From IMG/VR virus record IMGVR_UViG_3300045972_000807, positions 64,001-128,000 of that record: DNA of 64,000 nucleotides; one strand, 5' to 3'. A program made the translations under genes and the position numbers. The notes under the pieces are model-generated. The model was not told the DNA's origin, ran no database searches, and was given only the letters and a program-made list of their open reading frames with translations. Shown one piece after another: positions 1 through 64,000 of the stretch (within the stretch, counting starts at the first letter, position 1; the number at the start of each line of letters is the position of its first letter). The stretch comes from a virus.

Positions 1-2407
1 AAAGGCTGGTAACACCAGAGGACCTAACAGCTGCTACGTGGTACCACTGACCGGTTGATGGAGTCCAGGGCATCGAAGCGTTGTACGATCCGCTGCTGTG
101 CGTACCAAAGTTTAAAGTGCTAGTATGCAGCGCAAGGAACCATTTGTCCACTGAGCTAGAGCCAGGTACATCGCTTTGGCAGATAGGTACATAGGTACCA
201 GCCACAGAGTTGAAGTAAACCCATGCTTCTACCGTAAAGTCGCCGGTACCGAAGGCAAGTGTGGCCGAGGCTTGTGCTGAAACGTAATCGGTTGTACCGT
301 TAAAGTACATCGAACCGCCGTTGGTCAAAGGCGCCCAAGCAGCTGAGGGCTCGAAGGGAGACACAGCTTGGACGCTAGGCGTACCGCTTATCGTAATAGC
401 TTGTGACAGAGTGCTGTTGTCAGCATGCTTGTTGCCTTGGCACATCAGCAAGCTAGTACCAGGCACTGCGGTCAAGGGTACTGTGATAGGCGCAAAGTTT
501 ACTGAGTACAACGAGATGCCCTTGGTAACACGAGCATTGCTAACGTAACCTGGGAACCATTGTGCTGCAGCCGGAATAGAACCAACGTTGGTCACCGCAA
601 CGCTGTAGTTGGTTGCATCCATAGAGCTAGCTGTAAGCACACCGTTGATAAAAATCTTGGACACGCCACTAGCTCGGGTAACCACAATGTGGTACCAGGT
701 GTTTAGTGCAAACGCGTAGGTAGCCGTAACCGTAGCAGCAGAGCCGTACGGGTTAAGAGTAACCGTAGTACCTGTGTTAAGGTTTACTACGGGAGCTCCG
801 GCTGATACGCCGCCCATAAAGCTGTTGTTGGCTGCAAAGGACACTGGGTTAACCCAGGCTTCCATTGTGAAGTCGCCTGTGCCAAATACCAATGCCTGAG
901 TAGTAGGAACTGCAAGGGAATCCGTAGTTCCATTGAAGTAGGTGCTCCAGCCTGACTGAGAGAAAGGAGAGAAGGTGCCTTGAGTTGGCGTGCCGGTCTT
1001 GGCTATTGACAAGTCGCTACCGCTAATGTCCAAGAACCCAGCGTTACCTGCAGGGCCCGAGCCTTGCAGCGTGAGCATCGAGGTATTGGTAACAACCGTA
1101 ATGGGAGAAGTGGGTGGCGTAAAAGCCGTGGTGTACATGGCTGTGCCATTTACCAGCCTAACGTTGCTAAGGTATCCGAAAAAGTAGCCGGCCGTGGCAG
1201 CGTTCACGCCAATTCGGCATGCTGTGTCTGTGTAGTTGGCAGAGGCTACAGCAGCGGCTACGCTAACGCCGTCAAGGTAAGCTGTAATCGTACCGCCCGA
1301 CCGAACATAAGCGAAATGATGCCAGGCATTGAGAGACGGGCTAGTAGATGAGGCAAATATAGCCGCACCGCCCGACCATGCTGACAAACCGCCAGTAGAG
1401 GGGCTAAGGTAGAAGCCGATACCAGTGGCATTGCCGTTTGTAGTTCTTTGATCCAGCAGTGTGCTGGTTGCAGCGCTGGGGTAAGCACTAATGTTGAACC
1501 AGCCTTCAACCGTGAAGTTGCCTGCCAGTTGGAATTGGCTATTTGCTGGGGCCATCATGTAGTCGGTTGTGCCGTTGAAGAACGCCGAGGCCGAGCTAGG
1601 TGTGTAAGAGAACGGGGACTTGGGTTGAACCTTCGGGGTACCGGTAACCGTTACTGCAAAGTTGTTTGTGCTGCTGTCTTTGAACTGAGGTGCTTGGCAT
1701 GTAAGCAGAACAGTATCTGTAGTAGTGGTTAGTGGCGTAGTAGGCGGTGTGAACGTGCTTGTATAGACAGCAGTTCCCTTCACAATTCGGAAGTTGGACA
1801 GGAATCCGGAAAGAAAGTTTCCACCGTAGCTGTTATTACCGATACGCGTTGTGTAGTTTGTAGAGTAGCTTGTAGCGTCAGTACCGCTAGTGTCAAGAAC
1901 TCCGTCTACCCACAACTTTATAGTCCCAGATTGGCGGGTAACCGCGCAGTGGTGCCATAAGTTATTTGCAATAACGGTTGTACCGGAAAGACCGGTGGGG
2001 CCCCAACGAAGAACGGGACTTGAAGTTCCAAGTGCCACGTAAGGATAAGACGAAACCGTACTAGCCCGGTTATCGTAGATAAAAGTATTCAGTTGTGCTG
2101 GAGCATTTAGCCAAAACTCAATCGTAAAATCTCCTGACCCAATAGCCAAGTTTGTATTGGCGGGTAAGGACAGATAGTCTGTACTGCCGTTAAACAGAGT
2201 GCTGTAGTTATTCCCGTCAAAAGGAGAGAACTGGTCATTGTGAACAGAACCAAAAGGTGCAATGTTCAGGTTGTTGGTGCTTGCATCTGCATTGAAAGGC
2301 GTAGCAGATGTTTCACCGTTGAGCAACAGGCTGGTGTAGCCGAAGTAGGAGTCCAGAATGGCTTGGACAGAAGCTGAAGTGCGTGAACGACGGAGGTAAC
2401 GGAACAT
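1..2407 (-). CDS. Giant LamG/concanavalin A-like repeat adhesin, paralog 2 (3' end runs off the window; missing from the ORF track)
   Basis: ATG at 2405-2407 reads MFRYLRRSRTSASVQAILDSYFGYTSLLLNGETSATPF, almost the same as the N-terminus of the 2506-11673 protein. It has the same FT(V/I)ExW, WxHxAVxR and NGxTDY LamG motifs. The first and last segments translate in one frame (about 802 codons to the edge). Confidence 0.9.
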   Translation of the reverse strand, partial: MFRYLRRSRTSASVQAILDSYFGYTSLLLNGETSATPFNADASTNNLNIAPFGSVHNDQFSPFDGNNYSTLFNGSTDYLSLPANTNLAIGSGDFTIEFWLNAPAQLNTFIYDNRASTVSSYPYVALGTSSPVLRWGPTGLSGTTVIANNLWHHCAVTRQSGTIKLWVDGVLDTSGTDATSYSTNYTTRIGNNSYGGNFLSGFLSNFRIVKGTAVYTSTFTPPTTPLTTTTDTVLLTCQAPQFKDSSTNNFAVTVTGTPKVQPKSPFSYTPSSASAFFNGTTDYMMAPANSQFQLAGNFTVEGWFNISAYPSAATSTLLDQRTTNGNATGIGFYLSPSTGGLSAWSGGAAIFASSTSPSLNAWHHFAYVRSGGTITAYLDGVSVAAAVASANYTDTACRIGVNAATAGYFFGYLSNVRLVNGTAMYTTAFTPPTSPITVVTNTSMLTLQGSGPAGNAGFLDISGSDLSIAKTGTPTQGTFSPFSQSGWSTYFNGTTDSLAVPTTQALVFGTGDFTMEAWVNPVSFAANNSFMGGVSAGAPVVNLNTGTTVTLNPYGSAATVTATYAFALNTWYHIVVTRASGVSKIFINGVLTASSMDATNYSVAVTNVGSIPAAAQWFPGYVSNARVTKGISLYSVNFAPITVPLTAVPGTSLLMCQGNKHADNSTLSQAITISGTPSVQAVSPFEPSAAWAPLTNGGSMYFNGTTDYVSAQASATLAFGTGDFTVEAWVYFNSVAGTYVPICQSDVPGSSSVDKWFLALHTSTLNFGTHSSGSYNASMPWTPSTGQWYHVAAVRSSGVTSL

Positions 2408-2469
2408 AGTAATCTCACTTGTGTTGTTAAAGATGGAGAAACGTGCATTGCGGCACGTAATGAAATTGA

Positions 2470-2494
2470 GAAGGGCCCAATTTCTGGGCCCTTC
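2470..2494 (-). terminator. Hairpin (probable terminator/attenuator) between the two LamG genes
   Basis: Perfect 10-bp stem GAAGGGCCCA-atttc-TGGGCCCTTC just after the stop of the 3055-aa gene; the U tract is weak. Confidence 0.6.
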
Positions 2495-2505
2495 ATTGCC
2501 TTTGC

Positions 2506-5500
2506 TTAGTTAGTCGGGAACGCCGCTGTTGGTACAGCGAAGTTACCAGTGTAACGACACACGCCCTTAGTTATACGCAGATCGTCAATGTAGCCATTGA
2601 CAAATCGGCTAGTACCAAGCCAGGCTCCAATGTATCCCTTCCAAGTTGCGGCCCAGTTAACGTAGGCGGTACCTGCGTTTCCGGTAGCTACCAACACGCC
2701 GTTGCGGAACAGTCGAGATGTAGTTCCGTTACGAGTATAAGCCCAATGTATCCAAGCACCTGCAGTAATTGCTACCGGGTCAGTAACCGACCCATAGCTA
2801 GTAGTACCGCTGATGAAGGTGGAAGTCATTACGTTGTTACTAGCTATCTCGATAACAAGACCTTCATCGCCTTGACCAGCAACCGACGTATTGGAGATAC
2901 TGAACACCCGGGTGTAAGCACTTGGTAGTGCATTCAGGTACATCCAGAACTCTATAGTGAAGTCACCTGCACCTAACTGTAGCGTCTGCTGAGGTGGCAG
3001 TACGGCGTAGTCTGTCGAGCCGTTAAGCGCAATAGAACCGCTGCCAACCTTGCTGAAGCTACTGACCTGTGCGTTACCGTAGAGCACCACATCGTTGTTA
3101 CCTGCTGTATCCGAGACACCGCTTGTTTTACCAAGCAGTAACAGCTGAGTATTGGTAACAGCCGTAAGCTGAGCAGTAGGCGGCGTAAACGCCGAGGTGT
3201 AGACCGCAGTGCCCTTAATAACCCGCAGGTTGCTAATATAACCCGGGAAAGTATCTGTAGAAGGAGTTCCGTAGATGGAACCTACTCCAAAGAATGTTCC
3301 CGTATAGTTGGTTCCGTCGGGAGTCGAAAGACCAAGAATACCGTTGATGTAAAGTTTTATTACAGACGAGGCTTTGACAACCGCAAAGTGTATCCACTGA
3401 TTTAGCACCGGTGTCACAGCCGCAATACCGGTAGTGGTGTAGTTCCCGTTATTTGAGTAAATCTGCCATGCCGTAGACCCTGTTGTACCGAAGGCAACGC
3501 TGTTTACTGTAGAACTTGGGAAGTTGGAAGTACCTTGTTGGAATACACCGTTAGCCGTAGAGTTAAAGCTGGTCATGTACACCCAGCCTTCAATCGTAAA
3601 GTCTCCAGTTCCAAATGCGTACGCTGAACTAGCTGCAGACGTAATGTAGTCCGTCGTGCCGTTGAAGTACAAGGACGCGCCATGTGTATCTGCAGAGTAA
3701 ACCGAGTTAACGGCAAACGTAGACTTAGCTTGAACGCTAGGAGCCCCAGATACCGTAAACAAAGCAGCGATCGTACTGTTATCCTTGATCCTGCTATCCT
3801 GGAAGGCCAAAAAGGACGTTCCACTTATTGCGGTAAGCTTAGCAGTAGGCACGCTAAAGTTGGTGGTGTAAACCGCAGTGCCCTTGACGATACGCATGTT
3901 GCTCAGGTTCCAGTTAGGATTACCTGCGTAGGACAAGTTCTGCTGATACACGCCTACAGCCAGAGCGTTGCCTGCCGCTGCCGATACTGCGGTTTGGGCT
4001 CCGCCGTAGTTTATACCGTTGAGGTAGAAGTACAGTGAGGCGCCTGACTTGACCACAGCTACATGGTGCCATACACCCAGTGGCATCTGGGTAGGACTAA
4101 TCCCGGATACAGTAACCGTAGTGCCTGTACCAGCGGTATAGCTAGTGAAAGCTATTCCAGATACGGTATTAACACCGTTGATGGATATTAGCCACCCACC
4201 GCCGCCTGTAAAGGTTCCAACCAGCTGATTGGCTGTGCTTCCCATTGCGTTGTACGCAGTGAAGTTAATCCAGCACTCTACCGTGAAGTCCCCACCAACA
4301 ATGTCGTAGGCCGTATTAGCCGGAGTTGTAACGTACTGGGAGCTATTAAAGTTGGTGCTCCAACCATTGTTGCTGAACGGGCTAAAGGCGCCTTGCGAAG
4401 GTGCACCGCCTGAAGTTATGGCAAAGTTGTTGGCACTGGAGTCCACAAACACGTTGTTCTTGGCTACTGTACGAGTAACGTTCTGAACATTGGTGTTAAG
4501 CAACACAGATACTTGGTTGAAGTACGAGTCAGCATCTGATGCGTTAGGCAATGCTGCGGCAGGCGGAGTGAAAGCTCCAGTGTACCTAGCAACGCCCTTG
4601 GTGAATCGGAAGTCGCTAATGTAACCTTGGAACAGGTTACCGCCTGCGTTGATTGCCCCAATGGCGGGAGCATAGGTAGTCGCACCTGCATTGATAGAGG
4701 CAGAGGCTGGTAAACCGGTAGACCCAACTAAACTTCCGTTCAGATAAGTTTTCCAAGTATTTCCGCTGCGAACATACGCCACATGACTCCACTGGTTAGC
4801 CGGTGGGTTAGGACTTGTAGCTACGTAAGGTGTTGCCCCAATATAGACGTCGCAAGTCGCAGTAGTTGCTGATATGTAGCAGCAGAAGGATGAACCAGCT
4901 GCCGTAGTACCGTCAGCTTGAGATCCATAGATAGCTTGTGTGCCTGACTGTTTAGTTGGGTAGACCCATGCCTCAATCGTGAAGTCTAAGGTACCAACCG
5001 AAAGGTGGGGCTGTCCCGTCTGAAGTCTGAGGAAGTCATTTGTGCCGTTGAAGCTAATAGCCCCAGTGCCATACTTGACCACCGAAGACTGGATAGCCGC
5101 ACCGCTAACAGTAATCACATCGTTCTTACCAGTGCCATCCACAATGCCTGCGCCAACGCCATTCAACAGCCATGCGGTGTTACCCGTTACAGCCAATGGT
5201 GCGGTAGGTGGTGTGAACGCCGCCGTGTAGAGCGCTGTTCCCTTGATTACGCGAACGTTGCTAACGTAGCCCGTTCCAGAAGAGCCGACAATACGGTTGG
5301 TCAGAGCGGTGTGGTTATAGGTATTGTTATTGAAGTCAATCAGGACTCCGTTAATAAACCTATACAGTACACCGTTGCTGCGAGATACAGCTAAGTGTAC
5401 CCACTGGTTGGACGGAACAGACCCAGCTGAGTAGATGTTGGCCCCACCTTCTTGCCAGTAAAACCCATTTAAGTAGGTCAAAAATCCCCAGGTGTTGGTA

Positions 5501-8500
5501 CCAGCCGAAGGCATAACAACGTTTAATGACGCGCTGGTCTGGTAAACCCACGCTTCAATAGTAAAGTTGCCAGTACCAAAAGCAAAATTGTCTAAGCCAG
5601 TTGTTATAGAAACTGAGTCAGTGGTAGCAGGGAAGCACATTGAGCCGCCATTCACAGCCGGGTCATAGGCGCTTACAGCTAACGGAGAGTTAGCTTGGAC
5701 ACTGGGAGTACCAGCTACAGTAAGCGCAAGGTTGTTACCCGAGTTATCCTTAAAGCGGTTGCTTTGCAGAGTCAGCAAAGAGGTACCACCAGCTACAGCC
5801 GTAAGCGGTGCAGTGGTAGGCGTAAACGCCGTAGTATAAACCGCCGTACCGTTAACTATACGAGCATTGCTAATATAGCCAGAGAAGAAGTTGGTAGAAC
5901 TAGAACCGAATCTACCTATAACCAATGCTCTAGAAGCCGTTGTGGAATAGGTTGAGGTACCTGTGGCGCCAGCTACACCGTTAACGTAAACTGTAACTGC
6001 TGTCCCAACCTTACAAACCGCTACGTGCGACCAGGAGTTTAGTGCTACAGTTAAACTGGTAGTAAAATTTGTTGTGCCATCCCAGTAGTTAACCGTGTTA
6101 GCAGGCAGCAACAAAAACTCATCCGTATTACTTGGAAAACTAAATATACGAGACGTTCCAGATGCTGTTGGGAAAACCCAAGCTTCCATTGTGAAGTTAC
6201 TGCTAAAGGCAAACCCAGTGCTGCTAGCCGTAGTTAAATAGTCAGTGCTTCCGTTAAACAAGCCACTCCATCCGTTGTTTCCAAACGGGCTAAACGTGCC
6301 TTGCGTTGGGCTACCAGTGCGAGTAACCGTAAGAGCGTTATACGAGCTGTCCACAATCACGTTGTTGTTTGCTGCTGGAGCTGAATAGCTAGTGCCGTCA
6401 GCGTGGAGCAACAGAGAGACTTGATTGAAGTACGGGTCTGTAGCACTGCTATCAGGCAGAGCCGTAGTGGGCAAAGTAAACCCAGCAAGGCCGTAGCGTG
6501 CGTAACCTTGGGTAACGCGAACGTCATCCAGGTAACCTACGAAAGCATAACCGGAAGAGTAGTAACCACCCACCACGCAGAACTGGCCTGTGTAGTTGGT
6601 TACGTCAGCCAGCATTCCAATGCCAGTGTCCATAACACCGTTGATAAACAGCTTAGTCACACCGCTCTTGCGTTGCACAGCAACGTGGTACCAGCTACCC
6701 ACAGTTATAGTCGCAACACTGGTGTACACCGAACCTGCCACAGCGACTTGAACCTTTCCAGTAACCAGTGCAAGGTCTAAACCGGTGTTGTTGGCTGGGT
6801 AACGAGTTGGTGAGATTTGGATAATTCCATTGTTAGTAACTGACTGGGGATACATCCAGGTCTCAACCGTGAAGTCGCCTGTGCCAAATGCCATTGTCGG
6901 ATTTGCTGGGTACAGAATAGCGTCGCTGGAAGAACCGCCAAAGTACAGCGAGCGACTACCAAATTTCTTTTGCGCCGTAGACGTAGTACCACCCATCGAG
7001 ATGCCGTCGTTTTTACCCGTAGCGTCCTGCGCACCGAGGTTAGTACCCAAGAGCAACAGCGAGGTACTGCTGATAGCCGCTACAGGAGAACTCGGAACTT
7101 GGAAGCTATTTGTATAACGAGACACGCCTTTGGTTATACGGAAGTCGTCGATGTATCCAGCGTAGTTTTGAGAGCCACCACTATAAGAACCCAAGGTTAG
7201 ATCAGTAGCGCCCATTGCTGTGGACTCAGTAACGGAAGCTTTAGCAACACCGTTGTGGAATATACGGGTCACTCCTGAGGTTCTGCTAACAGCCACATGA
7301 CTCCAGGTGTTAACCGCAACGCCACCGGCAGCCGGTATAGCTATGTAGCTGGAGCCGGAGTAGTAATACAGGAGTTGTCCAGTAGCGTCGCCAATCAAGC
7401 TGCCGTTACCGTCGCCCCGAGTAATAATGCGCCAGGTAGCTGGGAACGCTGTAGGGTATATCCAGCACTCTACAGTGTAGTCACCTGTTCCCATGGCATA
7501 GCCTAGAGAAGACGGAATAGTAGCATACGTGCCAACTGCACCGCTAAAGGCCAGGGAAGAAGAACCGTACTTAACTGCGGCAGTGCTAGTCTGAGCTGTA
7601 CCTAAAGTAGTTACAAGGTTCTTACCTGTGCTATCCAGCACAGCCGAGTTGGTGCCATTAAGCAGCATAGCTGTGCCGGACACCGCGGTCAGCGGGGCAG
7701 TAGGCACGGAGAATGCGCTATTGTAGAGCGCGGTGCCCTTAACAAAGCGGAAGTTGGAAATGTAGCCAACAAATCGTTGAACGTTCGTGGTGTCCCCGGT
7801 GTGACCAACAAACGTAGAGAACGCTTGTGTGCCTACCGTAGTGGACGTTGTGACCGTAGCATTCTGCACACCGTTCAACCATAAGGTGAATACGTTACCG
7901 TTACGTGTGGCCGCAACATGGTGCCAAGAGTTAGGAGCAAGCACCACGCCGGTGTTGTAGATGTTAACCGCAGTAGTGCCAGCAACTTCTAATCGCAGGC
8001 TTCCATTCCACAAGAACAAATCCCAGTTAGATCCGCCACTAGACGAAGCGCCTGTTATACCTGCGTAAGCTGGGTATGAAGCGTACTGAGGGTAAATCCA
8101 GCACTCAATCGTGAAGTCACCTGTGATGTTCAACAAAGAAGAGGGTGCAGCGCTAACTGCCTCGCTTCCTGGGAAGTACAGCGAACCGCCATTCACCGAA
8201 GCACTGTAGGAACTGCTAACTGTCAACGGACAGACAGGCACGCACTGTGAACCTCCAGCTGGCGTAACAGCTAGGTTGTACGTAGAGTTATCTTTGAAGC
8301 TGTTTGAGTTGCAGGTCAATAGCACGGTGCCAGCCACCGCCGTAAGCGGTGCTGTAGGAACAGCAAAGTTCTTGGTGTAGAGCGCTGTGCCGCGGATCAT
8401 ACGGAGGTTGCTTACATAGCCGGACATAGGGCTAGCTGATGCGAGCTGACCGATGACCAAAACTGTACCAACACCGAAGTCGGAGTAAGCTGTCTGTACG

Positions 8501-11500
8501 CCTTGCAGAACACCGTCCAGATACACACGGTAGTTGTAATCGCTACCGGAGATTGCAAAGTGGTGCCAGGTGTTCAACGTCACCGTGGTAGTACCCAGTA
8601 TGTTTCCTGAGTTGCCCTGGAATCCAACGTTCAAGAAACCGCTGGTCATTACGGACACGTTCCAGCCTGAGCCAGCACTTGTGTAGTGGTTGACGATAGC
8701 CTGACGAGTAGCGTAGGTTGATATATTGAACCAGCCTTCAATGGTGCAAGGCACGCAGTTACCTGTGGTGTCGTCACCAAAGTCAAACACGCCACCAGTG
8801 TCAGCCACAGAAATCTGTGTACCTGTAACACCTGTAAAGTAGTTGCTCCAGCCGCTATTGCCGAACGGAGAGAATGTGCCCTGGGTTGGCGTACCTGTAC
8901 GTGCTATGGTCAGGGCGTTGCTACTGGAGTCCAGGATTGTGTTGTTCTGGGCACCGTTGGAACCTTCACCGTGCAACAGCAACGAGTTGTATTGAAAATA
9001 CGGATCCGCCACCGACGAGTCAGCGAGCTGCGCGTACGGGGTGGACAAGCCTGTGTAGACGGAAGTACCGTTAACGATACGCAAGTTGGAAATGTATCCA
9101 CCGTTGAACATGCCAGTACCGTTAGCAGATGCGCCAACAGAGAACGGAACTCCAGGAGAGGTGTTAAGAGCCAAAGCACTGGTGACTGTACCTGAGACAG
9201 CGCCGTTAACCCAAAGAGTGAAAACGTTTCCAGACCTTACCAGTGCAACATGGTTCCAAGTGTTGATAGTAGCGGCAATAGTTCCCACACCACTCGCTAT
9301 ATCAAAGGATGTTCCATTGGAGCTAAGTACAGTCTTAACTATGCTAGAAGCGCCAAAGTAGATACTGAATTGCCCGAAAGATGAGGCACTAGCAAGTTTG
9401 CAGAGAATGGTGGCACCTGAAGCCGGAGTTGCTGTAGGATATACCCAGCATTCGGCTGTAAAGTTGTTTGCCCCAAACTGCAAAACCAAGGCATCGGGAA
9501 TGGTAAGGTAGTCTGTAGTACCGTTGAAGTACATTGATCCACCGTTGGTCAATGCTGACCACGCAGCCACAGGCTCAAAGGGAGAGGTCGCCTGAACAGA
9601 CACGGTACCCAACGCAGTGCAGGTAAGCGCATTCACGCTGTTGTCCAGGTAGCGGTTGCTCTGGCAAGTCAGCAGGGCTGTTCCAGGAATAGCTGTGAGA
9701 GGGGCAGTGCTGGGAGTAAAGCTGGCAGTGTAGACAGGGTCACCCTTAACCACGCGAACGTTGCTGATGTATCCGTTGAACGACAGGTTAGACGAATCGC
9801 TGTTGTAACCCACAAAGAGTGCGTTAACGCTGCTAAAGTTAAAAGCGTTGACCACAGAGTTGACAAGCACACCGTTTACAAACAGGCGAATCACGTTTGC
9901 CGAATCACGAGATATAGCTACGTGGGTCCAAACGCCGGTCTGAATAGCCGGGCCTGCTATGATGATAGATACAGCTTGAAGGCTGTAGAGGTTCAGCAGA
10001 CCCGTGGTAATGTCAATTGCGAGTTGCCAAGTGCCAGTGCCAGTGGTGTTGTACGCCCGGCTTTCAATAATCGTATTGGTAGAAGCCAAGGACAATGGGT
10101 TTACGTAGGCTTCAATACAGAACTGACCCAGTCCCATAGCAACGTTAGCTGCAGGGAAGCTAAGAGAGTTGGAAGACCCACCTGGGAAATAGTTGCTCCA
10201 GCCGTCTTGCGAAAACGGGCTAAACGTGCCTTGCGTTGGAATACCTACGCGACTTATAGCCAGATCGTTAAGGCTGGCGTCAAGGAAGCTGATGTTGTTA
10301 GCAGCGCCAGCGTTCTGCAGAGTCAGCAAGCTAGTGCCTGAGATAACGCTGAGCGCGGCCGTGGGGGGAGTGAATGAGCCAGTATAGACAGCAGTGCCTT
10401 TGACCACTCGAAGATTGCTAATGTAGCCAGGGAACGGTGTGTTGGTCAGCCAAGAACCTATGTTACCGTTTATACCCGTGAAGTTACGAGCAACCGTGGT
10501 AGAGCCGCCAGCGTCAACTCCATTAATCCAGAAGTTCCACACTGAGCTAGCGTTACGAGTAACCGCAACGTGTACCCACTGGTTTCGGGGCACCGTTGCC
10601 ACAGACGTTGAAATACCAGTAGTTGAGCCTGAGGCTGCCAGGGTACCGGTAGAGTTGAGGTTAAAGATAAGTCCGTCGTCGCTTGATACAACCGAGCTAA
10701 AGATCGTGCCTGTGCTAGCCCCAGTAGCCTGAAATACCCAGGCTTCAATTGTCAAGGAGCCTGAGCCAAACGCGTAGGCGGCCGCGGACGTAGCTGTAGT
10801 GAGGTAGTCAGTCGTGCCGTTGAAGAACGCAGACGCAGCTACTGGTGTGTAATTAAAGGGAACCTTAGGTTGCACCTTAGGTGTTCCGCTAACGGTCACT
10901 GCAAAGTTGTTGGTGCTGTTGTCTTTGAACTGAGGTGCTTGGCAAGCAAGAATTACCGTACCAGAGACAGCAGTGAGAGGTGTGCTAGACGGTGTAAAGG
11001 TTCCGTTGTAAAGAGCAGTGCCCGACACAAGACGCAGGTTAGAGATGTAACCTTTAAAGTAATAGTAAGCATTGTTGTAGCAACCAATGTTGTTTATTGT
11101 CCAAGCCGGCATTGCTGAAGCGTTGGAGTAGGTACCTATGCTTACACCGTTTACGTAGGCTGTGAATACAGAACCATTGCGAACAACAGCAATGTGCGTC
11201 CATTGGTTGTAGGTAGTCCAGGCAGCTGTGATATTGTTTGTCAGGTTACTGGCCAAGGTAATGCCCAGTTGGTCAGCAGCAGTTATCTGCACGCTAAGGC
11301 CGACGTAGCCATTGTTGAAGCCATCCAGAAAAGCTATCTGGCGTATTGAACCGGCGCCTGTGCTATCAGCATAAACCCAGGTTTCAAACGTGAAGTTGCT
11401 TGTACCCAGGTTAGCAGTAGCTGTAGTGGGAAGCGTTAGAAAGTCTGTTGTGCCGTTGAACTGCGTGCTGTAGTTTCCAGCATCGAACGGAGAAAATGTA

Positions 11501-11673
11501 TCGTTACGCACGCCACCAAATGTGGTAACGAGCAAGTTATTTGAGGACGCGTCTTGCGTGAAGGGTGCTACGGCGGTCTCGCCGTTAAGCAGCAGGCTGG
11601 TATAGCCAAAGTAAGAGTCAAGGATAGCGGCTACAGCGGTAGCAGTACGAGCACGGCGGAGGTATCTAAACAT
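2506..11673 (-). CDS. Giant LamG/concanavalin A-like repeat virion adhesin (about 3055 aa, 14 LamG-like domains)
   Basis: Fourteen FTxExW-type motifs, each followed by WxHxAVxR and GYISNxRxVKG/GYIDDxRxTKG. The start is moved to MFRYLRR (11673) because it matches the paralog start, and the ORF-track extension overlaps a terminator hairpin. Confidence 0.88.
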   Translation of the reverse strand: MFRYLRRARTATAVAAILDSYFGYTSLLLNGETAVAPFTQDASSNNLLVTTFGGVRNDTFSPFDAGNYSTQFNGTTDFLTLPTTATANLGTSNFTFETWVYADSTGAGSIRQIAFLDGFNNGYVGLSVQITAADQLGITLASNLTNNITAAWTTYNQWTHIAVVRNGSVFTAYVNGVSIGTYSNASAMPAWTINNIGCYNNAYYYFKGYISNLRLVSGTALYNGTFTPSSTPLTAVSGTVILACQAPQFKDNSTNNFAVTVSGTPKVQPKVPFNYTPVAASAFFNGTTDYLTTATSAAAYAFGSGSLTIEAWVFQATGASTGTIFSSVVSSDDGLIFNLNSTGTLAASGSTTGISTSVATVPRNQWVHVAVTRNASSVWNFWINGVDAGGSTTVARNFTGINGNIGSWLTNTPFPGYISNLRVVKGTAVYTGSFTPPTAALSVISGTSLLTLQNAGAANNISFLDASLNDLAISRVGIPTQGTFSPFSQDGWSNYFPGGSSNSLSFPAANVAMGLGQFCIEAYVNPLSLASTNTIIESRAYNTTGTGTWQLAIDITTGLLNLYSLQAVSIIIAGPAIQTGVWTHVAISRDSANVIRLFVNGVLVNSVVNAFNFSSVNALFVGYNSDSSNLSFNGYISNVRVVKGDPVYTASFTPSTAPLTAIPGTALLTCQSNRYLDNSVNALTCTALGTVSVQATSPFEPVAAWSALTNGGSMYFNGTTDYLTIPDALVLQFGANNFTAECWVYPTATPASGATILCKLASASSFGQFSIYFGASSIVKTVLSSNGTSFDIASGVGTIAATINTWNHVALVRSGNVFTLWVNGAVSGTVTSALALNTSPGVPFSVGASANGTGMFNGGYISNLRIVNGTSVYTGLSTPYAQLADSSVADPYFQYNSLLLHGEGSNGAQNNTILDSSSNALTIARTGTPTQGTFSPFGNSGWSNYFTGVTGTQISVADTGGVFDFGDDTTGNCVPCTIEGWFNISTYATRQAIVNHYTSAGSGWNVSVMTSGFLNVGFQGNSGNILGTTTVTLNTWHHFAISGSDYNYRVYLDGVLQGVQTAYSDFGVGTVLVIGQLASASPMSGYVSNLRMIRGTALYTKNFAVPTAPLTAVAGTVLLTCNSNSFKDNSTYNLAVTPAGGSQCVPVCPLTVSSSYSASVNGGSLYFPGSEAVSAAPSSLLNITGDFTIECWIYPQYASYPAYAGITGASSSGGSNWDLFLWNGSLRLEVAGTTAVNIYNTGVVLAPNSWHHVAATRNGNVFTLWLNGVQNATVTTSTTVGTQAFSTFVGHTGDTTNVQRFVGYISNFRFVKGTALYNSAFSVPTAPLTAVSGTAMLLNGTNSAVLDSTGKNLVTTLGTAQTSTAAVKYGSSSLAFSGAVGTYATIPSSLGYAMGTGDYTVECWIYPTAFPATWRIITRGDGNGSLIGDATGQLLYYYSGSSYIAIPAAGGVAVNTWSHVAVSRTSGVTRIFHNGVAKASVTESTAMGATDLTLGSYSGGSQNYAGYIDDFRITKGVSRYTNSFQVPSSPVAAISSTSLLLLGTNLGAQDATGKNDGISMGGTTSTAQKKFGSRSLYFGGSSSDAILYPANPTMAFGTGDFTVETWMYPQSVTNNGIIQISPTRYPANNTGLDLALVTGKVQVAVAGSVYTSVATITVGSWYHVAVQRKSGVTKLFINGVMDTGIGMLADVTNYTGQFCVVGGYYSSGYAFVGYLDDVRVTQGYARYGLAGFTLPTTALPDSSATDPYFNQVSLLLHADGTSYSAPAANNNVIVDSSYNALTVTRTGSPTQGTFSPFGNNGWSGLFNGSTDYLTTASSTGFAFSSNFTMEAWVFPTASGTSRIFSFPSNTDEFLLLPANTVNYWDGTTNFTTSLTVALNSWSHVAVCKVGTAVTVYVNGVAGATGTSTYSTTASRALVIGRFGSSSTNFFSGYISNARIVNGTAVYTTAFTPTTAPLTAVAGGTSLLTLQSNRFKDNSGNNLALTVAGTPSVQANSPLAVSAYDPAVNGGSMCFPATTDSVSITTGLDNFAFGTGNFTIEAWVYQTSASLNVVMPSAGTNTWGFLTYLNGFYWQEGGANIYSAGSVPSNQWVHLAVSRSNGVLYRFINGVLIDFNNNTYNHTALTNRIVGSSGTGYVSNVRVIKGTALYTAAFTPPTAPLAVTGNTAWLLNGVGAGIVDGTGKNDVITVSGAAIQSSVVKYGTGAISFNGTNDFLRLQTGQPHLSVGTLDFTIEAWVYPTKQSGTQAIYGSQADGTTAAGSSFCCYISATTATCDVYIGATPYVATSPNPPANQWSHVAYVRSGNTWKTYLNGSLVGSTGLPASASINAGATTYAPAIGAINAGGNLFQGYISDFRFTKGVARYTGAFTPPAAALPNASDADSYFNQVSVLLNTNVQNVTRTVAKNNVFVDSSANNFAITSGGAPSQGAFSPFSNNGWSTNFNSSQYVTTPANTAYDIVGGDFTVECWINFTAYNAMGSTANQLVGTFTGGGGWLISINGVNTVSGIAFTSYTAGTGTTVTVSGISPTQMPLGVWHHVAVVKSGASLYFYLNGINYGGAQTAVSAAAGNALAVGVYQQNLSYAGNPNWNLSNMRIVKGTAVYTTNFSVPTAKLTAISGTSFLAFQDSRIKDNSTIAALFTVSGAPSVQAKSTFAVNSVYSADTHGASLYFNGTTDYITSAASSAYAFGTGDFTIEGWVYMTSFNSTANGVFQQGTSNFPSSTVNSVAFGTTGSTAWQIYSNNGNYTTTGIAAVTPVLNQWIHFAVVKASSVIKLYINGILGLSTPDGTNYTGTFFGVGSIYGTPSTDTFPGYISNLRVIKGTAVYTSAFTPPTAQLTAVTNTQLLLLGKTSGVSDTAGNNDVVLYGNAQVSSFSKVGSGSIALNGSTDYAVLPPQQTLQLGAGDFTIEFWMYLNALPSAYTRVFSISNTSVAGQGDEGLVIEIASNNVMTSTFISGTTSYGSVTDPVAITAGAWIHWAYTRNGTTSRLFRNGVLVATGNAGTAYVNWAATWKGYIGAWLGTSRFVNGYIDDLRITKGVCRYTGNFAVPTAAFPTN

Positions 11674-11713
11674 GATGGGGTTCTCTTGTGTTGTTAAATA
11701 TGAGACATGAAAC

Positions 11714-11761
11714 AAAAACGGCGATGGGCCGTACCCTGGGAAGGGCAAAGCACACCGCCGT
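11714..11761 (-). terminator. Rho-independent terminator-like hairpin after the collagen fibre gene
   Basis: Minus strand: ACGGCGGTG...CATCGCCGT followed by TTTTGTTTC. Confidence 0.55.
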
Positions 11762-11770
11762 CTATAGTCC

Positions 11771-12814
11771 TTAGTTCAGGACAGCCAGGATCGTGAAGTC
11801 AACATCAGCCAAGGTAGCGTCAGGCGTAGCGGGAGCCACGATAGACAGCTTATCGCCAACGCTAAACACAATAGCCGCTTGCGTGGACAATGCACCAGTA
11901 GCACCAGCGGCAGCAAACGTAAACGTCGCAACCGTAGAGCCATTCTTTTGCAGGTTCCACACAGCACTGGCGGTTGCAGCAGTCTTTGCAGCCACAATAG
12001 AACCTGCGAGGTTTGCAGGGATTGTGAAGGCCCGGCCAGCTGTAAAGCGCAAATCCACTTGAGACGCTGCAGGCACGCCGAAGCATGAGCCTGTAATGTC
12101 GTTAGGCAGACCAGTCCAGGTTGTAACCGAAGCTGTAGACGTTACCGAAGAGCCGTCAGCGCCAGTAGCACCGGTTGCTCCTGTAGCGCCAGTAGCACCA
12201 TTGGTCCCATTGGTACCGTTGGTTCCCGTAGCGCCGGTGGGTCCAGTTGCGCCGTTGGTTCCATTAGTACCGTTAGTACCGTTAGCTCCTGTAGGTCCGG
12301 TCGGGCCAGCTACGGTTGACGCTGCGCCTGTAGCACCAGTGGGGCCTGTTGGGCCAACAGCAGTAGAGGCGGCACCGGTTGCGCCTGTGGCACCAGTAGC
12401 TCCTGTGGCACCGGTTGAGCCTGTGGCACCCGCCGCGCCGTTAGTACCTGCAGTACCGTTGGTACCTTGGGGACCAATGGGGCCTGCTGCGCCGTCGAAG
12501 CCTTGCAGGCCACGAGCACCTGTAGGACCTGCGGCGCCGTCGGCTCCTGCGGGGCCAGTTGGGCCTGTGGCTCCGTCAGCACCTTGGGGGCCTGTAGGGC
12601 CTTGAGGACCCTGAATACCGGGAACGCCTTGTGCGCCCGCCGCGCCTGTGGGACCAGTGCTCGACTTGGCTGCAACGTCTTGCTGCAAACCATAGATGAT
12701 ACTGTCCAGCTGGAACAATGCAGCTTGTGCTGCATCTATGTCACCCAGCCGAGTGTCATAGACTGTACCCCCTGGTAGAGGAAGGTGCAGGTTCGGGGTT
12801 GAACCTATGCTCAT
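11771..12814 (-). CDS. Collagen-like (Gly-X-Y) fibre, 347 aa, with C-terminal globular tip domain
   Basis: AGGAG RBS precedes [16 protein letters not shown] (a phage-fibre TPNLxLP N-terminus). About 55 GXY triplets, then a beta-rich C-terminal domain (...[23 protein letters not shown]). Confidence 0.85.
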
Positions 12815-12992
12815 AAATACTCCTAGTAGGAATGTGGATTTCGTTTCCGGCGCATGAGGATCAATTGCCGGGGGTAGGGGATCTGTGGTAACCGTTGGAG
12901 AGCTAACTATTTCTATACCCACATAATTTAGCGTGCTCGCAGTTACCTCGAAGCTTTTAACTTTAACCATAATTATGTGGCCCAGAAACAGG

Positions 12993-13026
12993 AAAGGCGC
13001 TGGTTGTTTTAGCAACCAGCGCCTTT
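12993..13026. terminator. Strong bidirectional-type terminator hairpin
   Basis: Perfect 14-bp stem AAAGGCGCTGGTTG-ttttag-CAACCAGCGCCTTT. Confidence 0.75.
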
Positions 13027-13056
13027 GTGCGTCACTTCACTACTGTCCCTCAGCCT

Positions 13057-13128
13057 TTAGGGCCAAGTTTGAGTAGGGCTAGCCCAGGTTTCGGTTGTGG
13101 AACCCCAGTTAGCTTGGATCGAAGCCAT
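13057..13128 (-). CDS. Candidate 23-aa micro-protein MASIQANWGSTTETWASPTQTWP
   Basis: ATG 10 nt after the upstream stop, preceded by AGGGAC. It fills the gap before the terminator. Trp at positions 8, 15 and 22. Confidence 0.55.
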   Translation of the reverse strand: MASIQANWGSTTETWASPTQTWP

Positions 13129-13138
13129 TGTCCCTACG

Positions 13139-15160
13139 TTAACGAAAATAGCTCACCAAGATCACATCGCCGACGAGCGGCGCTGTGTTCAAGGTGACTC
13201 CTGTTCCAGAAATTGTGTAGTCGTTGTCGCTGCCCATGTTTTGCAACACGCCGTTGACGTACAGTTGTTCTGTACCAGCGTGAGGTGTATTGGCCAGGAC
13301 GAACACAGCGTTGGTGCCATTGACGGTACCTGCTGGGATTTCGCGGACAACAACCTTGTCGTAGGTCAGATCGTTGGGCTGATCTTGTTCCAGCACATAC
13401 ACACGAGCAGCCAAGGCGGCTTCTGCGGCAGTAGCGCGGGCCAGTTCAGCACCTTCAGCAGCTGTAGCACGAGTCACTTCGGCGGCTACTGCATTGGTGT
13501 TCACCAATTCAGCGGCTGTGGCGCGCGAGGCTTCTGCGGCGATGGCTGTAGTCAGAGCGGACTCGGCAGCGGTAGCGCGAGCAGCTTCGTTCGACACCGA
13601 GGTGATGATCGGGCTGGTAGCTGAGGAGATAGCTGTGTCGCGGGCGGCGGCTTCGGCAGCAATCGCAGCTGTGTAGGCTGTGGTGATTGCAGCGTCGGCT
13701 GACGTACGGGCAGAAGCTTCAGCAGTAACGGCAGTGTTCCACAGTGCGTTGTCTGCGGCGATGGCCGTAGTGTAGGCAGTGGTGATCGAACCTTCGGCAG
13801 CGGTTGCACGGGTTGTTTCAGCACCAATGCTGGTACCCAGGGCAGCTTCAGCGGCCAGTGCGCGAGCCAGTTCAGTTGCATCGGCAGCAGCGAAGGCTGT
13901 GGAGATGGAACCTTCAGCGGCTGTAGCACGAGTCACTTCAGCAGCAACGGCTGTAGTCAGTGTGCCTTCGGCGGCAGTAGCACGTGAGGCTTCAGCTGCA
14001 ACAGCCGCGGTGAACGCGGTAGTAACAGCGGCGTCGCCAGCGATGCGTGCTGTAGCTTCGGAGTCGATGTTGCCTTGCAACACGCCTTCGGCGGCAGTTG
14101 CACGAGTCACTTCACCGGCCAGGTTGGTGGTCAGTGTGCCTTCAGCAGCAGTTGCACGGGTAACTTCAGCGGAAACAGCCGAGGTCAGAACGCCTTCAGC
14201 AGCAGTAGCGCGGGATGCTTCAGCAGCAACAGCGGCAATGCGGGCATTGGCTTCGGACGTGTCAGCGTTGGTGCGGGCCAGAACTTCGGCAGCCAGTGCA
14301 TCGGCAGCAGCTGTAACAGCAGCAGCTTCGGCAGCGGTAGCGCGAGTTGTTTCAGCGTCGGTGTAGGCAGCGGCAGCAGCAGCGATGGCCGTTTCAGCAG
14401 CAGTAGCACGTGTGACTTCAGTTGCCAGGTTTGCAGCAGTAGCCGAGGTACCAGCGAGTGCGGTGATGTTGGCTTGCAGCGTAGCTTCAGCAGCTGTAGC
14501 ACGAGTCACTTCGGCGCTGTCAGCGGACTGATAGGCAGAGGTGATGGCGCTTTCAGCGGCTTGGGCACGTGTGGACTCGGTCGTGATGGCCGTGGCGTTG
14601 TTGCCGTTGGCGGTGGACAGCGCAGCTTCAGCGGCCGTAGCGCGTGTAACTTCAGCAGCGATGCTGGTGTTCAGAGCGGATTCGGCAGCAGTTGCACGGG
14701 TGATTTCAGAGGCCAGGGCATCGGCAGATGAAGTGCTTGCAACGATCGCGGAGATCTGTGATTGCAAACCGGCTTCAGCTGTAGACGCACGCGATGCTTC
14801 AGCGGCCAGTGCTGTGTCCAGGGCCACGTCTGCTGTGAACAGAGAAGTAGCTGCGCCCAGGTAGTTGCTGTTGGTGGGGGCAACGTAAGCACCACCGGTG
14901 GTCAGGCCAGCGCCGGTCAGGGTGCCAGTGATCAGGCTTTGGATGGCAGTTGTAATGCTGCTGTCCGATGCTTCCCAAGCTTGGGTAGCGGCGTTGATGG
15001 AAGCTACGGTAGCCTCATCAGTTGCCAAGGTCGTGAAGATGTTCGCAATGTTGGTGCTGAGACCAGACAGGTATGCCTGGAACGCTGCATCAATTGCGGA
15101 CTGTGGAACGGAAGCAGTGCGTATCTGCGAGCCATTGATTGTGGTAGGGGTAGCTGCCAT
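13139..15160 (-). CDS. Long Ala-rich coiled-coil fibre (AEVTRATAAE repeats) with small C-terminal beta domain (domain W)
   Basis: More than 20 copies of AE(V/A)(T/S)RATAAE. The C-terminus is VREIPAGTVNGTNAVFVLANTP...YVNG...DYTISG...GDVILVSY. GGAGA RBS. Confidence 0.85.
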   Translation of the reverse strand: MAATPTTINGSQIRTASVPQSAIDAAFQAYLSGLSTNIANIFTTLATDEATVASINAATQAWEASDSSITTAIQSLITGTLTGAGLTTGGAYVAPTNSNYLGAATSLFTADVALDTALAAEASRASTAEAGLQSQISAIVASTSSADALASEITRATAAESALNTSIAAEVTRATAAEAALSTANGNNATAITTESTRAQAAESAITSAYQSADSAEVTRATAAEATLQANITALAGTSATAANLATEVTRATAAETAIAAAAAAYTDAETTRATAAEAAAVTAAADALAAEVLARTNADTSEANARIAAVAAEASRATAAEGVLTSAVSAEVTRATAAEGTLTTNLAGEVTRATAAEGVLQGNIDSEATARIAGDAAVTTAFTAAVAAEASRATAAEGTLTTAVAAEVTRATAAEGSISTAFAAADATELARALAAEAALGTSIGAETTRATAAEGSITTAYTTAIAADNALWNTAVTAEASARTSADAAITTAYTAAIAAEAAARDTAISSATSPIITSVSNEAARATAAESALTTAIAAEASRATAAELVNTNAVAAEVTRATAAEGAELARATAAEAALAARVYVLEQDQPNDLTYDKVVVREIPAGTVNGTNAVFVLANTPHAGTEQLYVNGVLQNMGSDNDYTISGTGVTLNTAPLVGDVILVSYFR

Positions 15161-15228
15161 GATGGATATTTCTCCGGGGGTTGAATTAAACTAACACACT
15201 AACAAAAAGAGTATCTTTGCAAAGACGT

Positions 15229-15918
15229 TCAATACGTGTACTCCACTATAACATTGTCAAAGGAATCCGGGTTAAAGTAATTATTTTGCCAGCCGATTGT
15301 TGCCCCAGCTATGAGGAAGTCTCCGCCGTAAGTGTACCGTATACCGTTTATCCAGATGACCACGCTAGGTGGGTCCAATGGGGTGTGAAGCAATTGCTTA
15401 TTACTAAGCCCTGTTTCACTTATTGCTATAAGCTCCTGAGTTTTAGTTCCGGTGGCTGGCGTTATTGTGCCAGCCACCGCATCCAAAATGTTACGCTCAT
15501 CAACAGCAAAGGCCTCAGCCGTATTGCCTGTGACAAGCTCGGTGTACACTGCGTCTGAGGGCAGCATACCTAGTTTGAGGTTTGGGGTTACCTGAGCCAA
15601 TAGACAAGCTGTTGAGTTGGTTACCGCGTCAACCTCGTCACCTGGTTCGTCCCATAAAATTGTACCACTTAAGGTACTCTGGTCTATGGGGGTAGCAGCC
15701 GTTAAGACGTATCTATGGAAGATACCTGGTATCTGCATGAACGTATTAACGTCGCTTGCAGGTATGTAAAGAACAAACCCAGGTGTAACGTCGTAGGCAC
15801 CGTTACCGGTAGCATCAGCTTGGTTAGAGAACTGGGCTGATTCAAATGTGTATTCTCCAGCGTTTCCAGTAGGCGTAAAGGCGCTGACTGTTAAAGCTGC
15901 ATTTATTGGACGCGCCAT
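15229..15918 (-). CDS. Fibre adaptor protein (N-terminal domain Y plus C-terminal domain W)
   Basis: The N-terminal ~150 aa are paralogous to 19310-20152 (RPINA, TGNAGEY, NQADATGNGA, LWDEP). The C-terminal LLHTP...WING...DFLIAG...DNVIVEY resembles the tip of 13139-15160. Confidence 0.75.
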   Translation of the reverse strand: MARPINAALTVSAFTPTGNAGEYTFESAQFSNQADATGNGAYDVTPGFVLYIPASDVNTFMQIPGIFHRYVLTAATPIDQSTLSGTILWDEPGDEVDAVTNSTACLLAQVTPNLKLGMLPSDAVYTELVTGNTAEAFAVDERNILDAVAGTITPATGTKTQELIAISETGLSNKQLLHTPLDPPSVVIWINGIRYTYGGDFLIAGATIGWQNNYFNPDSFDNVIVEYTY

Positions 15919-15930
15919 TACATTCAACCT

Positions 15931-17022
15931 TTAGAAGGACATTAGGAATACGATACCTGTCGTGCTTGCGGGCAAGGCGCCATACTGGAACATATTCCAG
16001 CTTGTACCACTTACCACAGCTATCGTGTTGCCCACAGCGCTAAGGCTAACACCATCTTGGCGAACCTGTTGGACTGGAACTATAGCGTTGTCAAAGCTAC
16101 TCCATGCGCCAGTGGGCTGGACTGGTATTGTCAAATTGTACGAGGTACCTGTGCGAGTGCCAGTTGCCAAGTGAATACGCATACCCAGCAACGTTATGTT
16201 GCTAACACCAGCAGGTGCGGTTAAGATACCTGCATTGATGTTGTTAACACCAGAGGCATTATGGGCAAAGGTGTAGCCCATAGAGTACGCTGCAGCTGTA
16301 CCCGAAGAACCACCAGTACCGCTGGAAGTAATTGTGAAAGTATTGGTAGTTACCGCGGTGATTAGACCGTTCTGAAACTCCACGTTAGCGTTGTGGACGA
16401 TAACCATCTCGCCGACAGAGTGACCGTGACCGTTGTCAGTGATAACCAGGTTTGTGCTGGTTTGTGCCCACGAAAGGCCGGTGGTAACGGGGGCGCTAGT
16501 GGCAACCCACACGGATTGACCTGTTGTGGTGTTGACTGGATAGCGGCAGGTTGTATCGTAAACCTTAGATACGCCACCGCCAGTGCCGCCAGATGCGCTA
16601 ATAGTGCCGTCACCTGCGATAGTAACGCCGGTACCCTGCTTTACGCCGCCCAGTACAGATGAGCTTGCAACAGGCAAGGTGTACGCTGAGGGGATAGAGG
16701 GTGTACCTGACAGATCGCTATAGGCGCCGGATAAGGCAACCGCAGCCAGGCTGGAGGTATTGGCTTTACCAGAAATTGCCGTAGCAACCTGCGCGGCTGT
16801 CTGGTAGCCAGCGTCATTGGTAAAGCCTGAGATAACAGTCGGTACTACGACCGCTGTAGTTTGAACGGAGTTGTCAGAAAACTTAACGCCTGAAGAGCCA
16901 GCAATTAGCTGTGCAGCTTTGAACGAGCCGGGCGTTGACAGCGCATTGGCACCTTCGCGCAATAGCTCTGTGTCAGTGCCAAAGTGTATGTGATTTCTCG
17001 CGTTGTCAATTATTATGGACAT
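15931..17022 (-). CDS. Short tail-fibre-like protein (363 aa) with FTNDAGY repeat and C-terminal domain X
   Basis: Start MSIIIDNARN lies downstream of a hairpin. Fibre repeats SGFTNDAGY and ALSGAYSDL. The C-terminal ~200 aa are highly similar to the tip of 20171-23911. Confidence 0.8.
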   Translation of the reverse strand: MSIIIDNARNHIHFGTDTELLREGANALSTPGSFKAAQLIAGSSGVKFSDNSVQTTAVVVPTVISGFTNDAGYQTAAQVATAISGKANTSSLAAVALSGAYSDLSGTPSIPSAYTLPVASSSVLGGVKQGTGVTIAGDGTISASGGTGGGVSKVYDTTCRYPVNTTTGQSVWVATSAPVTTGLSWAQTSTNLVITDNGHGHSVGEMVIVHNANVEFQNGLITAVTTNTFTITSSGTGGSSGTAAAYSMGYTFAHNASGVNNINAGILTAPAGVSNITLLGMRIHLATGTRTGTSYNLTIPVQPTGAWSSFDNAIVPVQQVRQDGVSLSAVGNTIAVVSGTSWNMFQYGALPASTTGIVFLMSF

Positions 17023-17053
17023 TGCTTGGTCGCCCTTCAAATCTTTAATAGAA

Positions 17054-17082
17054 GGGCCGGTGAATAAAATAAACACCGGCCC
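17054..17082 (-). terminator. Hairpin after the 727-aa fibre gene
   Basis: GGGCCGGTG...CACCGGCCC 9-bp stem with an AT-rich loop. Confidence 0.55.
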
Positions 17083-17104
17083 CGACGTAACCCACTAGCG
17101 TTGA

Positions 17105-19288
17105 TTAGACGATAGTGGTAGTTTTGATGCCAACAACCCAGGTGATCGAAGTTGCAGCAGCGCCTTGCACAGTGATGGCCAGACCGCTACCATCGGTAGA
17201 CGCATTTGCATCCCACGAGGTGTCTTCCAGGGCGATGATGTCTTTCAACACACTGCCGCCGACGATGCTGATAGTGCCTGCAACGTTCTTGATAGCGCCT
17301 TCGAGTGTGAAAGCACCAACCAATGCGCCGCCAGCTGTCTTGCCAACTACGTCAGCAGTGAACTGCACCACGGCGCCTGAGGCCACGGCCACGGTCAGAG
17401 CAGAAGTTGCAGTAGCGTCGGTTGTAGGCACTGTAGCCACGGCAGTACGAGTACCAGAGCCGCCGGCCAGCAGAGTTGCACCAGTCACGCTCAGGACACC
17501 AGCACCGTCAACAGCCAGACCAGAACCTACCTTCACACCGCCCAGCACCGAGGCAGTAGCCACGGGCACAGCAGTCAGGTAACCTGCGTCGTTGGTGAAC
17601 GCTGACACCACGGTAGGTACGGTCGGAATGGTGGGAGCACCAGACAGATCAGCGTATGCACCAGTGGTTGCCACAGTAGCCAGTGAGGCTGTAGTAGCGT
17701 AGGCGGCCAGGGCGGAGGTCAGGACGTAGCTGGACAGCGAAGCGGTCGTGGCGTACGAAGACAGAGCCGAGGTCAGAGCGTAGGGAGCCAGTGCGGTAGC
17801 AACGTTGCCAGCAGTTTGATAACCAGCGTCGTTGGTGAACGAAGACACGGTTGTGGGGACTGTCGGGATCGTTGGGGTACCGGTCAGGTCAGCGTATGAG
17901 CCTGACAGAGCAACAGCAGCCAAGCTGGAAGTGTCAGCCTTGCCAGCGATTGCGGTAGACACATTGGCAGCGGTCTGGTAGCCAGCGTCGTTGGTGAACA
18001 CGGACACCAGAGTCGGGATCGTCGGGATCGTCGGTGCGCCAATCAAAGCACTGTAAGCGCCGGAGAACGCAACAGCAGCCAGGTCAGCAGTGTTTGCCTT
18101 GAAGGCAACAGCAGTGGTCAGCGCAGCAGCTGCAGACTCGTCAGCAGCCAGGGCCGTTGCGATTTCAGCCAGTGTATCCAGTGCCGTAGGAGCAGCGCCT
18201 ACAACAGCAGCGATTGCGGCGGTGACTTGAGCAGCAGTCTGGTAGGTGGAGTCATTGGTGAACGCGCTAACGTTGGTAGGCACGGTCGGGATTGTGGGCT
18301 TGTTAATCAGGTCAGAGTACGAACCTGAAGTAGCCACGGTAGCCAGGGCGGTAGCGTCCACCTTGCCAGCGATTGCTGTAGCAACGTTTGCTGCGGTTTG
18401 GTAACCGGAGTCATTGGTGAAAGCAGAAACCACGGTAGGAACCGTGGGGATTGTGGGCAGGCCCAACAGGTCGGAGTACTGGCCAGATGTAGCCACTGTA
18501 GCCAGTGACGACGTTGTAGCGTAAGCGCCCAGGGACACCACAGTAGCGTAGGCGGCCAACGAAGCGTTGGTAGCGTATGCCGACAGGGAAGACGTTGTGG
18601 CGTAAGCCGACAGGGAAGCGATCGTTGCGTAGTCACCCAGAGCAGTAACCACTTGAGCGCTGGTCTGATAGCCGGCGTCGTTGGTGAATGCGCTCACCAC
18701 TGTAGGTACGGTCGGGATCGAAGGCTTGTTGCTCAGGTCGGTGTAGGAACCTGTAGTTGCCACTGTAGCCAATGCCGAGCTGAGAGCGTATCCAGCGTCA
18801 TTGGTGAAAGCAGAAACCACGGTAGGAACCGTGGGGATCGAAGGCTTGCCGGTCAGGTCAGAGTACACGCCGGAGAACGCAACAGGTGCCAGAGCAGAGG
18901 CGTCAACCTTGCCAGCAACAGACGTTGTCAGCGCAGCAGCAGCGGATTCATCGGCAGCCAGGGCAGCAGCGATTTCAGCCAGAGTGTCCAGTGCTGTAGG
19001 AGCAGCGCCTACAACAGCAGCAATCGCTGCGTCCACAGTGCTTGTCACATTGGCAGCAGTTTGGTAGCCAACGTCATTGGCGAAGTCACTGACCTTGGTC
19101 GGCACAGTAACGACGGTGGGAGTAACGAGATCCAAGCCACCCGAAGATGTATTGAACGCGAGCACTTGGCCGTTTTGCGCGGACGTGGTGTCCGGAAAAA
19201 CGATAGTACCAACGCCAGATGCGGGGCCACGCAGTACCAAGCCACCGGCTGTGCCAGCATTGTCAAGAACGATACCTTTGATTGTCAT
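17105..19288 (-). CDS. Repetitive tail-fibre shaft protein (727 aa) with C-terminal domain Z
   Basis: Multiple PTIPTVPTVVSAFTNDAGY and LATVATSGSYSDL repeats, two APTALDTLAEIA motifs and LSAYATTAS 9-mers. The C-terminal domain is shared with 19310-20152. Confidence 0.85.
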   Translation of the reverse strand: MTIKGIVLDNAGTAGGLVLRGPASGVGTIVFPDTTSAQNGQVLAFNTSSGGLDLVTPTVVTVPTKVSDFANDVGYQTAANVTSTVDAAIAAVVGAAPTALDTLAEIAAALAADESAAAALTTSVAGKVDASALAPVAFSGVYSDLTGKPSIPTVPTVVSAFTNDAGYALSSALATVATTGSYTDLSNKPSIPTVPTVVSAFTNDAGYQTSAQVVTALGDYATIASLSAYATTSSLSAYATNASLAAYATVVSLGAYATTSSLATVATSGQYSDLLGLPTIPTVPTVVSAFTNDSGYQTAANVATAIAGKVDATALATVATSGSYSDLINKPTIPTVPTNVSAFTNDSTYQTAAQVTAAIAAVVGAAPTALDTLAEIATALAADESAAAALTTAVAFKANTADLAAVAFSGAYSALIGAPTIPTIPTLVSVFTNDAGYQTAANVSTAIAGKADTSSLAAVALSGSYADLTGTPTIPTVPTTVSSFTNDAGYQTAGNVATALAPYALTSALSSYATTASLSSYVLTSALAAYATTASLATVATTGAYADLSGAPTIPTVPTVVSAFTNDAGYLTAVPVATASVLGGVKVGSGLAVDGAGVLSVTGATLLAGGSGTRTAVATVPTTDATATSALTVAVASGAVVQFTADVVGKTAGGALVGAFTLEGAIKNVAGTISIVGGSVLKDIIALEDTSWDANASTDGSGLAITVQGAAATSITWVVGIKTTTIV

Positions 19289-19309
19289 ATAGACTCCGAG
19301 TTAAGGCAG

Positions 19310-20152
19310 TTAAGCCGTGAAAATTGTCAGCGTAGTTGATGCTGACCAGTTGAGGGAAGTTGCGGAAGATCCAGTTACCTGAATATCGAGAGCGCCTGTA
19401 GCTGCATTGGCTGAGGCCTGCGCGTCCCAGCTCGTATTAGAGCGCGCCACTATAGTTGTTAGGGTGTTGCCCATAAGGGCTAGTGTATTCAAATTGTCAT
19501 CCATGTAGAGCGTACCTTCGATGATAAAGATACAACGCTGATTAGGCGCGCCTGCTCTGTGGCCTACTACTATGGTGCGGAAAACAGCAGTGCTCAAACT
19601 GGGCAAAGTCAAATCTTGAACGGGACCCAGGGTAAGCGGTGTTGCGTTGGTTGTGGAACCTGAGACGTCTATAGTCGTAGTTACAAGACCCCCGCCCCCG
19701 CCACCCAGGCCAATGTTGTCAGTAACATCCCTAGAGTCCAACACCATAGCCTGGATGTCGGAACCGCTAGGCAAGTTGGCATACACAGCGTTGCTGGGAA
19801 CAAGGCTAAGCCCATGGTTGGGCGTAGCCTGCGCTAGCATTACATAGGCGCCACTAGACGGAATGTCTACCTCAGCAGTAGGCTCATCCCACAGCATAGT
19901 TCCGCTCAAGAGACTGGCACCTGTTGGGCTTACTGAGGTAAGCTTGTATCGGTGCATGGCTCCTGATACAGGACTGCCAGTGTTAACGTCTGTGGGCTGG
20001 ACATAGACTTTGCAGCCTATGGTAATGTCCGCCGCGCCGTTGCCTGTGGCATCCGCTTGGTTGTCAAAGTTAGCGTCAGTGAAGGAATACTCGCCTGCGT
20101 TCCCAGTACCTACGAACGAACTAACGAATAGGGTTGCGTTTATTGGCCGCAT
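19310..20152 (-). CDS. Fibre adaptor protein (N-terminal domain Y, Gly linker, C-terminal domain Z)
   Basis: The N-terminus is paralogous to 15229-15918. After GGGGGG comes TTNAT...VVG...FIIEG...SWDAQAS...LDIQVTG..ATSLNW, matching the tip of 17105-19288. Confidence 0.75.
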   Translation of the reverse strand: MRPINATLFVSSFVGTGNAGEYSFTDANFDNQADATGNGAADITIGCKVYVQPTDVNTGSPVSGAMHRYKLTSVSPTGASLLSGTMLWDEPTAEVDIPSSGAYVMLAQATPNHGLSLVPSNAVYANLPSGSDIQAMVLDSRDVTDNIGLGGGGGGLVTTTIDVSGSTTNATPLTLGPVQDLTLPSLSTAVFRTIVVGHRAGAPNQRCIFIIEGTLYMDDNLNTLALMGNTLTTIVARSNTSWDAQASANAATGALDIQVTGSSATSLNWSASTTLTIFTA

Positions 20153-20170
20153 TTATAGCATCCTTACTGA

Positions 20171-23100
20171 TTAGAAGTTAGCCAGGATAACGATGCCAGT
20201 TGCGGACGCTGGAAGCGCCCCAAACTGGAACGCCGCGAAGCTACCACTGATTGATGTTGCAATGGTGTTACCCACTGCGCTGAGAGTAGTACCGTCCTGC
20301 CGAATTTGCTGGACTGGAATCCATACGTCATCCATGCTTGTGTCTCCACCAGCACCGTTAAGGATGCCAGCCGGGACATTCAGCGTGTAGGTTGTACCTG
20401 TCCGTGTGCCTGTTGCCAGGTGAATACGGACACCCATGAGCTGAATGTCTGCACCTGCAGTAGCTGGGGCGCTTATTGTGCCTCCGCTAATAGAACCAGA
20501 AGGTCCGTTATGTGCAAACGTGAAGCCCATCGTGTAGTTACAGCTAAAGCCCATTGCGGCTCCTGCACCGCTACTGGTAACCGTAAACGTATTTGCAGTA
20601 ACCGAGGTAATCAACGCTACTTGGTAATCCACATTGGCATTACGGATGATAGCCAGATCGCCTACCGAGTGACCGTGAGCGTTGTAGGTCAGAGTAAGTG
20701 CTGTACCTACCTGAGCCCACTGCACACCCACACGAATCTGAGAAGCACTGGTAACTGAGACAGCAAGTCCCGTAGTGGTCAGAACCTGATAGCGCGACAC
20801 AGTATTGTGGATAACGCCGATCATTGCTCCGCCAGGTCCCTGTGCTCCGTCTGCTCCAGTAGCACCGGTTGCACCTGTGGGGCCTGCTACGGTTGAGGCC
20901 GCACCAGTAGCACCGGTTGGTCCTGCTGGGCCAGTAGAGCCTGTTGGACCTGCTGGACCTGCTGGTCCAGGTACTGTAGACGCCGCGCCTGTTGGGCCGT
21001 TTGCACCAGTAGGCCCAACAGGACCTGCTACGGTTGAAGCGGCACCTTGGGGTCCTGTAGCACCTGTGGGTCCTGCTACACCTTGAGGTCCAGGTACTGT
21101 AGAGTTTGCACCTTGGGGTCCAGTAGGACCTGCAGGGCCGGGTACTGTTGAGGTTGGGCCTGTGGCTCCCGTTGGACCTACGGTACCTTGGGCTCCCGTA
21201 GGACCTGTGGGACCTGCTGACCCTTGAAGACCTGCGGGTCCAGTGGGTCCAACGATAGCGCCTACGTCTACCCAGGCTGAGCCACTCCAAGTGTACAGGT
21301 TACCGTCAGCTGCAACCACGTATGAGTCGTTAGTTGCCTGTCCGGTAGAAGGCAAACTAGCTACAGTAGCTACAGTTCCCTTCATGTTTATGCCCACACC
21401 CGCAGGGCCTTGGGCGCCAGTGGGTCCTGCTACGCCAGTTGTACCTGTTGCTCCGTTTGCGCCTGTGGGTCCAGCGGGGCCCGCAGAACCAGTATTGCCA
21501 GTTGGGCCTGTAGGTCCTGCGACACCAGTAGTTCCCTGGATACCCTGAGAACCTGTGGGGCCAACCGCTCCAGTGCTACCGGTTGCACCTGTAGGACCAG
21601 CTACGCCAGCTGAGCCTTGGGCACCGGTGGGGCCTGCAGGGCCAGCTGGGCCGGCAGAACCTGTAGGGCCAGCAACCAAGCTAGCAGCACCTGTCGCGCC
21701 TGTTGGTCCAGCGGGGCCAGTAGCACCGGAGGGACCTGCGACACCAGTAGTACCCTGGATACCTTGGGCGCCAGTAGCACCCGTCGGGCCTACAATAGCG
21801 CCTACGTCTGTCCAAGCTGAGCCTGTCCACGAGTACAGGTGTCCGTTAGCCGACACCACGTAGGCGTCGTTAACAGCTGAGCCTGTTGCTGGAAGAGCAC
21901 CAACCGTCGCTACAGTACCTTTCAGGTTTATGCCAATGCCAGCTATACCTTGTGAGCCTGTGGCACCAGTGGGGCCAGCAACGCCGGACACACCTTGTGA
22001 GCCTGTAGCACCAGTAGGTCCGGTTGAGCCTGTGGGTCCTGCTACAGTGGACGCCGCGCCAGTAGCACCTGTGGGGCCGGTCGGGCCAGTGTTACCAATA
22101 GGTCCTTGAGCACCTTGAGCTCCAGCAGGTCCTTGCGAACCAGACGTGCCTGTTGCACCTGTAGCACCGTTTGCACCTGTGAAGCCGATAGGGCCTACAG
22201 CGCCTTGAGGACCTGTTGCGCCTACAGAGCCTGTAGCGCCTGTTGGTCCAGCAACGCCAGTGGTTCCCTGCGCGCCAGTAGCTCCCGTTGGGCCGGCTAT
22301 ACCTTGTGCGCCAGTAGCTCCAGCAACGCCTTGAATACCTTGGGCGCCGCCGTTACCTTGCAGACCCTGAATGCCTTGTGAGCCGGCAGGGCCTGTAGAA
22401 CCTGTGGGGCCTGCAACGCCTTGCGAACCAGCAGGTCCCTGAGCGCCAGTAGGGCCAACCGAACCTTGGGGACCCTGGATTAGGCCAACGTCAATCCAGC
22501 CAGCTCCATTCCACGAGTACAGGTGTCCGTTAGCGTTAACGACATACGCATCGCTTTGGGTAGCCGTTGTGGGCAGGTTAGCTGTTGTGGCTACGTTACC
22601 CTTCAGGTTGATACCAATACCTGCAGAACCTTGGATACCTTGTGCTCCAGTAGCGCCTGTTGGTCCAGCAACGCCAGTGGTTCCCTGCGCGCCAGTAGCG
22701 CCAGTAGGCCCAACGTTACCTTGGATACCTTGGATACCTTGAGTACCTTGTGTACCCATAGGGCCCAGGCCACCAACAGGTCCAGTTGCGCCAGTGGGGC
22801 CTGTAGGTCCCTGAGAGCCAGTGTTTCCTTGAATACCTTGGAGGCCTTGCAAGCCTTGTGGGCCTTGATTACCCTGAGGTCCAACCACAGTAGACGCCGC
22901 GCCGGTTGCACCAGTAGCTCCCTTAGGACCTGTGGCACCTGCAACTCCAGGCACACCTTGAGGACCTTCAACGGTACTGTCAGCGCCTTGAGGACCTTGA
23001 GGACCTGTTGGTCCCATTAGGCCTTCGCTGCCTGGAGCACCAGTGGGTCCAACAGTACCGGGCTGCATTGGCACCACGAGCGACTCAGCAAAGAACGTCG

Positions 23101-23911
23101 CAATGTCGCCGTTCTCGAACAGGTTGTTCCACGGTGCTGTGGTCTTGAAGTGGTAGCAGTCAGTAACCACGCCGTCAACACGATACAGGACGGTACCAAC
23201 CATCGAGCATGTGCGAGCGATACCGGCATTTGCACCGGTACGTGGAGTGACAAAGAATGAGATTGTGCGATCTACCTTGGACAGCGCGCCTAGGCTAGCA
23301 CTGTTTACAGGTATGTAGATGCTGGTGAAGTCTGACGCTGCGATAGTCAAATCGCCCAGGTTGTAGGAACCTGCGAGACGCCAAGAGCTACCGTCGGACA
23401 CTGCGATCAGGGACTTGCCTGAGATCACATAGGTATTTGTAATACCTGTTTCCTGAGTGTACGTCGTAGAGTCCGCCGCGTTAGGCAGTGCGTCAACAGA
23501 CGGCAGGACGTTCAGGTTACCGGCCGCAGCTGAGAGGGCCACCGGGGAGAACGGTGCGCGACCGCCTGCCTGCATAGGCAAGATACAAGCAACAGAAACG
23601 TTGTCTGTAATAGGAATGTCGGAATCGGACGAACCCAGTGCGACGCAGACGCCGTTAAAGTACAGTCCGATCTCGCCCATTACGATAGCTGGGCTACCGA
23701 GGCCGTGAGAGATTGAAACGGAAAAGGACGGAGAGCCTCCGTCCATTCCTGTCAAGGGCGCTTGTCCGTAATAGACTTTAGCTCCGTGAATGTCAGTGTC
23801 GTTACTTGTGGCTATATAGCCACTGGCATTGCCGACCGCGAAGTCCAGGCTGCTTGGCACGCCCGTAGTAGCGAACAACTGATAGCCGTAATTGGTTAGT
23901 GCGAAAAGCAT
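20171..23911 (-). CDS. Baseplate-anchored long collagen fibre (1246 aa): tail-collar-type N-terminus, GXY shaft with three globular knobs, C-terminal domain X
   Basis: The N-terminal ~285 aa are shared with 33564-36017 ([14 protein letters not shown]). About 200 GXY triplets are interrupted by three GINxKGxVATxxxLP...DxYVV...LYxWxG..WxDVG units. Confidence 0.88.
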
Positions 23912-23982
23912 AGTAGGGCGTGCCTTTGTCGAAGATGAATTAAGGGCGCCCTAAGGCGCTCAAGATAAAATTGTTTAGAGTT

Positions 23983-26799
23983 TCAGAACTCTATTGGTGG
24001 AGGTGGAGTTAGATAACTTATTGTTCCGTTAGTTTTATAGGCATAGATTGAAGTACCGTCCCAGTAACAGGGTCCTGCAGGTGGAGAATCCGAACCGTGG
24101 GACATAGGGAACCAAGATAGACCGTCATCATAGGAATAGGCTCCCAAGGTTAGGCCGGTAACAACAAAGCACTTATTCCCAAATCCCAGTCCATTGTAGG
24201 TTGTAAGAGCCTTGGTTTGCGACCAGGTGTTAGACGGGGTATAGTAGGTGTGAATACCTGCACTGCTAACAGCTACGCCGTTAACTTCTCCTAGACAGAA
24301 GTCAAACGTTGTTCCGCCCTGTACCGTATTCGGACCCGAAGTCCAGTTTGCACCGTCGTCAAAAGAAATTATGCAAGAGTCATAAGCATAGATGTAGTTG
24401 TAATCCATGAACCAGGTGTTGTTACCCAGGTACCGTGTGTTACCGCTTCCACCCCAGACGCCGTTACCTAATGGGCTATTAGCTGGAACAGGAAGAAGGT
24501 TCCAGGTTACACCGCCGTCGGTCGACCTATGGGCACCCATAGTGTTTATTACCTGGCGGCCCCAGCTGTCTCCCGAAACCAACACGTTAGTAGTAGGATT
24601 ATAGTCTATGGAGTTACGCAATGGCGTAGAGTAGTTAGACCCAAGGACCTTGCTGGTCCAGATAAAGCCATCTGTGGAGTAGTACATCGTGCCTTGGGAC
24701 TTTACGTTGTACTGCCCAGAGTTGGTGATAGCCCAGCTTGTTACCTCATAGCCGAAATATCTTGGCTCCCATGTTTTACCGTCGTCAGTAGACTTTAAGG
24801 CGCATATAGCGTTACCAGAGTACATAACCCCGGCAGCGTCCCTACGCATACCAACCATGTGAACAGGTTGAAGCATAGCGTCGGTGTGCCAAGTTACGGC
24901 GTCATCTGACCAAACTCTAAAGCTTGTAGCAACTTGAAAAGAAAGATGGAACCTGCCTTGCGGAGTACAGGTTATGAAGTAGGGAATGCCTGAGCAAGGT
25001 ACCTTAACGGTTGTCCAGGTTACACCCATGTCGTCGGTGTACGCTATGCTTGTCCCAAGCTGAGCCGCACCGGCTGCGACTAAACCTACTACTCGGCTCC
25101 CATTGCTGGCAAAATCTGAAAATATAGCCAATGGGGTTACACGCTTTGTCCACGTTAAGCCGTCAGGAGAGACAATGACCTCCTTGGTGTTAGTGGTCAT
25201 TATGTAATAGGTACCTGTCCAGATGTGGTACCCGCCAGCCGCGCCTACCCCGGTTGGGAACGTAACTTTATTCCAGTTAACTCCGTCTGCGGAATACACA
25301 ATATGGCCAGCACCGGTGGCAAGGAACTGGCTACCGTTCCAGGATAGTCCCCGGAAGTTAGCTGCGGCTGCGGGAGTCTTGGCTACGTTCTTTATCCAGG
25401 TAAACCCACCGTCTTGTGAACAGTCAATAAACCCGGAGTTTCCGCCCAAAACTACCGTACCACCCACACCTGCACCACAGTAAACCTGGACCGCCGTAAA
25501 GCTACTGCCAGTAAGAGTTGGCGATGATACCGTAGTCTGAACATCGTAGTACCAGTCCAGACCGTTATAGGTCATGAATAGCTTGGTAGCAGTGGTAAAC
25601 AAGGCAGTGAAGGCTCCACAATCCCAAAGCTTATATGTCGCAGGAGCACTGAATACTGTGGTACCGCAATTCCACCAGGTGTCTCCTCCATTATTGGAGT
25701 AGAACATTTTGTTGGATATGTTGTAGGCAAATAGACCTAGACTTGTTGCCGTTACGCTGTGCAGATTAGAGCAGGACCCTGTAGTTAGGTCAAGTGCTGG
25801 AGTGGACTTGGTTATTTCCCAGTTTAGACCTTGGTCGGGAGAACGGCCAAAATAATAAGACTTGGCGTGACCAAAAATCCAGTTTCCGTCTGAGCAGTAC
25901 ATGGTGTATGCTTCAGGATACTTGGATAAGTCTCTTGTCCAGTTTGCACCGTCAGGAGAAGTGAATCGCTTCCCGCCGAAGTTAACTACAAACTGCGAAC
26001 CTGTCCAGCAGCCTGGCGTAGGCTGTGAAGGACCTGTGCCATCGCCACCCGCCGCTACGAGACCGGTAGAGGCCCCGGTCCAAGTAACTCCGCCGTCCTG
26101 AGTTGAAAACCAGTACCCACCGGAGATGGTCATAAATACGGCTTGCCCAGCATTGTTGGTAAGAAATCCAGCTACGGCATTCCCAACGTTAAAGATACCT
26201 GCGTAGGCAAAGTTCTTTAGGACCCATGTCGTCCCATTAAAGGTCAAGGTGTCCAGTATGTACGAGGTACCTGACCTGCCGTAGCCGTAAAAGGCAAATA
26301 CTGAACCAGCGCCGCACCAAGCCACGCCGGTATAGGTTCGAGTGCCGTACTGGTTATTTATACCAGTGAAGCCAATAAAGTCTGTGGTTGCGTACGACTT
26401 GAAATAACCCATAAACATATAGGTATTACCATCGTAGGCCACACCCAACAATTGGGTATTGGCTGTGTCCGGCATAACTATTCTTTTCCATGTAACCGTA
26501 TCTGTGGAGTACATGGCAAACTGGGTTGTAGTAGTGCCGTCGCTTTCGCTACCTACAACTATCCAACCCCAACCCACCCAGAGAACCTGAGTTAGCATAG
26601 AACCCAAGGTGGCTATTGTGGGTATAGCGTCCCAGGTTAATCCGTCGGAGGACAAGCGCACGGTACCATGGTTACCCACAGCTAAGCCGTACCCGGGTCC
26701 CCAAGCCATGCTCTTTATTAACTCTAGAGAATGCTTTTGGTACCACACCGGGGGATTACGAGATTTGCCGTAGTAAGGTTCTACAAGTAGCTTGGACAT
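23983..26799 (-). CDS. Asp-box (BNR) repeat beta-propeller protein, probable fibre tip / receptor-binding protein (938 aa)
   Basis: About 16 S/T-x-D-x-G-x-T/N-W boxes (SSDGLTW, TQDGGVTW, SPDGANW, STDDGKTW, SYDDGLSW and others). The start MSKLLVEP overlaps the upstream stop (TAATG). Confidence 0.82.
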   Translation of the reverse strand: MSKLLVEPYYGKSRNPPVWYQKHSLELIKSMAWGPGYGLAVGNHGTVRLSSDGLTWDAIPTIATLGSMLTQVLWVGWGWIVVGSESDGTTTTQFAMYSTDTVTWKRIVMPDTANTQLLGVAYDGNTYMFMGYFKSYATTDFIGFTGINNQYGTRTYTGVAWCGAGSVFAFYGYGRSGTSYILDTLTFNGTTWVLKNFAYAGIFNVGNAVAGFLTNNAGQAVFMTISGGYWFSTQDGGVTWTGASTGLVAAGGDGTGPSQPTPGCWTGSQFVVNFGGKRFTSPDGANWTRDLSKYPEAYTMYCSDGNWIFGHAKSYYFGRSPDQGLNWEITKSTPALDLTTGSCSNLHSVTATSLGLFAYNISNKMFYSNNGGDTWWNCGTTVFSAPATYKLWDCGAFTALFTTATKLFMTYNGLDWYYDVQTTVSSPTLTGSSFTAVQVYCGAGVGGTVVLGGNSGFIDCSQDGGFTWIKNVAKTPAAAANFRGLSWNGSQFLATGAGHIVYSADGVNWNKVTFPTGVGAAGGYHIWTGTYYIMTTNTKEVIVSPDGLTWTKRVTPLAIFSDFASNGSRVVGLVAAGAAQLGTSIAYTDDMGVTWTTVKVPCSGIPYFITCTPQGRFHLSFQVATSFRVWSDDAVTWHTDAMLQPVHMVGMRRDAAGVMYSGNAICALKSTDDGKTWEPRYFGYEVTSWAITNSGQYNVKSQGTMYYSTDGFIWTSKVLGSNYSTPLRNSIDYNPTTNVLVSGDSWGRQVINTMGAHRSTDGGVTWNLLPVPANSPLGNGVWGGSGNTRYLGNNTWFMDYNYIYAYDSCIISFDDGANWTSGPNTVQGGTTFDFCLGEVNGVAVSSAGIHTYYTPSNTWSQTKALTTYNGLGFGNKCFVVTGLTLGAYSYDDGLSWFPMSHGSDSPPAGPCYWDGTSIYAYKTNGTISYLTPPPPIEF

Positions 26800-27197
26800 T
26801 AGGTTCTCACATAAAGGGTAACGCAATAGGCGTCGGACGGTTGCCCCATAACGTTTACAATCCGGTACCCGAAGGCGTCAGGTCCCCGGTAAGTTATCTT
26901 AGGCGTGTATGCCAACCCTAACTGATTTTCTGAGATAGTAGCAATGCCGTTGGCTGGCTGGGACAGAATCTCGATTGTACACCGGTACCCTCCCTGAAAC
27001 TGCCAAGCCGTATGATTGTCTGCCTTTGATATTAGCTTAGGGTCTATGGGGTAAGCCCCTTGAATAAGCCATTTGCTAAGGTCTATTACGAAAGGCCTTA
27101 AAACCTGGGTTGCTGGCGTGTGGACCAAAATGTCCTCGGCCACTGGTATGAAGTGCCTAAAGAAAGGCTGGGTAAGTTTTATGGAATGTCCTGCCAT
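26799..27197 (-). CDS. Small Ig/cadherin-like (Big_9-type) virion protein
   Basis: IEILSQPANGIATI...LAYTP..YRGPDAFGYRI is the typical tandem-Ig motif. Confidence 0.7.
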   Translation of the reverse strand: MAGHSIKLTQPFFRHFIPVAEDILVHTPATQVLRPFVIDLSKWLIQGAYPIDPKLISKADNHTAWQFQGGYRCTIEILSQPANGIATISENQLGLAYTPKITYRGPDAFGYRIVNVMGQPSDAYCVTLYVRT

Positions 27198-27201
27198 GAT
27201 G

Positions 27202-30200
27202 TTAACCGCCTTGCACGTACCACTTAAGCGGTATTACGTTGTTGCTAATGGGCATGTCTATCAGACAATTGCGGCTAGTTACTCCCACGGGAACCACGTA
27301 CATATACGCCTTAGTAGGAACCGCAATACCGTTCTTATAGACCACTGTGTTGAAACCGTACGCCCGGACGTTAACGTATCCAGCTTTTGTGCCTGCCGCT
27401 ATAGCTAGAGCAGCCGTAGTGTACAGGTGTTGCTGGGTGTCTACGGGACCGCCGCCTGAATCTCCGATAACATACGTCAGCATGGGGTTAGGCGTATTGG
27501 CCAAGACTTCAGAGTGTCTTGTGTTCCTAACGAATCCCATACTAAAGGTTTTCTGGAAACGCTTTACTGTGAACCCCTTGTCCATAGTCGGGGTAAAGTA
27601 CATAGCGTTACCGCGTACTTTGGGTATCGGGGGTACCCAGTCAGCCAGCTTCTCACCCATGTTATTATAGGGAATGTACTCGTAATCTCCAAAGTGCTGG
27701 TTAGACAGAACAGACAGAACTGGGTCAATGTGCTCAGCAAGTGCTGTAGCTAGGTTCTGGCCCTGTTCATAGAACCTTTCTCCTTCAACCATCTTTCTTC
27801 CAGGGACGTACTCATACGAAACGTCTATTTCAAGGAAGCTTAGTAGTGACCCAGCGCTGTATTCCCTTTCGCCTACTTCTCTGAAGCTACTTAGGACTGG
27901 TTTATCGAATTCAAAGTCTACAAAGTTAGGGAAGTTTTCTCTAGCTTTAGCGTAGGCAGACAGATGTCCGCCCTCAGTGAAGTCGGTGCTTAAACCTTTC
28001 TCAAAGCTGTTGGTGACTTGTGGAGCCTTTAGCCCAATTCTTGTACCGTACTGGAATTCTTTAAGAACGTAGAAGTCAACAAGAGTCTGCTGCCTAATCT
28101 CGGCGGCAAACCAGTCAGCGTAGGCGGGGCTATTGGCCTTTCCTAGCTCGGCTTCAAACCAATCTGCATACGCAGGGCTATTGGCTTTACCTAGCTCTGC
28201 GTCGAACCAGTCAGCGTAGGCTGGACTAGTAGACAAGCCAACTTCAGCAGTATAAGCATCTACTAAGCTAGGAAAGTTTCGGCGAGTAAAGCTTTCAAAC
28301 TCTTGTGTGGCTTCCGACAGGGACAGGTGTGGTTTCTTAACGGCCTGTTCGTAGTACATGTCTACAAACCGGCCAGGTGCTTTCTGTATGTTAGGCGCCT
28401 GACCATCGACGTACAGTGAATAAACGGTAAAGTTCCCGAATACCGTAGGCGTTACAACCGGCAAAGAGTTAACTACCGTTGTTATGTCTACAAGGACATT
28501 TACAGACTTATACGCCAAGGAGGCTATGGTAGCGCTAAGGGACCCCACAATCTGGATTGTGTCTCCAAGCCCCGCCGTCGTGGGTCCCCCGTACACAGGA
28601 GAGCCACCGTTAACCGCAATTCCCCAGGTAGGGTCATCCAGGGTGAGGGTAATGCTAACCCCGGGACTGATACCTGTTATGGGCACGGACGCTGAATTGC
28701 AGTAGGCACCGGCAGGTACGTCGTAAACGTTGTCAAAATAAACAGGATCGGGAATCGCATCGCCTATAGTACGCGTTACCCAGGGAGTCTTAGACCGGCT
28801 ACCCGCTTGCAGCAAGGGAAGAGCGTTGGTAGTGTAATACTTTGAACTTACGGGGTTCTCAGTCAGCGTTACCGTGGCTCCGTTGTTAACTACTGCGCTA
28901 GTAGAGGTAACGTTAAATGCCGAGCCGGTAACAGCTATAGAAAGATTAAGATTTGAGGGTACGCTTACCGTTATAGATTTTGCTAAGCCAGACACGGTAA
29001 CAGCGTTAGACACAGCTGCCGTAGACACGGGCACGTCTAAACTTGAGGTAAACGAGACTGCGTCTATAGGTGTTATAGCGTTTAGCCTATTCTGCTGCGT
29101 AGCAAGATCAGAGTACAAGCACTGAGCCCATATGCCTCCAGCGCCGTCATAGCTTAGTGCTGAGACAGGGTGCGGCATAGAAATCTGGCGGAGCAAAGCC
29201 AGAGTATTGGGATCAAAAATATCTATGAGGTTTGAGCCGTAGTGACCTACCCACACGTTACCGTTAGTTTTGTCTACAGCAACACAGCTAGGCACACCCG
29301 AACACTGGATGTAGGTAACTGCGTACGAGTACGAAATTCTAGCCAAGGCATTGCTGAAAGAGCAGGCTACCCAAGAGTTCATTCCGTTGTCTACACAGAT
29401 GTCCCAAGGGTCGCAGTTAGGCAAAGATATGTTTGCTACAATAGTGTCCGCGCTATTCACGACTACGACTCTGCTATTGTAGACGTCAACTACCCAAACT
29501 TTGTTAGCGTTATCTACCACCACTTGCCGCAGACCGCCTAAGGTAGACCCGCCTAGACTTATGTACTTGGACAGAACATACGTCGAACCAGATAGGACTA
29601 TCTTGGCAAGCGTGTTATTAGACATCGAAACATAGACAGCTGAGCCTGTTATGTCGCTATCTGTTCCGTAAGGCGCGAGTGCCCCAAAAGATATGTCAGC
29701 GTTAGTCCCGCTAGTGTCCCGCAGGAGCCCCAGAGCTCCGTTATACAAGGTTACGAACCGTCGAGTAGCAATCTGTGCTGTACTCATAACGTACTTGGGT
29801 GCGTAGCACTCGTCGTACACGGTGTAGCCTGCGGGATTCGCAGATGACCCAACCACAGCACCGGCCAGGTTCAGCTTGTAGGTAATTCCCTCATAGTAAG
29901 ACATCGAGTGGATGAACGTGCTTAAACTAGCGTCCGTTCCAACCGATGGGTTATACAAAGAAGTGGCCGAGGTTATCCCGTAAGTGCTAACGTCTATCTT
30001 GTAGATAGAGTTGTTCTGGTTTAGTGCTGCCTTTGCAGGATTAAACGGGGAATCTATTGACAGGGCGGGGTTGCCTGTAGGCGTAACCGTTATGGCAAGT
30101 CCGGAGTAGTCTGTCTTAGTACCGTCCAAAACAGTAAGAAGCGATGTGCCCGGAACAGCTGTCAAAAAGGTTGGGCTAGGCGTAAAGTTAGAAACATAGA

Positions 30201-31671
30201 GGGCAGTGCCCTTAATTATTCTAAAGTTAGAGAGCTTACCGCTTAGGAAAAACGGAGTTGACATTGTGCCAAGCACAACACCCGCTTGGGATAATGTGTA
30301 CCCGTTACCTGTTGCTGCCCCTGTGGCTACGCTAGCTATGCCGTTAACAAAAAGGCTTGTAACGCCAGAGGACCTAACCGCCGCTACGTGATACCAGGTT
30401 CCCGTAACAGGGACCCAGGGTACGGATACGTTGTAGGCTCCGCTGTTGTGCGTACCAAAGTTTAAGGTGTTGCCGTGAACAGCAAAGAACCATTTATTGG
30501 TTGAACTAGATCCTAAGACGTCGCTCTGACAAATAGGAACGTAGGCTCCCGCCAGCGAGTTAAAGTAGACCCAGGTCTCTACGGTGAAGTCACCTGTACC
30601 AAGTGCTAAGGCAGCATTGGCGGACACCGTAAGGTAGTCTGTTGTACCGTTGAAGGACGTGCTGAAGGCGTTTAGCCCGCCTGCGCCCAAGTCGTAGAGA
30701 GCCTTACCCTGCAGGGAATTTTTTACCCATAGGTCTGTAGAACTCTTTGTGGTAACAGACCAGTAGGTTTTAAAGGTAGCCCCTACGGAAACGCTGACGT
30801 AGGTTGTAGTGTCGTAGTTAGGGTCTGAAGCTGAGGTTACGGAGACTCTTATTAGGTCTCCATTTAGCACAGTAGCGGTCTGGCTTACCAGGGCTACGCC
30901 GTTCTTAAACAGGGTAGCGCCTGCACTAACGGTAACGCTAACTGTGGCGTTAGTGTCTAACCCTGCTACGATAACGTTGTTTGACGCTACCGGAGTGTTA
31001 AAGGCTGCGCCAACCACATTGGTGAACGTAAAACCCGTAGGTATGTCTTTAGGCGCGTTAGTTACGGCAAAGAATGTGTCGTAGGTATTGCCAATGAACA
31101 GAGGAATCTGGATACTAGCGCTATACTGCGACGGCGCAGTTAGCACCACGGCTATCTGGTCTCCCAAAACAGCTGTGGTTACTGTAGTACCTAAGGCAAC
31201 TCCGTTCTTTATCAGCTTAGCACCAAAAAGATTAGGTACGCTGACGGGAATTGCCAGGGCAGCCGTGGTGGCTATTACTGCTACAGCGTTTGTCGTATGC
31301 GCTGTGTTTCTTGTTATTGTGTTCGCGTCAGTAAGAGAGAACTGTAAGGGGTTCTGAGAACCTGTTACGGTAAAGTCTGCGGCTGTTACTGCGGAAAAGG
31401 AATACTGGAAACCGTTAACGGTTATTATCGCATGGACTGCGGTATTGTAGGCACTGCTTGTGGTTACCTGGACTTGAACCGCGGTTGTACCTCCGTAGCT
31501 AGCAGCCTGACCACGGTTTGCCCCGTTAGCATAGAAAGATACGCCAGCCTGCGTGGTGGAAACGCTTATAGGTCCTACTACTGAGAGAGGAGCAGACAGC
31601 ACTACTGTGTTAGTAGGCTGGTTTGTGAGGGGCGGTACTATACTGCTGTAGTTAAGCAGGGAAGCGGTCAT
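27202..31671 (-). CDS. Multidomain virion protein (1489 aa): Ig-like repeats, one LamG domain, NHL/YVTN-like propeller, acidic/aromatic C-terminal region
   Basis: Ig-like repeats (FTFTNVVGAAFNTPVASNNV...NGD), LamG motifs (FTVETWVY, WYHVAAVR), propeller blades (PWDICVD...WV, PSCVAVD...VWV). Ends in KWYVQGG. Confidence 0.8.
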   Translation of the reverse strand: MTASLLNYSSIVPPLTNQPTNTVVLSAPLSVVGPISVSTTQAGVSFYANGANRGQAASYGGTTAVQVQVTTSSAYNTAVHAIITVNGFQYSFSAVTAADFTVTGSQNPLQFSLTDANTITRNTAHTTNAVAVIATTAALAIPVSVPNLFGAKLIKNGVALGTTVTTAVLGDQIAVVLTAPSQYSASIQIPLFIGNTYDTFFAVTNAPKDIPTGFTFTNVVGAAFNTPVASNNVIVAGLDTNATVSVTVSAGATLFKNGVALVSQTATVLNGDLIRVSVTSASDPNYDTTTYVSVSVGATFKTYWSVTTKSSTDLWVKNSLQGKALYDLGAGGLNAFSTSFNGTTDYLTVSANAALALGTGDFTVETWVYFNSLAGAYVPICQSDVLGSSSTNKWFFAVHGNTLNFGTHNSGAYNVSVPWVPVTGTWYHVAAVRSSGVTSLFVNGIASVATGAATGNGYTLSQAGVVLGTMSTPFFLSGKLSNFRIIKGTALYVSNFTPSPTFLTAVPGTSLLTVLDGTKTDYSGLAITVTPTGNPALSIDSPFNPAKAALNQNNSIYKIDVSTYGITSATSLYNPSVGTDASLSTFIHSMSYYEGITYKLNLAGAVVGSSANPAGYTVYDECYAPKYVMSTAQIATRRFVTLYNGALGLLRDTSGTNADISFGALAPYGTDSDITGSAVYVSMSNNTLAKIVLSGSTYVLSKYISLGGSTLGGLRQVVVDNANKVWVVDVYNSRVVVVNSADTIVANISLPNCDPWDICVDNGMNSWVACSFSNALARISYSYAVTYIQCSGVPSCVAVDKTNGNVWVGHYGSNLIDIFDPNTLALLRQISMPHPVSALSYDGAGGIWAQCLYSDLATQQNRLNAITPIDAVSFTSSLDVPVSTAAVSNAVTVSGLAKSITVSVPSNLNLSIAVTGSAFNVTSTSAVVNNGATVTLTENPVSSKYYTTNALPLLQAGSRSKTPWVTRTIGDAIPDPVYFDNVYDVPAGAYCNSASVPITGISPGVSITLTLDDPTWGIAVNGGSPVYGGPTTAGLGDTIQIVGSLSATIASLAYKSVNVLVDITTVVNSLPVVTPTVFGNFTVYSLYVDGQAPNIQKAPGRFVDMYYEQAVKKPHLSLSEATQEFESFTRRNFPSLVDAYTAEVGLSTSPAYADWFDAELGKANSPAYADWFEAELGKANSPAYADWFAAEIRQQTLVDFYVLKEFQYGTRIGLKAPQVTNSFEKGLSTDFTEGGHLSAYAKARENFPNFVDFEFDKPVLSSFREVGEREYSAGSLLSFLEIDVSYEYVPGRKMVEGERFYEQGQNLATALAEHIDPVLSVLSNQHFGDYEYIPYNNMGEKLADWVPPIPKVRGNAMYFTPTMDKGFTVKRFQKTFSMGFVRNTRHSEVLANTPNPMLTYVIGDSGGGPVDTQQHLYTTAALAIAAGTKAGYVNVRAYGFNTVVYKNGIAVPTKAYMYVVPVGVTSRNCLIDMPISNNVIPLKWYVQGG
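28098..28260 (-). repeat. In-frame 48-bp (16-aa) tandem repeat SPAYADWFxAELGKAN, three copies plus one degenerate copy
   Basis: The protein reads VDAYTAEVGLSTSPAYADWFDAELGKANSPAYADWFEAELGKANSPAYADWFAAEI. Confidence 0.85.
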
Positions 31672-31691
31672 TTAGGAGCCTTAAATAGATT

Positions 31692-31715
31692 ACGGGGTAG
31701 CACACGCTACCCCGT
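31692..31715 (-). terminator. Hairpin after the 347-aa gene
   Basis: Perfect 10-bp stem ACGGGGTAGC-acac-GCTACCCCGT. Confidence 0.65.
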
Positions 31716-31735
31716 CATTTTACCTAAGCTAGGTT

Positions 31736-32779
31736 TTAGGCCATCGGGCCGCCAGCAGTCAGCATCAACAGACGCATACCGGTGTTGTTAGCGTCAGTTG
31801 CGCTCATCGCCTTGTAGGTGCGAGGAGTGGACTCGCCGTACACTGTCAAAGGTACGTCCGTGTAACCGGCAACCACGTTGGCACTGGTGTACGCGATCAT
31901 GTCCAGTTCGCTGGTGTACGCGTAACGCTGCGTATTCAAGCCGTTCGGGAAAGTGATAACGTACTTGTTATTTTCCGAGATGGCCACTTGCGGCTGGACG
32001 TTGATGATAGCTGCGCTGTTGATGGTGTCCTTGGAGGCAGACACGCCGACGGTAGGTTTCAGGATGTCGTTCTCGCGAACAACCAGCTTGAAAACGTCGC
32101 CGTTCATTCCAAACGTAGCAAACAAAGGCGCGTGACCTGTGATTACTGGGGCGCCAGTGAGGTGGTCCACCGGACGCTGGATGGAAATCCAGGAGAACAT
32201 GCCGCCGATATTGTCCGAAGCATCTTCCCACACGAACAGCGTAAAGCCGTTAGCGCCAACCGACAGACGGTAGGTCATCGGGTAGTTACCTGCTGCGTTG
32301 GTGCCGTTCAGCACAGAGGCTATGATACGCTGCTTGCGCGTAATGAAGCTCATAGCAACGTTGTCTACCGTTGTTGTGGTAACCACGTGACCCAGGCCGT
32401 TGATGTGGCCGGAAGGCAGCGGATACTGTGTCGAGCCACCGTCTTGAACGTCCACGGGAGTAACGCCGCCGGTCGATGGCAACTGAAGCGAAGTACCTAC
32501 AAAAATGTCTCCAACCTGCGGAGTGCTACCCGACTGCAGAGTTTGGTGGCCTGTGCAATCGAACATGATGTTCCAGGGCTGCTGGGTGTAGGCTGGGTCA
32601 ACCGTAGCCGAGGCAGTCAAGGTAACTGCAAACGGGGTGTACGGGGTTGAACCGGAGGGTGCGGGAAGCGGCGAGGTGGGGTACACCAAGGTGAAGCCGT
32701 TAGCCAAAAGGTCAGTTACGACTTGGTAAAACAGGCCAGGTACGTCGGTATAGCCAGAGCGTTGAACGGTAAAAGACAT
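31736..32779 (-). CDS. Virion structural protein (347 aa), probably abundant
   Basis: Sits in the fibre cluster with its own GGAGA RBS, an upstream AATTTCA motif and a downstream hairpin. Strong bias to C-ending codons by eye. Confidence 0.7.
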   Translation of the reverse strand: MSFTVQRSGYTDVPGLFYQVVTDLLANGFTLVYPTSPLPAPSGSTPYTPFAVTLTASATVDPAYTQQPWNIMFDCTGHQTLQSGSTPQVGDIFVGTSLQLPSTGGVTPVDVQDGGSTQYPLPSGHINGLGHVVTTTTVDNVAMSFITRKQRIIASVLNGTNAAGNYPMTYRLSVGANGFTLFVWEDASDNIGGMFSWISIQRPVDHLTGAPVITGHAPLFATFGMNGDVFKLVVRENDILKPTVGVSASKDTINSAAIINVQPQVAISENNKYVITFPNGLNTQRYAYTSELDMIAYTSANVVAGYTDVPLTVYGESTPRTYKAMSATDANNTGMRLLMLTAGGPMA

Positions 32780-32835
32780 AAAGTATCTCCAATGAAAAGA
32801 AAGGTTGGTTGAGGTGAACTATGAAATTAGAGTGG

Positions 32836-33564
32836 TTACTCTATCGGGAGGAAATCAATGGTAAGCGTAACGTCGATAGGCGTAGTGCCCGTATTTACGA
32901 TACGGAAGTACTGGTCAATTACGGGTGGATTGTCCATGTTGGAAAGAATTGTGTAGCGTCTCCCACGAAGAATTGTCCCATCTGACATCAACATCGTGCC
33001 GTCGTCTGACAAGTGATCTGATGTAGCTATAAAGGTGAAGGGGTTGGTATCGTATCGACTTGCCGTCTCAAAGGCCATTACCTGGCAAGCAACATCAACG
33101 GATAGAAGGTGGATGATTACCGTCTTGGACATAGGGATTTGAAAGTCCCTAGGTGCCGAAGGAAGAATCGCAGTTTCTGTGTGCGTTATTGCCTTACGCT
33201 TACCTCCTACCGATCCTTTGAAGTTAAAGATGACCGAGTACGTCCCGGTCTGCTTGAAATACATATCGTAAGCAACGTCGTCGATGTAGTAATCGCCGTC
33301 GCTGCCCAAAGTATCCTGCGGAGGTCCGCTGCCGTTGTACAGCGTTGAGCCCAAGCCTGTTGGGCCAGGTGGACCTGCGGGACCTGTAGGTCCTTGGGGA
33401 CCTAGTCCTCCGCCACCCGAGCCGCCTACACCGTCAGCCCACACTAGCTCACGAGGAGCCAATGGGTTGTTGCTTCTGACTAGGGTTTGCCCAGCTGTGC
33501 CGTCAGTAGCTACGAATGGGCGTAGCGGAAGTTCCGTTTGTACAAAATCGTTAAAGGTAGCCAT
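32836..33564 (-). CDS. Short fibre connector with mini-collagen and GSDGDYYID repeat (242 aa)
   Basis: [16 protein letters not shown] followed by GSGPPQDTLGSDGDYYIDD (fibre knob motif). Its start overlaps the stop of 33564-36017. Confidence 0.7.
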   Translation of the reverse strand: MATFNDFVQTELPLRPFVATDGTAGQTLVRSNNPLAPRELVWADGVGGSGGGGLGPQGPTGPAGPPGPTGLGSTLYNGSGPPQDTLGSDGDYYIDDVAYDMYFKQTGTYSVIFNFKGSVGGKRKAITHTETAILPSAPRDFQIPMSKTVIIHLLSVDVACQVMAFETASRYDTNPFTFIATSDHLSDDGTMLMSDGTILRGRRYTILSNMDNPPVIDQYFRIVNTGTTPIDVTLTIDFLPIE

Positions 33565-36017
33565 TATGCGGTCTCCGCCAAAGTAACTTGAAGTGTGCCG
33601 CTGGTATTTGATCCTGCAAAGGCAGAGTCAGACAATGCTACATAGGCGCCTTGGGCATTGTAAGTGCCGTCAGCATTCGCAATGTAGTACCCGTTGCTAT
33701 GTACGGTATTGTCTGAATACCTAGTTAGCACGTTACCTGCCACAATCTGGCAGGAAGTTTTGGTTTGGTCTGTAACCGTTGTACCTATCGCAGCAACCCG
33801 GGAGAACGAAGGGAACGTAATGGTCCGGGAACTAAATCCGCCCACCGTGTACGTGCTACCTGAGCTTATGACCGAGCCGTTTATGAGGGCTTGGTTGGTA
33901 ATAGCTAGGGCGCTAAACAACGCGCTACCTTTAGGCGTAGAGTCGGTTATGTTCAGAGCTCTTGTCCAAACCTTTCCTGAGCCAGCCCATGCCCCAGCCC
34001 ACGCGCCTGCGCTGGCTGTTAACGATGGAGCCGAGGTTAGGTTTTGGGTACTTGTAACAGTGACGGTGTAGCTGATACCAGTGGGGCTGCCAACCATTCG
34101 GCCAGCTGGGCTAGTGGTTATTGCCGCCGCCGGTGCCACGGTAGCTAGGTTAACAAGTCCAGTCTTTACGGCACTCGAACCGTTAGAAGCCTTCTGTGCC
34201 GTAATAGTATAGTTGGTTCCCGAGTCTACGTAGCCTGTTGACGACAGGGTTACCTGTTTAGACACACCGTACACCGAAGGCGTATCAACGGTAAGGCCAA
34301 CAGCCGTGTATGCCACGGAGGTTTGATCGCTAACCGTACAAGATACCGTAGCCGTTTCGCTGGTGTTTAGCGCGCCTTGCCCAACTGGGTAGGAGACTGT
34401 GATCGCCCCAAAAGTAGGAACAGCTTGATCAAGCGTAAGCGGGACTGTGGGGTAGGTGTTGCCGTAAGTACCGAAAGAGTTCTTTGCCTTAAAGGTCAGA
34501 ACCTGAGGTCCCTGGGCGTTCCCTATGGTTACTAAGCAGGTTGCTGTAGTCCCAGTTACTGGGTACGGAACAGAAGCCCCTGCGGCGCCTGTGGCAAGAA
34601 GTTGGACTTCTGTAGCCCCAGCTTCGGTAGTAACCGTAACAGTGATCTGATCTCCGGCCTTGAGAGTCGTCTGAGAATTGGGATACGCACCTAGTAGGGC
34701 ACTAAGGATATTTGGCCCGGCGCCTGCCAGGGTAACGTCTACAGAAGTCCTGGACCCGGTGTTACTCACTACCTCAACGGTAGTTGTGCCTGTGCCTACC
34801 GTAACATCAGCAACGGCTGTAAACCAACGCGTAGTTGCACTCTCCGTTATCGTAGCTTGTGTCATTCCGATAAGCACGGTAGGTGAGTACGAAGCAGCGT
34901 TCCCGTTTATGCCAACAGTAATGCGTACATGGGCGTTGTCCGTTGTGCAACTGCTAACCACCCGGTTAGCCGGCACAGAGGGTGGGTATACCTTGCTACC
35001 AACAATTCCTCCAGCAACAATCGGAGTAACGTCTAGTACGAATAGCCCGTCCATTAGTGCTGCGCCAGTAGGCCCAGCTGGGCCAGTAGCACCGGTTGGG
35101 CCAGTCGGACCCACGACAAAGCTATCTAGTCCTGGTGGGCCAGGTGGGCCAAGTCCGCCTTGGTTAACCTTGATTATGGCAGGTGACGCCACGTAAGCAT
35201 TAAGCGTATCGCCTACTTGGAACAATCCAGTCCAAGGCGCTACGGTCAAGAACTTGTAGCTTATTGCTGGACCTGTGCTGTACGAGTACCGTTCAAGGCC
35301 AGTGAAGGTTACCTTACGAGCTAGACCGGCATTCAAGCCAGAAGTTACCGTAAGGTACATTGTGGTTGGTACAGGTATCTGCGACAGAAACTCGTCAGCA
35401 GAGCCACCCACCTGAACGTAGACGCTAGTGAAGTCAGCAGCATCGGCTGAGAGCTCGGTTAGGAAAAGTCCACCAACCAAGTCCCAATGTACACCAGTGG
35501 ATACGGCTAGAAGGCCTGTCTCCGCAATAATGTAGCTATTGGAGATGCCCGTTGCTTGTGTGTATGTGGTTGCCGTGTTAGCGTTAGGCAAGACGTCCAC
35601 CGAAGGTAGGACGTTGATATTGCCTGCATTAGCAGCAAGTGCAACGGGAGAGAACGGGCCAAGCACGCCTGAGGTTAGAGGCAACACGCACTCTAAGCTA
35701 ACGTTTTTGCCCAGCAACGGAATGGAGGAAACGCCTGAGCCTAGTGCTATCAAAACGCCTGAGAAGAAAAGACCAAGCTCTCCAAAGGCCACAGCATCTG
35801 GAAAATCTACCGAGGAGATCGTAACGTTAAAGACTGGCTGTGATCCAGTCGTGTTGACCATCAAAGCAATTCCGGAAGCAATTATGCTTCCGTGAATAGC
35901 AGTATCAGTGTCTACTGGAGCATACCCAAAAGCACTACCCGCAACAAACGTCAAGCTTTTCGGTATGCCAGTGGTAGTGAACAGGTTTGCGCCGTAGGGC
36001 GTTAGAACGAATTGCAT
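33564..36017 (-). CDS. Baseplate-anchored fibre (817 aa): tail-collar-type N-terminus, short collagen, Ig-like C-terminal domains
   Basis: The N-terminus is paralogous to 20171-23911 ([28 protein letters not shown]). Short GXY run, then Thr/Val-rich beta domains. Confidence 0.8.
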   Translation of the reverse strand: MQFVLTPYGANLFTTTGIPKSLTFVAGSAFGYAPVDTDTAIHGSIIASGIALMVNTTGSQPVFNVTISSVDFPDAVAFGELGLFFSGVLIALGSGVSSIPLLGKNVSLECVLPLTSGVLGPFSPVALAANAGNINVLPSVDVLPNANTATTYTQATGISNSYIIAETGLLAVSTGVHWDLVGGLFLTELSADAADFTSVYVQVGGSADEFLSQIPVPTTMYLTVTSGLNAGLARKVTFTGLERYSYSTGPAISYKFLTVAPWTGLFQVGDTLNAYVASPAIIKVNQGGLGPPGPPGLDSFVVGPTGPTGATGPAGPTGAALMDGLFVLDVTPIVAGGIVGSKVYPPSVPANRVVSSCTTDNAHVRITVGINGNAASYSPTVLIGMTQATITESATTRWFTAVADVTVGTGTTTVEVVSNTGSRTSVDVTLAGAGPNILSALLGAYPNSQTTLKAGDQITVTVTTEAGATEVQLLATGAAGASVPYPVTGTTATCLVTIGNAQGPQVLTFKAKNSFGTYGNTYPTVPLTLDQAVPTFGAITVSYPVGQGALNTSETATVSCTVSDQTSVAYTAVGLTVDTPSVYGVSKQVTLSSTGYVDSGTNYTITAQKASNGSSAVKTGLVNLATVAPAAAITTSPAGRMVGSPTGISYTVTVTSTQNLTSAPSLTASAGAWAGAWAGSGKVWTRALNITDSTPKGSALFSALAITNQALINGSVISSGSTYTVGGFSSRTITFPSFSRVAAIGTTVTDQTKTSCQIVAGNVLTRYSDNTVHSNGYYIANADGTYNAQGAYVALSDSAFAGSNTSGTLQVTLAETA

Positions 36018-36027
36018 GTGTTAGTCC

Positions 36028-36351
36028 TCAGGGGCTTGTAGGCCAGACAACGCTTTCCGGAAACGTCTTTTGGGCTGTAATGTCTCGCAATGCTTGCCGG
36101 TACGCCTTCCATTTGTCTTTGGTTGCTGCGGGAACATCCGGAAGTTGTGTCCAGTCAGACTGAGAAAGAAGAGAGTCCCTGACAAACTTTGTCTGGCTTA
36201 TCTTAACTTCCACAGGAGTGTAGGCAGCTATGTGAGCAGACACATCCTTTTCGTCAATGGGAACCAGGCTATCCGCAATGAGCTGGTCTTGAGAACCATC
36301 TTCCTCATAGGCATAGACACTGTTGGTTTTTGGATCGATAAAGTGTTTCAT
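36028..36351 (-). CDS. Phage tail fibre assembly chaperone
   Basis: C-terminal RDSLLSQSDWTQLPDVP...WKAYRQALRDIT..Q..FP..V.WP..P signature, directly downstream of a fibre gene. Confidence 0.9.
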   Translation of the reverse strand: MKHFIDPKTNSVYAYEEDGSQDQLIADSLVPIDEKDVSAHIAAYTPVEVKISQTKFVRDSLLSQSDWTQLPDVPAATKDKWKAYRQALRDITAQKTFPESVVWPTSP

Positions 36352-36356
36352 AATTC

Positions 36357-38093
36357 TTACCTAAGCTCCCACCATGAACTCAAACCCATAACCGCGTTAT
36401 TCCAGGACGTTGCGCCGTACACCTGGTAGACCGCTCCGTTTGGTATGATGTGCGTTACGTTAGCTGCTACTGAGCCAGACGCTATCGCCCCTGCACCTTG
36501 TGCGCCGATGTTTACCCCGTTTATGTAAACGTAGAGGAATGACCCGTTAGGCGCGTTGGTTCCCGTAACGCTAAGCTGAATAGCATTACCTGAAGAGTTG
36601 GTATAGTTAACGTTAAGCGACCGCTGCCCAGCCATGTTATACCAAGCTTGGCCTGCTATGCCCACGCCTGACACACCGTTAGAACCACCGGGTCCCTGAG
36701 GTCCTTGGGGGCCCTGAGGTCCCTGTGCGCCTTGAGGGCCGGTCGGGCCAGCTACGGTACTTGCGGGACCCACTGGTCCTTGGATACCCTGAGGTCCCGG
36801 AGGTCCGCCTGGACCTACAATACCAATGTTTGGCCCGGGAGGCCCAGGTACCGTTGAAGCTGGACCTCTAGGTCCCGCAGGACCTGTGGGTCCCGTTGGG
36901 CCAGTAACTGTTTGAATAGTTCCGCCGGCTTGCGATCCTCCAGCCCCCTGAAGCATCCAAGCCATTAACAGGTTAACCGAAGCCTGAACGCTCTCAATGT
37001 CAGCCGCTACCGTAGCTAGTTCGTTAAGCGTTGCGTTAGCAGTCAAGTTAGCAGAACCTGTAGACTGAGCAACAAAAGCGTCAGTAGCCAAATCTTGAGG
37101 CTGTGTAGGATCACCAACGTTGACGCCCTTGAATGTAGCGAAGTTCAGGTTTGATGCCAACGGAACGCTACCGTCGGACAGCAAAACCTTTGTTGGGTCT
37201 ACAACTGCTATGGCGTTTAGCTGTTCCGGAGTTACCGTGATGCGGTTAACAAACGAAGCAGCCCCACTGCTTAATGAGCTGTACTCCAGCAGTTTGTAGC
37301 TCGTGCCAGCGGGAGCCAAAGTCAACTGGTAGTTAGACAGGGTAACGTAAATGCTGTTACCTGCAGGAGACGGCGTAACGCTGGTGCAAATCGCAATGTA
37401 GTTGGCTGTCTGGAACAGATACTGCCCAGTCGTGAAGGCGCCTCCGGTCTGTGGCAGCACGGGAAGTTCTAGCTGAGAACCCAGGACTTGTGTTACCGAA
37501 CCGAGCGACACCTGAGCATAGTCTTCAATGCTCCAGCTTGTGAAGTCGCCCACGACGTTAGGGTTGGCGTAAGACACAGCCGCAATCAAGCTACCTGTTG
37601 GGTTGGTTGGGTCACCCACTACAGCCAAGATGTTGGGCACGCCTGCCGCAGGAGGAAGGAGGCTAAGGGCGCTGTAGTATGGGGTTGCGGGCATCGACTG
37701 AAGGCTTGTGGTGCTACCAAAGCCAGCCGAGTGACTACCTCGCATATCGAAGTATATCAAGCACTCAATGTCCTCACCGATGGAACGACCCACGGGAGAA
37801 TCAAGGACACCCACTGCGTAAATTATTCCGCCGCTTGCGTCCGTAAAGAGTAGCTCCCCGAAGGTGAACGCTAGGTTCACCGACGTAGGTATGCTAAAGG
37901 AGTATTGGATAACGCCAGGCATTGCGTAGACGGGCGCAACCATAGTCGGAGAAGTCCACAGAGTTTGTCCGTGCATCCCCGTCTGAGTTCCACTTGGAAC
38001 GTAACCGAAACCTGAACCAAAGGCTACCTTCATTGCAGGTGTTGCCGTTACAGGAAAGTCCGTGGTTGAGGTGGCTAATGTTATGTTTGCCAT
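36357..38093 (-). CDS. Tail fibre (578 aa): tail-collar-type N-terminus, short coiled coil, collagen, C-terminal receptor-binding domain
   Basis: GSGFGYVP...MHG and FTFGELL anchor motifs, GXY run, C-terminal WYNM...RSLNVNYTNSSG..I.LSV...IIPNGAVYQV...WWELR. Confidence 0.85.
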   Translation of the reverse strand: MANITLATSTTDFPVTATPAMKVAFGSGFGYVPSGTQTGMHGQTLWTSPTMVAPVYAMPGVIQYSFSIPTSVNLAFTFGELLFTDASGGIIYAVGVLDSPVGRSIGEDIECLIYFDMRGSHSAGFGSTTSLQSMPATPYYSALSLLPPAAGVPNILAVVGDPTNPTGSLIAAVSYANPNVVGDFTSWSIEDYAQVSLGSVTQVLGSQLELPVLPQTGGAFTTGQYLFQTANYIAICTSVTPSPAGNSIYVTLSNYQLTLAPAGTSYKLLEYSSLSSGAASFVNRITVTPEQLNAIAVVDPTKVLLSDGSVPLASNLNFATFKGVNVGDPTQPQDLATDAFVAQSTGSANLTANATLNELATVAADIESVQASVNLLMAWMLQGAGGSQAGGTIQTVTGPTGPTGPAGPRGPASTVPGPPGPNIGIVGPGGPPGPQGIQGPVGPASTVAGPTGPQGAQGPQGPQGPQGPGGSNGVSGVGIAGQAWYNMAGQRSLNVNYTNSSGNAIQLSVTGTNAPNGSFLYVYINGVNIGAQGAGAIASGSVAANVTHIIPNGAVYQVYGATSWNNAVMGLSSWWELR

Positions 38094-38186
38094 GCTTTGT
38101 GCTTCCTTCTATGTGCTTAAAATTGTACAGAATACTTTTAATACCACATTGTTTAACCCACCCGAATACTAACAGGAGGATACGAT

Positions 38187-38681
38187 ATGACTAAAGAAAT
38201 ACATGTTCCTGAGATGACCGATCCACATGAGCCCAAGATTCGTACGCTAAAAGACGGAACCCACAAATACTACGCCGGTGGCTTCTTGCACCGTGATCCC
38301 TACGAAGGCCCTGCGATAGAGAAGCCCGGGTACGGTGAGATCAGCGACTGCTATGTGCGGGGCATAATGGTAGATCAGAAATGGTACAAGAACAAACTCT
38401 ACCAGAACCTGGACGAAGTTCTGAAGGCGCAAAAAGAAGAAGAGGGCACCAAGCCTATCTTGAACGGTCACGGCGCGGCGCACAGCAACAAACCCAGCTT
38501 GGGGGTCAAGCCAGATCGCCCCAAGGTTAACTACATGCCCGACCCAGTGCAGCTTGCCAAGCCCAAGAAGCGCGACAGGTTCGATCAGTTAGCCGGTCGG
38601 GTTAGGAGTGACTCCATGCAGGACCTCCAGAAACTCTACGCCGAGCTAGCGGCACAAAATAGCGAACACCAACATGGCTAA
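38187..38681 (+). CDS. Hypothetical protein with one LHRxxxGPA repeat
   Basis: Strong AGGAGG RBS; contains YYAGGFLHRDPYEGPAIE. Confidence 0.7.
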   Translation: MTKEIHVPEMTDPHEPKIRTLKDGTHKYYAGGFLHRDPYEGPAIEKPGYGEISDCYVRGIMVDQKWYKNKLYQNLDEVLKAQKEEEGTKPILNGHGAAHSNKPSLGVKPDRPKVNYMPDPVQLAKPKKRDRFDQLAGRVRSDSMQDLQKLYAELAAQNSEHQHG

Positions 38682-39504
38682 AGAAGAAATCTTGGTTATT
38701 GTGGACGGCACTTGGCACATCCATAGGGCCTTCCACATACGTCCCAGTTCTATCCAGTACATGGTCTTAGGCTGGGTGTGCCAGTACATCGTAGAAACAA
38801 AAGCCACGCACGTGCTTGTGGCGTTTGACTCAGGTCGGTCTTTCCGGCACGACATCCTAGACACCTATAAGGGTAACAGGCCGGTTAAGCAGCCCGGGGA
38901 AGTAGGTCCCTCTGATTATCTTTTGCCTGTATCAAGGTACTTGGAAAGCCTGGGATTTTACTGCGAGTTCGGAGAGTGCTTTGAGGCAGACGATTTGCTA
39001 CACACGGGCTCGGTTCAATGGCAACACCACACCAGGGGTAAGAGCAAGGTCATACTGGCTACGCCAGATAAAGACAACCACCAAGGTTTAAGCAAGGTTT
39101 GCCACATCCTGAAACCTGGAAGCAAAGCCAAAGGCGGTAACGTCCTGTTCACGGCGGCTGACCTGCTACGCACAACTGGGTTTACGCCTCAACAGTATCT
39201 GGATTACCAAACTCTAATTGGGGATGGCACTGACAACATTCCTAAGATCATGACCCCTGCGGTAGCAAAGGGAATTATCTTACGGTACAAGACTCTTAAG
39301 GCGTACCTGGAGAAGAATCGCATCTGGGCCAACGAAAACGCTAGGGAGTTAAACCGTAATAGGCGCCTAGTCAAGCTCTTGGATAACTGCTTCGAGTTGC
39401 AGCCCAATCTCTACAGCGTAGACCGGATAAAGAAAAACCGCCAAAACATCAAGAGTGCTTATTACAAGCAACTCTCTATTAAGGCGCCCAGGAGCCTGTT
39501 CTAA
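38674..39504 (+). CDS. 5'-3' exonuclease / flap endonuclease (Pol I N-terminal / T4 RNase H-like)
   Basis: Motifs IVDG, VAFD...FRH...YKGNR, EADD, DKD and LIGDGTDNIP (H3TH) are all present. Confidence 0.93.
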   Translation: MAKEEILVIVDGTWHIHRAFHIRPSSIQYMVLGWVCQYIVETKATHVLVAFDSGRSFRHDILDTYKGNRPVKQPGEVGPSDYLLPVSRYLESLGFYCEFGECFEADDLLHTGSVQWQHHTRGKSKVILATPDKDNHQGLSKVCHILKPGSKAKGGNVLFTAADLLRTTGFTPQQYLDYQTLIGDGTDNIPKIMTPAVAKGIILRYKTLKAYLEKNRIWANENARELNRNRRLVKLLDNCFELQPNLYSVDRIKKNRQNIKSAYYKQLSIKAPRSLF

Positions 39505-39506
39505 TT

Positions 39507-40049
39507 ATGTCACCAACTTCAGATGAACCAACCGACAACATAAAGCTCAGAAGAGAGCTAAACGATAAGCTACTGCTAAAGTGCTTCCCTTCTAAAGGCT
39601 TTGTGCAGTTCGAGGAAGTAAGAGGTAAGGTAGACTTTTTGAGTGAAAGGCACCTGCGCCTACGCCTGTACGAGTGCGCAGATAAAGGCTACCTTGTGCA
39701 GATAGCTAAGCGTGGCTTAGACAAAGAACACCCTTTGAAGAAGTTAAATGGCCTTTACCTTTACGAGATAACAGCACTTGGATTGGCCTACAGAGAAACA
39801 CAGACTGAGAAGCAGGTAAAACGTCGTAAGCTCAAGACCTCAAAAGTCTACAACCCTGAGACAGACGAGACGGACGACCCTTCTAAGCGAGGAACCTTCA
39901 TTGAGGAACTTAGCCCAGGAGTTAAACGGGTTACCAATATGTATATGATGGAATCCAAGACAAGAGTTCCTCGGGTTGACGCGCACGATGTCCGTGATCT
40001 TGTAAACAGCGTATTCGCCCTAGGCGAGGTAAAACACAGGAAAGCATGA
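39507..40049 (+). CDS. Putative winged-helix DNA-binding protein
   Basis: LSERHLRLRLYECADKGYLVQI...LYLYEITALG resembles a wHTH recognition helix plus wing. The protein is basic. Confidence 0.55.
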   Translation: MSPTSDEPTDNIKLRRELNDKLLLKCFPSKGFVQFEEVRGKVDFLSERHLRLRLYECADKGYLVQIAKRGLDKEHPLKKLNGLYLYEITALGLAYRETQTEKQVKRRKLKTSKVYNPETDETDDPSKRGTFIEELSPGVKRVTNMYMMESKTRVPRVDAHDVRDLVNSVFALGEVKHRKA

Positions 40050-40072
40050 GGGAAAGACACTTGGTTGGACTA

Positions 40073-40097
40073 CCTACGCTAGGTATGCTAGCGTAGG
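40073..40097. repeat. Perfect inverted repeat (10-bp stem, 5-nt loop)
   Basis: CCTACGCTAG-gtatg-CTAGCGTAGG. Confidence 0.85.
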
Positions 40098-40148
40098 CTA
40101 GAACAGGGGTAGATTGCGTTTCCTGATAACTAACCCACACGGGATAAA

Positions 40149-40178
40149 AACCCCTTAGAATAGACGTTCTAAGGGGTT
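40149..40178. terminator. 12-bp hairpin (terminator or origin cruciform)
   Basis: AACCCCTTAGAA-tagacg-TTCTAAGGGGTT, with an A tract on the left (U tract on the minus strand). Confidence 0.6.
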
Positions 40179-40208
40179 CTGTGCTTGTGGTTGGAAGTCA
40201 GGGCTATT

Positions 40209-40284
40209 AACATATAGCAAGTAAGCAAACATATAGCAAGTAAGCAAACATATAGCAAGTAAGCAAACATATAGCAAGTAAGCA
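40209..40284 (+). repeat. Four perfect tandem 19-bp repeats AACATATAGCAAGTAAGCA (iteron-like)
   Basis: Copies start at 40209, 40228, 40247 and 40266, with no spacers, in non-coding sequence. Confidence 0.95.
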
Positions 40285-40383
40285 GTAGTGTGTACGTTAA
40301 CTGTGGCAATAGTCTGTAGTAGCAATGGCATAGTGTGTACGTGTGCTACGCCAGGTAGCGTTTCTACTGTGTTTACCCACCCG

Positions 40384-40438
40384 TGTTATGAATAACAGAA
40401 AAAAGTCCTACTATTCATAACATCTACTATTCATAACA
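40384..40438. repeat. TATTCATAACA boxes: one inverted copy and two direct 15-bp copies (CTACTATTCATAACA)
   Basis: TGTTATGAATA at 40384; CTACTATTCATAACA at 40408 and 40424. Confidence 0.85.
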
Positions 40439-40482
40439 ATTTGAATCCGCAATGTTTTAATGAGAACTAGAAAGGGATTACG

Positions 40483-42081
40483 ATGATATACGATGATTGC
40501 AGCGCATCAGTTGAGACAGACAACACGGTACAGGTAACTACGACTGAGGTCGAGCGTGGAGTTAGACTAGATCCAAAAGAGTGGCACAAGAAAAAGGACA
40601 TGCTCCAAGAGCTGTGTGACCTAAACAAAGGTAAACTAAGCAAAGGGCCGTTCACGTTAGTTAAAAGGGAAAAGAACAGTGCCGCTAACAAGATAGTGTT
40701 CTGTTTCTTTACGCGTGACTTTGCGTCTCTTAACGTGGCACTGGTTAGGTATTCGGATGGCTCCTGTTTCCTTTGTACGCGAGGTTCGCCTACTAAAGTC
40801 CTTAGCGGGCAGAACATTGAGAGTGTAAAGGATCACGAAGCCGTTACTGAGACGCGTAAGAATCTAAAGTGTACAGCCTTTGAAGCTATGTCCGTTATAG
40901 GCTTCTACCTAGTGAATGAGTGCTGTGAGTTATCGCTGGGCAGGAGGTTCTTTACGGCGAAAGAGTGCAATAGGCTAGATAACCTGGACATTGGAATCTA
41001 TAGCCTTACGTTTGCCTCAGAGGTCCCTTTCGGAAAGACTATTGAGGAGCGCAACTTCAATCTTAACCTACTAGGCGAGCTTGTTACTAGCACCGTTAAG
41101 ATGCACGGTACGTCTTTCAGCCTATTAGACTACCTGAAGGTTACAGGCAAATCCTGGAACATAATAACTGAGGAGATCGCCGAACAAGTTAACGAGAGCG
41201 GCGAACAGTCGCTAGAGTCTTCTATCATTAGGGGTCCCAATACAGGGGTGTTACTGAAGAAGGTTCGAAGCAATGGTTTGCTGTTGGTTAAGCAGATGTA
41301 TTACCTCAAGGAAGAGCAAGCTGTTGCTATGGGCCCCAGCGGCCTAAAGAACTTGGAAGTAATTAAGGGTATGTCAGCCCAGGCTAGGTCAGAGAAGTCT
41401 TTGAAGATTCGCGTAGACAATACCTTCGGCAAAGAGTACATTCGAGAGTGGTTGGGTGTCCTTAATGCCAAGGACAGTAGCGAAGACATAACGATACGGG
41501 ATGCTAATCCCTTGTGCGATTCTTTAGAGTACCTTACCAGTATGGCCCTCTGTGCTACAAACGATTTAGGGTTAAGGACCCTAATGCTTGGCCCTACGAT
41601 AGCTGACATACGACAGATAGAAGCTAACGAGGACGGGTTCCTTAATTATGCTGAATTGGACATCCTTGGCAGGTGGCTACTTGAACCGACGGGCGTTAAA
41701 GAGGTGGGCAAGAAAGGCTTGAAGCTGGACTGGGTAAACATAACCGCTTCTGATATGGCAGCATGGAGGCTAAATCAAAAGCTAATGATGCGTAACTACC
41801 TTGACCTGCGCCTACCTTTTGGGTTCTATCAGTCGCTTAATGTGGCTAGAGCAGATCACTTTATCCAAGGTAAAGGCAGGCAGGCACTAGACGCTGCCCG
41901 TAACCGAGACACGGGCAAAGGATCTTTCTCAGAAGAACTTGAGATGCACTCAATTGAGAGCATACAGAAAGCCCGAGCCCTCATATCTCGCATACGTGGT
42001 TCGGTTTACCTCCCTGTGCCTAGATCAAAAGAGTCTTTTGTGGCAGAGATAGCCAACCACCCGATCTCTAAAAACCTATAG
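40483..42081 (+). CDS. Divergent replication initiator of the gpII/CRI (Rep_trans) type
   Basis: DFASLNV...RGSPTKVLSGQNI resembles the CRI SPxKxLxGxN motif. KQMYYLKEEQ resembles the YxK catalytic motif, and IRVDNTF resembles the RxE motif. The gene follows the iteron region. Confidence 0.5.
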   Translation: MIYDDCSASVETDNTVQVTTTEVERGVRLDPKEWHKKKDMLQELCDLNKGKLSKGPFTLVKREKNSAANKIVFCFFTRDFASLNVALVRYSDGSCFLCTRGSPTKVLSGQNIESVKDHEAVTETRKNLKCTAFEAMSVIGFYLVNECCELSLGRRFFTAKECNRLDNLDIGIYSLTFASEVPFGKTIEERNFNLNLLGELVTSTVKMHGTSFSLLDYLKVTGKSWNIITEEIAEQVNESGEQSLESSIIRGPNTGVLLKKVRSNGLLLVKQMYYLKEEQAVAMGPSGLKNLEVIKGMSAQARSEKSLKIRVDNTFGKEYIREWLGVLNAKDSSEDITIRDANPLCDSLEYLTSMALCATNDLGLRTLMLGPTIADIRQIEANEDGFLNYAELDILGRWLLEPTGVKEVGKKGLKLDWVNITASDMAAWRLNQKLMMRNYLDLRLPFGFYQSLNVARADHFIQGKGRQALDAARNRDTGKGSFSEELEMHSIESIQKARALISRIRGSVYLPVPRSKESFVAEIANHPISKNL

Positions 42082-42097
42082 TCTAAAAGGAAAAATA

Positions 42098-42388
42098 ATG
42101 AACAAAAAACAAGTAATAACGCTTTCAGAAGAGCTATCTGCAGCTATGGACTCTATGGCAAACGTGCTTGCCAAGATAGAGATTGCGGCAGAAAAGAAGG
42201 AGATTTACTCTCCCGATCTTGAATCTCATATAAAAGAGATAATAGACGTTCGCACAAACTTAGCCAAGTACAGGTTGACCGAGCCCAAAGAAGATCAATC
42301 CTTCGAGGGCGAGATGGAAATACTTGTAGGTGAAACTTGGCACACGGATAAGGTTGGTGCGTATCTACAAAAGTTAGAAACAAAATGA
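42098..42388 (+). CDS. Hypothetical protein
   Basis: AAGGA RBS; operon-like packing. Confidence 0.7.
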   Translation: MNKKQVITLSEELSAAMDSMANVLAKIEIAAEKKEIYSPDLESHIKEIIDVRTNLAKYRLTEPKEDQSFEGEMEILVGETWHTDKVGAYLQKLETK

Positions 42389-42756
42389 TTACTACTCTCA
42401 AAATCAAAAAGGCTTTTGACCTTATAGACGCATACGCCCTAACTGCGGTAGCGTTGAAGGGTCAAGAAAATACAATCTATCATCAGCAGGAGCCTTTAGA
42501 GAAAGCACACGCTGAAGCCCAGGCGAGCATGGAAGCCTACCTGGGTTCGTTTGTTGTTCCCACGGGTCGGCGTAAGAGCGCCTACGTGTGCAACGGCTGC
42601 GGTGGCTTATACTGGGATAACAACATAAATTGCGACTGCAATATCCCCTACATGAATGAGCACAAAATGACCCGGGTTACGGTTGTGGCACAAAAACCTT
42701 TTAATGCTTTTGTGAAAAAGGTTAACCAAGATAAAAAGAAAGCGAAAAAGAAATGA
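42385..42756 (+). CDS. Hypothetical protein with YVCxxC...CDC Zn-finger-like motif
   Basis: YVCNGCGGLYWDNNINCDC; ATGA overlaps at both ends. Confidence 0.7.
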   Translation: MITTLKIKKAFDLIDAYALTAVALKGQENTIYHQQEPLEKAHAEAQASMEAYLGSFVVPTGRRKSAYVCNGCGGLYWDNNINCDCNIPYMNEHKMTRVTVVAQKPFNAFVKKVNQDKKKAKKK

Positions 42757-43286
42757 CTGACTCTGACAAAGAACTGGGTGAATTCCACAAGGTAATCTTC
42801 TTGGACATTGAGGGTGTTATCGTAACCCACAAGAGCATTCTCTACAACCACACCCCTGATAGGCCCTATAGAGGCGCCCGTACGCCAGTGTGGAACTCCT
42901 ACATTGACCAACTCTGCCTTGGTTTGGTCTACAAACTTGCCATGGACTTTGCCGCACAAATCGTGGTGACCAGTACGCTGCGTAACGACAAGTATTGCCA
43001 CACTGGGCTCCTAGCCAGTTCTCCTCCGTGGCTTGGGGACAACGCGGGTGACTACCTTAGTACCCAGGTAACAGAGCACCGAGGTAGCCGCGAAGAAGAG
43101 ATAGCTCTGTTTGTAGAAAAATTCAAGGTAACCCAGTACGTGGTTTTCGATGACCGTGATCTGGAGTGCCCTAATTTTATCCGTGTAGACCAATACGACG
43201 GCCTCTCACTGCACAACTACAACAAAGCCAAGCAGTTTTTGGCCGACGAAGGCGCCGAGATAAAGTACGAAGGTATTTACCTGTGA
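42753..43286 (+). CDS. HAD-superfamily phosphatase (Swiss-army-knife RNA-repair type)
   Basis: KVIFLDIEGVI (motif I, DxE variant), IVVTSTLR, REEEI, YVVFDD. Confidence 0.8.
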   Translation: MTDSDKELGEFHKVIFLDIEGVIVTHKSILYNHTPDRPYRGARTPVWNSYIDQLCLGLVYKLAMDFAAQIVVTSTLRNDKYCHTGLLASSPPWLGDNAGDYLSTQVTEHRGSREEEIALFVEKFKVTQYVVFDDRDLECPNFIRVDQYDGLSLHNYNKAKQFLADEGAEIKYEGIYL

Positions 43287-43522
43287 ATTTTATGCGCCCT
43301 AAAAGTCTAAACAGAATGAATATCTTTAGGGCGGTCCGAGAAGGCACAAAGTCTGGTCTTCTCTTGGACTCACAGTTCGTGAGCGTTTACGTCTGCTGTA
43401 AATGCCAAACTATCTACCGCATGAATAACATAATCTGCGACTGCTACGGCCCGGGTGAAGTAAACCTTCCCGCGCCTAGCAAGCGTTTCAACCAAGCAAC
43501 TTTGGTACTACACAATGAATAA
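43283..43522 (+). CDS. Small Zn-finger-like protein, paralog of 42385-42756
   Basis: YVCCKCQTIYRMNNIICDC. Confidence 0.65.
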   Translation: MNFMRPKSLNRMNIFRAVREGTKSGLLLDSQFVSVYVCCKCQTIYRMNNIICDCYGPGEVNLPAPSKRFNQATLVLHNE

Positions 43523-44150
43523 TCCTAAACTGGCTTACGTCATCGACGGTAAGACTGTCTACCTTACAGATAATATTACAGGTTCCGATGTGGGTTTCAT
43601 AGGCCCAAACGGAAGCAGTAACAGCACGTTGACCCTCGGCCTTGTCTCCCGAGATAAGATAGAGCCCTTAGTGCCCCCAAAGGTAATCCCAGAACCACCC
43701 CTTACGCTTGACCAGCAGGTAGCCCGTGCCCAGTCTATTGTAAGGGTTATTATCGAGGCGCAGTACGAGTGGGATAAAATCCAGATTGCCAAAGGCTTTG
43801 CCGAGGCCCGCAACAAGCTGTTACGCATTCCCTTATACCGGGATGCCCTGTGGGAAGCACCTCGTTTTAGGGGTAACCTTAAGAGTCTCTTGGACGAAAT
43901 ACGCTCTCCGGTATCCTCAGCTAGGGGAGCTACGATAAGTGCCGTTGTGGGTGGTACCGGCGGAGGCGGTGGTGGTGCCGCACAAAAGCTACCAATGGGC
44001 CAACTTCCCACAAAGTACATGCGCCGAAGTGCGACACAAGCGGAGAGGCCTGAGCTTACACCTACTCAAGTTTGGGAACTGTCAGTGGACAATCCTAACT
44101 CTTCGGTATCAAAATTCCTCAGAGTGTTCGGTAAACATCATGGCACTTGA
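43515..44150 (+). CDS. Hypothetical protein
   Basis: 211-aa ORF overlapping both neighbours. Confidence 0.6.
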   Translation: MNNPKLAYVIDGKTVYLTDNITGSDVGFIGPNGSSNSTLTLGLVSRDKIEPLVPPKVIPEPPLTLDQQVARAQSIVRVIIEAQYEWDKIQIAKGFAEARNKLLRIPLYRDALWEAPRFRGNLKSLLDEIRSPVSSARGATISAVVGGTGGGGGGAAQKLPMGQLPTKYMRRSATQAERPELTPTQVWELSVDNPNSSVSKFLRVFGKHHGT

Positions 44151-45831
44151 TCTAGATGACGTAGTACCTCCGGTTAACAAGGCAAAGAAGAAACCGGAGG
44201 GAGTCTCATTTAACTTTGATTTGCCTGCAGCACCAACAGCAGCTTCTATAATCGCAGGTACCAATACGCAAGGTCTGCCCAAGATCATTCAGGCTCTCTA
44301 CTCAGGCACATCTGTAAACCCCTTGCCCAAGAAGCTTACCGAGGATGCTTGGGCTGACCTAATAGACGCCTTTAGTCACCCTAAGGAAAACCTTAGTGTC
44401 ATTCAGAAAGTTCTGAGTGCTAACCTTACCAAGGGTCAAAGAGCCGCGTTTAACTACATGGCTGACTTTGTGCTGGACAGAAGCCCCAACAGGTTCTTTA
44501 GTCTTCAAGGTTACGCGGGTACAGGTAAGAGCTACATCGTACGCAGGTTAGTTATGTTCTGCGACTTGGTAGGCGTTGAATGGCTATTGACTGCCCCGAC
44601 CAATAAAGCCACAAAAGTCCTAACCTCGTCTATTCCTGGGATAGATAAAGGCAAGTGCAAGACGATCTACTCAGCACTCAAGCTGACAATGAGCACGGAC
44701 GAGGATCAACAGGTCCTCGTAGACATGGCTCAGGACAACTACTCCTCTCTGGACATTCGCAGCGGTTCACTGCTGTGTATTGACGAGGCCAGCATGCTTA
44801 ACGGCATGGTAACCCAGAAGGTTAAGCAGTGTGCACAAGACTTGAACCTACGCGTTCTTTTGATTGGTGACCCCGACCAGTTGAGGCCTGTCGGCGAGGC
44901 TAGAAGTTCAGCGTGGGACCTCTCAATTGTCGAGACACGCATCGACAATGCCCAACAGAACCTTGTTAGGCACGTTAAGCTCCTTGAGGTTAAGCGTTTT
45001 GAGAACGAGCTACTAGACTTAAGCGTCCGTATTCGTGCTTGTATCCGGAAAGGCAAACTTCCTCCAGGTGGGCCATCTGACTTGTTCCTGCATGTACCTG
45101 AAGAGGTCGAGGTATTCAAAGACAAAGCCACATTTGAGGCGCACATCCTACAATTGAAGACCCCTGAGGACTTCAAGGACGTTAAGGTAATTGCTTGGCG
45201 AAACCGAACGGTAGAACACTACAACGATATAATCCGTAAGAACATTGGGTTCAACGATGAGTATAACGTGGGTGACCTTCTTATGCTTGCCCAGCCTAAG
45301 CTCCAGAAGGTTAACTACCGAAGGAGCGTAATCATTGCCAACATCGACGAAGAGGTTGTGGTGCAGGTAGTGGCACAAAAGAGCATGAAGCCTCAGTCCA
45401 TGTTCTTCCCCAACCTGCCTATGATCGACTATTGGGAACTGACTACACAGACAACGGACTTTCAAGACAAGCCTACCCAGATAGTTGTCAACATGCCTCT
45501 ATTGGAAGATCATGGCCTTGAAGATGCTTTACAGCAAATGGCTACAGCGGCCAAGCGGGTTAAGCAGCAGAGCTTCAGCGACAAGGCCAACTCAAGGCGC
45601 TTAAGGGAAGAAGCGTCTCAACGGTGGAAAGAGTATTGGTCTCTCCGTGAGGAGTTTACGCTAGTACGGTTCGCCTATGCTTTCACGGCGCACAGGGCGC
45701 AAGGTAGCAGTATCAACAAGGTTTACGTTGACGTTAGAGACATCTTGGCTAACCCTGACCCAGACGAAAAGTTGGAATGCCTTTACGTTGCGGATACCCG
45801 GGCAAGAACCACTATGAGGGTGCTGATATGA
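44140..45831 (+). CDS. dda: Dda/RecD-like SF1B DNA helicase (563 aa)
   Basis: Walker A GYAGTGKS, APTNKA, Walker B IDEASM, IGDPDQLRPV, YAFTAHRAQGS, LYVADTRA. The start is moved to MALDLDD. Confidence 0.9.
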   Translation: MALDLDDVVPPVNKAKKKPEGVSFNFDLPAAPTAASIIAGTNTQGLPKIIQALYSGTSVNPLPKKLTEDAWADLIDAFSHPKENLSVIQKVLSANLTKGQRAAFNYMADFVLDRSPNRFFSLQGYAGTGKSYIVRRLVMFCDLVGVEWLLTAPTNKATKVLTSSIPGIDKGKCKTIYSALKLTMSTDEDQQVLVDMAQDNYSSLDIRSGSLLCIDEASMLNGMVTQKVKQCAQDLNLRVLLIGDPDQLRPVGEARSSAWDLSIVETRIDNAQQNLVRHVKLLEVKRFENELLDLSVRIRACIRKGKLPPGGPSDLFLHVPEEVEVFKDKATFEAHILQLKTPEDFKDVKVIAWRNRTVEHYNDIIRKNIGFNDEYNVGDLLMLAQPKLQKVNYRRSVIIANIDEEVVVQVVAQKSMKPQSMFFPNLPMIDYWELTTQTTDFQDKPTQIVVNMPLLEDHGLEDALQQMATAAKRVKQQSFSDKANSRRLREEASQRWKEYWSLREEFTLVRFAYAFTAHRAQGSSINKVYVDVRDILANPDPDEKLECLYVADTRARTTMRVLI

Positions 45832-46103
45832 TGTTCGCAAACCCAATGCAAGCGGCCTATGAAAATATGGGCTGCAAGATCATCGTAACCCAAGATCAAC
45901 CAAAAATGGTTCTGTCGGATGACTGTCCGGTTACACCAGAGTTCAGAGCGGAGATAAACTTATGGATGCTTGGGTTCTTTGGTATGTCTAATCTCATAGA
46001 AGACGGTCAGGCAAAGAAGGTCGGGAATACTCTTATGATGAATCCTCGAACATACCTAGCGTTTAAAGAGTCGGTTAAAGCCAGGCTACCAAAGCATTAC
46101 TAG
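45828..46103 (+). CDS. Hypothetical phage protein
   Basis: ATGA overlap with the helicase stop. Confidence 0.65.
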   Translation: MMFANPMQAAYENMGCKIIVTQDQPKMVLSDDCPVTPEFRAEINLWMLGFFGMSNLIEDGQAKKVGNTLMMNPRTYLAFKESVKARLPKHY

Positions 46104-46112
46104 GAAACGGCC

Positions 46113-46340
46113 ATGATGAAACCAAGCATGCTAATGAACATGACCGACTCTGAGCTACTGGTGGAGCTCGACAACATCAAGCACAAGAGTCCAGTGATCT
46201 TTGAACTGTACCTGCGATTAAAGAGTTTTGAGGAACACTTTGACAATGGTGAAGAGGTTGATTTAACTCCTAAACCAAAAAAGATACGGCACACGCAATG
46301 TCCTGTGTGCTTGGCGCATATCGAAATGGAGGAGCAATAA
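46113..46340 (+). CDS. Hypothetical protein (C-terminal CPVC)
   Basis: AGGA RBS; 75 aa. Confidence 0.6.
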   Translation: MMKPSMLMNMTDSELLVELDNIKHKSPVIFELYLRLKSFEEHFDNGEEVDLTPKPKKIRHTQCPVCLAHIEMEEQ

Positions 46341-46341
46341 A

Positions 46342-46485
46342 ATGCTAGTTGAGATACTTTCACATCGGCCTTGGTGGGCTCCCTACGCTGTTATGGTCTC
46401 AGGATTTGTCTACCTGTTCTGCGTCGTACACCTAGTAATTGACTACTGTAAGGACAGAAAGGAACAAGCAGATGGCCAATCCTAA
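46342..46485 (+). CDS. Small membrane protein (47 aa, below the ORF-track cut-off)
   Basis: GGAGGAG RBS; MLVEILSHRPWWAPYAVMVSGFVYLFCVVHLVIDY has one hydrophobic segment. Confidence 0.55.
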   Translation: MLVEILSHRPWWAPYAVMVSGFVYLFCVVHLVIDYCKDRKEQADGQS

Positions 46486-46693
46486 ATGGATACACGTTAC
46501 TGAAGATAACCTTCACATCATAGCTAGTAGATGCGACTTCACCTACCCTCACAGTACCGAGGACTCGGCTGGCAAAAAGGATGAAAAGCGGTCTGAAGCT
46601 ATCGGACACCGTGACGGCGACATCGTGATTACTAGCAAGATGGGTTGGCTTGACATGGCTGACTTCCGAGTTATGCTGGATTGGAAAGACTAG
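46472..46693 (+). CDS. Hypothetical protein
   Basis: AAGGA RBS before MANPKWIHV. Confidence 0.6.
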   Translation: MANPKWIHVTEDNLHIIASRCDFTYPHSTEDSAGKKDEKRSEAIGHRDGDIVITSKMGWLDMADFRVMLDWKD

Positions 46694-46696
46694 AAC

Positions 46697-46834
46697 ATGC
46701 TTGAATTTATTCTAACTTTACCTGCCTGGGCTTTCGGTGTAAGTATCTCAGTCGTATCCTTTTGGGTTCTCTCAATTGGGATCCTTATCTACAGTGTGCT
46801 AACGGCACCCGATGCGCCCAACGATCAGGAATGA
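46697..46834 (+). CDS. Small membrane protein (45 aa)
   Basis: MLEFILTLPAWAFGVSISVVSFWVLSIGILIYSVL fills the gap between neighbouring genes. Confidence 0.55.
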   Translation: MLEFILTLPAWAFGVSISVVSFWVLSIGILIYSVLTAPDAPNDQE

Positions 46835-46840
46835 CCTTGT

Positions 46841-47317
46841 ATGCCTAACTTAGCCAGCCGAATAAAGGGTCCAGTAGACTGGGCATTTGGTTTAGTTCCT
46901 GCTGAAGGATATCCCAGCGACATACTAAAAGACAATACTATCTTTAGGTGCTGTAACTGCTGCGGAGAGATTCAAAAAAAGACAGTTTGGTTCTCCTACA
47001 GTGGAGTCCGTAAAGACTACTCGCACACCTGCAGAAGTTGCTGTAGTTTTATATCTCTGCTTAGCCACGAGATGGCTAAAGACGAGGAGGTTAGACCAAA
47101 GCGAATCCGAGGGCCCAACAAACTCAAACCTGCTGAAACCTTATGGGAAGCATGGAACACCACTTGGTGCCTATACAAGAAAAGAAAACTTAAAGAGGAC
47201 AACCTAACATGGCTGAAAACACAGAGCAGAAAAAAGAACCTGTCGATGCAGCAGAACGCTACGCCAAGCTTGCCGCAGACAATCGGTACCTCACCTTCCT
47301 GCTCAAATGCTACGTAG
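46841..47317 (+). CDS. Cys-rich hypothetical protein (CxxC...CxxC)
   Basis: CCNCC and CRSCC motifs. Confidence 0.5.
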   Translation: MPNLASRIKGPVDWAFGLVPAEGYPSDILKDNTIFRCCNCCGEIQKKTVWFSYSGVRKDYSHTCRSCCSFISLLSHEMAKDEEVRPKRIRGPNKLKPAETLWEAWNTTWCLYKKRKLKEDNLTWLKTQSRKKNLSMQQNATPSLPQTIGTSPSCSNAT

Positions 47318-47508
47318 AGCATCATACGGGCGAAATAAAACTTAACAACGATCTTTTGGGGAGCTTAACGATTAATGCTAAGCACATGGTTGATCTAGGC
47401 AAACCAAAAAGCCCTGAATGCCGCCATCAAAAGACTAAGTGGAATATTCAGTTTACATCGGGTACATGCCAAGACTGCGGTAAACATCTTGAAGCCTCTG
47501 ATTACTAG
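47209..47508 (+). CDS. Hypothetical protein with C-terminal Zn ribbon
   Basis: GAGGA RBS; CRH...CQDCG. Confidence 0.6.
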   Translation: MAENTEQKKEPVDAAERYAKLAADNRYLTFLLKCYVEHHTGEIKLNNDLLGSLTINAKHMVDLGKPKSPECRHQKTKWNIQFTSGTCQDCGKHLEASDY

Positions 47509-47571
47509 GGCCTAACCGTAGATAGCAAACAATTTGAATGTTGCTATTCACCCACCAACCTTAGGAATTTT

Positions 47572-47940
47572 ATGACACAGCAAGGCATTAAGCTAGGAAA
47601 CAAGTCCATTGAGACTTACGCCAGTAAGCACGGCGCGGTAGACCAAAATGGCAAGGTTGTGTTTCCCAGCTGGGAAAACCTACGTTCGCTTTACAAAAAT
47701 CTGGTAACAGACATCGTTAACGATTTCGTCGCTATGTCTGACCAGCAAGACGAGGCAGCCGATCCCAGTGTCGTAACTGACATCGAACCCAAGCCTTCTA
47801 CGCCTAGCGACCAATACTACGGCCCTGCAATGGACGCAGCTATCGGTATCCTTCACTCGCAGGGATACGAATACCAGATGACCGAAAATGGTCTGGCTTG
47901 GGTTGTTACGACGCCCAAAGAAAACACCTTGGTGCAATAG
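47572..47940 (+). CDS. Hypothetical protein
   Basis: AGGA RBS and an upstream CAATTTGAAT motif. Confidence 0.65.
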   Translation: MTQQGIKLGNKSIETYASKHGAVDQNGKVVFPSWENLRSLYKNLVTDIVNDFVAMSDQQDEAADPSVVTDIEPKPSTPSDQYYGPAMDAAIGILHSQGYEYQMTENGLAWVVTTPKENTLVQ

Positions 47941-48164
47941 TGCTTACTGAGCAAGACTCAGATGACTTAGAGGAACCTCGCATAGATTGGCAAGGCGCTC
48001 TAGGTCCAACGTTGATATTCAGCAAAGGTCGTAGGCAAGTGCTTAGTCGAGCAGAACAGTTACATATAAAGCTGGGACTAATCGACATTGGGACGCTCGA
48101 GGCAAAGTACCGCATGTCTTTATTTGAGCGCGCTAAACTTTTTAATAAGGGTAGTTAACCTATT

Positions 48165-48350
48165 ATGACTGAAGATTTCCGTAATAGCAAGAAATTTGTT
48201 AAATGGGAAGAGTTGCAGGAAGAATACGCCAAGCGACAGGAAAGCAAAGAAGCCTTAAGGAAAAAAGCTATTACCTACATATCGGCGGTATTAGTTTCTA
48301 CCCTTGTCGCCTTGACCGCAGTTCTTATCTACAACTACACCCTACACTAA
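48165..48350 (+). CDS. Small tail-anchored membrane protein
   Basis: Charged N-terminus and a C-terminal hydrophobic helix. Confidence 0.6.
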   Translation: MTEDFRNSKKFVKWEELQEEYAKRQESKEALRKKAITYISAVLVSTLVALTAVLIYNYTLH

Positions 48351-48368
48351 CACAACATAGGAACATAA

Positions 48369-48809
48369 ATGTTAGAAGCAGTACAAACTACCGAAGAAGA
48401 CTTTGGTAACTCGCTTACCTTCCTTAACGCAACAGGCGACGTTACCATTACCTGGGACGCAGAGAACGACGAGAAGATTAAAGCACTTGTCCGAGACAAG
48501 ATGGCTAAGGGATACGTCTTCTTTACTCTCCGCAAGGTTGTTATCGAAGCCGTAAAGGTAAAGCGCAAGATCGGCGAAAAAGGCGTAGACACGATTACTA
48601 GCCTGGTAATCGAAGACGCCGAGTTTGATAAGCTGGTAAAGGACATGGACGACCGTGACCTTGCTACGCTTATGAAAGACCGTACGGCCCAGTTAGCCAA
48701 GCGTACAGGCAAGTCAAAAGAGTTCACCTCGATTGGCCGTGCCAAAGACGCCGACGAGGTTGTTAAGGGTAAGCAGGCACTAGCCGTAAGGCCAGTCGTC
48801 GGGGGCTAG
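48369..48809 (+). CDS. Protein with C-terminal di-glycine (candidate ubiquitin-like / carrier protein), 146 aa
   Basis: AGGA RBS; ends ALAVRPVVGG-stop; N-terminal TGDVTITWD and KGYVFF segments. Confidence 0.6.
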   Translation: MLEAVQTTEEDFGNSLTFLNATGDVTITWDAENDEKIKALVRDKMAKGYVFFTLRKVVIEAVKVKRKIGEKGVDTITSLVIEDAEFDKLVKDMDDRDLATLMKDRTAQLAKRTGKSKEFTSIGRAKDADEVVKGKQALAVRPVVGG

Positions 48810-48810
48810 T

Positions 48811-49599
48811 ATGCCCATAGTGGTGTCGCCTCCGCCTGTACAAGGTACGGGGGCAATCTACTGGCCTACTACTGCTACTGCTAACAATACAGGCATGTGG
48901 TACACAGGTAGCGGAACTGTGTACACCACACCCTCAACGGTTGGCACATTTTACATCCCGCCTCAAATAATAACTACAACCGCGGCGACATCCACGCAGT
49001 TCATAAGCCTATGTACGCCAACCGGCACATCGCTTACTAGCTGGATTTACTATCCCGTAAGCTCAGATTGGACGCCTACACCTGAGCAGTTAGCGTCCGA
49101 AGCCAGGTACAAAAGAGAGCAAAAAAGACTTCATGCGATCAAGGTGGAACGTGCCAAAGGTTCCATCAAGAGAGCACTGAAGCTAATGGACAACGTGGGC
49201 TTTGGCAACGAGGTTAAAGTGTTCCTTGGTGGAAGTGCTGTTGAGGTATCACACCCCGATAGCATGTTCAAATTCCTTTTGTCCAAGAGCCGTTACTCAG
49301 GCTTGATTGACAAGACGATAAACATCAGCGGGCACATGATACCGTACAAGCTAGAGCTCTACACAAAGACAGACGTGCATGTGGCCGACCTTTGCGTCTA
49401 CATGCAGGACACGCCTATCCTGGATCAGATACTCGCCCTCAGCATGTTTATCAAGTCTGGCGACGAGGATTATATCCTGGAAAAAGCAAACTGGACAATT
49501 AAAGACAAAGACCCCGTGCTAAGGCAGGCGATTCTCTTGGAGAAGCCCTGTCTTAGCAACAAACTAAAACGAATTCCCTACAACCACCACCGACCTTAA
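48811..49599 (+). CDS. Partner of the GG protein: Thr-rich low-complexity arm, charged helix and Cys-containing core (candidate conjugating enzyme)
   Basis: Starts 1 nt after the GG gene stop. Core DLCVY...TPILDQILAL...DEDYILEKANW. Confidence 0.5.
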   Translation: MPIVVSPPPVQGTGAIYWPTTATANNTGMWYTGSGTVYTTPSTVGTFYIPPQIITTTAATSTQFISLCTPTGTSLTSWIYYPVSSDWTPTPEQLASEARYKREQKRLHAIKVERAKGSIKRALKLMDNVGFGNEVKVFLGGSAVEVSHPDSMFKFLLSKSRYSGLIDKTINISGHMIPYKLELYTKTDVHVADLCVYMQDTPILDQILALSMFIKSGDEDYILEKANWTIKDKDPVLRQAILLEKPCLSNKLKRIPYNHHRP

Positions 49600-49619
49600 C
49601 TTTTCACTAGGAGCCTCCC

Positions 49620-50111
49620 ATGAACGATACCAACAGCGCAGCAAACTATACGCCCATCCATAGCCTGGATTCCACCCCAGCCACTCTGGACGATTTCAAA
49701 GCCATCCCGTTGGCCGAGTACAACCAGTTCGTAAACGGCTACGCTCAGCAAGTTCTGGCCTTCATGGCCCTGGCCGACCAAGTGTCTGACAGCCAGTTCT
49801 CTGACAGCAACATTCCATCGCACGTCCGCATCGTTGTTCCTTCCCTCAACATCGACCTGCACCTGCCGCTCAAGCTGGAAATCAATACCGTTGCAGACAC
49901 CATCACCAGCTCCATTATGACCGCCAAGGTGTCGGCCGCCACGGTGCGCCTTTCCACCGCAATCTCAGCGGCTATTCAAGCTGCCAAATCCGCAATTGAC
50001 GCGGCCAATGACGCTGCGGCTTCTGAAGCGCGAAGCGTTGCCGAAGCCCAAGAAGCCGCGCCGTTACCCACGATTGCCGAGCAAATCTCGGACACAACTT
50101 CCGCAGTATAA
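49620..50111 (+). CDS. Ala-rich acidic hypothetical protein, probably highly expressed
   Basis: AGGAG RBS, C-ending codon bias, followed by a hairpin. Confidence 0.7.
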   Translation: MNDTNSAANYTPIHSLDSTPATLDDFKAIPLAEYNQFVNGYAQQVLAFMALADQVSDSQFSDSNIPSHVRIVVPSLNIDLHLPLKLEINTVADTITSSIMTAKVSAATVRLSTAISAAIQAAKSAIDAANDAAASEARSVAEAQEAAPLPTIAEQISDTTSAV

Positions 50112-50118
50112 CTAAAGG

Positions 50119-50145
50119 ACAGGGTGGTCAGGAGCCACCCTGTTT
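50119..50145 (+). terminator. Hairpin between the 163-aa gene and the ACP gene
   Basis: ACAGGGTGG-tcaggag-CCACCCTGT-TT; an AGGAG sits in the loop. Confidence 0.55.
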
Positions 50146-50148
50146 ACT

Positions 50149-50406
50149 ATGACCACAACACGCACACCCAAAACACAAGCTGAGATCCAAGAGTATCTTT
50201 TCAAATACGTTAAGGACAACATAGGTTTCTCTGGCGAGATCGACATTAACGCCCCGCTGGCAGACCAAGGCTTCGATAGCCTCGACAGCATCGAGCTGGT
50301 CATGGACCTTGAGGACGTGTACCTGATTGAAATAGCCGACGAGGTAGCCGAGAAATGGACTACCTTGGCCGACGTTATTCTGTCTGTAGTAGCCTTGACA
50401 AAATAA
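50149..50406 (+). CDS. acpP: Acyl carrier protein
   Basis: GFDSLDSIELVMDLED...IEIADEVAEKWTTLADVI: canonical DSL phosphopantetheine Ser in an acidic 85-aa protein. Confidence 0.92.
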   Translation: MTTTRTPKTQAEIQEYLFKYVKDNIGFSGEIDINAPLADQGFDSLDSIELVMDLEDVYLIEIADEVAEKWTTLADVILSVVALTK

Positions 50407-50415
50407 GGAACAACA

Positions 50416-50826
50416 ATGTCTGACGAATCCTCCCAAGAACAAGAAGTTCTTTCTGAAGAACAGGAAAGTTCAAACGTGCTACCTACAGCTACGCCTTTTG
50501 CATCTGTCCGTGTGGACATGCTGGCCGATAGCCGAAGGCTGGAGAAGATTGCCAAGGTTGGCGAACAAACTGTATTCCCGCAGGACGTTGTCCGCATAGG
50601 TGAGTGGAAAGACTTGCCTAGCGAGTGGCCTGTCATACCGCATATCGTTCGAGGCCCAGCCCACTTCTGCGGCCCTAACCTCGTGGCTGTGCGCTTTGAG
50701 GACTCGGAAGGCTTTGTCTACTTCCCAATCCCTTCGGTAGTGGCAAACCTCTTGGGCGCAGCTTACGAAAAAGGCTCACGCACCGCGTTAGCTAACGCGC
50801 GTAAAGCGCTCGGACTCCGCCACTAG
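50416..50826 (+). CDS. Hypothetical protein
   Basis: AAGGA RBS. Confidence 0.65.
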   Translation: MSDESSQEQEVLSEEQESSNVLPTATPFASVRVDMLADSRRLEKIAKVGEQTVFPQDVVRIGEWKDLPSEWPVIPHIVRGPAHFCGPNLVAVRFEDSEGFVYFPIPSVVANLLGAAYEKGSRTALANARKALGLRH

Positions 50827-50836
50827 GACTTGAATC

Positions 50837-51244
50837 ATGCTTATCCACGGATACACAGTCACACCTACTAACTGGAAACTGATATGGCCAGAGCCTGAAG
50901 TTACTCCGGAAGTCAATAAGGTTGAAGCCACCCCGGTTGCTACTGGGTTTTTATCCACGTTCCTAAACCTGTTCCGTACCACACGAATGGGTGAAGTAGT
51001 TCCAGAGCAACCGCCTATACTACCTCAATTGGACTTGAACTCTGTGACCATCCAATGCAGCGGTCTAGAGTTTGACACCATTGGAAAGCTGTACGACGTT
51101 ATCGTCGAGGGTCACGCCTTCATCGGCATTTGGGCTATGTCTAAGAGTCCTGTGGATTGGACTACCGGCCTTATGACCGTGGTGTGCAAGTGCTCTGACT
51201 ACTTTGAGCTGTCTGAAGAAGAGCTGGAGCGAGTTTTGCCATGA
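50837..51244 (+). CDS. Hypothetical protein
   Basis: AGGA RBS; operon packing. Confidence 0.6.
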   Translation: MLIHGYTVTPTNWKLIWPEPEVTPEVNKVEATPVATGFLSTFLNLFRTTRMGEVVPEQPPILPQLDLNSVTIQCSGLEFDTIGKLYDVIVEGHAFIGIWAMSKSPVDWTTGLMTVVCKCSDYFELSEEELERVLP

Positions 51245-51582
51245 ACACTGAACTCTTAGTATCCGTAGTCACCGCAGTGTCCATAATCTGTAGCTCACTG
51301 TTAACGGTTCTTGTGACCGTGTGGGCTACGCGCAGAGCCCGAAAAGACCACGCGCTCAAGATGTCCTTGATCCAAGCCTACAAGGACATACAAGCGTTTT
51401 ACGCACTGGAGCAAGCGTACTGCGTAAGCATTGGTAACTCTCGAAACATAACGCCCGACGCCGTTAAACGTTACACTCGAAAGAAGTTACGCTTCAGCGG
51501 TAAGCCGAGTCCTTCCGAATCATCCACCCCTTCCCGCTTAGAACAAGCACTCTCCCGCCTCCTGCAAGAAACCAAGGACTAA
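51241..51582 (+). CDS. Membrane-anchored basic protein
   Basis: N-terminal TM helix followed by RRARK; ATGA overlap. Confidence 0.65.
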   Translation: MNTELLVSVVTAVSIICSSLLTVLVTVWATRRARKDHALKMSLIQAYKDIQAFYALEQAYCVSIGNSRNITPDAVKRYTRKKLRFSGKPSPSESSTPSRLEQALSRLLQETKD

Positions 51583-51586
51583 CTAA

Positions 51587-52036
51587 ATGCCCACAATCAA
51601 AAGTGTTGAACTCCGTACCAACGGTTCCCTTCAACTTATCACCGACGGTGAAGCCCTTATCGACATCGCTCCCCGTATTTTGCTGGATGAGGCTCTCACC
51701 TATATCCCGCCCGTCGAAGTGGCTGGTGGACCCAACAACGCGGACCTCACCAACGCAGCACTTCTCAACTTTTGCGCTGATCTGACCGACCGTATCACTC
51801 ACCAAGAAGCCCGCCTGGCTGAACTGGTGAACTTCATTCGGCAATTGGCTTCTGCATTGCCCAAGCCTGAGACCGCTTCCTCAGCTACTCAACCAGACCC
51901 GGCTGCGGTGTCGCCCACCGAAGTGTCTACTGCGGTCAAGCCGGAGCCTGAGGCGGTCAATCCGGAACAGGTCAACTCCGAACCGGACTACAGCGCGCCG
52001 CGTATCGTGCAGGTAACAAGCCTGACTCCTAAGTGA
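51587..52036 (+). CDS. Hypothetical protein with Pro/Glu-rich tail
   Basis: AAGGA RBS; ends just before the terminator. Confidence 0.7.
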   Translation: MPTIKSVELRTNGSLQLITDGEALIDIAPRILLDEALTYIPPVEVAGGPNNADLTNAALLNFCADLTDRITHQEARLAELVNFIRQLASALPKPETASSATQPDPAAVSPTEVSTAVKPEPEAVNPEQVNSEPDYSAPRIVQVTSLTPK

Positions 52037-52052
52037 CCTGAAAAACCACCCC

Positions 52053-52092
52053 AAAAAGCCCCGTAGTGCTCACTGTACTACGGGGCTTTTTT
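52053..52092. terminator. Bidirectional intrinsic terminator
   Basis: AAAAAGCCCCGTAGTGC...GTACTACGGGGCTTTTTT. Confidence 0.9.
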
Positions 52093-52157
52093 ACGGCCAT
52101 CTTTGTCAGAAACGTGTTAAATCCACTGCTTTTCCTGTGCTTTTCCTGATTATTCTG

Positions 52158-52186
52158 TTGTTTTTTCACACTAGACGTGTTATAAT
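52158..52186 (+). promoter_or_regulatory. Sigma70-type early promoter with extended -10
   Basis: TTGTTT-N17-TATAAT with TG immediately upstream of the -10 (TGtTATAAT), preceded by T tracts (UP-element-like). Confidence 0.8.
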
Positions 52187-52242
52187 AAGGTGCAGGCACA
52201 CGCCTGTGGCAGTAAACGATATACACAGTTTAGGAGTATGAG

Positions 52243-52557
52243 ATGAAGAAAACGATACAAACAGTTTTACCGTACGTTACGGAGTACAACGCTGAGCACT
52301 ACAATGCTCAGACGCCGATGACAAAGAAAGAGTTCCTGAAGTTGCAACCCGGAACATGGCTTGAAATTAGGTGGTTGGACGGGCCTAACAGCGTTGTCCT
52401 GCTTCTTGAAAAGCCTAAGCGCAACGCAGGTGACATTACGTTTACTTGCTGGTCGCCTACACCGACAATTCAAGGCACTACGCTTGAGTCCTCGCAGGTT
52501 ATCAGGGTACAGGGCAAAGTTAAAGTGCCTGAGATTATTTGTGGGAACTGCGGCTAG
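52243..52557 (+). CDS. Early hypothetical protein
   Basis: AGGAG RBS; first gene after the promoter. Confidence 0.65.
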   Translation: MKKTIQTVLPYVTEYNAEHYNAQTPMTKKEFLKLQPGTWLEIRWLDGPNSVVLLLEKPKRNAGDITFTCWSPTPTIQGTTLESSQVIRVQGKVKVPEIICGNCG

Positions 52558-52647
52558 TCCTACTGCGAGTGCGAAGAAGAGTAAGTGATAGACGGTGGGT
52601 AAGGAATTCAAGAGCTTTACCCACCGGTTAACAAACCTAATTGGAGA

Positions 52648-53133
52648 ATGAAAATGGCAAAGATTGAACACAACAAAATAGTTTATGCAGACCACTCTGT
52701 AGTTTGTGATCTGGAAGTTTACACACCAGATTACATGCAGGCAGTGCTCGAGCTGCTTTCAGAAGATGGTTCTGCGGAAGACCATACGGACGAGCTGGAC
52801 GCAAATAACAACGATGGGTCCTGGACCATCGAAGTGTCAGTTTTAACTAAAAATCAGATCAAGCTGATAAAACAAAAAGCTATAGCAGCTTCAGGAATGG
52901 TGGGTACCAACGTAGCCATTCAGCCAGTAGATTGGGGTGCTTACAACTGCTTCAAAGCCCCTGCGTATTCCATTCATTTTTGCGCTGACTTGGGTGAAAC
53001 AGCCGGCGAGGTATTCGCTAACTATTTGACTAAGTATCAAATAGAGTTTACCCTTATTCATCAGTATCACGCACTGTTGGTACTGCCCATAGATAGCTGG
53101 ATTAAGTTTCTGGCTTTCACTGACGGCCTATAG
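52648..53133 (+). CDS. Early hypothetical protein
   Basis: GGAGA RBS; preceded by hairpin CGGTGGGTAAG...TTTACCCACCG. Confidence 0.65.
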   Translation: MKMAKIEHNKIVYADHSVVCDLEVYTPDYMQAVLELLSEDGSAEDHTDELDANNNDGSWTIEVSVLTKNQIKLIKQKAIAASGMVGTNVAIQPVDWGAYNCFKAPAYSIHFCADLGETAGEVFANYLTKYQIEFTLIHQYHALLVLPIDSWIKFLAFTDGL

Positions 53134-53318
53134 TGAACAAAAAGGTTTACTTTAGCTTTATGGATGTCTTCTGGTCTTGTACCGAAGAGCAAATGCAGAA
53201 GCTTGAGGACGAGCTCTACAAGGGTGAAGGTGTTGACCCTGAAGAGCTCGGATGCAGGCAACTAAAAGGTCGGCCGCCAGTGCCGATCTACCAGGTTCGT
53301 CAGATCAATGATCGTTAA
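53133..53318 (+). CDS. Early hypothetical protein
   Basis: Start overlaps the upstream stop. Confidence 0.55.
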   Translation: MNKKVYFSFMDVFWSCTEEQMQKLEDELYKGEGVDPEELGCRQLKGRPPVPIYQVRQINDR

Positions 53319-53333
53319 AACGGGAGTAACAAA

Positions 53334-53621
53334 ATGAGCACAGAGAAACTTATTGAGGCCCTAAAGGCTGTAGAGGTTGACGCTTCGGTTGAAGCAAAAA
53401 CATGGCTGACTGACGATGAAGGCGGGACACTTCCCAAGTCTATTGCAACTGCTTTGCAACTGGCTGACGAAGAGCTTATCGACAGTAAAGGCGGCTGCAA
53501 CTTTCCCGCTCACCGCACTCTTGAAGCAGCAGGTTTTCCTGTTAGCTGCGGTGAGCGTGATTCGTTCGGCTGGCTTACCGGCGTTATTCGTACCCGCAAG
53601 GGCAACATTGTTTACGGTTAA
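53334..53621 (+). CDS. Conserved-looking phage protein (GERDSFGWLTG motif)
   Basis: GGGAG RBS; compact domain ending KGNIVYG. Confidence 0.7.
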   Translation: MSTEKLIEALKAVEVDASVEAKTWLTDDEGGTLPKSIATALQLADEELIDSKGGCNFPAHRTLEAAGFPVSCGERDSFGWLTGVIRTRKGNIVYG

Positions 53622-53634
53622 AAGGAGAACAGAC

Positions 53635-53820
53635 ATGCTCTACACAAAACGCAATCTGGTTATTCTTATTTCAGCAATCGTGCTTCTGATGCTTAACGTG
53701 GCTATCACGTTTGGGCTTTTCGAGCTGGGCGTTCCGGTTGTCGTAACAAGCCTCATACTGGTTGTGCTGGACATAGCGGCAGCCAAGTTCCTTTCATTCA
53801 AACTTAACGGGAGAGCCTAA
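53635..53820 (+). CDS. Two-TM small membrane protein
   Basis: AAGGAG RBS before MLYTKRN; two hydrophobic helices. Confidence 0.7.
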   Translation: MLYTKRNLVILISAIVLLMLNVAITFGLFELGVPVVVTSLILVVLDIAAAKFLSFKLNGRA

Positions 53821-53821
53821 C

Positions 53822-54118
53822 ATGGGCGCACGTATCATTATAGAGTTGCAGGGACTCTTGAATAACCCTGATGTGCATATCACCTTTGCCTGCGAGGTCC
53901 TTAAAGGCCAAGACGATACCGAAAAGGATTCGGTTAACCAACGCGCTAAAGTTAACTTCTTGTCCAACGAGAAAATTCACTGGTTCGATGTTGTGAGCTA
54001 CAACAGTAAGGTCAGCCTGGAAGCTGACTTCAACTTCTTCCGTAACGAAGACGGCCACAAGTGGCTCATGCGCTGCCTGTTTGAGGCAAGCGTTCCCTTC
54101 ACAGTTATCCCAGGCTAA
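53822..54118 (+). CDS. Early hypothetical protein
   Basis: GGGAG RBS. Confidence 0.6.
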   Translation: MGARIIIELQGLLNNPDVHITFACEVLKGQDDTEKDSVNQRAKVNFLSNEKIHWFDVVSYNSKVSLEADFNFFRNEDGHKWLMRCLFEASVPFTVIPG

Positions 54119-54129
54119 GGGTGAGTCCA

Positions 54130-54297
54130 ATGAAAAGAAGATTACTTTTTGCAGCCGGGTTCTTAGCCATATTCTGGGTAGGCTTTTCAGCAGGGCTAAC
54201 CTTCGGTGAAGATAGAACTGTTAAGAACTGCGAAAGACACGGTGAAGCTACTTTTGCCAATGGCAGTATTCGGTGCCTACCTACTTCAAGGGACTAG
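54130..54297 (+). CDS. Small membrane/secreted protein (55 aa, two Cys)
   Basis: MKRRLLFAAGFLAIFWVGFSAGL signal/TM segment, then NCERHG...IRC. Confidence 0.55.
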   Translation: MKRRLLFAAGFLAIFWVGFSAGLTFGEDRTVKNCERHGEATFANGSIRCLPTSRD

Positions 54298-54300
54298 ATC

Positions 54301-54882
54301 ATGCGAAGCCATAAACGACTTATGATGGACGCGGCGAAGATTCGCCCCATTCAGAAAAGGCTCCTAGAGCATTCAGACAACGGCTGGGTGTTTGAAGCTG
54401 TTAGCGACTCTAAGGGTTTTGCAACTTACAAGAACCGCGAGGTTGCCTACGCCTTGTGGGTAGACGATAACTTAGAGGTCCATGTCCTTGTTAACGGCAA
54501 GGACCTGGGCGTTGTCACAAGCCGCAGCACAGTGTCGCACCTTATCTGGTGCTACATGAAGGACACTCAAATGTCTAAAAATGTGCCTAAGGTCATACGC
54601 GGAAAAGACTATGGGCTGTGCCCCAAGCTCAAGACGATGGTCCTGAAACGCTTGCATCACGATCTCTGCGAGGTGCGTTTTGTAAAGGCCGATGACACTA
54701 TACGGATTATGCTTTGCACGCTGTTGCCCACGTTTATGCCTGACGAAGACTACGACGGCATCAGCTATGAGACAATGAAGAAGCGTGAAAACAACCCATA
54801 CCTTGTTACGGTGTGGGACGTGGAAAAGATGGCGTTCCGTTCCTTCACGCTGGAACGCTTTTTGAGACTGACGGTTATTTAA
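54301..54882 (+). CDS. Protein with C-terminal WYL_2/DUF2693-like SH3 beta-barrel
   Basis: EVRFVKADDTIRIMLCTL...VTVWDVEKMAFRSF signature; internal AAGGA-ATG at 54571. Confidence 0.75.
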   Translation: MRSHKRLMMDAAKIRPIQKRLLEHSDNGWVFEAVSDSKGFATYKNREVAYALWVDDNLEVHVLVNGKDLGVVTSRSTVSHLIWCYMKDTQMSKNVPKVIRGKDYGLCPKLKTMVLKRLHHDLCEVRFVKADDTIRIMLCTLLPTFMPDEDYDGISYETMKKRENNPYLVTVWDVEKMAFRSFTLERFLRLTVI

Positions 54883-54896
54883 CGAAAGGAAAACTT

Positions 54897-55190
54897 ATGG
54901 AAGAAATTCCCTTTAAAGAGGTTACAGTTACCCTGCAACTCAAGCAATGGGTTCTGTTGCTGAATCAGCTTGAGAGCGCTACAACGCTTAGAAAGCTGAC
55001 ATTGGACACTAGCAACCTGGCATCCAGGTCTCCAGAGGACTTGGAAGACTTAGCTGCTGAGGTCAAGTGTCTAGCTGACATTAGCTACTGCCTTGTCCTG
55101 ATAGATCAGCAAGGCGACCTAGGTAAATCCAGACGTCAATATCTGGAAGAAGCGTTTCCTGGAATCAACAAACTCACTAACGGAGAATAG
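54897..55190 (+). CDS. Early hypothetical protein
   Basis: AAGGA RBS before MEEIPF. Confidence 0.65.
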   Translation: MEEIPFKEVTVTLQLKQWVLLLNQLESATTLRKLTLDTSNLASRSPEDLEDLAAEVKCLADISYCLVLIDQQGDLGKSRRQYLEEAFPGINKLTNGE

Positions 55191-55191
55191 C

Positions 55192-55341
55192 ATGAAAATT
55201 AAGATATACGACGTTACCGTTTCCTACGGTTCTTGGGTTCACAAGTACCCCATGTGCGCCTGCAGCAGTTGTGGCGCCATTATCAAAGCAATGGACTTTT
55301 ATGGAGAGCATGTGCGGATTAGCGCAAAGCCCCGTAAGTAA
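55192..55341 (+). CDS. Small hypothetical protein (49 aa)
   Basis: GGAGA RBS; ends just before the terminator. Confidence 0.5.
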   Translation: MKIKIYDVTVSYGSWVHKYPMCACSSCGAIIKAMDFYGEHVRISAKPRK

Positions 55342-55350
55342 GCACCAGCG

Positions 55351-55392
55351 AAAAGCCCGCGTAGCACAAGATGCTACGCGGGCTTTTTTTTT
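55351..55392. terminator. Bidirectional intrinsic terminator between convergent blocks
   Basis: AAAAGCCCGCGTAGCA-caaga-TGCTACGCGGGCTTTTTTTTT. Confidence 0.92.
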
Positions 55393-55405
55393 GCTTCAGC
55401 GTTTA

Positions 55406-57238
55406 CTAGAACGCTTGCCCACTGTTCTGGGCATAGCCGTCTAGAAACTTTTCAGCCAGGCGCTTTGTAACCGGCCCACCTTCACGGTCAATATGGTTAC
55501 CCTCATCGTCAATGAGGTCGTCTTTGTCTCTGGGCTTAACGGTGTCCGGAGCCTTTGTAGGATCAGTGGGCGTATGCTCGCTTTCCGCGACTATAACGGC
55601 GCTCTGAATAGAGTTGTCCGTCCGCATCATCTTCTCTAAGTATGCAGGCACAGGCAAACCAAAGAACTCAAAGAACTGAACCTGTGAGGCAAAGTCGATG
55701 TAGTTCTTCAGAGAGGTCATAGGCTGCGTAGAGATGTTGCCTTGTGCATCAGTCTTTATGTGACCCAGCTTTTTGCCCACCATCGTGGCAATCTTCAAAA
55801 CCATCTCAACGGCCTTCTTCTCGTCTACCTTCTTCCCAGCCATAGTCTCTTGGATTTTCTGGGCTTCGATGTTAAACAAGCCGGTGCCGGCCACGGTACG
55901 GAGTTTGTGGATGTTAGCCCCACCGGTCAAACTCTTGAAGTAAGACGTTACTGCCCCGTAGCGAACAGGCTTCCAGGTACCGTTTAGCTTTTCAATAGAG
56001 AACACAGGGTCTTTAGGACCTTTGCCCTCTACTAACTTTGCCATTACTTCGCAGATGATCTTGTCTTTGGCGTTGCCAGGCTTCAATACAAACTTGAATT
56101 GGACAGCGTCCTTGCCTCGATAAGAGATCAGTACGCTGTGGTCAGGTCGCACAGTAACGTGCTTGGCCAAGATGGAGCACATCCCGAAGCCTTGAGAACC
56201 CTCATTACCACCAGCAACGGAACCAGCACGGTCACTGCTAAGATACAGCAGTTCAATAACAACCGAAGCGACCGCATTAACGTCACCATACTGAAACGGG
56301 CTCTTGACGTTCTGGAGCCACTTCTTGCGGTACTTTTCAATATTCTTGATAAGAGCATTAGCTACCTCGTATTTGTGATTCCAGCTATTTTCAGAATGCT
56401 CTTTGGAATAGACGTAGGCGTATTCACCGTTAGGCTTATTGGCCTTGCAAATCCAGTCTGCGGTTCCGTCAGCTTTGGTCTTCATCGTAACCGTGGTGTA
56501 CACGGGATACTTAGGAACGTTACCAAGCATTTTGCCGTCGTTGGTGTACCAGTTGCCTTCAGCATCAATAAGGCCAGTGAAGCCAGTAGGGATAGAGTGC
56601 TGAATGCCTAACTGGGCCAAATGGTCCAGCGCCTGCTGGCAAGGAACTGTTTTCTTTCCCGACTCTTTGACGTAGTTGCTAAGCTCATTCTTCCAGGACA
56701 TGGAGTGAGCACGGCGCAACGCAAGGTACTGCTTATACAGATCAGGATCCTGCGTCTTAGCTTCCATTGCTTCATCCGGTGTTAGCACCGTCTTGCCTTT
56801 GAAGCCCATCTTGGCACAAAGGCTCTTAAGGTCTTTCTGGACCAACGTTTGGTCCGGAGCATCTTCCGTTATCATAGAACGGATGTAGGAAGACTCGCAA
56901 CGGCTTGATATTTTTGCCAAGTATTTGTGGGAGCTACTGCTTTGATTCTTAAACCACTTAGCAAACTGCTCAACCACATCAGCGAAAGAAGCCTTCGCAT
57001 GAGGCTTCTTAGCGTACTCGTCAATCATCTCCTTCAGGGAGATAGACAGTGCCAACAGGTCAACGCTTTCACCGCGGCTCATTGCCTGGATAACATCGTC
57101 CAGGTATGGCGTCATTGTGAGGAGCTCAGCTGACTTTGTGTGGGCTTCTTTGATGATCGTAATACCCTCTTTAGAGGGCCTAGCGTTTCCTGAGATATGG
57201 TAAATCAGGATTACGTAGAGTAGTTCGACAAAATTCAT
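55406..57238 (-). CDS. DNA topoisomerase IB with long N-terminal extension
   Basis: Catalytic pentad in order: DRAG (R), YRGKD (K), HKLRT (R), KLGH (H), NYID (Y). FGMCSILAKHV matches the GxxTLxxxHV motif. Confidence 0.85.
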   Translation of the reverse strand: MNFVELLYVILIYHISGNARPSKEGITIIKEAHTKSAELLTMTPYLDDVIQAMSRGESVDLLALSISLKEMIDEYAKKPHAKASFADVVEQFAKWFKNQSSSSHKYLAKISSRCESSYIRSMITEDAPDQTLVQKDLKSLCAKMGFKGKTVLTPDEAMEAKTQDPDLYKQYLALRRAHSMSWKNELSNYVKESGKKTVPCQQALDHLAQLGIQHSIPTGFTGLIDAEGNWYTNDGKMLGNVPKYPVYTTVTMKTKADGTADWICKANKPNGEYAYVYSKEHSENSWNHKYEVANALIKNIEKYRKKWLQNVKSPFQYGDVNAVASVVIELLYLSSDRAGSVAGGNEGSQGFGMCSILAKHVTVRPDHSVLISYRGKDAVQFKFVLKPGNAKDKIICEVMAKLVEGKGPKDPVFSIEKLNGTWKPVRYGAVTSYFKSLTGGANIHKLRTVAGTGLFNIEAQKIQETMAGKKVDEKKAVEMVLKIATMVGKKLGHIKTDAQGNISTQPMTSLKNYIDFASQVQFFEFFGLPVPAYLEKMMRTDNSIQSAVIVAESEHTPTDPTKAPDTVKPRDKDDLIDDEGNHIDREGGPVTKRLAEKFLDGYAQNSGQAF

Positions 57239-57582
57239 AGCTCAATATCCTTCTGCACTGTGGTGCCTATAGTCAGCACGCCCACTGCTGCGTTGTAATT
57301 GACAAACGTCTTTTCGCCCGTAGGCTCAATCAGCATACCGCCGGCACAAAAGGCAACGGGACGATCTACGGTGACGAAGTCGATGTTACCTAGCAGCTTA
57401 ACTACTTCCTTATGCTTTCCGATCTTGCAGCCCACAACCGAAAAGGCCCACTTACCTGAGGAAGGGTGCTTCAAAGGCGCTCCGAAAGGTCCCAGCACAG
57501 CCTTGAGTTCAGAGATAAGCTGCGCCACTAAAGCACGAGGATCTAGTGGCGCATTTTTGGAAGTTAGGCGTTTTATGGACAT
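57235..57582 (-). CDS. Hypothetical protein co-transcribed with the topoisomerase
   Basis: ATGA overlap with the topoisomerase start; AATTT motif just upstream. Confidence 0.6.
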   Translation of the reverse strand: MSIKRLTSKNAPLDPRALVAQLISELKAVLGPFGAPLKHPSSGKWAFSVVGCKIGKHKEVVKLLGNIDFVTVDRPVAFCAGGMLIEPTGEKTFVNYNAAVGVLTIGTTVQKDIEL

Positions 57583-57599
57583 GATGCTATTAAATTGAT

Positions 57600-58625
57600 C
57601 TATCCAAAGAACTTCTTGTACTTGTTAGAACGCACGGTCATTACGCTGTAGACGTGCTCTCGGTTTATGTCGCAGGCACTACGGTTGCCGTAGATAGGTT
57701 GGGTAGACTTGCTGCACGACTTCTCTACATTGCCGAACCACACCTTAGGGTTGCACGTAGAAATCAGCTGGCACTTGCGTCTATCTTGTGACAGCCCACC
57801 GTAGCCACCGTTGTAGGAAGCGTCCGTGAAGGCCAGTTTGTCTTTGTCAAGAGCATCAGGTACTACACGAAGGACACTGGTATAGCTATCGTGTTCCTGA
57901 AGTACCATAGCACGCAGCTGTAGATCAGGGCGGGTATAAACGGTATCCCAGGTAAGGCCTGAAAGCTGTACCGGGTACTTGGAAGTCATTCCCTTGAGTG
58001 CGTCCATCCGTGTGTTGCCATTGGCATCATAGGCCCGCGTGATCTGTCCCAGACCTGCACCTTCCTCGCGAGAAGTCTTGAGTTGCGATTTTGGATTCCA
58101 GCACGACTTGTACGTTAAAGAGACACACGACTCCTGCTCTACAAGGCCACCCAGCAAATACGGCATGGTATGATCCGCCCAGTAGAGCTTTTGTTGCTTC
58201 ACAAGGGTGGGCGCGTACACGTTAGCATTCTCGGGTATGTACGTCTGAACGTCTATCCTAACCGCTGCATGTGCTTTACTGCCAAACATCAGCAGCAAAG
58301 CTGCCATCACTATAGCAATAGCTATCAAAGCCATGCCTGAGCCTTCAGGAGACTCTTGAGACTTTCGGAACATACGCTGAAGGTTCATCTCAGGGAAGTC
58401 AAACATAGACTTCCAGATCAGGTGGGTAACGCCTACTGCAAGCATACCGCTTGCAATACCCAGCACGATCATCAGAGTGCTGGCACCTTTGTCGGGGTCT
58501 GTGAAGTACAGCACTGCGATGAGGATGAGGATGAGAACAAACAGCGCAACCGTATGGTGCTTGCGGTACTTCTTTTCCACTTCTTTGATCTCGTCATCGA
58601 GGCCGTCTTTAAGATTAATGTTCAT
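57600..58625 (-). CDS. Lytic transglycosylase (SLT) endolysin fused to an N-terminal 3-TM holin-like segment
   Basis: Three TM helices, then AHA, then the SLT motifs VEQES (catalytic Glu), GAGLGQIT, YNGGYG and NREHV. Confidence 0.85.
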   Translation of the reverse strand: MNINLKDGLDDEIKEVEKKYRKHHTVALFVLILILIAVLYFTDPDKGASTLMIVLGIASGMLAVGVTHLIWKSMFDFPEMNLQRMFRKSQESPEGSGMALIAIAIVMAALLLMFGSKAHAAVRIDVQTYIPENANVYAPTLVKQQKLYWADHTMPYLLGGLVEQESCVSLTYKSCWNPKSQLKTSREEGAGLGQITRAYDANGNTRMDALKGMTSKYPVQLSGLTWDTVYTRPDLQLRAMVLQEHDSYTSVLRVVPDALDKDKLAFTDASYNGGYGGLSQDRRKCQLISTCNPKVWFGNVEKSCSKSTQPIYGNRSACDINREHVYSVMTVRSNKYKKFFG

Positions 58626-58644
58626 AGCTATATGCTCCTGTGGT

Positions 58645-59061
58645 TTAGGCCGTTGTATTAGGTGGAGGGGGAGTTCCCGAAGGTAAATCCCTAGCAGGTA
58701 GGTCGTCAGGAATGCTCCACTTATTCAGGGGGCAATCTGAACCCTTAAAGGACGCTTTAAACAATACAAAGCACTTGCACTTTCCGCATTGATCGAAACC
58801 CGCAAAGGTGGTTAGCTCGGGGCACGCTTTACATATAGCCAAGCGCTCCTTTTTTGTAAGAGCATCTGTTCTGCGCTCCGGGGGAGTTTGCTCAACCCGT
58901 TCGTCCATGTGTGCCTGGGTCAGTTCCATGTCTGGGGCGTAACCAACTCGTTCAACGATAACAGCTTCAGGAACAAACAAGGTAGCCTCAATTGTGTTAA
59001 CCCTGTTGGGTATAACGTGGACTAAGTCCGTACTCGATACGTTTACAATTTCTTCAGTCAT
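58645..59061 (-). CDS. Small Cys-rich protein (RxxICxxC...CxxCxC...K...CPxxKW; DUF6171-like)
   Basis: ERLAICKACP...CGKCKCFVLFK...CPLNKW; AAGGAG RBS. Confidence 0.75.
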   Translation of the reverse strand: MTEEIVNVSSTDLVHVIPNRVNTIEATLFVPEAVIVERVGYAPDMELTQAHMDERVEQTPPERRTDALTKKERLAICKACPELTTFAGFDQCGKCKCFVLFKASFKGSDCPLNKWSIPDDLPARDLPSGTPPPPNTTA

Positions 59062-59080
59062 TTATTTTGCTCCTTCAGTT

Positions 59081-61045
59081 TTACCATTGAAGCTGTACGA
59101 ATCCAGCTCCACCATACCCGTTAGGGTCATCTCGGCGTTCGTCACCAGCACCGCCACCGCCACCTCCAAGTGTACCTGGGTATCCGTCATGCGGCTGGTA
59201 AGGAGAGCCTACCCCTCCTTGACCACCTGCACCGTACGACGCGCCACCGCCGCCACCACCACCCGAGTAGTATCCAGAAGCACCTCCCGGACCGCCCAGT
59301 GCGTATCTAGTATTGCTTCCAGCATGACCTGGGCCACAGCCGTAGTCGTTACCGCCACCACCCGCGGCACCTGCAGTAAGTATAGGTAACAACAGTCCTA
59401 AGCTAGACACTATACCACCTCCGGCTCCGCCGGCTGTATTTCCTTGCGCGCCACCGCCACCGCCGCCCAGGTACACGTCAACAGTTCCATACCCGTTAGT
59501 AATGCGAGTAGCACCACCCGCACCACCCGCACCACCGTTGCTGCCAGATGGACATCCACCGCCACCTCCACCAACAACTATAGTAAGAGTATCACCGGGG
59601 ACAACCTTAAATCCACCCGAAGCTACTGCACCGCCACCGCCACCGCCTCCTCCCCAACCAGAGCACGAAGTGTCGCAACAGTTTCCAGCACCACCCCCTC
59701 CGCCCCCACCGGAGGCAAGCAGAACTACGTTACGCATTTCTACAGGAACAGTTATGTAGTAGGTACCCGGAGTGTTTTGGTACCAGTATCCGCTAAGCTG
59801 TGTGCTGATCGTGTAGTCACCAGTTCTAGGGACTACAAGCACACCGTAAGGGTCAATTGTGAGGCATGCTCTGCCTTGGTACCTGAATACAAGGTTGGCC
59901 CCTTCCTGAGTAACTGTCCAGTCTACGGTTCCTAGTGTCTTTAATGCTTGCTGAACCGCAGTAACTGCGGCTTGAGCAGCAGCAATCTGATTAGTTACCT
60001 GCAAGTTCATGTCAGCCAGCGCTCTGTTCATATCGAACTTGGCCTGAGCCAACTGCTGATTGATTAAAGCCTCTTCATCGGTTAAGCTTTGATTCAAAAG
60101 ATTCATCTCGTCAGCCAACGTCTGCGTCAACAAACTAATAGCCGAATTTAGCGCGTCTGTTTGCGCCTTATCTTTTTGTTCTATGACTGTCTCAAGGAAC
60201 ACATAGTCTGACAATGTGGTCTCACGAGCTAGCAACATCACCGTGGCACCTGCCGCCAAGCCTGTTATGGGGTACGTAAGGTTAGCCACACCTGGGCTGC
60301 CTGAAGCTATAACGCGAACGTTACCCAGCATATCCTGCATCAGGAAGTCACCTGGTAAGAACGCCGCGTCCATAAGATTAAACGCTGGGCCGTTAAGGGT
60401 AACGCCGTCATTTTCTACAGAAGCCAAGATTCCAGAGTCAACTTGAAGGTAGTTGGCTACGTTCCACTGCATTCCGTTAGACGCGGTAAGGAACAAGCTG
60501 TTGTTACCGTTAACCGCTTCCATAACGATAAGGGCGTCAGGCTGGCCTGGGAGAAATCGCTGACCAGTTACGTTGTTGGTTGAGCCCACAACCTCAATTA
60601 CGCCGGGTGTTCCCGTGATAACCTGAATAACCGAAGGCGACATTCCGATGTTCAGAACACAATGAAAGGTAAGGGCGTTAGCAACACCCGAGGCAGCACT
60701 CGCCTTTGTCTGGAGTGCTCCGAAAGCTGCCAAGGCGAATAGTGTGCCGTCGCTGAGGTACAGTGCTATCTCACCAAACGTAAACGGGCCAGCGGTAGCC
60801 GGGACAATACAGACAATGTCCCTAGTTATTTCGCTAAGCATGTTCCAGCTTGAAGGAGCATCCGAGTATACCTCAGTGCCGTGAATGATCGTGTCATTCA
60901 ACCCCGGAGTATAGTTGTACCCAGTACCCAAGGTGAACCTAGTAATGGATATAGATAAGCCTTGACCTTGTGCCAGCATGGCTGCGTTGAGGCCAGCCTG
61001 CGTTATCGTAAACGCTGACGGTGCTATTGTGCTTGATGTAGCCAT
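59081..61045 (-). CDS. Tail fibre: tail-collar (DUF3751-like) N-terminus, coiled coil, Gly-rich C-terminal domain
   Basis: ITQAGL...GTGYNYTP...IHG and GPFTFGEIALYLSDGTLFA anchor motifs; heptad-rich middle; C-terminal GGGGGGG runs with VVPGDTLTIVVGGGG. Confidence 0.87.
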   Translation of the reverse strand: MATSSTIAPSAFTITQAGLNAAMLAQGQGLSISITRFTLGTGYNYTPGLNDTIIHGTEVYSDAPSSWNMLSEITRDIVCIVPATAGPFTFGEIALYLSDGTLFALAAFGALQTKASAASGVANALTFHCVLNIGMSPSVIQVITGTPGVIEVVGSTNNVTGQRFLPGQPDALIVMEAVNGNNSLFLTASNGMQWNVANYLQVDSGILASVENDGVTLNGPAFNLMDAAFLPGDFLMQDMLGNVRVIASGSPGVANLTYPITGLAAGATVMLLARETTLSDYVFLETVIEQKDKAQTDALNSAISLLTQTLADEMNLLNQSLTDEEALINQQLAQAKFDMNRALADMNLQVTNQIAAAQAAVTAVQQALKTLGTVDWTVTQEGANLVFRYQGRACLTIDPYGVLVVPRTGDYTISTQLSGYWYQNTPGTYYITVPVEMRNVVLLASGGGGGGGAGNCCDTSCSGWGGGGGGGGAVASGGFKVVPGDTLTIVVGGGGGGCPSGSNGGAGGAGGATRITNGYGTVDVYLGGGGGGAQGNTAGGAGGGIVSSLGLLLPILTAGAAGGGGNDYGCGPGHAGSNTRYALGGPGGASGYYSGGGGGGGASYGAGGQGGVGSPYQPHDGYPGTLGGGGGGAGDERRDDPNGYGGAGFVQLQW

Positions 61046-61072
61046 TTTATGTTTCCTGTTGTTCCACTTAAA

Positions 61073-63541
61073 TTAACTGATAGTGCATACGCCGTACACG
61101 CGGGAGGTATCGTTATTAACAAACGTAACGCCTACTCCCGGTGAGGACTTCCATGTTACTGCACCGCCACCGCCACCGCCGTGGACTGTGGTGTTACCGC
61201 CGGGTTTACCCCAGCCGCCTCCGCCGCCTCCGCCGCCACCTGAGGTAGACGAAGGATCACCGCCGGCGGTGTTACCGGTTCCGCCAGCTCCAGCTGTAAT
61301 GGTTTGACCCGACCAGGCTATGTAAAGAGCCCCCGGTGTTCCGCCAGAGCCTGGGAATTGCCGTCCACCACCGCCCCCGCCTGCACCGTATATCCCGCCG
61401 CCTCCGCCTGCTCCACCACCCTTACCGGGTGACGCTAGTGCTCCTGAGGTCATGCCGGTTCCGCCCGGGCTGCCTATTGATCCACCTGCACCACCCTTTT
61501 GCTGTACCTTGATAATGGCATTGCTAATATCGTAGCTACCAGTCCCGCCAAGTCCTCCGCCTGCTCCGCCACCGCCACCGCCTTGGTCAGCCCAGACGAT
61601 AGCTGCGCCGCCCCCACCACCCCCACCGATATACGCATTTGGATCGGTGTTGTCGATAACCAGAGCTACGTTTGTGAATATAGCTGTGCCGCCGTTCTGC
61701 CCGATACCGTACCCGTTAAGGGCAAAGCCTAGCTGAGTGTTGCTTCCTCCTTGCCCACCCTTTCCAGCTATAAAGCCGTGGTTGATAAGCTTTACCGTAG
61801 ACCCGGGTGCAAACCTGTCTATGTATAGAGCAAATAGTTGAGGATTCTCTGAGTACACCCAAATACCAGGGGCCACGGTTACCGTAACAGAGCAAGCCGC
61901 AGTACCTACGCCTGTGCCATACTTTATAGCTAAGTTCTGGACTACACTGTAGTTCATAGAGTGCTGAGAGATCGTTATCTCGTAAGCTGGCGCTGTTACT
62001 ACCCCTATGCCTGTTGTGGATGCCGTTGGATACAAAGCTGTAGCTGCCTGAGTAGCTGTGATTACCGCACTACCCATCCCCACCACAGTGATCGTATTAC
62101 CTGACACTGAAAGAATCGAGGAGTTGCTACTGCTGTACGACCATGCTCCGCCAGAACTTGTGGTAGGCGGAACTATGGTAAACGGTGAATCACCAACCAA
62201 CTTGGGAGGTATAACCAAAGGTCCCAGGTTGTTTGGTGGCTGGGTAACTGAGAACACAGCCGATACAGTAAACAAACCGTAGCAGGCATCAGCCGCCTGC
62301 CTAGCCGTTATCGTGCAGCTCCCCACACCTACGACAGTACAGGTGCTACCTGAAATTGATGCTACATTGGTATTACTGGACGTATAAGTCCACGCGCCCG
62401 ACCCAGAAGAATCTGGCTGTGTTACTGGGAACGGTGCGGCCGTCAAGAGCTTACTAGGCACAGAGAAGGTAGTTGACGCGCCCAGAGTATTTATCTTGGC
62501 TACGACGTTTACTGTGGCACTAACAGCGTTGCCTGCAAATAGAGCAGTAGCTGCCTGAGTAGCTGTTATCGTGCAGGTGCCCAATTTCCCCAGAATAGAA
62601 ACAATGTTCCCAGATACAGAAAGTATCGTAGTATCGCTACTGGTGTAAGTCCACGCGCCATCGCTGTTAGACACAGGCTGTGTTATCGTAAAGTCTGGGC
62701 TACAGAAGTACAGCGTAGGGTTAATAGAAAGAGCCCCTACGCTAGCTGCCTGGGTAGCCACGGTAAACGTAGCAACAGCGGAAGCAGGCCCGTAACAAGG
62801 GTCTCCCGACTTGGTAGCAGTTATGACGCACTGACCTGAAGCTATAGCGTTAACCGTATTGTTGCTTATGGTTGCTACATTGAGGTTGCTTGACGCATAC
62901 GCCCAAGTGCCGCCACTTTGGGAAGTCGGCGGGGTTAGGGTCTGCGATGTGCCTGCGACCAGGTTAGGCACAGTGAAAGGTCCTAGCGAGTCTGTTTGGG
63001 TAGTTACCGTTACGTTAGCAGTTATTATTCCCGCACCCACAGTTGCTGTGGCTGCCTGGGTAGCACTAATTACGCATGATCCCAGACCCGTGGGAGTAGC
63101 AACATTCCCGTTTATAGAAATAACTATCGGGTTGCTACTGGTGTAAGTCCATGCTCCAGTGCTGTTGGACGTAGGTGTAGGTAGAGTAAACGGTACACTG
63201 CAAAGGTACTTGTTCCCAATCACAAAATTGCTTACGTGGTCAGGAAGTATCTGAGTAACCGTAACAAACGCGGTGGCTTTACCTGCGGAGAATCCTGTAT
63301 GCGCTACCTGCATAGCACTTATGGTAACCGAACCGGCCACTAAAGCAGTAGCTGTGTTACCCACTATCTTTACGATGTAGGGGTCACTACTGACGTACGT
63401 CCAGGGAGCCGGGCTGTTACTCCTGGGGGGCGTCAGCGTTACAGGTCCTCCTCCAGCTTTTAAGGCGGGCAATATAAGCGGACCAAGCAAATTCGGAATG
63501 CCAGTTACCTTTACTCTGGGAGCTATTTGTATTGTTACCAT
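61073..63541 (-). CDS. Adhesin: six Ig-like (Big_2) repeats plus T-even gp38-like polyglycine tip
   Basis: Six W(T/A/S)YxSS(N/D)xx(V/I)xx(I/V)xGxx...GxxxI(T/S)AxQ repeats, then LINHGFIAGKGGQGG...IDN...YIGGGGGGG...SRVYG. Confidence 0.82.
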   Translation of the reverse strand: MVTIQIAPRVKVTGIPNLLGPLILPALKAGGGPVTLTPPRSNSPAPWTYVSSDPYIVKIVGNTATALVAGSVTISAMQVAHTGFSAGKATAFVTVTQILPDHVSNFVIGNKYLCSVPFTLPTPTSNSTGAWTYTSSNPIVISINGNVATPTGLGSCVISATQAATATVGAGIITANVTVTTQTDSLGPFTVPNLVAGTSQTLTPPTSQSGGTWAYASSNLNVATISNNTVNAIASGQCVITATKSGDPCYGPASAVATFTVATQAASVGALSINPTLYFCSPDFTITQPVSNSDGAWTYTSSDTTILSVSGNIVSILGKLGTCTITATQAATALFAGNAVSATVNVVAKINTLGASTTFSVPSKLLTAAPFPVTQPDSSGSGAWTYTSSNTNVASISGSTCTVVGVGSCTITARQAADACYGLFTVSAVFSVTQPPNNLGPLVIPPKLVGDSPFTIVPPTTSSGGAWSYSSSNSSILSVSGNTITVVGMGSAVITATQAATALYPTASTTGIGVVTAPAYEITISQHSMNYSVVQNLAIKYGTGVGTAACSVTVTVAPGIWVYSENPQLFALYIDRFAPGSTVKLINHGFIAGKGGQGGSNTQLGFALNGYGIGQNGGTAIFTNVALVIDNTDPNAYIGGGGGGGAAIVWADQGGGGGGAGGGLGGTGSYDISNAIIKVQQKGGAGGSIGSPGGTGMTSGALASPGKGGGAGGGGGIYGAGGGGGGRQFPGSGGTPGALYIAWSGQTITAGAGGTGNTAGGDPSSTSGGGGGGGGGWGKPGGNTTVHGGGGGGAVTWKSSPGVGVTFVNNDTSRVYGVCTIS

Positions 63542-63545
63542 CTCA

Positions 63546-64000
63546 CTATACCCCGGTAGGATAAATAACGTTTTCGTAAAACAGACCCATGCTGATTAGG
63601 TTCTGCTGATCGGGCTGCCCGATCTTCAAAGTGTTTTCGTCTGTGATCTCGTACAGCACTAGGTTGTAGTTAAACACATCGTTAAAGAACTGTAGGAACT
63701 CATCTGCTGTGGCGTTCTTGAAAGCAGGAGACGCGCCCAATGCCATGCTAACGTGCGTAGTCGGGTAGTAGGTATTGTTGGGGTCGGGGTTGGGGTCTGT
63801 GATCTTGTTGTTAAGCAACAAGGGATTCTCAATCATTGCCCCGCTAGTCGAATCCAGAATTAACTCGGGGATGAAGTGCTGATAGTCGTGTGTCCACAAA
63901 TTTATCATGGTCAGCGAAGCACCCATGGTAAAGTTTATGAAATCCACTACCTTACCTGTTCCCTTGCTGTACCAGTAAGCCCCTAGGTTACGGAACAGCA
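63546..64000 (-). CDS. Baseplate wedge-type protein, C-terminal part (5' end outside the window)
   Basis: The frame is open to the window edge (LFRNLGAYWYSKGTGKVVDFINF). The KGT motif is typical of P2 gpI-like wedge proteins, and the gene lies upstream of fibre genes. Confidence 0.6.
   Translation of the reverse strand, partial: LFRNLGAYWYSKGTGKVVDFINFTMGASLTMINLWTHDYQHFIPELILDSTSGAMIENPLLLNNKITDPNPDPNNTYYPTTHVSMALGASPAFKNATADEFLQFFNDVFNYNLVLYEITDENTLKIGQPDQQNLISMGLFYENVIYPTGV

Follow-up and report, generated by a model that had tools for sequence, protein, structure and literature searches.

Two paralogous fibre-gene modules with a candidate connector pair and matched C-terminal knobs in a viral genome segment

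The stretch of viral DNA analysed here, 64,000 nucleotides long and referred to as the window, carries a cluster of six fibre-related open reading frames, whose translations were checked and which lie where an earlier note, made from the letters of the window, had placed them. All six, and all features described below, are on the minus strand. The six genes are two paralogous three-gene modules, each consisting of a fibre with a C-terminal domain X, a short protein in which an N-terminal domain Y precedes a C-terminal domain T, and a fibre that ends in the same T. In transcription order, the first module comprises the trunk fibre g1246, the short adaptor g280 (Y-Z) and the repeat fibre g727 (ending in Z), and the second comprises the short fibre g363, the short adaptor g229 (Y-W) and the Ala/Thr-rich fibre g673 (ending in W). 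The X-ended fibre and the adaptor are separated by 18 nt in the first module and by 12 nt in the second. The same six-gene order is found in four lineages (the window, L003, L029 and L039), at 43–50% identity.

The trunk fibre g1246 (20171..23911), which matches Pfam Collagen and PHROG tail-fibre families, is made up of a ~285-aa non-collagen N-terminal domain, collagen-like Gly-X-Y tracts that are broken three times by a ~50-aa globular insert, and a C-terminal X domain (aa 1034–1246, nt 20174..20812), the putative socket for Y. The collagen family PF01391 matches in 10 stretches, scoring 223.7 bits where 27.2 would suffice (E = 1.4e-67). The large N-terminal domain is peculiar to g1246 within the cluster; in g727, g363 and g673 the N-terminus is no more than a short conserved strand. 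Sequence searches of Pfam, PHROG and PDB returned no relative of the g1246 N-terminal domain, and a supposed likeness to a P2 gpH-type N-terminal domain was dropped on the outcome of the same searches.

In the AF2 model of g280 (19310..20152), a member of the Y family, two domains are seen: Y (aa 1–148, nt 19709–20152) is joined through a GGGGG linker to Z (aa 156–280, nt 19313–19687). The next gene, g727 (17105..19288), matches PHROG tail-fibre repeat families and encodes a short N-terminal strand (nt 19244–19288), a shaft in which an FTNDAGY-type unit is repeated ~9 times, and, at the C-terminus, a Z knob (aa 610–727, nt 17108–17461) that is recognized by a Z profile built from adaptors only. 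Directly after its stop codon lies a hairpin with a GC-rich 9-bp stem (17054..17088, the stem at 17054–17082); this stem comes from reading the sequence, and the hairpin listing gave weaker pairing at the site. The hairpin overlaps an alternative GTG start of g363 at 17076, with which that protein would be 381 aa long; its orthologues begin at the ATG of MSI... The short fibre g363 itself (15931..17022), assigned by blastp against g1246 and g727, consists of a g727-like N-terminal strand, a single repeat and the X domain (nt 15934–16563). The adaptor g229 (15229..15918; 232 aa, hence also g232, if TTG 15927 is the start) contains Y (nt 15472–15918), 51% identical to the Y of g280, and W (nt 15232–15450). 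The last fibre, g673 (13139..15160), probably forms a coiled coil and ends in a W domain (aa 608–673, nt 13142–13339), recognized by an adaptor-only W profile; a strong hairpin with a 14-bp stem (12993..13026) follows ~110 nt downstream. PHROG yields only generic collagen or repeat tail-fibre families for the cluster, and none for g280, g363 and g229.

The codon bias that the earlier note had read by eye in g727 and g673 is real, these two genes (Nc 35.7 and 41.1, respectively) being the most biased of 19; a 347-aa sheath-like gene follows at 42.0, and the remaining genes range from 48 to 61. A repeat artefact was ruled out as the source of the low values, the genes having few tandem repeats at the DNA level. 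The hairpins noticed after both genes are present as 14-bp and 9-bp stems, although the overall count of terminator-like sites (7, compared with 8.7 in shuffled sequences) is not in excess.

Domains X and Y are each common to two genes of the window, as the earlier note had claimed. In an all-vs-all blastp comparison, g1246 (aa 942–1246) aligns with the 381/363-aa protein (aa 79–381, in the longer numbering) at 45% identity (E = 2e-58), and g280 (aa 2–147) aligns with g232 (aa 6–151) at 51% identity (E = 3e-48). The arrangement of a gene ending in an X of ~210 aa, followed at no more than 30 nt by a Y-headed gene, occurs twice in the window, and in 48/48 related loci a Y-headed gene is directly preceded by one that ends in X, the two lying −11 to 30 nt apart; the 48 are the Y genes whose upstream neighbour could be read, corresponding to ~38 loci once near-duplicates are removed. 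Starting from the X side, two loci (L027 and L028) again present X, then Y-T, then a T-ended fibre. The Y family comprises at least 131 protein clusters from uncultured jumbo phages, and Y occupies residues 1–150 in essentially all of them, heading both short adaptors of 215–300 aa and fibres of 350–2561 aa; in four clusters the protein is a link that begins with Y and ends with X, and Y...X proteins are seen in relatives (L005, P0070, P0074 and P0085). Neither X nor Y has a relative in Pfam, PHROG or cultured phages. The AF2 model of the X paralogous to that of g1246 (pLDDT 87; the X alignment A4 holds 29 sequences) is all-beta, and the fold search gave no convincing solved relative apart from a small barrel, as in phi92 endosialidase (Z-score 8.1). 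Paralogue trees, with 8 sequences each for X and for Y, are unresolved and reveal no orthogonal X:Y specificity. The complex predicted for an X trimer with one Y scored 0.00, below the mark, which counts neither for nor against an interaction. We read X and Y as a docking pair because of synteny and domain architecture: the invariant gene order, the N-terminal location of Y and its presence at the head of long fibres all fit the cognate connectors that the earlier note had proposed. It is very probable that X:Y is a new connector between fibres and operates as the joints of T4 gp34-37 do.

The C-terminal knobs follow a second rule. Between g280 (aa 191–269) and g727 (aa 643–717), Z is shared at 36% identity (blastp E = 1e-6; Smith–Waterman z 11.2), and the adaptor-only Z profile matches g727 at aa 610–723 (E = 2.4e-12). 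For W, the direct comparison of g232 with g673 is not significant (z 1.5; 179/2000 shuffles), whereas the adaptor-only W profile, with the class defined from 10 adaptor clusters, matches aa 608–672 of g673 (E = 6e-11) and has no other hit in the window. The shared W is therefore real but remote, the profile being significant and the pairwise score not. The short motifs quoted in the earlier note are all present. Adaptor-only profiles were built for five unrelated knob classes (Z, W, W′, T3 and T4), and the matches of each are confined to fibres encoded downstream of adaptors of its own class, at their C-termini: E = 3.5e-16 and 2.4e-12 for Z; 6e-11, 2.8e-9 and 9.3e-9 for W; 3.9e-7 to 1.2e-3 for W′; 6e-21 for T3; and 5e-19 for T4; no off-class match falls below E = 0.09. 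Among 18 non-redundant short adaptors, metagenome loci included, 16 are followed by a fibre with a knob of the same class, and no class mismatch occurs in the 16 pairs of five classes; both adaptors of the window follow the rule. The tie between the terminal domain of an adaptor and the next fibre, which the earlier note had drawn from two pairs, thus extends well beyond the window. In L039 the adaptor and its partner fibre are separated only by a GIY-YIG homing endonuclease gene. The two exceptions, L024 (303 aa) and L032/L033 (T4 class), are short Y-T proteins with no matching fibre within 4–6 kb downstream, and T can therefore function alone. Long Y-headed fibres share a C-terminal globular domain with downstream genes in 0/4 cases. 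The C-terminal classes of the short adaptors are diverse, numbering 30 among 101 proteins. The W region of g673 is 42% identical to gp359 of Bacillus phage G, a stand-alone W protein of 96 aa. Isolated T domains gave sub-threshold Pfam matches for W only (DUF4183, 6e-4; DUF2460, 1.5e-4), which were not used.

In the g280 model (pLDDT 92.9), Z forms a complete jelly-roll/beta-sandwich with pLDDT above 90 and no obvious missing strand. Residues 159–275 superimpose on residues 649–777 of 7xy1_A, the knob of Kp9 gp42, with a Z-score of 9.8 and an rmsd of 2.8 Å over 112 aligned residues; a match to 6e1r_A (Z-score 8.1) and matches to the tailspike knobs of AP1 (8.1) and AM24 (7.3) were also obtained. 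Like the C-terminal knobs of tailspikes and fibres, modelled Z is an eight-stranded jelly-roll at the extreme C-terminus, and on this model its fold is that of the distal knob of phage tailspikes. As regards a TNF/C1q-like trimeric head, the Z monomer model has only middling matches (PLTL lectin, Z-score 6.1; Pgp3, 6.3; PRD1 P5, 5.3), and Ena subunits match weakly (5.7). In BFVD, 128 viral proteins match one domain of the g280 model (Y or Z, ranges not given), and collagen- or YadA-like fibres are numerous among them. Among cultured phages, neither megablast of the region nor tblastn of g280 found a relative, g363 matched only through its FTNDAGY repeat, and the Z domain had no match.

The likeness between the N-termini of g727 and g363, on which the earlier note had placed weight, is limited to ~9 residues and is not significant pairwise (z 0.4). 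What stands is a motif, [GS]-I-x-[LI]-[DEN]-N-[AS]-x-[TN], which is confined to the N-termini of two fibre types, the Z-fibre and the X-fibre encoded after it; it is present in the window and in three other lineages and nowhere else in 1.1 million six-frame residues; we note that it was derived post hoc from the same sequences it describes. Co-variation of the two strands within a genome, suggested by L003, was ruled out by L029. Between T3- and T4-class fibres, the first 15–50 residues do differ.

We consider the chances about even that the products of the cluster are compound virion fibres of a PaBG/phiKZ-like jumbo myovirus, in which segments from separate genes are put together through two kinds of junction. 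At the X:Y junction, the C-terminal X (~210 aa) would dock the N-terminal Y (~150 aa) of the next-encoded protein, with g280 carried on the tip of the collagen trunk g1246 and g229 on the short fibre g363. At the T junction, the short Y-T proteins would act as tip adaptors whose knob couples the next-encoded fibre with the same knob, either by receiving the conserved N-terminal strand of that fibre or by contact or co-assembly of the two knobs, like with like. Phage fibres usually attach N-proximally, and like-with-like coupling goes against this, as it would hang the fibre by its C-terminus. One or two appendages, segmented or branched and fixed in composition, would result, with the N-terminal domain of g1246 as their root; the working principle would be that of T4 gp34-35-36-37, but with unrelated and swappable connectors. 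Against the compound-fibre reading stand the adaptors without a partner fibre (L024 and L032/L033); the fold of Z, which is that of a distal terminal knob, so that the match may mirror shared ligand specificity instead of a physical link; and the paralogue trees, which cannot tell which Y goes on which X.

The knob fold and the partnerless adaptors are also what lends substance to a possible but more doubtful reading, that of independent fibres with shared heads, in which X:Y mounts the Y-T knob on the trunk and the next fibre is physically unlinked. T would then be a terminal ligand-binding or trimerising head shown on two scaffolds, the trunk knob and a free-standing fibre, and the adaptor T and the next gene, being adjacent, would recombine as one cassette and so travel together. 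The matches of Z to distal C-terminal domains of tailspikes and fibres and to a TNF-like lectin, the 128 BFVD proteins with one domain of the g280 model, and the stand-alone W protein of phage G are all in keeping with a head of this kind. However, the receptor-binding proteins of phages that carry several normally differ in specificity, and mismatches would be expected where none is found; the restriction of matching to shaft-less Y proteins (16/18 versus 0/4) is left unexplained; and three extra, independent attachment sites are needed for fibres whose N-termini offer no more than a short strand. If, instead, the adaptor had simply borrowed the 3′ end of its neighbour as a trimerising head, repeatedly and by local duplication, the two T copies would be functionally unrelated, any such head sufficing to make Y trivalent. 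C-terminal heads commonly nucleate fibre trimerisation, and the 30 C-terminal classes point to frequent replacement; but the pairs are old (26–43% identity) and still matched in five classes and ~16 lineages, and the accident must recur independently in every class, which makes this history the hardest to credit.

The model of the earlier note goes further than compound fibres of fixed composition: in it, each T knob is a socket that takes up the N-terminal strand of the subunit after it, and g727 and g673 polymerise head to tail, (727)n being nucleated by g280 and capped by g363, (673)n being nucleated by g229, and expression ratios setting length. We think this unlikely. It does explain why the T knobs match perfectly and why the genes stand in this order; the N-terminal motif that Z-fibres share with the X-fibres encoded after them in four lineages, the fact that codon bias is strongest in g727 and g673, with a hairpin after each, and the existence of Y...X proteins that are self-complementary on paper agree with it. 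Yet modelled Z is already complete; T3- and T4-class fibres have a homologous N-terminal region of ~200 aa and nevertheless unrelated, adaptor-matched knobs; L029 contradicts the strand co-variation; in L006, L009, L018 and similar loci the T-ended fibre is the last fibre gene, and its knob would be an empty socket; and no resolved orthogonal X/Y specificity is there to enforce an ordered chain. Were the knobs to accept strands and Y-T to nucleate, which has the same low probability, a pilus-like chain of trimers would result, with order and length given by the strands and knobs expressed, and the self-complementary Y...X links of relatives would likewise chain through X:Y.

T4 and phages of Klebsiella and Acinetobacter provide known cases of multi-segment and branched fibres, with connectors that are idiosyncratic; to our knowledge, the rule that the knob of an adaptor equals the knob of the next fibre has no described counterpart. 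If the junctions are confirmed, they would provide a sequence-readable grammar from which the fibre architecture of jumbo phages could be predicted, new orthogonal connectors with which phage host range could be engineered in the laboratory, and a testable case of new protein–protein joints arising by end-domain copying. If the polymer reading were true, the locus would encode a programmable polymeric virion appendage, which would account for very long whisker-like appendages.

Of the known systems, the tailspike knobs (Kp9 gp42; AP1, AM24 and Fri1) have the modelled fold of Z, at only 9–14% sequence identity; they end catalytic beta-helix spikes, whereas Z ends a repeat fibre and sits on a Y anchor. 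Chaperone-usher pili and Bacillus Ena combine a beta-sandwich with an N-terminal strand that inserts in the next subunit, with ordered tips, rod and terminator. They are an analogue for the polymer model only (the weak Ena match included), and differ in that modelled Z is a complete sandwich and that the subunits here are long, presumably trimeric fibres rather than single-domain pilins. In the branched systems of Klebsiella and Acinetobacter phages, RBP1 carries an anchor and a T4gp10-like branching domain and RBP2 a conserved docking peptide, short and N-terminal, by which the secondary fibre docks on a domain of the primary one in a modular, swappable way (PMC6872550, PMC13352976), as proposed here. 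Pfam and PHROG found no T4gp10-like domain in g1246 or g363. Docking there uses a peptide and a site near the N-terminus of the primary fibre, whereas Y is a folded domain of 150 aa that would dock at a C-terminal tip, and no counterpart to the matched-knob rule is known from those systems. A parallel in principle is the T4 long tail fibre, whose trunk is anchored N-terminally on the baseplate (PMC3004832). There, as the synteny suggests for the present cluster, adjacent separate genes (gp34-gp35-gp36-gp37) encode segments joined head to tail; Pfam and PHROG give no gp34-37 families for the six proteins, Collagen being the only Pfam match. Unlike the T4 fibre, the cluster uses a portable X:Y pair twice per genome, fused to many cargoes among its relatives, and each of its adaptors duplicates the knob in which the fibre encoded next ends, a feature that T4 is without.

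The fibre cluster (13139-23911) comprises six co-oriented genes on the minus strand, named here by the length of their products in residues. In transcription order, these encode the collagen-like trunk g1246 (Pfam Collagen, E 1.4e-67), the first short protein g280, the fibre g727 with about nine FTNDAGY-type repeat units, g363 (start ATG 17022), the short g229 (start ATG 15918), and the Ala/Thr-rich fibre g673, whose shaft is probably a coiled coil. An alternative start of g363, GTG 17076, would give 381 residues, but this GTG lies within a hairpin. Four domains, X, Y, Z and W, had been proposed in the earlier note to be shared among these proteins. By all-vs-all blastp, three are recovered outright: X at the C-termini of g1246 (residues 942-1246) and g363 (45% identity, E 2e-58), Y in the N-terminal ~147 residues of g280 and g229 (51%, E 3e-48), and Z in g280 (residues 191-269) and g727 (residues 643-717; 36%, E 1e-6), the last with a Smith-Waterman z of 11.2 as pairwise check. 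W, at the C-termini of g229 and g673, is below significance pairwise (z 1.5); it is kept as a shared domain because the adaptor homologues P0043, P0057 and P0024 match both copies, and because a profile restricted to the W domains of adaptors finds g673 residues 608-672 (E 6e-11) as its sole match among the window ORFs. The suggested likeness of the g727 and g363 N-termini likewise fails over its short length pairwise (z 0.4) but survives as a motif, [GS]-I-x-[LI]-[DEN]-N-[AS]-x-[TN], which is confined to the N-termini of g727- and g363-type fibres of the window and of three other lineages. A scan of 1.1 million six-frame residues gave no other match; the motif had been derived post hoc from the same sequences. 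The codon bias seen by eye was borne out, g727 (Nc 35.7) and g673 (Nc 41.1) being the most biased among 19 genes, and hairpins are indeed present 3' of both; tandem DNA repeats were ruled out as a cause of the bias. The sharing of domains is genuine and statistically solid.

The parent IMG/VR record measures 171.8 kb (estimated completeness 65%). For its tail sheath, identity is 38% with Pseudomonas jumbo phage PaBG and 32% with phiKZ-like phages. The cluster has giant LamG-repeat proteins and sheath genes as its neighbours. Downstream are a second collagen-like fibre gene (11771-13015; 414 residues, PHROG tail-fibre C-terminal family) and a gene for a 3080-residue protein with 14 LamG-like repeats (2506-11748), and X, Y, Z and W are all absent from both products. 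The 947-residue gene upstream of the trunk (23983-26826) has weak BNR/Asp-box matches (E 4e-4) and no PHROG family. A TAATTCA / TAATTTCA motif on the minus strand precedes g1246 (23920-23945), g673 (15170-15195) and a 347-residue sheath-like gene (32815-32830), and is not found upstream of g280, g727, g363 or g229; a late promoter that delimits the units g1246-g280-g727 and g673 is one possibility.

Y belongs to no Pfam or PHROG family, tblastn of g280 gave no cultured-phage match, and all relatives are metagenomic. A census drawn from 1.84 billion representatives yielded 131 Y-family clusters at 50% identity, essentially all with Y at residues 1-150; the proteins are mostly 215-300 residues long, and about 20 reach 350-2561. 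Gene contexts were gathered by four routes (exact-protein look-up, viral contigs, metagenome contigs, and starting from X instead of Y). The upstream gene ends in X for 48/48 Y genes where it is readable (about 38 loci once near-duplicates are removed), with gaps of -11 to 30 nt, and the upstream X was confirmed at 25 metagenome loci (X-profile E <=4e-59). This invariant adjacency with near-coupled spacing, the strict terminal positions of X and Y, and the freedom with which Y is joined to cargoes as small as a 70-aa knob and as large as a 2,400-aa fibre are the signature of an N-terminal anchor plus docking site. Judged from these gene arrangements, X:Y is very probably a physical connector, and the plug-and-socket idea is, for this pair, well supported; X and Y would constitute a widespread, undescribed connector family in jumbo-phage fibre loci.

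Four Y clusters (P0025, at L005:1282-3951, and P0070, P0074 and P0085) are fibres that begin with Y and end in X. Such fibres are self-complementary on paper and could chain head to tail if X:Y is promiscuous; the gene order in L005 is [..X][Y..X][Y-W'][fibre..W'], where W' is a further knob class. We note that glycosyltransferase genes (GT9, GT4) adjoin fibre genes at L021:6774-7679 and L006:4552-5940, that in L021 overlapping the end of a Y-collagen adaptor and being followed by another collagen protein; fibre glycosylation may be their role.

In the g280 model (pLDDT 92.9), Y forms a beta-barrel with a single helix and is joined by a Gly linker to Z, an eight-stranded sandwich. The Z domain can be superposed on the distal C-terminal knob of fibre gp42 from Klebsiella phage Kp9 (Z-score 9.8, rmsd 2.8 A, 112 residues) and on Acinetobacter tailspikes (Z-scores 8.1 and 7.3), whereas TNF-like heads match it less well than these tailspike knobs. 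One domain of the model, which one not being specified, is matched by 128 predicted viral structures (E <=1e-3), many of them from uncultured phages and giant viruses and belonging to fibres of collagen- or YadA-like type. Y finds generic barrels only (Z-score <=6.3), and the all-beta X model (pLDDT 87) resembles solved structures only in a small barrel of the phi92 endosialidase type (Z-score 8.1). W occurs as a stand-alone 96-residue protein, gp359 of Bacillus phage G (L026:6938-7228; 42% identity to the g673 C-terminus, E 3e-12), in whose genome a W-ending fibre was not found at E <=0.01.

Among 101 short adaptors, 30 classes of C-terminal part were distinguished, and the gene contexts covered five of these: Z, W, W', T3 and T4 (a class name, distinct from phage T4). 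Profiles built from adaptors only, one per class, match only the C-terminal domains of fibres downstream of same-class adaptors: for Z, L003_579 (E 3.5e-16) and g727 (E 2.4e-12); for W, g673 (again E 6e-11), L028_379 (E 2.8e-9) and L018_364 (E 9.3e-9); for W', L027_466 (E 3.9e-7), L016_491 (E 9.8e-6), L003_595 (E 7.3e-5) and L005_564 (E 1.2e-3); for T4, L009_640 (E 5e-19); and for T3, L006_615 (E 6e-21). No off-class match falls below E 0.09. With further pairs in L029, L036, L037, L039 and L046, 16/18 non-redundant short adaptors are matched, against 0/4 long Y-headed fibres having a C-terminal globular domain in common with downstream genes (hypergeometric p ~0.002). The exceptions are a 303-residue Y protein with its own 155-residue head (L024) and a T4-class adaptor with no T4-class fibre within ~6 kb (L032/L033). 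A 482-residue protein downstream of the latter (L033:4255-5703) ends, by eye, in a W-like motif, and the class profiles do not match it at E <=0.01. In L039, a Y-Z adaptor and its Z fibre are separated by a single, precisely placed gene, which encodes a GIY-YIG/NUMOD3 homing endonuclease (2955-3671; Pfam E 3e-14, 9e-11). The six-gene order recurs in L003 and L029, and in L039 as far as the contig extends, at only 43-50% identity.

The knob of an adaptor would physically couple the next-encoded fibre, either by accepting its N-terminal strand or by contacting it like with like, to give a compound fibre of fixed composition, a reading whose chances we consider even. Coupling is favoured by the zero class mismatches, the confinement of the match to shaft-less adaptors, the tight operon spacing and the conserved six-gene order. 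It is also favoured by the conserved N-terminal strands of g727, g363 and g673, which are short only; such strands are typical of secondary fibres docking on another fibre (PMC6872550, PMC13352976). Against it stand the two adaptors lacking a partner fibre, the Z fold, which is that of an ordinary terminal knob, and the trees of eight X and eight Y paralogues, in which no specificity is resolved. It is possible, if less probable, that the fibres are independent with shared heads, the same head being placed on two scaffolds and nothing coupled. Coupling through self-complementary subunits into an open-ended polymer has in its favour only the codon bias of g727 and g673 and the logic of the domain grammar; the predicted Z domain is a complete sandwich, and T3- and T4-class fibres carry different knobs on a homologous N-terminal region, both weakly against a polymer, which we regard as unlikely. 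That the matched knobs are a historical by-product seems very improbable.

The matched-knob rule of these jumbo-phage fibre loci, by which adaptor and next fibre share a knob class, is unusual. The cluster itself would belong with segmented or branched phage fibres, an already known kind of appendage, and the X:Y junction deduced here from genes resembles the joints of the phage T4 fibre at gp34/gp35-36 and gp36/gp37 (PMC3004832).
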